Shown: in pieces, positions 1 to 27,287 of the stretch
Layout of the letters: every line of letters starts with the position of its first letter
Numbering within the stretch: position 1 is the stretch's first letter
DNA from: Armatimonadota bacterium
GTDB taxonomy: Bacteria > Armatimonadota > Armatimonadia > Armatimonadales > Armatimonadaceae
Reading direction: 5' to 3'
Assembly (NCBI GenBank): GCA_041192625.1
Contig: JBEEMN010000001.1
Coordinates: forward strand, 1-27,287
DNA length: 27,287 nt
The notes under the pieces: model-generated
What the model saw: only the letters and a program-made list of their open reading frames with translations
What the model was told of the DNA's origin: nothing
Database searches by the model: none
Program-made: the position numbers and the translations under genes

Positions 1-887
1 AGGCCCATCTTGCCGGAAAGCTTTCCGACATTGGTCTCATGTTGCTTCGAACGCCAGTCGGGTGTCACAACCGTCAGGAAGTATTCATCTTCAAGTGCTT
101 GGGTCATGACCTGCCCAAAGGATGAGCTGAGTGATGATGCAATCTGTGACTCTTGCTTATCGGCCACCAACGGAATGTACCAAAGGAGTGTTTCTAAGCC
201 GATTTCATCGTCGAAAGTTACATTCCCATTTGCATCGAAGAGACCGCCACCCTTTTGCAGGAGGATTGTCATCAGCTGGTCAACACCTGAGTCTGAAAAC
301 TCCGTGATGTACCGTTCACCGGGCTTTCTTACTTTCTTTCCCGCAGCGATAAAGCTGTCCCAAGTCGTAAGGTTTTCGGGTTTGAGCCCAAGCTCCGTAA
401 AAGCCTCCCGGTTGTAAGCAAGCATCACCGGATGAACATCGTGCGGCAGACCAAAAATACGGCCCTTATATGTGTAAGGAGTAAACCTCGCCCCGATGAT
501 GCGCTTATCGAGGCCTTCGGCCTTCAATGTATCGGTGATGTCCCAGAAGCCCACGTGTTCGACTGGTCCACGAAAGAAAGTCCCTGCGTTGCTGATCTCA
601 ATCTCGCAGACATCGGGGACATCGCCAGTCAATCCCGCCTGAAACGCGGCTTGCAGGCGCTGTGGAAGCCCCGTTCCGCTGACCAGCTGAACATCGATAA
701 CTTTGTCCGGATGCGCTTTTTGAAACTTGGGGAGTGCTTTGAGGTACGCATCGTAGTGCGTCGTCGAAAACGTCCAAAAGACAAGATCGGCCTTCTTGAC
801 GGTGCGATTTTGCGCTCCTAGCCAAATGCCGCTTGCGAGTGAAAGCGCGAGCATAAGTGCTGGCGCGGGTCCAAACGGAAATCTCAT
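1..887 (-). CDS. ABC transporter extracellular solute-binding protein, family 1 (sugar/oligosaccharide-binding); 3' end runs off the window
   Basis: Not in the ORF track (no stop in window). Manual translation from ATG at 887 is open to base 3: MRFPFGPAPALMLALSLASGIWLGAQNRTVKKADLVFWTFSTTHYDAYLKALPKFQKAHPDKVIDVQLVSG...VPDVCEIEIS...YKGRIFGLPHDVHPVMLAYNREAFTELGLKPENLTTWDSFIAAGKKV. It shows an N-terminal hydrophobic anchor, the 'L.FWTF' first strand, and the 'G..YGLP.D.....L.YN...F...G' and 'TWD.F..A' motifs of SBP_bac_1/8 proteins. ATG lies 1 nt after the upstream stop. Confidence 0.9.
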   Translation of the reverse strand, partial: MRFPFGPAPALMLALSLASGIWLGAQNRTVKKADLVFWTFSTTHYDAYLKALPKFQKAHPDKVIDVQLVSGTGLPQRLQAAFQAGLTGDVPDVCEIEISNAGTFFRGPVEHVGFWDITDTLKAEGLDKRIIGARFTPYTYKGRIFGLPHDVHPVMLAYNREAFTELGLKPENLTTWDSFIAAGKKVRKPGERYITEFSDSGVDQLMTILLQKGGGLFDANGNVTFDDEIGLETLLWYIPLVADKQESQIASSLSSSFGQVMTQALEDEYFLTVVTPDWRSKQHETNVGKLSGKMG

Positions 888-888
888 G

Positions 889-2091
889 TTAGCTACCTGG
901 CACGAATCTACCGGAATTGAGCCTGCCATCCGGGTCAAAAGCACTGCGAATTCCAGCATTCAAGTGGATGGCGCTGTCCGTAGCAGGAGGACCACACCAT
1001 GCAGCTGATCTGAGTTCAATCGGAGCTTCATCGATGAACCAGCTGGCTCCAAACAATGCACTACACTTGGCTACAGAATCGATTAGCTCGGCAGCATTAT
1101 CTGGAACGACAGGCCACGAGAATCCAATCCGGCCCGTCAGTGGAAGGATGGTGATAGTCCCACCTACCGCTAAAACACTTTCACGGAGCTTTGCGACAAT
1201 GTCAGCCGTCACCGATGGTAACGTCTGCAATCGAACGATGAGATTGCCTTCGATGGGATCTGGCAGATATTCGCCTTCAAAGGCTTGTGCAGATACATCT
1301 GTGCGGGCCGTGGTTGCCGCGCCGAACGCTGCAGCCGTGACAGCCTCGGTTGCGCCATGAAAGGTTATCGTCCCGTAGTCTGTGGCTTCCCCCGGTCTAC
1401 ACAGGATGACGGCCGACACGGGGTCCATCGCTGGCCTCAGATCAATCATCCAGCCAATCAGTTGCGATGCCGCTCCACTCGCAACGACACTTGCACGTGC
1501 CTCCGGCTTCGGCATCACACGGAAGGTCAGTTTTGTAAAGATGGCCAGCTGTCCGTTTGATCCCGTCAGAAGTTTCGGAAGATCGTAGCCAGTTACATTC
1601 TTGACAACGCGCCCACCGCCATGGATGAGGTTTCCAGCCATATCGACGGCTTCCACGCCAATCAATAGGTCGCGAACGGTGCCATAACCAGTGCTCAGGT
1701 AACCGGATGCCGCAGCTGCAACCATCCCACCGATTGTTGTCACAACAGGATAGGAAGGATCGATTGGCAGGTATTGATGATGCTCAGCAAGCATTACCTG
1801 AAGATCAATCAGGCGAGTCCCAGGTTTAACCGAGATCGTCATGTCATCGATGTCATGTTCGACCACTCCATTGAATGGCCGAAGATCGATGACGACAGGT
1901 GGCTTGGAGCAGGGCAACCCGGAAAGCTGTCCAGCTCCCCCGCCCCAAGGAACGACAGGATTGTCGTCGGCCTGAATGAGCGCTGCTTGCAGGCTTTCGA
2001 CCGAATCCACCTGAATGACGCGCACCGGCGCGTGTCCCAGTGCATCCTCCACATTTGACGGTGTCGGAACCAGTCCGTTCTCACGATTCAT
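889..2091 (-). CDS. FAD-binding oxidoreductase, VAO/PCMH family, GlcE (glycolate oxidase FAD subunit)-like
   Basis: Motifs PWGGG, 'DMTISVKPGTRL', 'TIGGMVAAAASG', 'YGTVRDLLIGVEAV..AG..IHGGGRVVKNVTGYDLPKLLTGSNGQL' and C-terminal 'FDPDGRLNSGRF' are typical of GlcE/GlcD-type FAD_binding_4 + FAD-oxidase_C proteins. The ATG overlaps the DUF1501 stop (TGATG). Confidence 0.85.
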   Translation of the reverse strand: MNRENGLVPTPSNVEDALGHAPVRVIQVDSVESLQAALIQADDNPVVPWGGGAGQLSGLPCSKPPVVIDLRPFNGVVEHDIDDMTISVKPGTRLIDLQVMLAEHHQYLPIDPSYPVVTTIGGMVAAAASGYLSTGYGTVRDLLIGVEAVDMAGNLIHGGGRVVKNVTGYDLPKLLTGSNGQLAIFTKLTFRVMPKPEARASVVASGAASQLIGWMIDLRPAMDPVSAVILCRPGEATDYGTITFHGATEAVTAAAFGAATTARTDVSAQAFEGEYLPDPIEGNLIVRLQTLPSVTADIVAKLRESVLAVGGTITILPLTGRIGFSWPVVPDNAAELIDSVAKCSALFGASWFIDEAPIELRSAAWCGPPATDSAIHLNAGIRSAFDPDGRLNSGRFVPGS

Positions 2092-3515
2092 CAGGCAATA
2101 ATCTTGTTTACAACTTCACCGTGCACATCGGTTAGACGATAGTCACGCCCTCCGTAACGGTACACAAGACGCGTATGATCGATGCCTAAAAGGTGCAACA
2201 TCGTTGCATGCAGGTCATGGAGGTGGACTTTATCCTCCTGAGCAAACCAGCCATAGTCATCCGTGTTTCCGTAAGTGATGCCACCCTTGACACCACCACC
2301 CGCCAGCCACATCGTGTAGCCATGCGGATTGTGGTCACGTCCATCCCCACCCTGTGCGGTTGGCGTCCGGCCGAACTCGCCGCCCCAGAGTACGAGGGTG
2401 TCTTCAAGCAATCCTCGCGACTTCAAGTCAGCCAGCAGGCCTGCGATCGGCAGGTCAACTTCGCGCGCATTCTTCTCATGATCATTTTTCAAGTTGCCGT
2501 GTTGGTCCCACTTGTACGAATGCGTCACCTGGACGAAGCGAACTCCAGCTTCACAGAAGCGCCTTGCCATGAGACATTGGCGACCGAAGTTGTCTGTAGG
2601 GTCATTTCCGATGCCGTACATATCGAGCGTCGCCTTGGACTCATTGGAAATGTCCATCAACTTTGGCGTCTCGGTCTGCATCCGGTAAGCAAGCTCAAAA
2701 GACTCAATACGTCCTTCGAGGTCAGGATCATGCCCAAAGTGAGCGAGCTGCTCTTTGTTCAGCCCTTGAAGAAGGTCAAGCTGCATCCGCTGCAGATTCC
2801 CCTTCAGTTCAGGGTTATCAATATGGCTGATTTTGGCATTCTTCGCACGAATCGAAGCGTTACCAATGGGTGTGCCCTGAGCATACGCCGGAAGAAAAGC
2901 ACTGGACCAGTTTTGCACGCCGCCATGCCCAAGCGTTGGACAGATGGTGATGAACCCCGGGAGGTTTTGGTTTTCCGTGCCAAGCCCATAGGTAAGCCAG
3001 CTGCCCATCGATGGCCGAACAAAGACATCGGAGCCCGTGTGCAACTTAAGCAACGCTCCGCCGTGCGCGGCATTCGACCCGTGAATACTCTTGATGACAC
3101 AAAGGTCATCGGCCATTTTGCCAACATTTGGGAAGAGATCGGAAACTTCAATGCCCGACTTACCGTAGCGTTTGAATTCCCATGGGCTCTTGAGGAGATT
3201 CCCAGTTTGCGCAAAGACGACACGAGGACGTGGCCCGGAGTATGGCTTTCCATGGTCACGCGTCAAGAGCGGCTTATGGTCGAAGGTGTCGACCTGACTT
3301 GGACCACCGTGCATGAAGACAAAGATAACCCGCTTTGCCTTTGGTTTGAAGTGCGGTGCTTTTGGCGCCAGTGGATTGATGTTCTTTGGCGGCGCAGCGA
3401 CGGCATTTGCGTGTAGCAGCCCTTGGAGAGCCAGGAGGCCAAATCCGCTAGCGGACTTATGGAGAAGCTCACGGCGCGATGTCACTGTTTCAAAACGATT
3501 ACATGATGTTGACAT
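2091..3515 (-). CDS. DUF1501 domain protein (alkaline phosphatase/sulfatase-like fold, Planctomycete-type) with twin-arginine-like N-terminus
   Basis: N-terminal SRRELL plus hydrophobic stretch; 'AKRVIFVFMHGGPSQVDTFDHKP', 'RPSMGSWLTYGLGTENQNLPGF', 'FGRQCLMARRFCEAGVRFVQV', 'WDQH', 'LEDTLVLWGGEFGRTP', 'GRDH', 'HDLHATMLHLLGIDH..L.YRY.GRD.RLTDV.G.VV'. RBS AGGAG overlaps the upstream TAG. Confidence 0.93.
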   Translation of the reverse strand: MSTSCNRFETVTSRRELLHKSASGFGLLALQGLLHANAVAAPPKNINPLAPKAPHFKPKAKRVIFVFMHGGPSQVDTFDHKPLLTRDHGKPYSGPRPRVVFAQTGNLLKSPWEFKRYGKSGIEVSDLFPNVGKMADDLCVIKSIHGSNAAHGGALLKLHTGSDVFVRPSMGSWLTYGLGTENQNLPGFITICPTLGHGGVQNWSSAFLPAYAQGTPIGNASIRAKNAKISHIDNPELKGNLQRMQLDLLQGLNKEQLAHFGHDPDLEGRIESFELAYRMQTETPKLMDISNESKATLDMYGIGNDPTDNFGRQCLMARRFCEAGVRFVQVTHSYKWDQHGNLKNDHEKNAREVDLPIAGLLADLKSRGLLEDTLVLWGGEFGRTPTAQGGDGRDHNPHGYTMWLAGGGVKGGITYGNTDDYGWFAQEDKVHLHDLHATMLHLLGIDHTRLVYRYGGRDYRLTDVHGEVVNKIIA

Positions 3516-3524
3516 GTGAGTCTC

Positions 3525-6329
3525 CTATTCCACGTAGGCAAAGCTATTTGATGCAAGCAATGCCTGACAATACACATCCCAAATACGCCGACGTCGCTCA
3601 GCGGGATCCGGTACAGCCTCTTCCAGCGTCAGCTCGTATGCAATGAAGAATCGTTGCGCAACTGCCTTTTCGGCATCGTTTTGTGGACGCCCAATGGCCT
3701 GATACGTGGCCGCATTCATGCGTTCATCTTCGGAAATGCCCGGAAGCGCGAGCATCCGTTGGGCAAACTTCCGGCTGAAATCAATCACCATTGGACTGTT
3801 CATCACGTAGAGCGCCTGCGGGGCAACTGTGGTTGGAGTCCTTGCGGCATTTACCATCGATGGATCACCAAAGTCGAAAGCCTGCAAGTAGTCGTAGACG
3901 GCGTTACGGATGACGGGGAGGTAAATACTCCGGCGTGGCGCATCGTAGCGTGCACCGTTTCCGGACTGGTCATTAGTGACATAGTCGCGATTGTTGGTAC
4001 CAAGGAACGTTCCCCCAAGGGTTTTATCGAGCTGTCCAGAGACAGCCAGCATCGCATCCCGGAGTGGCTCGGCATCCAGACGGCGACGGTTCGCCCGCCA
4101 CAGGAGCTGGTTTGCTGGATCGACAATCATTGGGTCTGCGACAAGACGCTTCTTCCCGCCAACAACTTCCATCGCCTTAGGTTTGACGCTGTACGCGACG
4201 CTGCTCTGCGCATAGGTGTCCGTGAGCATGAGGCGTTTGATGAAGCGCTTTACTGACCACTTATCATCAACGGCAAATGTAACCGCCAGCGTATCAAGAA
4301 GCTTTGGATTGGATGGCTTTTCACCACGGATTCCCCAGTTATCGGGGGTGCTTACGAGCCCAAGGCCAAACAAGTGGCGGAAGACCCGGTCCACCATGAC
4401 GCGGCTGGTCAACGGGTGGGATGATTTTGTCATCCACATCGCGAGCGACAACCGTCCACTCTTCTCAGGATCCGGCACAGGTGTGAAGTTTCCACCACAC
4501 AGCGCTGCGGGGAATCCGCGCGGTGCGACTTCACCAAGGGATTGCGTGTCACCGCGAACGTGAATCTTCACATCCTCAGGTTTCGCATCTTCAACCGCCA
4601 TTACAAAGACTGGCACAGGCTTCTTTGCAGCCGCACTTGCGAGATCCTTGTCAGCCTTTTCAGCAATGTTCTGAAGCGCTGCGACATCGGATGTGCCGAC
4701 AGGCAGCACCAAGTAACGGAAAAAGTGTGGAATCGGTCCACCGCGTGTAACACGGAGGAGGTTTTCGCCAGCATTCAGCTTGACGGTGCCAAGAACATCC
4801 CAAGCCTTACGGTCATCCCTGAACCCACCGGTATCACGTCCAGCGACGCCTGAGAGCTGCTTAGCCCCGTTGATAAAGATATCAACATTGCGGTTTTCAT
4901 TGCTGGCGTACTCGGATGCAAGCTTGTATTCACCTGTAGTCGGGACAGTGAGCTTGTACTCGATGTTCGCCGGGGAGCCTTCTGAGTTAATAGACCCGGG
5001 TCCGTAAGCATCCTTGGCAACATTTCCCTTGGTAAACGATGTTGCAGCAATAGCAGCGCCGCCGCTTGCCGTGAGTGCCTGCGTAACCGCTGCTCTTGCT
5101 TTGTCTGCTTTAGCACGCAGAGGGAGAAGGACATCGGATTCGTACTTGGCCGCTGATACCTTGGCATCCCCAGTCTCTACAGCACGTTCATTCCACGCGC
5201 TGACAAATCCGAGGTTTTCCATCGTTTTTGTCGACTTGAAAATACCCGCAAGTGCATAGTATTCCTTGGTCGAAATCGGGTCGAACTTGTGGTCATGGCA
5301 ACGCGCACATGCAATCGTCACGCCCATCACGGACTTTGAGACAACTTCGATCTGTTCATCCACGATGTCCATGACTAGCTTGGGCTTATCCTGCTCTGCA
5401 AGGACTTTGGGCCCGAGCGAGAGGTAACCGGTTGCGGTAAGCATGTCTGCCCGCTCAGCTTCGTTCCCTGGAGTTAGTAGGTCACCCGCAATCTGGTACT
5501 GAACAAAGCGATCGTATGGAAGGTCTTGATTGAGCGCATTTACAACCCAGTCACGGTAGCGGAACGCATTTCCGTGCGCAAGGTTTTCATCGAGGCCATT
5601 CGAATCTGCGTAGCGAGCAACATCCAGCCAGTGCCGCCCCCAGCGTTCACCGAATGCCGGGCTGGCCAGCAGCGTATCCACCACTTTACTGAAGGCATCT
5701 GGAGACTTGTCAGCCACAAATGCTTCCACATCCTTCGGTGCCGGGGGAAGACCGGTGATATCAAAGTAGGCTCGCCGTATCAACGTACGCTTGTCGGTAC
5801 GCGGAGCGGGTTTTAGACCGCTTGCTATAACCGGTGCACGGAGAAAGGCATCGATGTTCGTAGAAACCCCAGCGACCTTAGGTGCTGCGAAGCGCTTCGC
5901 AGGGATGAATGCCCAGTGGGTTGATGTCGAGCTGATGGCAGCAAGCGATTCGGGCCAGTGTGCGCCAGATGCGACCCAGCCTGTAAGGGCTGCGATCTCT
6001 GCCGCAGGAAGCTTGCCGGATGGCGGCATTTTATGCTTGCCTTCATAGCGGATCGCCTGTACCAGCGGGCTTGCGACTGCGTCACCTGGAAACACTGCCT
6101 TGACAGCACCTGCGGCGGTGTCGAGTCGCAGCCCACCAAGTGTTGTTTTTGAATTATGGCAAGGTACGCAGTGCTTGTGTAGGAGAGGGCGGATTCGTTT
6201 TTCGAAATCCAATTCCTCAGGACTGCCGACCTTAGCCGATGGAAGCTTTGCCTGCGGCGTGACCTGCCCAGCAACCACGGTCGATGCCACAGCGAAAATC
6301 CCCAAAATACCGAACAATGTACGATTCAA
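3525..6329 (-). CDS. Planctomycete-type cytochrome c protein: PSCyt1 + DUF1549 (PSCyt2) + CBM6/35-like insert + DUF1553 (PSD1)
   Basis: Signal peptide; CVPCH (6156-6170) and CARCHDHKFDP (5295-5309) heme-type motifs; DUF1549 motifs 'HWAF', 'LIRRAYFDITGLPP', 'FGERWGRHWLDVARYADSNG', 'YRDWVVNALNQDLPYDRFVQYQIAGD'; DUF1553 motifs 'GRLSLAMWMT...HPLTSRVMVDRVFRHLFGLGLVSTPDNWG..GEKPSNPKLLDTLA', 'RRRLDAEPLRDAMLAVSG', 'PQALYVMN'. TTG start with GGAG upstream. Confidence 0.92.
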   Translation of the reverse strand: MNRTLFGILGIFAVASTVVAGQVTPQAKLPSAKVGSPEELDFEKRIRPLLHKHCVPCHNSKTTLGGLRLDTAAGAVKAVFPGDAVASPLVQAIRYEGKHKMPPSGKLPAAEIAALTGWVASGAHWPESLAAISSTSTHWAFIPAKRFAAPKVAGVSTNIDAFLRAPVIASGLKPAPRTDKRTLIRRAYFDITGLPPAPKDVEAFVADKSPDAFSKVVDTLLASPAFGERWGRHWLDVARYADSNGLDENLAHGNAFRYRDWVVNALNQDLPYDRFVQYQIAGDLLTPGNEAERADMLTATGYLSLGPKVLAEQDKPKLVMDIVDEQIEVVSKSVMGVTIACARCHDHKFDPISTKEYYALAGIFKSTKTMENLGFVSAWNERAVETGDAKVSAAKYESDVLLPLRAKADKARAAVTQALTASGGAAIAATSFTKGNVAKDAYGPGSINSEGSPANIEYKLTVPTTGEYKLASEYASNENRNVDIFINGAKQLSGVAGRDTGGFRDDRKAWDVLGTVKLNAGENLLRVTRGGPIPHFFRYLVLPVGTSDVAALQNIAEKADKDLASAAAKKPVPVFVMAVEDAKPEDVKIHVRGDTQSLGEVAPRGFPAALCGGNFTPVPDPEKSGRLSLAMWMTKSSHPLTSRVMVDRVFRHLFGLGLVSTPDNWGIRGEKPSNPKLLDTLAVTFAVDDKWSVKRFIKRLMLTDTYAQSSVAYSVKPKAMEVVGGKKRLVADPMIVDPANQLLWRANRRRLDAEPLRDAMLAVSGQLDKTLGGTFLGTNNRDYVTNDQSGNGARYDAPRRSIYLPVIRNAVYDYLQAFDFGDPSMVNAARTPTTVAPQALYVMNSPMVIDFSRKFAQRMLALPGISEDERMNAATYQAIGRPQNDAEKAVAQRFFIAYELTLEEAVPDPAERRRRIWDVYCQALLASNSFAYVE

Positions 6330-6509
6330 CGCGATGACTCCATTGCCAAGATGATGTTGAGATACCAGATTTTTTAGTTTACTTTAGTCGCTTCGGCAAA
6401 CCAATACGTGGGCTGACCTATTTATAGAACCCGTTACAGCCTAGGAATGTCTATATGCAGACAGGATGTTCGTAATTACACCGAAAAACACTCATCCGCC
6501 CCAACCTAC

Positions 6510-6521
6510 CCAACCGGTTGG
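6510..6521. promoter_or_regulatory. Perfect 12-bp palindrome CCAACCGGTTGG; candidate transcription-factor operator
   Basis: Read directly in the divergent intergenic region 6330-6646; an extra CCAACC half-site lies at 6501-6506. The core fits the AANC-GNTT pattern of LacI-family operators. Confidence 0.45.
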
Positions 6522-6540
6522 ATAAAAATCAAAATCACTG

Positions 6541-6570
6541 TTGCTAATTCCACAAGTGCGCGATTATACT
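6541..6570 (+). promoter_or_regulatory. Putative sigma70-type promoter for the DUF1559 operon
   Basis: TTGCTA (6541-6546), 18-nt spacer, TATACT (6565-6570), 76 nt upstream of the ATG at 6647. Confidence 0.5.
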
Positions 6571-6646
6571 CCGATTGTTCATATTTAATTGAATGCGATG
6601 CACATCCAACGCAGGGTGTCATCCGCACTCTTAGAAGAGGTAATCC

Positions 6647-7504
6647 ATGCAGGGTACAAAGAGAGCGTTTACGCTCATCGAACTCCTCGTCGTTATTGCA
6701 ATTATTGCTATCTTGGCCGCGATTCTGTTCCCAGTCTTCGCACAGGCACGTGAAAAGGCCCGTCAAGCATCCTGTTTGTCAAACCTGAAGCAGCTCGGCC
6801 TCGGCATGATGATGTATGCCCAAGACTTTGACGAAGTCATGCCAACCGCATTCGTTGACTTCGGTGCTGGCATCAACGGTGGTGGTGTAGGTGTTGTTCC
6901 TTACGAGCACCAGCTGATGCCATACTTGAAGAATGACCAGATCTCCGGATGCCCATCCGACTCTGTCGCTCGCCCTGTACGTGGCTTGGGTGACTTTTTC
7001 GATGGCAACTACCAACGCCGTCGCCCTATGGTAAAGCGTTCTTACGGCTACGTTGGCCAGATCTGTACAGCAGAAGCAACCGCGCGCGGCCAATGGGATG
7101 ACCCAAACACCGGTATGTCCGCATGGGGCCAGGGCAAGTCCCTCGCTGCATTTGATGCACCAGCTGACACCATCTCCCTCGTTGAAGGATGGGGCCAAAA
7201 CGGTGGCGGCGAAGCAGAAACCTTCTACATCGGAACTCCTTGGGGCTCCCTGTTCACAGGTTGCGACACGTGGAAGCTTGCTGGACGTAACAAGCCAGCA
7301 CGGAACAACACTGACTTGGACGCATCCGGACAGTGCGCTGGTGACTTCAACGACAACGGCAAGCGGCCTGCTAAGGGTCACAGCGGTATGTCCAACTATG
7401 CATTCGCAGACGGCCACGTCAAGGCTCTGTCCTTCGGCGCTGTTCGTCAGAATGACTGGCGCTTGTTCAAGCTCGTCAAGCCACAGACCAACTACACCCC
7501 GTAG
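6647..7504 (+). CDS. DUF1559 (SBP_bac_10) family protein with prepilin-type N-terminal cleavage/methylation motif and C-terminal H-X9-DG motif
   Basis: KRA|[46 protein letters not shown]...MYAQDFDE; CPSD; C-terminal [15 protein letters not shown]; RBS AGAGG. Confidence 0.95.
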
Positions 7505-7512
7505 GTATAACT

Positions 7513-7797
7513 GTGCATATGAAGACTACGTTAGTTGCTCTAACACTCTGTAGCTTCGCTGTAGTAGCAGTTTCTGGCTGTAACAAGCCAGAAGCTGCTC
7601 CTCCAGCGCCAGCGCCGACAACACCTGCACCAGATGCATCATCGCAGGGGGGACAAATCCTCCGCCCTTCAGGTGCTATGGGTGGTGGACAACAAGGTGG
7701 TGGCCTGCCAGCAAGCATGACTGCGCCTCCACCAAATGCACCACCAAGTGTCCAACAGCAAATGCAAAGGATGAATGGTGGTTTTGGTAACCGCTAA
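7513..7797 (+). CDS. Small low-complexity (Pro/Gly/Gln/Ala-rich) lipoprotein, unknown function
   Basis: Basic-hydrophobic leader ending in lipobox VSGC; the mature part is PAPAP/GGGQQGGG-rich. It fills the gap between flanking genes with 8-nt and 3-nt spacers. The start could be GTG 7513 or ATG 7519. Confidence 0.8.
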   Translation: MHMKTTLVALTLCSFAVVAVSGCNKPEAAPPAPAPTTPAPDASSQGGQILRPSGAMGGGQQGGGLPASMTAPPPNAPPSVQQQMQRMNGGFGNR

Positions 7798-7800
7798 GTC

Positions 7801-9468
7801 ATGAAGAAACAGTCGAACCCGGCTTTGCTGGTTAAACGACTTACGATAACCGCCCTCGCTGGAACTGTTCTTGCCGGGGGCGGTTTCTATTTCGTAAGTC
7901 AAGCATACTCTGAAGCCACATTACGTGAGGCATATCTGCCAGAGCTGGAAGAAATGCTTCATAACGATCCAAACAATGGATCTTTGCTCGCGCTCACTGC
8001 TGGACGACATGCCGAGGCTGGAGACTTCGAAACTGCCGCCAAATACCTCGAACGTGCAGTCGCAGCCGGCGAATCCTCCTCCGACATCTGGATCACATGG
8101 TCCGCATCCCTTGCCGTCAGTGGAAACCGTGAACAATCCGGCCGTGTTCTCGCCCTCGCACGCTCGCGAGCTGAATCAAAAGCTGCTGCGATGGAAGCGA
8201 TTGAGCGTTGTAAACCCTTAACACCGGCATCCTTACCGCAAGAACTTGCACGTGCTATTGCACCGGATGGTCCCGCTAAGCTGATTGCAAGCCGTACACA
8301 AGGCTCCTTCCTAAACGGATGGTTTGCCTCACGCGCAGAATCGTCCCCTGAGACATCCGGGTACGCCACACGCCAGGCATGGTTCAAAGCAACACCGAAT
8401 GACCCGAATCGACGCATTCTTTGGGCTGAAGCCCTAATGAAAAATGGCAGGCATGTCGAAGCAGGGATGATTGCCGAAGATATTCTTGTTATAGACAAGA
8501 ACAACGTACGGGCCTGCCTGATCATGGCCGAAGCCCATCGCCTTCAAGGCGAGTTTGCCAAGTCTGGCCTTGAATACACCGAGCTGATCAAGAGAAATCC
8601 TAAGCTGATGCCTGCTTTGCTCGGCATGGGACAAGTCGCATTGGAGAAATCGCTGTTTCCAATTGCCCTCAAAGTCTACACCGATGCCACAGCGCTGGAA
8701 CCAGAAAACGCCACCGCTTGGGTCGGCCTTGGGCGCGCACACTATAACCAACGCCTGAACTTCGGGGCTGCAGTTGATGCTTTTGCACGCGCCAAGAAAC
8801 TCGACCCAAAGCGGACCGACTTTGCCATTTCTTACGCAAACGCGCTCCGCGCAATCTTCCGCTGGGATGAAGCAGAAGTGCTCCTAAAGGAGCGTCTTGC
8901 AGATATTCCAGATGACCCTGAAGCCCACTTTCAGCTCGCCACAGTCCTCCTAGACTCAAAACGCAATGCACAGCGTGAAGCAGAAGCCGAGCGCCTGCTT
9001 CGACGCTCACTTGAGCTGGAACCACGTGCAGTTGCCGCGATGGCACGCCTTGGGAGTCTCTTAGTCCAACATTCCAATGGTAAGGAAGCCATCCCCTACC
9101 TTGAAGCCGTTATCGCAGATGACATATTCCACGTTGCCGCCACAAAAGACCTTGCAACGGCATACCGACTCGCTGGCCGACTCAAGGAAGCCAAAAATGC
9201 GCAGGAGAGCTTTAGTCAGCTGACCATCTATATGGAAAAGCGTAACTTCCTTGATGACCTCCTCCGCCGCGAACCGATGAAACATGAGCTCCACGACAAG
9301 CTGGCTGCTCATCTTGAATCTGGTGGTGAGAACAACAAGGCCAAGCTTCACCGGGATGCCGCCATAATGCTTCGTAAAGACCCAAAGAAAGCAAAAATTG
9401 GCTTGCAGGCACTTAATGCAGCCCTTGCATCGACGGAAATCGTCAACGAATCGACCAAAAAAAGGTAG
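7801..9468 (+). CDS. Membrane-anchored tetratricopeptide-repeat protein
   Basis: N-terminal TM/signal (LTITALAGTVLAGGGFYFV) followed by repeated TPR-like units such as 'A..YLERAVAA', 'PENATAWVGLGRAHY', 'PDDPEAHFQLATVLL', 'LRRSLELEPRAVAAMARLGSLL'. Confidence 0.88.
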   Translation: MKKQSNPALLVKRLTITALAGTVLAGGGFYFVSQAYSEATLREAYLPELEEMLHNDPNNGSLLALTAGRHAEAGDFETAAKYLERAVAAGESSSDIWITWSASLAVSGNREQSGRVLALARSRAESKAAAMEAIERCKPLTPASLPQELARAIAPDGPAKLIASRTQGSFLNGWFASRAESSPETSGYATRQAWFKATPNDPNRRILWAEALMKNGRHVEAGMIAEDILVIDKNNVRACLIMAEAHRLQGEFAKSGLEYTELIKRNPKLMPALLGMGQVALEKSLFPIALKVYTDATALEPENATAWVGLGRAHYNQRLNFGAAVDAFARAKKLDPKRTDFAISYANALRAIFRWDEAEVLLKERLADIPDDPEAHFQLATVLLDSKRNAQREAEAERLLRRSLELEPRAVAAMARLGSLLVQHSNGKEAIPYLEAVIADDIFHVAATKDLATAYRLAGRLKEAKNAQESFSQLTIYMEKRNFLDDLLRREPMKHELHDKLAAHLESGGENNKAKLHRDAAIMLRKDPKKAKIGLQALNAALASTEIVNESTKKR

Positions 9469-9477
9469 GCTTTTAGC

Positions 9478-11145
9478 GTGAAGTTTAAAGTTCCACTTAC
9501 CGCCTCCATCTGCGTACTGGCTGCGGCTTCACTTGCTGGATGCAACACGAAAGCACCTGTAACGACAAATAACGGCCCCGCAGTGACATCGGATGTCCAG
9601 TTCGTCAATGTAACGGAACAATCTGGCATCGGCAGCTATGCCTGGACTCCACGCGAGAAGCGCCCTCTCACGATTCTTGGGACGATTGGCAATGGCGCAG
9701 CCTTCATCGATGTTGACAATGATAACAACCTCGACATCCTGCTGGTCGGAAAGAAGACCACCCTCTTCCGCGGTGATGGAAAAGGCAAGTTCACAGAAGA
9801 CCCAGCCGCCCTCGGTAATCCGCAAGGCTATTTCCTCGGCTGTGCCGTTGGCGACTATGACAATGATGGCTTTCAGGACATTTACCTGACCGGCTACCGT
9901 GATGGTCGTCTCTACAAGAACATGGGTGGCAAAAAGTTCACTGATGTCACCGCGGGCAGTGGGCTAACCAAACAACCTTGGGGAACGAGCGCCAGCTTTG
10001 CGGATTTCAACCGCGATGGCGTCCTCGATCTCTATGTCGCAAACTACGCTATTTTCGGCCCTAAAGTGATGCCGCAGCTGTGCTCGTTCAACGGGATTAT
10101 GTCCTCTTGCGGCCCCCGCTTCTACGACCCTGAGCGTGGGACACTTTTCCTTGCCAAAGCGCCAGGTAGCTTTGCCGATGTTTCCGTTGCAAGCGGTGCA
10201 AAGAAAGTCTCTGGCCGCGGCCTCGGTGTAGCCGTGCTCGACTTTGACTTCTCTGGACACGACAGCATTGCCATCGCAAACGATGAGCTTCCAGGCGATC
10301 TCCTCAAGAACACCGGGATGAAGTTCACAAACGAAGGCGCAAACTCCGGGACCGCCTACGATGGCGAAGGACGTGCACACGGCGGAATGGGCATTGATTG
10401 GGGTGACTACGACAACGATGGCAAACCAGACCTCGTCGTCGCAACCTTCAGCCATGAAGTCAAGTCCCTTTACCACAACGAAGGCGGCGGCTTCTTCATC
10501 GATAAATCCACCATGACCGGACTTTCGGATACCGTGCAGCCGTTCATCTCGTTTGGCATCAAGTTTTTCGATGCCAACAACGATGGCTTTATTGACCTTC
10601 TGTTATCGAATGGTCACGTTCAGGACAACATCGCGGATGTCGACAAGTCTTCCACGTACCCGCAGCCCATTTTCTTTATGCAAAACATGGCTGGACAACG
10701 CTTCGAAGACCGAAATGCCACCAGCGGTATCGGCAAGCTTAAACCAATCGTAGGTCGCGGCCTTACGGTTGGCGACTATGACAATGATGGCCTCGTGGAT
10801 GCCCTTGTCGTCGATAGCGAGGGCAAGCCAGTTTTATTGCATAACGAAACGAAAAGTGCTGGACACTACGTTCGCCTGACGCTTGTCGGGACAAAATCTC
10901 CTCGAAGCGGGCACGGGGCTTTGGTCCGAATTACGCTCGCTGATGGCAAGACACTTCTGCGTCACTGCCAGACCGATGGCTCGTACCTGAGCGCTTCCGA
11001 TGTTCGTGTTCACGTGGGTATTGGGTCTAACACCAGCGTCAAATCCGTCGAAGTCACATGGCCAAGTGGTACTAAGACGACACTAACCGATGTCCCGGTA
11101 GACAAGTCATCCACAATCACCGAAGGTGCATCCACGGTACGCTAG
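9478..11145 (+). CDS. CRTAC1 family protein (FG-GAP/VCBS beta-propeller + ASPIC/UnbV domain), lipoprotein
   Basis: Lipobox LAGC; seven DxDxDG-type loops (DVDNDNNLD, DYDNDGFQD, DFNRDGVLD, DFDFSGHDS, DYDNDGKPD, DANNDGFID, DYDNDGLVD); C-terminal 'GSYLSASDVRVHVGIG...SVEVTWPSG', typical of ASPIC/UnbV. GTG start. Confidence 0.92.
   Translation: MKFKVPLTASICVLAAASLAGCNTKAPVTTNNGPAVTSDVQFVNVTEQSGIGSYAWTPREKRPLTILGTIGNGAAFIDVDNDNNLDILLVGKKTTLFRGDGKGKFTEDPAALGNPQGYFLGCAVGDYDNDGFQDIYLTGYRDGRLYKNMGGKKFTDVTAGSGLTKQPWGTSASFADFNRDGVLDLYVANYAIFGPKVMPQLCSFNGIMSSCGPRFYDPERGTLFLAKAPGSFADVSVASGAKKVSGRGLGVAVLDFDFSGHDSIAIANDELPGDLLKNTGMKFTNEGANSGTAYDGEGRAHGGMGIDWGDYDNDGKPDLVVATFSHEVKSLYHNEGGGFFIDKSTMTGLSDTVQPFISFGIKFFDANNDGFIDLLLSNGHVQDNIADVDKSSTYPQPIFFMQNMAGQRFEDRNATSGIGKLKPIVGRGLTVGDYDNDGLVDALVVDSEGKPVLLHNETKSAGHYVRLTLVGTKSPRSGHGALVRITLADGKTLLRHCQTDGSYLSASDVRVHVGIGSNTSVKSVEVTWPSGTKTTLTDVPVDKSSTITEGASTVR
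9847..9870 (+). repeat. 24-bp exact direct repeat, copy 1 (copy 2 at 10768-10791), coding VGDYDNDG
   Basis: gttggcgactatgacaatgatggc read at both positions; these are two Ca-binding loops of the propeller. Confidence 0.85.
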
Positions 11146-11148
11146 CAT

Positions 11149-12972
11149 ATGCGTCCCGGATTACCGATGGCCCCTTCGAAAAAGGGGATGAACAAACAAA
11201 CAGTCAAGCGGGTTATTGCTCTTTTTTCAGAACACAGACCAACGCTGGCACTTATTGTCGTATTGGTACTGGCAAGTGCTGCGACTGGCATTCTCCCGCC
11301 CTATTACCTTCGGAAGATTGTGGATGAAGGATTCGGGCCACGAAACCTCGATGTCGTTACCCATTACACCCTCCTCACACTCGCAGCAACACTTGGCTCG
11401 ACAGCATTCAACCTCACTTACGGCTACCTCAGCGTTCTGCTTGGACAGCGCATCCTAAAGGACATCCGAAACCGTTTGTTCGAACACCTTCAAGGGATGG
11501 GCCTTAAGTTCTTTACATCCACGCGCACAGGTGAGATCCAAAGCCGCCTGATCGGTGATGTCGCAGGAGTTCAAGGCGTCCTGTCGGATACGCTCGCTAA
11601 CTTCCTCAGCAATGTCGCGATTGTTATCTCAACACTCATCGGAATGATTGCGATGGACTGGCGGCTTACCCTGCTGTCCGTTGGCATCCTCCCTGTGTTT
11701 GCCCTCATGTCTGCGCGCCTCGGTATCAAGCTGGGCGACCTACGAACGCAGTCCGCAAAGCAGAATGCTGATCTATCGAGCACGATGCAAGAGACGCTGT
11801 CCGTGAGCGGCATTTTGCTGCTGAAGACGACGGGCCAGTCTAAGCGGGCTCTTGACCGATTTGTCACTGAAAATGATGCTCTGACCGCAACCCAGATCCG
11901 CTCGATGTCGATTCTGCGGTTGTTCTTTAACTTGATTCCACTCACCTTTCAGCTCACGCCAGCTCTGGTGTATTGGCTTGCAGGCTACTTTATGGCCCAG
12001 CCGAGTGGCACTGGCCTGACCATTGGACTCATCGTCGCGTTCACCGCACTGCAATCGAGACTCTTCTTCCCACTGACATCCCTGATGAACATCCAAGTCG
12101 AAGTCATCAGCGGAATGTCCCTCTTCGACCGCGTGTATGAATACCTCGATATGGCACACGATATTCGGGAGGCTGAGCATCCAACCCCAGTTGACATCGC
12201 AACTGCAAAGGGCGAAGTATCCTTCACCGATGTCACCTTCAAGCACGATCCGGACTCCACTGATCTCACTCTGGACCATGTAACATTTACTGCAAAACCG
12301 GGAGAGCGTGTCGCCCTTGTTGGTGCGAGTGGCGCTGGCAAAACCACGATGGCCTTCCTTATTCCACGCCTTCATGACCCGCTCACGGGCTCTGTTTCCA
12401 TCGATGGCGTTGACATCAGAAACATCAGCTTTCAAAACCTCGGACGTTTGGTCGGCGTGGTTACACAGGAAACCTATCTCCTGCACGACACCATCAAGGA
12501 AAACCTCCGCTACGGCAATCCAGATGCAACAGATATGCAGATCGAAGATGCCTCTCGTGCAGCCGCAATCCACGAACATATCGCCGGCCTCCCAGATGGC
12601 TACAACACCATGGTTGGCGAACGCGGCTATAAGCTCTCCGGTGGTGAGAAGCAACGCCTCGCCATCGCACGGGCGATTCTCCAGAATCCAAAGGTCCTCG
12701 TCCTCGATGAGGCAACAAGCGCGCTCGATACACAAACGGAAGCCGCTGTTCAGGAGTCGCTGGCACGCCTTGCCGAAGGGCGTACGACATTCGCTATCGC
12801 GCATCGCCTGTCAACAGTCGTCGATGCAGACCGAATTCTCGTGATGGAACATGGACGGCTTGTCGAGCAAGGTACACATACCGAGCTCCTGGCAGCTGGT
12901 GGAAAATACGCCGAGCTCGTTGCAGCACAATGGGCGATCTCTGGTCCGGATTCCAACAGCGCCGGAGCATAG
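11149..12972 (+). CDS. ABC exporter, fused permease + ATP-binding domain (MsbA/MdlB-like type IV ABC)
   Basis: Six-TM N-terminal domain; Walker A GASGAGKTT, Q-loop VTQE, signature LSGGEKQR, Walker B VLVLDEATSALD, H-loop IAHRLST. The start may be ATG 11149 or a later ATG (MNKQ). Confidence 0.95.
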   Translation: MRPGLPMAPSKKGMNKQTVKRVIALFSEHRPTLALIVVLVLASAATGILPPYYLRKIVDEGFGPRNLDVVTHYTLLTLAATLGSTAFNLTYGYLSVLLGQRILKDIRNRLFEHLQGMGLKFFTSTRTGEIQSRLIGDVAGVQGVLSDTLANFLSNVAIVISTLIGMIAMDWRLTLLSVGILPVFALMSARLGIKLGDLRTQSAKQNADLSSTMQETLSVSGILLLKTTGQSKRALDRFVTENDALTATQIRSMSILRLFFNLIPLTFQLTPALVYWLAGYFMAQPSGTGLTIGLIVAFTALQSRLFFPLTSLMNIQVEVISGMSLFDRVYEYLDMAHDIREAEHPTPVDIATAKGEVSFTDVTFKHDPDSTDLTLDHVTFTAKPGERVALVGASGAGKTTMAFLIPRLHDPLTGSVSIDGVDIRNISFQNLGRLVGVVTQETYLLHDTIKENLRYGNPDATDMQIEDASRAAAIHEHIAGLPDGYNTMVGERGYKLSGGEKQRLAIARAILQNPKVLVLDEATSALDTQTEAAVQESLARLAEGRTTFAIAHRLSTVVDADRILVMEHGRLVEQGTHTELLAAGGKYAELVAAQWAISGPDSNSAGA

Positions 12973-12979
12973 GATCTCA

Positions 12980-14554
12980 ATGTCAAAGATTCGATTTGTG
13001 AATGCCATCGTCATTGATGGAAGTGGAAGCCCCGGGTTTGCGGCCGATGTCTACATCGACGATGACAGCATCACCGATGTCATTCCCCAACCAACCCTTA
13101 TCCCCGTCCGGGATGGCTACGAGGCGATTGCGTGTGGGGGCAAGGTTCTGTGTCCTGGCTTTATTGACATTCACACTCACTCTGACTTTAACGTCCTGAT
13201 CTTTCCCGGGATGGAGAGTTCCCTCTCCCAAGGCGTAACCAGTGAAGTCTTCGGTAACTGTGGGATTGCCATTGGTCTTGCGACTCCAGCGGAAGATTTT
13301 AAGCTCGAGCGCCGGGCTCTTGACCGCTACGGAGTCAAGCTGGACTGGACAGACCTGTCATCGTTCCTGACGCGCGTCGCAGATAATGGCACCGCTCTTA
13401 ATGTTGCATCCCTTGCCGGACACGGGACCCTCCGAAAACGTGTCATGGGAACCGCTAACCGGGCCCCAGATGTGGCTGAACTTAGTCAAATGTGCCGTGA
13501 TGCCGAAGCGTCAATGGCCGCGGGTGCCATCGGATTGTCCTCGGGCCTTGAGTACATCCCAGGAGCATACGCATCCATAGACGAGCTTTCTGCCATCGCA
13601 AAAGTCGTTGCTTCAGCAGGAGGCTTTTATGCAACGCATTTACGGGATGAAGGCGATCACCTCGAAGCAGCCGTTGAGGAAGCAATCAGCGTCGCCTCGA
13701 ACGCCGGGATATCGCTCCAGCTAAGTCATCACAAAGCGGAACTGCGACGGAATTGGACAGCGGTCCGGCGGACATTGGCCCGCGTTACGGAAGCGCAGGC
13801 AAACGGAATCGACATCCACATTGACCAGTACCCATACACGGCGTACCAGACCAGCCTACAAACCATCGTCCTCCCCCGCTGGGCAAATGCTGCAGACTCA
13901 GAAGCCTTGGCGGAGCTGATCAACACACCGGGAAATCGGGAACGCATCCACGCCGAAATGTCGCACCACGATTGGTCACGGCTCAAGATTGCAACGTGCG
14001 CAACGCATCCAGACTACATCGGGATGTCTCTAGAAACGCTGGCTGTGAACACTGGTCAACATCCACAGGACTTTGTTCTGGACCTCCTTGCGACACCGGG
14101 TCCATGGATTTCAGCTGTGCACCATGCGATGTCAGATGAAGATGTCGAGTATGTCCTTCAGGATCCACGTGTGATGATTGGATCTGACTCAGTCGCAACT
14201 GATATCACCCACCACGGAAGCAGCGAGCAACCGCATCCTCGAACATTTGGGACATTCGCGAGAATACTCGGGCACTACGTTCGGGAAAAGAAGGTCATCG
14301 GGCTCGAGGAGGCTATTCGCAAAATGACAAGCCTACCTGCATCGCGGCTTGGCTGGCATAACCGCGGGCGTATCGGAGCTGGCTTCAAAGCGGATATTGT
14401 CCTCTTGGACCCGGAAACCGTCGGCTCACCGGCGACCTTTGAACAGCCACGGCAGCGTGCAACAGGTATCAGCCAGGTATGGGTTAATGGAACACTCGCA
14501 CATGATGGCGGGAGACCTACCGGATCTCGAAGTGGGCAGGTCTACCGCAAGTAG
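12980..14554 (+). CDS. N-acyl-D-amino-acid deacylase (D-aminoacylase), amidohydrolase superfamily
   Basis: 'IVIDGSG', 'PGFIDIHTHSD' (HxH), 'GNCG' (metal Cys), 'GLSSGLEYIPG', 'THLRDEG', 'SHHK', 'DQYPY', 'MIGSDS', 'HPRTFGTFARILG', 'EAIRKMTSLPA', 'G..ADIVL'. Start moved from the track's 12851 to ATG 12980 (MSKIRF), which has an AGGA RBS and no overlap with the ABC gene. Confidence 0.9.
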   Translation: MSKIRFVNAIVIDGSGSPGFAADVYIDDDSITDVIPQPTLIPVRDGYEAIACGGKVLCPGFIDIHTHSDFNVLIFPGMESSLSQGVTSEVFGNCGIAIGLATPAEDFKLERRALDRYGVKLDWTDLSSFLTRVADNGTALNVASLAGHGTLRKRVMGTANRAPDVAELSQMCRDAEASMAAGAIGLSSGLEYIPGAYASIDELSAIAKVVASAGGFYATHLRDEGDHLEAAVEEAISVASNAGISLQLSHHKAELRRNWTAVRRTLARVTEAQANGIDIHIDQYPYTAYQTSLQTIVLPRWANAADSEALAELINTPGNRERIHAEMSHHDWSRLKIATCATHPDYIGMSLETLAVNTGQHPQDFVLDLLATPGPWISAVHHAMSDEDVEYVLQDPRVMIGSDSVATDITHHGSSEQPHPRTFGTFARILGHYVREKKVIGLEEAIRKMTSLPASRLGWHNRGRIGAGFKADIVLLDPETVGSPATFEQPRQRATGISQVWVNGTLAHDGGRPTGSRSGQVYRK

Positions 14555-14563
14555 GCGCCCCGA

Positions 14564-14941
14564 CTAGATCGCTGGAAAGTCGGCCTCAAAAGCTGCACAT
14601 AGCTGTTGCAATGTCGCAGTCTTGATGACAAGGTCGCGCTCATCATCATCAGGAATGGCAGCTGCCAAGCCTTCAAGACGCTTGCGGATATGCTCCGCAA
14701 TCTCATCGGCTTCCGTTTCCGTAGCGGCCACTGCCTGACCAAATGCCCATGGATACACTTGTCCAGTGAGGATGAAAGTACCATCCCGCTGCAGCTCAAG
14801 CGTCAGACGTGCATCTGCATCCTCGGTGTCAGCTGGATTTCCATATTCGGCATCCGCAATAATGGAACCCTTTCCGGGTCCACGCTGACCGATTGTTGCT
14901 CCACCATCCATTGCATACCAGCTTCGTTCACGCTCATCCAT
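14564..14941 (-). CDS. Small acidic hypothetical protein (125 aa)
   Basis: ATG at 14941 overlaps the ndh stop (TAATG). The sequence MDERERSWYAMDGGATIGQRGPGKGSIIADAEY...DARLTLE... looks like a globular protein. The track's longer 15007 start lies inside ndh. Confidence 0.7.
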   Translation of the reverse strand: MDERERSWYAMDGGATIGQRGPGKGSIIADAEYGNPADTEDADARLTLELQRDGTFILTGQVYPWAFGQAVAATETEADEIAEHIRKRLEGLAAAIPDDDERDLVIKTATLQQLCAAFEADFPAI

Positions 14942-16209
14942 TAGTCTACGCGTTCCTTTATCAGATACCGGACACCCCTCCGGTAGGTTACATAGGCGTA
15001 TGCCCATTCAAGCAAAACCAAGAGGCGGTTGCGGTAGCCAGCCAAATACAAAATGTGGACAAAGAGCCACATCAGCCAAGCGATAGCACCATGAAAATGC
15101 AGCTTGCCCGCCGCAACAACCGCTTTGTTACGTCCAAGAACAGCCATCGAACCTTTGTCGATGTAGGAAAACTTCAGGAGGTCAGCGTTACCAGCGACCA
15201 GTTTCCCGATGTTCCGTCCAGCACATTCGCCCATTTGCCGCGCGGCCGGTGCTACGCCGGGAACGGCCACATCCCCATGCCATTGCACGTGTGCAGCATC
15301 ACCAATTACAAAAACCGACGTGTCATCGGACAAGTGAAGACACGGTGTAACAACGACGCGGCCAGCTCTGTCTTGTTCAGCACCAAGCGTCGCACAAATT
15401 GGTCCAGCCTTGTTGCCAGCTGCCCAGAACACGGTTCGGCAAGGAATGCGCGTGCCGTCATCTAGCATCACATGGTCAGCCTGAATATCAGCAGCCTTAC
15501 GTAGTGGAATGACCTCAACACCAAGTTCCTTGAGATCTGCGGTTGCGCAGACACGGAGGTCATCCGGGAAGCTGTCAAGGACATGCGCACTGTTTTCGAT
15601 AAGAATAATACGCGTCTCGGCCGGCGTAAAGCTGCGATATTCTCCCGCAAGTGCTTTTCGCGCAATTTCCGGTAGCACACCAGCAAGTTCGCAACCGGTA
15701 GGACCGCCACCAACCACGACAAATGTCAGCCATTCTTTACGGGATGCATCGGTTTCAGCCTTCTCAGCCGCCTCAAATGCACCTAAAAAGCGCTCTCGTG
15801 CGCGATTGGCATCCTCGAGGGTCTTGAGCCCCGGCGCCAGCGCTTCCCACTCGGAATGCCCGAAGTAGTGGTGACGTCCGCCGGATGCGACAACAAGATA
15901 ATCGTAGCAAACGGGCGAACCACAGGAAAGGACAACCTGCTTTTTCCCACGGTCAACAGCAATGACATCCGCCATGATGACCTTTGTGTTTTGCTGATCT
16001 TTGAGAATCGTCCGGATCGGTGCAGAAATCTCCGTCGGCGACAAACCGCCCGTCGCAACCTGATACAGGAGTGGTTGAAAGAGATGGTGGTTGGTGCGGT
16101 CGATGAGGGTGATCTCAACCGCCACATTTTTGAGCACACGGGCTGCGGCAAGGCCGCCAAAGCCGCCACCGATGATGACGACTTTTGGTCTGGATGCCGA
16201 GATCTTCAT
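14941..16209 (-). CDS. ndh: Type II NADH:quinone oxidoreductase (NDH-2)
   Basis: First Rossmann motif KVVIIGGGFGG; 'LIDRTNHHLFQPLLYQVATG.LS'; 'YDYLVVASG'; second Rossmann motif 'FVVVGGGPTGCELAG' with 'IILIE'; 'VFVIGD'; 'PGVAPAARQMG'; 'FSYIDKGSMAVLGRNKAV'; 'AWLMWLFVHILYLAGYRNR'. Start at ATG 16209 (MKISAS) with GGAG RBS. Confidence 0.92.
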   Translation of the reverse strand: MKISASRPKVVIIGGGFGGLAAARVLKNVAVEITLIDRTNHHLFQPLLYQVATGGLSPTEISAPIRTILKDQQNTKVIMADVIAVDRGKKQVVLSCGSPVCYDYLVVASGGRHHYFGHSEWEALAPGLKTLEDANRARERFLGAFEAAEKAETDASRKEWLTFVVVGGGPTGCELAGVLPEIARKALAGEYRSFTPAETRIILIENSAHVLDSFPDDLRVCATADLKELGVEVIPLRKAADIQADHVMLDDGTRIPCRTVFWAAGNKAGPICATLGAEQDRAGRVVVTPCLHLSDDTSVFVIGDAAHVQWHGDVAVPGVAPAARQMGECAGRNIGKLVAGNADLLKFSYIDKGSMAVLGRNKAVVAAGKLHFHGAIAWLMWLFVHILYLAGYRNRLLVLLEWAYAYVTYRRGVRYLIKERVD

Positions 16210-16210
16210 C

Positions 16211-17665
16211 TTATGGCTCCCGCCACTTGGCGCCGTGTTCAAGAAGGGAATCAGCTTTCTCAGGGCCCCATGTTGCCGCAAAGTAAGGCGTCACATCTGC
16301 CGGATGTTGCTCCCACGCCTCGAGGATTGGCGTCAGAAGCTTCCATGCCGCTTCAACTTCATCCCCACGGGCAAAGAGACTCGCATCACCGCGGATTGCA
16401 TCCAATAACAGCCGCTCATAGGCATCCGTGATCGGCGCATTTGGAAAGGCACTGCCATACGTGAAGTCAAGGTTGACTGGCCGGAGGGCCATGGTCGGGC
16501 CCGGCTCCTTCGCACCAATTTCGAGGTGAATGCCCTCATCCGGCTGAACCCGAATAACAAGCATGTTTGGACGTACATCGGAGCGGTTCATTTTAGCAAA
16601 CAGAACCTGCGGGACCGCTCGGAACTGCACTGCGACTTCGGTCACACGGCGAGGCATCGACTTTGCACAGCGCACATAGAAGGGAATCCCTCCCCAGCGC
16701 CAGTTGTCAACATGCAGCTTGAGAGCAGCATACGTCTCGGTGGATGAATGCGGATCGACGCCAGGTTCTGAGCGGTAGCCCGCATACTGTCCACGTACCG
16801 ACATGCGTGGGACTTCATCGTGTGCCACGGGCCGAATTGAGCGAATCGCCTTGACTTTTTCATCCCGAATGGCATTGGCATCAAGGCGGGCCGGAGGCTC
16901 CATCGCAATCAGGGACAGAATCTGTAACGCGTGGTTTTGAAGCACATCGCGCGTCATCCCCGTCTGGTCAAAGAAGTTCCCACGACCTTCAACACCGATT
17001 TGTTCAGCGACGGTGATTTGTACATTCTCGATGTATTTGTGGTTCCAAAGTGGCTCAAAGATTTCATTGGCAAACCGGAACACGAGGATGTTTTGAACGG
17101 TTTCTTTCCCGAGGTAGTGATCTATACGATAAATCTGATCCTCAGAAAGCCATGTCATGAGGGAGTCATTGAGGTGGCGTGATGTCTCTAAATCGTAGCC
17201 AAATGGCTTTTCGATGATCACGCGTGTCCATGTGCCTTCACTCTTTGTAAGACCGGCGGCACCGAGGTTGCCGACAACACTCTCATACTGCTCGGGTGGA
17301 ATGGCAAGGTACATAAGGCGATTCCGTTGACGCCCAGCCTTCTCATCGAGCTCCGCCAGACGTGCAGCTAGACGATCGTAATCGCTCTGCACATCGAATT
17401 CACCGCGTACATAAAAGCACTGGCTAGCGAACTCCTCCCACTTGGACATTTCAGCCTTGGGAGCAAACTGCTGCATGTGCGCGAGAAGGTCTGCGCGGAA
17501 GGATGCATCATCTTTGTCACGGCGCCCGTATGCCACAACCTGAAAACCAGCCGGAAGGTGGCCATCACAGTGGAGCGCATAGAGTGCGGGAGTCAGTTTC
17601 CGGCGGGTAAGGTCGCCAGTCGCACCGAACAGAACGAGGACACAGGGATCGAGATGAGTAGACAT
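16211..17665 (-). CDS. zwf: Glucose-6-phosphate 1-dehydrogenase
   Basis: LFGATGDLTRRKLTPALY; EKPFG; RIDHYLGKETVQNILVFRFAN; RDVLQNH; ETYAALKLHVDNWRWGGIPFYVR..K; IRVQPDEGI; AYERLLLDAIRGD..LF. Confidence 0.98.
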   Translation of the reverse strand: MSTHLDPCVLVLFGATGDLTRRKLTPALYALHCDGHLPAGFQVVAYGRRDKDDASFRADLLAHMQQFAPKAEMSKWEEFASQCFYVRGEFDVQSDYDRLAARLAELDEKAGRQRNRLMYLAIPPEQYESVVGNLGAAGLTKSEGTWTRVIIEKPFGYDLETSRHLNDSLMTWLSEDQIYRIDHYLGKETVQNILVFRFANEIFEPLWNHKYIENVQITVAEQIGVEGRGNFFDQTGMTRDVLQNHALQILSLIAMEPPARLDANAIRDEKVKAIRSIRPVAHDEVPRMSVRGQYAGYRSEPGVDPHSSTETYAALKLHVDNWRWGGIPFYVRCAKSMPRRVTEVAVQFRAVPQVLFAKMNRSDVRPNMLVIRVQPDEGIHLEIGAKEPGPTMALRPVNLDFTYGSAFPNAPITDAYERLLLDAIRGDASLFARGDEVEAAWKLLTPILEAWEQHPADVTPYFAATWGPEKADSLLEHGAKWREP

Positions 17666-17893
17666 AGTAATAGATATCGGGCACCGGATGTGACCGTATT
17701 CATATTACAGCCTCAAGCAAGTCCGCCTCTTGAATGCTGAACAACGCCTATCTCTTATAGGCAGATTGTGCAAAGACACATAAGAATTGCCTTCCCACTT
17801 ACGCATTGCGGTCAGGTTGTCCTGAAACAGCAAATAAGCATGAATTGCAGGATGAATATGACGCACTATTGTTCACCACGGTAGACTTTGAAA

Positions 17894-20800
17894 ATGAAGA
17901 CGCTTGCTGCACTAACTGGCCTCGGCATCGCCGCCGTTCCATCATTTGCTTTCGCACAGGATGTCGCTATCCACGGTGCGCAGGCACCCACACTGTCGCC
18001 GGATGGCAAACGTGTTGCGTTCAGCTGGCGCGGGGATGTTTACATCGCGGCATCAACGGGCGGAACCGCATCCCCTCTCACAGCTCATGCCGAATTTGAT
18101 GGCAATCCGGTGTTCTCTCCGGATGGCAAGTGGATTGCTTTTTCATCCAATCGTAATGGTAACAGCGACATCTTCATCGTCCCGAGCACCGGAGGCACCC
18201 CGCGTAGAGTCACAAAGTCGCCGGCATCCGAGGTTCCAACGGACTGGACTCCAGATGGCAAATCTATCTACTTCTCAGCGAACCGGGAATCCAATGTCCC
18301 GGGCATTTACACCGTCAATGTAGATTCATTCAAAGTTCAGCGCATCGTCGAGGACTTTAAGCGTATCGGCGGCGCGGCTCCACTGGCTGGAGGCAAGCAG
18401 GTTGTTTACACACGCGATGGCTTTCCGTGGACTCGCCCACGCTATCGCGGTTCTGCAGCAAGCCAGCTATGGCGCTTTGACATCGCTTCCAAGAAGCGCA
18501 CGGCTATAACAAGCGGTGAACAGCAATATCTTTGGCCAAGACCAACACCGGATGGCAAATCAATCATTTGCGTAACGACCGGTGAGGAGACGCCAAATGC
18601 ACAGTGGTTTGGCAAGGCTCCTCTTAAGTGGACAGACAATGCCGATAAAACGCCAAATGTCTGGAGCATCCCAGTGGATGGCGGTAAGGCACAGCGTCTG
18701 ACATCGCTTACGGGCGGTAGTGTTCGATTCCCATCCCTTGCTGCAAAAACGGGAGACATCGTCTTTGCACACGGAACAGATATCTACATTCGTCCTGCCA
18801 CGGGCGGCGAACCGAAAAAGCTCGTTCTCATTGCTGGCACAGCCGATGACAAAACAAACCCCGTTAGCCGCTGGTCCATCAGCAATAACCAGGTTTCGGA
18901 ACAAGAGCCAAGCCCGGATGGCAAACAGGTCGCGTTCCTCGTCAATAACGACATCTGGGTCGCACCGATCGACAAGGGCAAGGGCCGCAATGTAGACCTG
19001 GCTGAACGAATTACTGATTGGATTGGGTATGACCGTGACTTTGTCTGGACACCCGATGGCAAACAGATTCTGTTCGTGTCCGACCGGGATGGTAATGACA
19101 AGCTGTATTCCGTTGATGTCGTATCTAAGCGTGTGACGACACTTTGGAACAAGCCAGAGGCGGTTTCTTCGCCAAAGTTAACCCCGGATGGCAAGCGCGT
19201 GAGCTTCTGGGTGGGCGGTTCCCGTGATGTTGCAGGGCTTTACACCGCTCTCCTCGATGGAACCGATACCAAAAAGGTCGCCGCTGTTCCTAGTGCGCAT
19301 CAGGGATTTGCAAGCTTCTCCCCCGATGGCCGCTTCGTAGCCTTTTCCAGAGAATCGACAATCACAGGCAATCCAGATATCTATATTGCCCCTCTCGATG
19401 CAAGCAAGCCTGCGGAAAACGTGACGCGCCTCGCGAGTTTCCATGGCCAAATGGCATGGTCTCCCGATGGCCGTTTCCTCTTCTTCTCCAGCAACCGGGA
19501 TGGAGATGGCCTTTACGCGCTCCCACTTCAGCCGGTTGATGTCCGCGCAGATGATGGTGAAACGACTCTTGGCAAGCTAGATAACGTGAAAATCGAAATC
19601 GACTTCACAGACATCCAGACACGTATTCGCCAAATCGTGCCCGGTTCAGCATCCGATATCACAGTTCTGAAGGATGGACGGATCCTGTTTATTGGAAACG
19701 GCGATGTGACGGCGTGCGCCTTTGATGGCAAGAACGTAACCAAAATCACAGGAGGCGGTGGCACCGCGATGCTGCGACTGGCTGCGGATGAAAAATCCGC
19801 AACCTTCCTCCGTGGTGGACAGATCTTTGCAATCAAGGGAATCGCACCGGGAACACCGCAACCTCTGGTGACGTTCACCGCAAGCGGTGAAACAGACATC
19901 AATCAGCTGCGTGCTGTTGCATTCACTCAGTTCTGGCGCTCCTATCAAACCCGTTTCTATGATCCAAACTTCCACGGCCGTGACTGGGTTGCATTACGGG
20001 ATGCATACCGTCCATTCCTTGGTGGTGTTGGTACACGGGAAGAGTTTGCTACCGTCCTCAATATGTTGGCGGGAGAGCTTGAAGCAAGCCATGCTGAGGT
20101 AGGCCCGGCGGCATCACCCATTGCCAGCACAAGCGTCAAACATCTTGGTGTGACTTTCGATGAAGCCTACGATGGTCCTGGCATCAAGATTCGTACCGTG
20201 CCTCCGCGTACACCGGGAAGCTATACAAAAACAAAGCTGAGCCCAGGTGAGTTCATCGTCGCCATCGATGGCAAAGACTGCAGCGTCGATGAGAACCTCT
20301 GGGACCTTCTCCAGGACCGCGGCGACCGCGATGTCACCCTCCTCGTGAACAGCAAGCCAGTTCGCGATGGTGCGCGTACGGTTACGTTCCGTCCACTCTC
20401 GATGGGTGAATGGAGCAACATCAACTACCGTAACCGAACGGATGCCCGCCGCAAGCAGGTTGAATCGGCAAGCGGTGGTCGAATAGGTTATGTCCACATC
20501 GCTGGTATGGGCGGGGACAACCAAAACACATTTGAGAAGGAGTTCTTCAGCTGGGCTGAAGGCAAGGATGCGATGGTCATTGATGTCCGTGAAAACGGCG
20601 GTGGCAACATCGGGGACCGCCTTATCAGCTGGCTTGGAAACAAACCTTACAGTACGTATGTGCCACGGGATGGCGATCCAAAGTCTGGTCCTCCGGATTG
20701 GGCGGCGCGCACATTCCCAAAGATCCCAATCGTCGTCCTTATGGGTGAGAACTCGTTCTCAAATGCGGAAATGTTCCCATATGGCATGCGGGCAACCGGA

Positions 20801-21046
20801 CTTGCGACGCTCATTGGCAAACCAACTCCAGGCTATGTGATTTGGACGTGGGGCTTGCCTCTGATCGATGGCACCAGCGCTCGGATGCCAGGGGCTGGAA
20901 CGTACCGTAAGGATGGCAGCCCAATGGAAAACTTAGGCGAAAAGCCGGACATTGATGTCGAATGGCCGGCGGAAGATTACCTCGCGGGTCGCGACCCACA
21001 GCTCGAGAGAGCCATCAAAGAGCTCTTGGCAAAGTCCGGCAAGTAA
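17894..21046 (+). CDS. Secreted tricorn-protease-like S41 family peptidase (PD40 propellers, C1, PDZ, C2 catalytic domain)
   Basis: Signal peptide MKTLAALTGLGIAAVPSFAFA|Q; many (S/T)PDG repeats; 'FYDPNFHGRDW', 'MLAGELEASHA' (catalytic His position), PDZ 'LSPGEFIVAIDG', 'IGYVHIAGM', 'VIDVRENGGG', 'GENSFSNAEMF' (catalytic Ser position), 'ENLGEKPDIDV', 'DPQLERAI'. The start is ATG 17894 or TTG 17888. Confidence 0.92.
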   Translation: MKTLAALTGLGIAAVPSFAFAQDVAIHGAQAPTLSPDGKRVAFSWRGDVYIAASTGGTASPLTAHAEFDGNPVFSPDGKWIAFSSNRNGNSDIFIVPSTGGTPRRVTKSPASEVPTDWTPDGKSIYFSANRESNVPGIYTVNVDSFKVQRIVEDFKRIGGAAPLAGGKQVVYTRDGFPWTRPRYRGSAASQLWRFDIASKKRTAITSGEQQYLWPRPTPDGKSIICVTTGEETPNAQWFGKAPLKWTDNADKTPNVWSIPVDGGKAQRLTSLTGGSVRFPSLAAKTGDIVFAHGTDIYIRPATGGEPKKLVLIAGTADDKTNPVSRWSISNNQVSEQEPSPDGKQVAFLVNNDIWVAPIDKGKGRNVDLAERITDWIGYDRDFVWTPDGKQILFVSDRDGNDKLYSVDVVSKRVTTLWNKPEAVSSPKLTPDGKRVSFWVGGSRDVAGLYTALLDGTDTKKVAAVPSAHQGFASFSPDGRFVAFSRESTITGNPDIYIAPLDASKPAENVTRLASFHGQMAWSPDGRFLFFSSNRDGDGLYALPLQPVDVRADDGETTLGKLDNVKIEIDFTDIQTRIRQIVPGSASDITVLKDGRILFIGNGDVTACAFDGKNVTKITGGGGTAMLRLAADEKSATFLRGGQIFAIKGIAPGTPQPLVTFTASGETDINQLRAVAFTQFWRSYQTRFYDPNFHGRDWVALRDAYRPFLGGVGTREEFATVLNMLAGELEASHAEVGPAASPIASTSVKHLGVTFDEAYDGPGIKIRTVPPRTPGSYTKTKLSPGEFIVAIDGKDCSVDENLWDLLQDRGDRDVTLLVNSKPVRDGARTVTFRPLSMGEWSNINYRNRTDARRKQVESASGGRIGYVHIAGMGGDNQNTFEKEFFSWAEGKDAMVIDVRENGGGNIGDRLISWLGNKPYSTYVPRDGDPKSGPPDWAARTFPKIPIVVLMGENSFSNAEMFPYGMRATGLATLIGKPTPGYVIWTWGLPLIDGTSARMPGAGTYRKDGSPMENLGEKPDIDVEWPAEDYLAGRDPQLERAIKELLAKSGK

Positions 21047-21049
21047 ACG

Positions 21050-21090
21050 AAAGAGCCCTCTATGGATCACACTTCCAGAGGGGGCTTTTT
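21050..21090. terminator. Intrinsic terminator hairpin between convergent S41 peptidase and hlyC-family genes
   Basis: aaagagccctct-a-tgga / tcacact loop / tcca-g-agggggcttttt. The long GC-rich stem has two G-U pairs and one mismatch, a U-tract on the plus strand and an A-rich 5' side, and starts 3 nt after the TAA at 21046. Confidence 0.85.
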
Positions 21091-21154
21091 CTTTGTTTGA
21101 GAGGGATCCCTTAGGCCGACAGATTATTCAAATGCCAGTGAGAACCCGACGTAG

Positions 21155-22474
21155 TTAGTTCGAAACAGGCTCCACACGAAGCGTTGTTGTCCGTCCGGAT
21201 GTTGCCATGATGATGATTCGGATTCCATCAATGTCGACGGAGTCTCCAGGAACAAGCTCGCGTCCGATCGCCCCAAAGACATAGCCACCGACCGTGTTGT
21301 AGTCATCATCTGGGAGCGACACAGAAAACCGTTCATTGAAGAGCTCAATCGGCATTCGGCCATCCAAGATAGTCTTCCCGGATACATCTACATCAAATGC
21401 TGGCTCATCGACATCATGTTCATCCCGGATATCCCCCACGATCTCTTCGAGTAAGTCTTCGATGGTGACGATGCCTTCGGTGCCGGCAAACTCATCCTGG
21501 ACGATGGCAATCTGCTGCTGGTTGCGTCGCATGCTCGTGAGGAGCTCTGGAACCGGGTTGGACTCTAGCACAAAGACGGCCGGCCGCAGGATACGTCGGA
21601 GATGAAAATCGGGTACGTACCGCTCTGCTTCGACATGCTGGGCAAGAATTTTCAGCAAATCCTTTGCGTGGAGAATCCCTACGACATTGTCGATTGTGCC
21701 ATCGTAGACCGGGATACGCGTGTGGCCGCTTCCGACGATGGCTGTCAGCGCATCCGAGAGGCTGGCCGTAACTGGAATCGCACTGACATCCGTCCGGGGA
21801 GTCATCACAGCGCGGGCATCGTGCTCCGAGAGCATAAAGACCCGGGTGATGATAGCCGCTTCAGCATCATCGATTTCGCCTGTCTTGCCAGTTTCACCAA
21901 CAATTTGTTCGAGCTCATCCCGGGTGATGAACGGTGGTTCATATCGTGCGACGATGCCGAGCGGCTTTGTCAAGATACCTGCGGCCCAGAGTGCGATGCC
22001 TGACAGAATGACATAGATGTTCGATGACAACAGAATAAATGGCGCCATTCGGATGGACCAGTTTGTTGGCGATGAAAGTGCTATTGCCTTTGGAACAAGG
22101 CCGGAAAGGACGAGGTTGAGAAACGCGGTTAGCATCACAAGAGCGACAACGTAAACCACGCGCGATTGAAAAGATGGCTTCCCTGGCGCCATCAGATCAG
22201 CCAATTCCAATCCAGCAATCGCGGCAAGCGCTGCGGATGAAAATGCAAAGAGCGAGAGTCCAACTTGTGCTGCGGCGACGTGCTTGGCGGGCTCGCTTAT
22301 GAGTTTCTTGACAAGATGGGCCCTTCGCTTACCTTCATTGATTAGCTGCTCAATCCGGGATGCCCGCACCGTGATAAGCGCGGTGTCACCTAATGTGTAG
22401 CATCCACCGAGGATAAGCGATGCAGCAATGCCGCCGCCTAACCAGAAAATCTGTTGGACCGACTCATCTAACAC
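21155..22474 (-). CDS. Hemolysin family / CNNM (DUF21 + CBS pair + CorC_HlyC) Mg2+/Co2+ transport-related membrane protein
   Basis: 'ALITVRASRIEQLINEG.RRA', 'LVLSGLVPKAIAL..P', 'AVMTPRTDV', 'GHTRIPVYDGTIDNVVGILHAKDLL', 'AIVQDEFAGTEGIVTIEDLLEEIVGDIRDEHD', 'DDYNTVGGYVF..IGR...PGD'. Start revised to GTG 22474, 9 nt after AAGGAG (22484-22489). Confidence 0.92.
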   Translation of the reverse strand: MLDESVQQIFWLGGGIAASLILGGCYTLGDTALITVRASRIEQLINEGKRRAHLVKKLISEPAKHVAAAQVGLSLFAFSSAALAAIAGLELADLMAPGKPSFQSRVVYVVALVMLTAFLNLVLSGLVPKAIALSSPTNWSIRMAPFILLSSNIYVILSGIALWAAGILTKPLGIVARYEPPFITRDELEQIVGETGKTGEIDDAEAAIITRVFMLSEHDARAVMTPRTDVSAIPVTASLSDALTAIVGSGHTRIPVYDGTIDNVVGILHAKDLLKILAQHVEAERYVPDFHLRRILRPAVFVLESNPVPELLTSMRRNQQQIAIVQDEFAGTEGIVTIEDLLEEIVGDIRDEHDVDEPAFDVDVSGKTILDGRMPIELFNERFSVSLPDDDYNTVGGYVFGAIGRELVPGDSVDIDGIRIIIMATSGRTTTLRVEPVSN

Positions 22475-22673
22475 GTGTAAGAACTCCTTGCCATAGCGCT
22501 TCGATCCCATCGAGGCGCGTCCCCAGCCATTTTGGGGCACCAACAATCAATACTCCGACAATGGTCGCGACAACCCCACCGATTACGACTTCGCGAATCG
22601 AATGAATCTGACCTTCAACCCGGCTCTGGGCAACCAGTGCGGCGAGTGCATATGAGCCAGCGATGATCCAGGC
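22464..22673 (-). pseudogene. Out-of-frame C-terminal half of a PAP2 phosphatase domain belonging to the upstream dgkA fusion
   Basis: The -1 frame reads AWIIAGSYALAALVAQSRVEGQIHSIREVVIGGVVATIVGVLIVGAPKWLGTRLDGIEALWQGVLTRVR*, with the PAP2 C3 motif SRxxxxxH. Its stop (22464-22466) overlaps the start of the next gene. Confidence 0.8.
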
Positions 22674-23251
22674 CCGGAGATGGCCCCGCCTTGCATCACA
22701 CTTCCTCTTCCGGCAAGCGTCTTCCCGACAAGCACGATAACCATCACAAGCAGATACCCGCCTAGCACGACAGGAAAAGTCGTAGGAAATACCATCCGGC
22801 GTTGCATTACATCGATGTTCAATGCGCCAAGAAAGATAATTGAGCCAATCACTGCCGCTGCGGTAGCGGTAACGAGGACCGCACCAGCGGCAAGGTCTTT
22901 TACATATTTGGCAGCTGGATGATAGCGATCCGTGATCATGTCAACGGTGGCTTCAATTGCAGTGTTCATCATTTCGGCAAACAAAACACTTGAAAAGCAA
23001 ACGACAAGAGCAATCATTTCGAGGCGTGGAATCCGCAGAATGAGGGCTCCAAGAAAGAGGACTAGAAAGGCGGCGACGTGAAAGCGCATGTTGCGCTGTG
23101 TCCGGAAGGCATGCCCAAGGCCTTCGACGGCATGGCGGAAGCTCTCACGCGGATGCTTGGGTCTCCATACACTTGCCCGGAGGTTGCGTCTGGCAGACTC
23201 TGCGAGCTTGTCATGCGGTACCGGGTCATGCCTCGGCATGGTCATCCCCAT
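22583..23251 (-). CDS. dgkA: Prokaryotic diacylglycerol/undecaprenol kinase domain fused to a PAP2 domain that is frameshifted after GGAISG
   Basis: 'SFRHAVEGLGHAFRTQRNMRFH', 'FAEMMNTAIEATVD', 'HPAAKYVKDLAAGAVLV' are DAGK_prokar motifs. They are followed by a TM segment and 'GKTLAGRGSVMQGGAISG', then 33 codons of non-family-like sequence. The start may be ATG 23251, 23245 or 23239. Confidence 0.88.
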   Translation of the reverse strand: MGMTMPRHDPVPHDKLAESARRNLRASVWRPKHPRESFRHAVEGLGHAFRTQRNMRFHVAAFLVLFLGALILRIPRLEMIALVVCFSSVLFAEMMNTAIEATVDMITDRYHPAAKYVKDLAAGAVLVTATAAAVIGSIIFLGALNIDVMQRRMVFPTTFPVVLGGYLLVMVIVLVGKTLAGRGSVMQGGAISGPGSSLAHMHSPHWLPRAGLKVRFIRFAKS

Positions 23252-23750
23252 TCAGTGTAAGTGGCTTCCCCACCGCAAAGCGCTCAAGGGAACGCATATG
23301 TGCTGCATCTTCATCCTCATCGTCATCATGACCCAGAAGGTGGAGGAAGCCATGGACGGCCAGAAGGCAAACTTCATCCGACAGATTCCACATCCGGGTT
23401 GTGGCCTGACGACCAGCGGTATCGAGTGAGATAGCGATATCACCGAGAATTGGCTGGAGCGGCTCGTCGATATTTACTGCAGGCCAGGAAAGGACATCCG
23501 TGGCGCTATCCCTACCTCGCCACGTCTTGTTAAGGTCCTGTATGCCAGCATCCGTGGTGAGCGCAATTGTAACCTCAGCATCATCGAAAAAATTCTCCGA
23601 TGGCAAAAGCGTTCTTTGTTCAGGAAAAAGGAATGAGGCGGTCGTCACAAGGTTGAGTGCGGCGATGATGCTCTGACGAGTATCTGCATCAAGTGCTGCT
23701 GGGTTGGAGAAATCAATGGTCATCGTTGCACCCGTCGGCATTGGATGCAT
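23226..23750 (-). CDS. ybeY: rRNA maturation endoribonuclease YbeY
   Basis: 'IQDLNKTWRGRDSATDVLSWP', 'LGDIAISLDTA.RQA', 'LAVHGFLHLLGHDD' (HxxxHxxGxDH-type Zn motif). The start is uncertain (23750, 23741 or 23723). Confidence 0.95.
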   Translation of the reverse strand: MHPMPTGATMTIDFSNPAALDADTRQSIIAALNLVTTASFLFPEQRTLLPSENFFDDAEVTIALTTDAGIQDLNKTWRGRDSATDVLSWPAVNIDEPLQPILGDIAISLDTAGRQATTRMWNLSDEVCLLAVHGFLHLLGHDDDEDEDAAHMRSLERFAVGKPLTLNGDDHAEA

Positions 23751-23777
23751 ACGTTAAAACAGGTTTGTTTATCAGGC

Positions 23778-25994
23778 TCAGCGATCATCATCACTCCGCG
23801 GTTCGCGTGGTGCCTCGAGTGCGGCATCCGCCTGATCCTGTTCTGGATACCTAATACGACCGTGCATTGTGCCGCTGAGAATATGGATGAAGACCGTCTC
23901 AATCGTTTTCATTTCCCGAAGCGTGAGATCACTTTCATCCAGCTGGCCATCCGCGAGCTTGTCCTGAATCATCCGCTGTACAAACTCCGCAAGCTTCTGC
24001 GGCGTTGCCTGCTGCAGGACACGACTGGCGGCCTCCACAGTATCTGCGAGCATCAGGATTGCCGCTTCTTTGGACTGTGGCTTCGGTCCTGGGTAGCGGA
24101 ACTGCGCTTCCAGGAGGCGATCTGGTACGCCATCAGTCGCCTGATGATAGAAGTACTTCATCACGGATGTCCCGTGGTGCTGCGACATCACATCGATGAC
24201 TTTAGCTGGAATTCCGGCAACCTTGGCCATTTCCATGCCATCTTTGACATGGGATGCGAGGACAACTGCGGAGAGACTTGGGTTAATGGTTTCGTGGATG
24301 TTCTCACCGGTTTGATTTTCGATGAAGAACTCTGGCCGGCTCATTTTGCCAAGGTCATGGTAATAGGCTGCAACCCTCGTCAGAAGGGCATCAGCGCCTA
24401 TCGCCTCCGCGGCACCGCTGGCAAGGTTTGCCACCATCAGCGAGTGGGCATAGGTTCCGGGAACGTGCATCCGGAATTCCTGTAGAAGCGGCGTAGCAGG
24501 GTCTGCCAGTTCTAAGAGTCGCAAATGTGTTGTAACACCAAAGATACGCTCAAAGATAGCCACTCCAAGATAGAAGAGCATCAGAGCAACACCACCCGCG
24601 ACCACTCCCCAGAGGACACCTGTGATGTGTTCTTGGAGGGTGTCACCTTCGATGAGTCCTGCGAGAACAATGAGAAATGCATTTGAAATCGCAAGAAGGA
24701 GACCGCTTCGCAGGAGGTCTGTCCGGTTTCGCAGGGTGGAGACAGCAACAATCCCAACAAGGGATGAACCGAGCGTCACGATGGTAAAGCGGAGCTCATT
24801 GTTCAGAATCAACCCGGCGGCTGTTGAGAGGAGTGCGACCACAAGGATAGAGATGTTAGGGCAGACGAGAACAGCGAGGACCATCCCGGCGGATGCCACA
24901 CACATCATTCCAAGGTATCCAAAGTGAACCCCTGAAAATGGCAGGCCAAGGAGTGTGGAACCAATTTTGATGCCTGCAACAGCGATGGTGACGACGATTG
25001 CAGTAAGGACTTTCAGATTGTTTCGGGACCAGATTTCCCGTGCGTACTGCCTCGCAAACGCGCTGACCAACAACACCATCCCGCTGACAAGGAGGAAGAC
25101 CGTGGAGATCGCACTTGCATCGAGTGTGGCTGAACGCAGTCCAAGAGCGCTAAAGGCATCCAAATGCGCTTGTGTGGTTCGCTCACCACTGCGGATCACT
25201 GCCTGCCCTGCTGCGACACGTCGGTATTGACGAGGAATGCGTGATTGTGCATCTGCTCGTCGGCGGGTGGTTTCCATTCTGTCCAGAATGCGATTCGGGG
25301 TTATCAAGCCTTGAAGAATCATTCGCACTGGCGACCGGAGTTGCTCAGGGAGGCTGTCGATTGCCATCGCGGCAGCAGCATCGCGCTTTGCAACAGCGAT
25401 GTCATCCTGGGTGTCATGGATTGGCGTGATCATCACGCGGGAAAGAACAGCGGATGCCACATTGAGGGCTGCGGTACGACCATCCCGGTCTGCGCTAAGC
25501 AGCGGCTCGAGCACTTTTTTGTAGGACAGTGCGAGTCCCGTTGCTCGTTCAACATCGGCGACGATGACCTTTTCAGCATCCCTGTCAGCCGTTTCGACGA
25601 TGCTAAAAACCGCTTGGAGGGCTTCATCCGCCTGCTTGGCAGCATCCGATTGGACGACAAATACTTCATCGATGTCGTCTGCGGCCTCGCGTCGTAGCCT
25701 GGATGTAAGCTCGGTATCTTCGTAGCGAACCGTGCGCTGAGCGACGACATCAGATGTCGCCGTTTCGCCAAGCTTGAGATTGGTCCGGTTAGGGAGGAGG
25801 TGCGCACAAAGGAGTGCGGTGAGGGCAATCGTAACCGCAATGCCAAGAACGATATTGAAGCGTTCTGGAGCCGGCGCAGGAACGGCTGTCGTCCGGCGCA
25901 TCGCAGCACGCAAGCGGAACGCAGAACGTCCATCCTGGGGTTGAGGGGCAACTTTGGTTAGAAACCGGGTTGCTAATTCTGAAAAGATTGCCAA
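23778..25994 (-). CDS. 7TM-HD family phosphohydrolase (PgpH/YqfF-like; putative cyclic-di-AMP phosphodiesterase)
   Basis: N-terminal TM, extracellular 7TMR-HDED-like region, 7TM block, then 'LLELADP..PLL......PGTYAHSLMVANLA', 'AAYYHDLGKM..PEFFIENQ', 'SHVKDG', 'QHHGT', 'FRYPGPKPQSKEAAILMLADTVEAASR'. The position next to ybeY/dgkA matches the conserved cluster. The TTG start at 25994 is doubtful; ATG 25901 is an alternative. Confidence 0.9.
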   Translation of the reverse strand: MAIFSELATRFLTKVAPQPQDGRSAFRLRAAMRRTTAVPAPAPERFNIVLGIAVTIALTALLCAHLLPNRTNLKLGETATSDVVAQRTVRYEDTELTSRLRREAADDIDEVFVVQSDAAKQADEALQAVFSIVETADRDAEKVIVADVERATGLALSYKKVLEPLLSADRDGRTAALNVASAVLSRVMITPIHDTQDDIAVAKRDAAAAMAIDSLPEQLRSPVRMILQGLITPNRILDRMETTRRRADAQSRIPRQYRRVAAGQAVIRSGERTTQAHLDAFSALGLRSATLDASAISTVFLLVSGMVLLVSAFARQYAREIWSRNNLKVLTAIVVTIAVAGIKIGSTLLGLPFSGVHFGYLGMMCVASAGMVLAVLVCPNISILVVALLSTAAGLILNNELRFTIVTLGSSLVGIVAVSTLRNRTDLLRSGLLLAISNAFLIVLAGLIEGDTLQEHITGVLWGVVAGGVALMLFYLGVAIFERIFGVTTHLRLLELADPATPLLQEFRMHVPGTYAHSLMVANLASGAAEAIGADALLTRVAAYYHDLGKMSRPEFFIENQTGENIHETINPSLSAVVLASHVKDGMEMAKVAGIPAKVIDVMSQHHGTSVMKYFYHQATDGVPDRLLEAQFRYPGPKPQSKEAAILMLADTVEAASRVLQQATPQKLAEFVQRMIQDKLADGQLDESDLTLREMKTIETVFIHILSGTMHGRIRYPEQDQADAALEAPREPRSDDDR

Positions 25995-26005
25995 TGAATT
26001 GTCAA
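25976..26005 (-). promoter_or_regulatory. Possible internal sigma70 promoter for the 7TM-HD/ybeY/dgkA/hlyC block
   Basis: Minus strand TTGACA (26005-26000), 18-nt spacer, CAGAAT (25981-25976). Confidence 0.4.
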
Positions 26006-26030
26006 CGGGGATGATTAGAAACCATCCCCG
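26006..26030 (-). terminator. Hairpin downstream of rpsU (terminator- or stabiliser-like)
   Basis: Perfect 8-bp stem cggggatg/catccccg with a 9-nt loop, 17 nt after the rpsU stop; the U-tract is weak (UUGACAAUU). A second 6-bp stem (aagagc/gctctt, 26042-26058) spans the stop codon. Confidence 0.5.
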
Positions 26031-26047
26031 AATCCTTATAAAAGAGC

Positions 26048-26236
26048 TTAGCGCTCTTCGTTCCGCTCGATCTTACGACGGCGGGCGGCTTCTGCACGGC
26101 GACGTTGGTCACTCGGCTTCTCATAAAATTCATGAGCGCGGGCAGCCTTGAGGACGCCATCCTGTTGGAGTACCTTCTTGAAGCGCTTGAGCGCGATTTC
26201 AATCGGTTCACCTGGCTTGACTTGAACTTGTGCCAT
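26048..26236 (-). CDS. rpsU: 30S ribosomal protein S21
   Basis: MAQVQVKPGEPIEIALKRFKKVLQQDGVLKAARAHEFYEKPSDQRRR; strong RBS (AAGGGGGG) before ATG 26236. Confidence 0.96.
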   Translation of the reverse strand: MAQVQVKPGEPIEIALKRFKKVLQQDGVLKAARAHEFYEKPSDQRRRAEAARRRKIERNEER

Positions 26237-26331
26237 TTCGTTTCCCCCCTTTACCAAACCGTCTCACGGCCACATTTGGCCACGGAAAGCGAGTGTGTTT
26301 CCCTCTCGGAAAAACAAATCTTGCGATAGGC

Positions 26332-26340
26332 ACTATATCA
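26332..26340 (-). promoter_or_regulatory. Putative extended -10 promoter for rpsU
   Basis: Minus strand TG-A-TATAGT (TGnTAnnnT); no convincing -35. Confidence 0.4.
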
Positions 26341-26372
26341 CACGCAGTCTAGTGGCATCCGCACCAAGTTCC

Positions 26373-26398
26373 GGTAATGATAGTAATCAATACCATCA
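26373..26398. promoter_or_regulatory. AT-rich overlapping dyads, candidate Fur-family-like operator
   Basis: GGTAATGAT-AGTA-ATCAATACC (8/9 inverted match) overlaps TGATAGTAAT-C-AATACCATCA (8/10 inverted match). Confidence 0.35.
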
Positions 26399-26453
26399 CT
26401 GCGTACTTAGAAACGCCGATGGATTGAATCATTGACGATTGAGGATTGGCTTC

Positions 26454-27287
26454 ATGCATATCGGCAAGGCGTTCGCGCTATTCGCGGTTACACTCTCCGT
26501 TTTACCTGCACAGGTAGCTCAGGCACAAACAGCGCCAGCAGTTGTTGCTAAAGATGGAACCTACAGCTGGACAGTCAACTTTACAAAGGGTGAAGCGCCA
26601 CGCTACCGCACGTACATCAAGATCAGCGGCCGTCAAGCCGATGAATCCGGTGACGTTCTCATCACGACACGTGGCGAATCCAAGCACGATGTCAAAGATG
26701 TGCTCCCGGATGGCACGGCAACATACGAGCAGCTTGACACACTGAATGCTGCAACGTTCCAGAACATGCCCCTCCCTGCAGACAAGAAGCCACCGGTACC
26801 CGTTGTCATCACCTACTCAAAGGCTGGCATCATGGTCAAGCGTGTCAATCCTGCAGCAGACCCATTCGATCGTTCACAGAAGGGTATTCCAAACCTGATG
26901 TGTATCCCAGCTCCAGTGGCCCCTGTCAAGGTCGGCGAATCATGGAAGTCGGAAATTCCAAACCTGTTGGTCAAGGGACAGAAGATTTCCATCACACAGA
27001 CCCTCGTTGCAGCCGAGAAGGTTATGGGCGTTGATTGCCTCAAGTTGACCGCAAAGTACGACTTTCCTACAACATACGGTGCACAGGAATCTGAGATTTC
27101 TAAGGTTGATTCGACCATCTGGATCGAAGTAAAGACCGGTCAGGTCTTCAAGATTGTCAACACAATTGTAAACCCACTGCTGCCATTCCCTGCAGCAAAG
27201 GTGACATCAACGGCAATCACCACGAAGATTGTGGCTGGACAGAATGACAAGGAAGATGCGGATGGCGAGAAGCTAATTCTCCCAGCG
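26454..27287 (+). CDS. Secreted beta-rich hypothetical protein (possibly DUF6263-like); 3' end runs off the window
   Basis: Not in the ORF track (no stop). 278 open codons from ATG 26454 with GAGGA RBS: MHIGKAFALFAVTLSVLPAQVAQA|QTAPAVVAKDGTYSWTVNFTKGEAPRYRTYIKISG...PVAPVKVGESWKSEI...VMGVDCLKLTAK...IWIEVKTGQV. It has a Sec signal peptide with an AQA cleavage site. Confidence 0.82.
   Translation, partial: MHIGKAFALFAVTLSVLPAQVAQAQTAPAVVAKDGTYSWTVNFTKGEAPRYRTYIKISGRQADESGDVLITTRGESKHDVKDVLPDGTATYEQLDTLNAATFQNMPLPADKKPPVPVVITYSKAGIMVKRVNPAADPFDRSQKGIPNLMCIPAPVAPVKVGESWKSEIPNLLVKGQKISITQTLVAAEKVMGVDCLKLTAKYDFPTTYGAQESEISKVDSTIWIEVKTGQVFKIVNTIVNPLLPFPAAKVTSTAITTKIVAGQNDKEDADGEKLILPA

Follow-up and report, generated by a model that had tools for sequence, protein, structure and literature searches.

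The four genes at positions 6647–11145 of the window (the whole stretch of 27,287 nucleotides analyzed here, from the 68% complete MAG of a freshwater Chthonomonadaceae bacterium, phylum Armatimonadota) represent one of many copies of a cassette that occurs across the phylum. The cassette runs from a gene for a DUF1559 pilin-like protein, through an optional small lipoprotein gene, to genes for a TPR protein and a CRTAC1-family propeller. We found no paper in the literature describing a DUF1559-lipoprotein-TPR-CRTAC1 cassette, in agreement with an earlier note, made from the sequence alone, that had put the module forward as undescribed. The cassette may be a sugar-regulated module for capture or handling at the envelope, in which the pilin-like protein fills the place that a TonB-dependent transporter has in other phyla; our confidence in this reading is slightly less than even.

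The gene block and its control region

The four ORFs are contiguous on the + strand with intergenic gaps of 8, 3 and 9 nt, and each of the four products carries an export signal (a prepilin leader, two lipoboxes and a TM segment). Re-reading of the ORFs confirmed the anatomy given in the earlier note in full, including the gaps, the A↓FTLIE leader with its E5, the VSGC and LAGC lipoboxes and the N-terminal TM segment. RNA-library contigs from four studies spanned the block and crossed its gene junctions. The four genes are the head of one tightly packed operon. The limit that had been set at 11145 did not hold, because a gene for an MsbA-like ABC exporter with fused permease and ATPase (11149–12972, + strand; Pfam and NCBIfam) starts 3 nt downstream of the CRTAC1 gene, and the junction between these two genes was likewise bridged by RNA-library contigs from four studies. 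The exporter scored below every NCBIfam equivalog cut-off. Its synteny was kept in the same genus (L015, L056 and L058) and was absent from more distant cassettes; because the linkage exists at the genus level only, we place the exporter outside the conserved cassette. The neighbors of the locus are thus this exporter and a PSCyt/DUF1501 operon.

The divergent control region contains a perfect 12-bp palindrome, CCAACCGGTTGG (6510–6521, no strand assigned), which is a candidate locus-specific operator. The palindrome was found at the same place in the three same-genus genomes, occurred only three times in the MAG and was absent upstream of the other DUF1559 paralogues of the MAG. Further, a consensus scan detected a promoter-like site, TTGCTA-18-TATACT (6541–6570, + strand), 77 nt upstream of the DUF1559 start codon, a weak match with 9 of 12 consensus positions. 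A single RNA-library contig started at 6599, adjoining adapter sequence, which is a mere hint for this site.

The four products

The first gene (6647–7504, + strand; 285 aa) encodes a pilin-like DUF1559/H-X9-DG protein, assigned with Pfam and NCBIfam and bearing a class III (prepilin) signal. Its leader reads MQGTKRA↓FTLIELLVV, with Glu at +5 and a hydropathy peak of 3.24 at residue 13, and it matched PF07963 N_methyl (31.4 bits) and TIGR02532 (32 bits), both above their cut-offs. The match to PF07596 (55.8 bits; cut-off, 23.3) covered only positions 2–62 of the 268 in the profile, and the score against TIGR04294 was 18.3, slightly below the cut-off of 19. The H-X9-DG motif was read directly as H245..D255-G256, and these three residues were conserved across 67 relatives. 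The AF2 model (pLDDT 72; 50–85 in the head) consisted of a helix at residues 10–60 and a small alpha/beta head with few short strands. When the model was compared with the PDB using Foldseek, the pilin N-terminal helix alone aligned (E ≥ 0.26); its AFDB neighbors were DUF1559- or GspG-named proteins, names that are automatic.

The MAG harbored 28 DUF1559 paralogues, and a 14-residue N-terminal segment was unchanged in 27 of them; residue −1 was A in 19 and G in 9. The helix was near-invariant to approximately residue 49 and the head was highly variable (median identity, 22%). Near-complete relatives possessed 37–128 DUF1559 matches per genome, and approximately one-tenth of the DUF1559 genes were near a CRTAC1 gene. 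Other DUF1559 genes of the MAG preceded genes for GH30, polysaccharide deacetylase, phosphodiesterase, PQQ-type propellers and TPR proteins. In model planctomycetes DUF1559 is the largest paralogous family; Planctopirus has 68 copies, of which two are essential (PMC10632474).

The second gene (7513–7797, + strand; 94 aa) encodes a small lipoprotein with the lipobox VSGC (Cys23), a P/G/A/Q-rich mature part of 71 aa and a conserved C-terminal motif (N-x-P-P..QQQMQRMNGG); no family match was detected in Pfam or NCBIfam. Lipoproteins of 64–112 aa sharing an N-P-N-I-P...Q..M-G-G-type tail occupied the same slot in approximately 16 of 56 DUF1559→TPR/CRTAC1 pairs, and in the paralogue on contig C381 this tail was joined to the C-terminus of DUF1559. 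Thus, the proposed four-gene module recurs, but the small lipoprotein is an optional and not a constant member of it.

The third gene (7801–9468, + strand; 555 aa; Pfam TPR families and hydropathy) encodes a membrane-tethered protein with a single N-terminal hydrophobic segment (approximately residues 14–36) followed by TPR repeats, and the solenoid is predicted to lie on the outer face of the membrane. The protein was considered as XrtA/PEP-CTERM PrsT, PilW/PilF or Tgl, and these identities were rejected; scores below the NCBIfam equivalog cut-offs (PrsT, 65.7 versus 312; PilW, 29.5 versus 154; Tgl, 22.6 versus 225) show generic TPR similarity only. There was no SusD match in Pfam.

The fourth gene (9478–11145, + strand; 555 aa) encodes a CRTAC1-family lipoprotein with the lipobox LAGC (Cys22), an FG-GAP Ca2+ propeller (PF13517 FG-GAP_3, 120.1 bits) and a C-terminal UnbV_ASPIC domain (PF07593, 64.8 bits). 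Five of its seven blade motifs are strict Dx[DN]x[DN]G. The best solved match to this protein (AF2 pLDDT 88.7) was murine CRTAC1 (9etn; sequence E 5.3e-11, fold E 2.8e-29, TM 0.70 over the full length), and the nearest solved folds besides CRTAC1 were a sugar dehydratase and GlcNAc lectins, with integrin alpha also close. Vertebrate CRTAC1 (ASPIC) and the bacterial ASPIC/UnbV proteins share with it the seven-bladed, integrin-like FG-GAP propeller, the Dx[DN]xDG calcium sites and UnbV_ASPIC. However, the identity to vertebrate CRTAC1 is 18%, and the vertebrate protein is secreted to the matrix, whereas the present protein is lipid-anchored. It also differs from other ASPIC/UnbV proteins in being paired with a separate TPR protein instead of being fused to one.

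The distance matrices of the TPR and CRTAC1 proteins correlated (rho 0.56, p 0.0005; thinned to 22 cassettes), and the two are a tight core pair, co-diverging here and fused in other lineages. Fused TPR and ASPIC/UnbV proteins were indeed found elsewhere, as the earlier note had stated, with separate genes at this locus; because the TPR proteins showed no specific similarity to the corresponding region of the fused chains, the comparison of split with fused is one of architecture only. The divergence of the DUF1559 head was uncorrelated with that of TPR or CRTAC1 (rho approximately 0.06 with close orthologues removed). The earlier idea of a variable pilin head that provides specificity is therefore supported as to variability, but not as to specificity for the propeller, and DUF1559 may be a generic operon-leading gene instead of a specific partner.

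Recurrence of the cassette and its regulators

Gene maps were built using a custom ORF caller and custom HMMs. Within the MAG itself, contig C381 carries DUF1559→TPR→CRTAC1, C109 carries DUF1559→TPR convergent with CRTAC1, and C375 and C39 each carry CRTAC1→TPR. In Chthonomonadales, a TPR gene was located within two genes of CRTAC1 in 49 of 78 cases and a DUF1559 gene within three genes in 48 of 78. In five near-complete relatives, DUF1559 was within 4 kb of CRTAC1 in 32 of 38 cases, compared with 5.4 expected (P ≤ 1e-4 in each genome; because paralogues and orthologues are not independent, the P values here and for the distance matrices overstate the significance). Among other families of Armatimonadota, TPR and DUF1559 genes were near CRTAC1 in 18 and 15 of 31 cases, respectively. 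The predicted co-localization of the gene types is thus found in the MAG, in Chthonomonadales and in other families, and the order DUF1559→[small lipoprotein]→TPR→CRTAC1 was present in 8–13 paralogous copies per genome and recurred in at least five families of Armatimonadota.

Two genomes of Planctomycetota possess five loci in which these three classes of protein are encoded in an unchanged order, with DUF1559 followed by a lipoprotein of approximately 150 aa and a fused TPR/FG-GAP/UnbV protein. One DUF1559 member there matched PF07596 over its full length (173 bits). In contrast to the present locus, TPR and CRTAC1 form one lipoprotein of approximately 1000 aa, the small lipoprotein contains a weak CarboxypepD_reg-like domain instead of a disordered P/G-rich chain, and haem proteins accompany some of the modules, whereas here an ABC exporter follows.

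LacI-type regulators head both DUF1559 cassettes and barrel loci of Acidobacteriota. Among the LacI-like genes of the Armatimonadota loci, 13 of 16 were directly upstream of a DUF1559 gene; no such regulator gene is present at the locus studied here. In Acidobacteriota, the TPR-CRTAC1 pair occurs without DUF1559 and often beside a TonB-dependent-type barrel, and both proteins carry ordinary Sec or Tat-like signals. A CarboxypepD_reg/OMP_b-brl_4 barrel was within three genes of CRTAC1 in 29 of 115 cases (a raw count rather than an enrichment); all eight barrels checked by Pfam were confirmed, and at least two loci showed the order LacI→barrel→TPR→CRTAC1. In Chthonomonadales no TonB-type barrel was detected within three genes of CRTAC1 (0 of 78), and the Plug domain was nearly absent (0–3 weak matches per genome).

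Possible role of the cassette and known systems

As the earlier note proposed, the four products may assemble with a pseudopilus into a complex for adhesion or capture. The LacI regulators, the TonB-type barrels of Acidobacteriota and the DUF1559 genes adjacent to glycan enzymes point to substrate handling over pure adhesion. According to the reading that we favor, the cassette would be under sugar regulation and would capture or handle, at the envelope, a substrate from outside the cell that is probably a glycan. The ligand would be bound, and possibly modified, by the propeller, which the TPR protein, its fixed partner, would hold at the membrane. The DUF1559 protein would be cut at A↓F and built into or onto a short fibre by the cell's type IV pilus apparatus or by a machine resembling type II secretion, and the fibre would couple the propeller unit to passage through the outer layers, corresponding to the step of the TonB-dependent transporter in Acidobacteriota. 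The small lipoprotein would be an accessory tether, with its conserved tail docking on a partner.

This scheme resembles polysaccharide utilization loci, which comprise SusC, helical SusD, surface glycan-binding lipoproteins and a sugar-sensing regulator. In both there are many paralogous cassettes per genome, a lipoprotein binder with an all-helical repeat partner, and many copies that are headed by a sugar-type regulator (here LacI), and the likeness extends to the Acidobacteriota pairs beside TonB-type barrels. Unlike SusC/SusD loci, however, the cassette has neither a TonB-dependent transporter, as judged from the 78 Chthonomonadales cases, nor a SusD family match, and the present copy has no glycoside hydrolase; a pilin-like protein is in the place of the transporter.

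Machinery that could act on DUF1559 in trans, as the earlier note had supposed, is encoded elsewhere in the MAG. Contig C50 encodes a T2SSF (PilC/GspF) protein (223 bits) and, after it, a PilD-like protein of 479 aa (A24_N_bact, 108.5 bits; Peptidase_A24 weak, 23.1 versus a cut-off of 26.5), and at least three GspE/PilB-class and PilT-class ATPases are encoded. No secretin was found in the 68% complete MAG; relatives carry 3–6 secretins along with numerous ATPases of the GspE type. Type IV pilins and type II pseudopilins (PilA and GspG; Geobacter PilA-N, 9egp/7tgg; Thermus PilA4, 6xxd) share with DUF1559 the class III signal, Phe+1, Glu+5 and a hydrophobic alpha1, and their PilD-like peptidase, PilC/GspF and PilB/GspE also have counterparts in the host genome. 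DUF1559 differs from them in a head of approximately 225 aa that has no solved relative and bears H-X9-DG, in having dozens of paralogues in each genome whose helix is invariant, in a −1 residue that is mostly Ala and not Gly, and in a gene position outside pil/gsp clusters at the head of exported-protein operons.

Alternatively, each DUF1559 paralogue could be a pseudopilin matched to its cargo, helping a machine of the type II secretion kind to export or surface-expose the exoproteins encoded immediately downstream (here the CRTAC1 lipoprotein, with the TPR protein as chaperone or dock). The many unrelated exported proteins encoded behind DUF1559 genes of the MAG are consistent with this, as are the secretins and ATPases of the relatives, and a variable head on an invariant N-terminal helix is expected of a shared machine with differing cargo. 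Further, it is established that the type II pathway can carry lipoproteins out of the cell (pullulanase PulA, for example) and that the tip of its pseudopilus touches cargo. However, an adaptor matched to its cargo would be expected to diverge together with it, which is not seen for DUF1559, and dozens of cargo-specific pseudopilins would be without precedent, as we know of no type II system that uses them. The RNA-library depth of DUF1559 contigs, although an unreliable measure, greatly exceeded that of the downstream genes, which fits an abundant structural subunit better than a minor adaptor. We consider secretion of this kind unlikely.

The combination of a pilin-like gene with a Ca2+-binding beta-propeller is also the layout of the operons for minor pilins and PilY1/PilC (fimU-pilVWXY1E of Pseudomonas, and Neisseria), the functional parallel being a propeller that a fibre would carry or control. 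The propeller and TPR protein could thus sit on a DUF1559-containing fibre and attach to surfaces or prey polymers like PilY1, without a role in uptake. The propeller fold nearest to CRTAC1, integrin alpha and lectins would suit an adhesin, and Fimbriimonas ginsengisoli, with 79 PulG-like genes, has fimbriae and is non-motile (PMC4072686). However, the PilY1 domain (PF05567) was not matched in any of the four proteins (Pfam, E ≤ 0.01), and the cassette differs from the PilY1 operon in that the propeller is of the FG-GAP/CRTAC1 type and itself a lipoprotein, in that there is one pilin-like gene instead of four or five, and in having a TPR partner and many copies per genome. The membrane anchors of CRTAC1 and TPR would be needless for a tip-borne adhesin, the LacI regulators and the TonB-type barrel parallel suggest nutrient handling, and 8–13 copies per genome are many for adhesins, though possible. 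Attachment alone is a distinctly unlikely role.

A complex without a filament, in which DUF1559 is a binder or sensor anchored in the inner membrane by its pilin helix and has the TM-TPR protein and the lipoprotein propeller as its periplasmic partners, seems improbable. The TPR and DUF1559 proteins are each anchored through an N-terminal helix, and the ordinary signals of the Acidobacteriota TPR and CRTAC1 proteins suggest that these are periplasmic. In some AFDB neighbors, moreover, the DUF1559 domain appears to lie C-terminal to a GntR/LutR-type HTH regulator, where a processed pilin is impossible and the domain would be an outward-facing sensor, but the names of these hits are automatic. 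A mere anchor would drift; the segment kept in 27 of 28 paralogues and the near-invariant helix suggest instead that the paralogues have a peptidase, platform or filament core in common. Finally, chance adjacency or hitch-hiking of two abundant paralogous families, which the numbers of DUF1559 genes, the small fraction of them near CRTAC1 and the lack of co-divergence of the head might suggest, is highly improbable given the excess of observed over expected proximity, the order and strand kept across Armatimonadota families and in Planctomycetota with fused TPR-CRTAC1, the 3–9 nt gaps and the junctions bridged by RNA-library contigs.

The cassette provides two large uncharacterized families, DUF1559 (along with the PulG-like genes of Armatimonadota) and bacterial CRTAC1/ASPIC-UnbV, with a reproducible genomic context. 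It links the families with each other and with regulators of the sugar type, and through substitution also with TonB-dependent transporters, which makes their function experimentally approachable. Armatimonadota and Planctomycetota could more broadly possess a TonB-independent form of nutrient capture coupled to a pilin-like fibre, a counterpart of polysaccharide utilization loci in which dozens of DUF1559 paralogues with variable heads and an invariant helix each head a sugar-regulated binder or enzyme operon (that of the TPR-CRTAC1 pair, for example) and replace the TonB outer-membrane step; we regard this wider proposal as speculative and on balance unlikely. If the pilin-for-transporter reading is true, it would explain polymer uptake in phyla that are poor in TonB-dependent transporters.

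Organization and transcription of the block

The metagenome-assembled genome (MAG) in which the window is contig 1 comprises 2.29 Mb in 469 contigs and is 68% complete, and near-identical DNA was found in freshwater and lake metagenomes of many studies. Downstream of a 317 nt divergent control region, six genes are located on the + strand. ORF1 (6647-7504, +; 285 aa) matched PF07596 (DUF1559; 55.8 bits) and the N-terminal methylation motif. Its leader is MQGTKRA followed by FTLIELLVV (cleavage between A and F) with Glu at +5, the H-X9-DG motif is at 245-256, and by sequence criteria the protein is both a class III signal protein and a DUF1559 protein. ORF2 (7513-7797, +; 94 aa) is a small lipoprotein (lipobox VSGC) with a mature chain of 71 aa rich in P, G, A and Q, for which profile searches returned no family match. 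In ORF3 (7801-9468, +; 555 aa), TPR repeats come after a single N-terminal hydrophobic segment. ORF4 (9478-11145, +; 555 aa; lipobox LAGC) belongs to the CRTAC1 family by its FG-GAP repeats and UnbV_ASPIC domain and has seven blade motifs, five of which carry strict calcium motifs.

The earlier note described these four genes correctly and wrongly ended the block at 11145. The genes are separated by gaps of 8, 3 and 9 nt, and after a further 3 nt the block continues with ORF5 (11149-12972, +; 607 aa), an MsbA-like ABC exporter that scored under all equivalog cut-offs. ORF6, a PRK09061-like amidohydrolase, follows on the + strand, likely starting near 12980 rather than at 12851 and ending at 14554. 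Synteny of the exporter and the amidohydrolase with the cassette (DUF1559, an optional small lipoprotein, TPR, CRTAC1) was confined to the genus, and both were therefore left out of the cassette. The divergent operon (window 1-6329, - strand) encodes a PSCyt1/DUF1549/DUF1553 protein (PSD1, 934 aa), a DUF1501 protein (474 aa), an FAD_binding_4 oxidoreductase and an SBP_bac_1 solute-binding protein. The 934 aa PSD1 gene was also upstream of the cassette in the sole same-genus locus showing that side (L015).

Between the two operons, a perfect palindrome, CCAACCGGTTGG, was detected at 6510-6521, with an extra half-site, CCAACC, just upstream. Its position was kept in three same-genus genomes, and it occurred three times in the whole MAG. 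The palindrome was ruled out as a shared motif of a DUF1559 regulon, since none of the other 27 paralogues is preceded by it.

Metatranscriptome contigs from four studies covered the block, with DNA carry-over possible. Three runs contained contigs spanning the DUF1559/lipoprotein/TPR junctions; TPR/CRTAC1 was spanned in a single run and CRTAC1/ABC in four, by contigs of four studies. One contig started at 6599 beside adapter sequence. Contig depth, which is not a sound measure, was 136-357 for DUF1559 and 3-8 for CRTAC1. In three runs of three studies, it was 20-357 from DUF1559 through the small lipoprotein gene into the 5' portion of the TPR gene (~6600-8200) versus 0-8 downstream; because contig depth cannot rank genes, this contrast is at most suggestive of the pilin-like gene having the highest expression in the block. 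There may be a strong promoter combined with attenuation within the TPR gene.

Recurrence of the cassette

The MAG encodes at least 28 DUF1559 proteins and at least eight UnbV_ASPIC proteins. The order DUF1559, TPR, CRTAC1 was found again on contig C381. On C109, DUF1559 and TPR genes face a convergent CRTAC1 gene, and on C375 and C39 CRTAC1 precedes TPR. We then mapped 60 loci around CRTAC1 homologues in 40 Chthonomonadales genomes, using an ORF caller and HMMs trained on the paralogues of the MAG itself. Of 78 CRTAC1 genes in Chthonomonadales loci, 49 lay no more than two genes from a TPR gene and 48 no more than three from a DUF1559 gene, and about 30 were in the colinear order DUF1559, [small ORF], TPR, CRTAC1. 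DUF1559 genes are abundant (37-128 matches per 4.5-6.3 Mb genome). Nevertheless, in five near-complete genomes a DUF1559 gene was located within 4 kb of CRTAC1 in 32 of 38 cases versus 5.4 expected. The binomial P was <= 1e-4 in each of the five, a value that overstates significance because paralogues are not independent; the effect size is unaffected. The same order was observed at 15-18 of 31 CRTAC1 genes in four further Armatimonadota families and in two LacPavin Armatimonadota loci. Thus, the co-localization proposed in the earlier note extends beyond the window, and the cassette is very probably a genuine, conserved, multi-copy envelope unit.

In about 16 of 56 pairs, DUF1559 is separated from TPR, or TPR from CRTAC1, by a gene for a lipoprotein of 64-112 aa, which is therefore regarded as an optional accessory. 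Common features of these lipoproteins are the lipobox, a linker rich in P, A and G and, at the C-terminus, a tail of the N-P-N-I-P...Q..M-G-G type. The DUF1559 paralogue on C381 (L009:2193-3092, - strand) terminates in the same tail, ...PPKKMTMPGAAPADPKNIDPSMKEDMRKQMGR, and no H-X9-DG motif was recognizable in it. The orthologous locus of a relative (L050) retains a separate 64 aa lipoprotein. The C381 gene may accordingly represent a single natural fusion of DUF1559 with the lipoprotein, or else an artefact of assembly.

In five loci of two Planctomycetota genomes, DUF1559 is followed by a lipoprotein of ~150 aa and then by a single lipoprotein of ~1000 aa that combines TPR, FG-GAP and UnbV_ASPIC. 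In three of these loci (L169, L171, L181), the ~150 aa lipoprotein gave a weak CarboxypepD_reg-like match (22-28 bits; cut-off 32.3). The PF07596 profile had no match in three non-Armatimonadota genomes, sampled through loci L127, L132 and L136.

Among 115 CRTAC1 genes in loci of Acidobacteriota, Latescibacterota and Poribacteria, 63 were paired in the order TPR, CRTAC1 and 10 were fused, and DUF1559 was absent from these loci. A 1100-1280 aa protein with CarboxypepD_reg and an OMP_b-brl_4/TonB-dependent-receptor barrel was encoded within three genes in 29 of the 115 (raw count). Pfam upheld the barrel identity in all eight proteins checked. CarboxypepD_reg, weakly matched in the Planctomycetota lipoproteins above, is also the leading domain of the barrels beside acidobacterial TPR-CRTAC1. 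Plug domains are nearly missing in Chthonomonadales (0-3 weak matches per genome). Further, CRTAC1 homologues at three Acidobacteriota loci (L085, L088, L093) begin with twin-arginine-like signals (SRRDLLQGVGAVLAAP and TRRRFLQSAGAAGF are examples); these homologues would then be exported already folded, which may point to a cofactor or metal bound by them.

The TPR-CRTAC1 core and its pilin-like neighbor

As the earlier note had stated, TPR and UnbV_ASPIC domains that are split in the window are joined elsewhere: single-chain forms were found in one Chthonomonadales family (f2), Acidobacteriota and Planctomycetota. Comparison of the TPR protein with the TPR part of the fused chains of Chthonomonadales and Planctomycetota by BLASTP gave generic repeat similarity (E >= 0.01), and specific homology was not seen because the TPR proteins are too divergent. 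Among cassettes, median identity was 40% for CRTAC1, 19% for TPR and 22% for the DUF1559 head.

Pairwise distances of TPR and CRTAC1 were correlated in 38 cassettes (Spearman 0.53) and in the 22 kept after thinning to CRTAC1 identity under 60% (rho 0.56, p 0.0005). For DUF1559 against TPR or CRTAC1, rho was 0.24-0.31 and significant when all 38 cassettes were included; after thinning it was ~0.06 (p ~0.3) for the whole protein or the head. The signal was therefore carried by close orthologues, and DUF1559 co-divergence was rejected as a sign of specific partnership. This result counts against models in which the head recognizes this particular propeller. A complex prediction that paired residues 24-555 of CRTAC1 with the head of DUF1559 (residues 36-285) scored 0.00, which speaks neither for nor against binding. 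We read these patterns as TPR-CRTAC1 probably duplicating and evolving as one unit, with DUF1559 tied to it by position and strand, yet apparently swapped more freely.

A putative capture module at the envelope

The predicted structure of CRTAC1 (pLDDT 88.7) best matched murine CRTAC1 (TM 0.70), followed by aldos-2-ulose dehydratase, the GlcNAc lectins PVL and AAL2, and integrin alpha. The DUF1559 model (mea5ef014f298) consists of a long helix and a small head; for the head, a fold search of the PDB returned the pilin helix only, and AlphaFold DB neighbors were named DUF1559 or GspG. Several longer neighbors, automatically named GntR/LutR regulators or O-antigen ligase-related, have the pilin-like domain at the C-terminus, where it would be unprocessed and outward-facing; in a few chains it comes after a GntR-type HTH. 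LacI-family regulators accounted for five or six of the 29 genes flanking canonical cassettes. Over all Armatimonadota loci, a LacI-like gene was directly upstream of DUF1559 in 13 of 16 cases (same-strand examples include L016, L047, L062, L067, L072, L078, L196, L199 and L200), and the gene order LacI, barrel, TPR, CRTAC1 was seen at two loci of Acidobacteriota. Other DUF1559 genes of the MAG (on C54, C93, C95, C148, C420 and C118; L157-L167) are often followed by a small exported ORF (70-125 aa) and then by a gene for a TPR protein, a phosphodiesterase, a GH30 glycosidase, a polysaccharide deacetylase lipoprotein or PQQ_2/BamB-like propellers, of which C54 has three consecutively. We tentatively favor a sugar-regulated module for capture or handling at the envelope.

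An alternative that we consider rather unlikely is that the DUF1559 protein is an adaptor for secretion or display of exoproteins encoded downstream; the varied genes behind other DUF1559 paralogues would fit this reading too. A PilY1-like tip adhesin, with which the resemblance of the propeller to lectins and integrin alpha would agree, is unlikely. By the defining tests the cassette is neither a PilY1 operon nor a SusC/SusD locus, nor does it pass those for the named TPR lipoproteins PrsT, PilW and Tgl.

A periplasmic complex outside any filament is slightly less probable still. No secretin was found in the MAG, from which absence cannot be inferred at 68% completeness, and secretins are present in relatives. 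The assembly genes that the earlier note sought elsewhere in the genome were found: PilC/GspF followed by a PilD-like gene on C50, and the ATPases PilB/GspE and PilT. Further, the 14-residue mature N-terminus is identical in 27 of the 28 DUF1559 proteins of the MAG (with Ala at position -1 of 19 proteins and Gly there in nine), and this invariant helix weighs against a mere membrane anchor. Adjacency without meaning is most improbable, given the 32 of 38 CRTAC1 genes with a nearby DUF1559 gene.

The cassette was nowhere described in literature on DUF1559, UnbV/ASPIC, H-X9-DG or Armatimonadetes pilins; the mentions of DUF1559 found always concerned an unknown paralogous family, and the Fimbriimonas genome paper counted 79 PulG-like genes, leaving their context unremarked (PMC4072686). 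In our view the cassette amounts to a protein of the type IV filament kind encoded together with an accessory unit; that it represents a distinct pilin-coupled uptake system is doubtful. Under the favored capture or handling module, the propeller would bind or modify the ligand, and the TPR protein would be its fixed partner, tethered to the membrane. The type IV filament machinery would build the pilin-like protein, which would form the link across the outer layers, as a TonB-dependent transporter would in Acidobacteriota.
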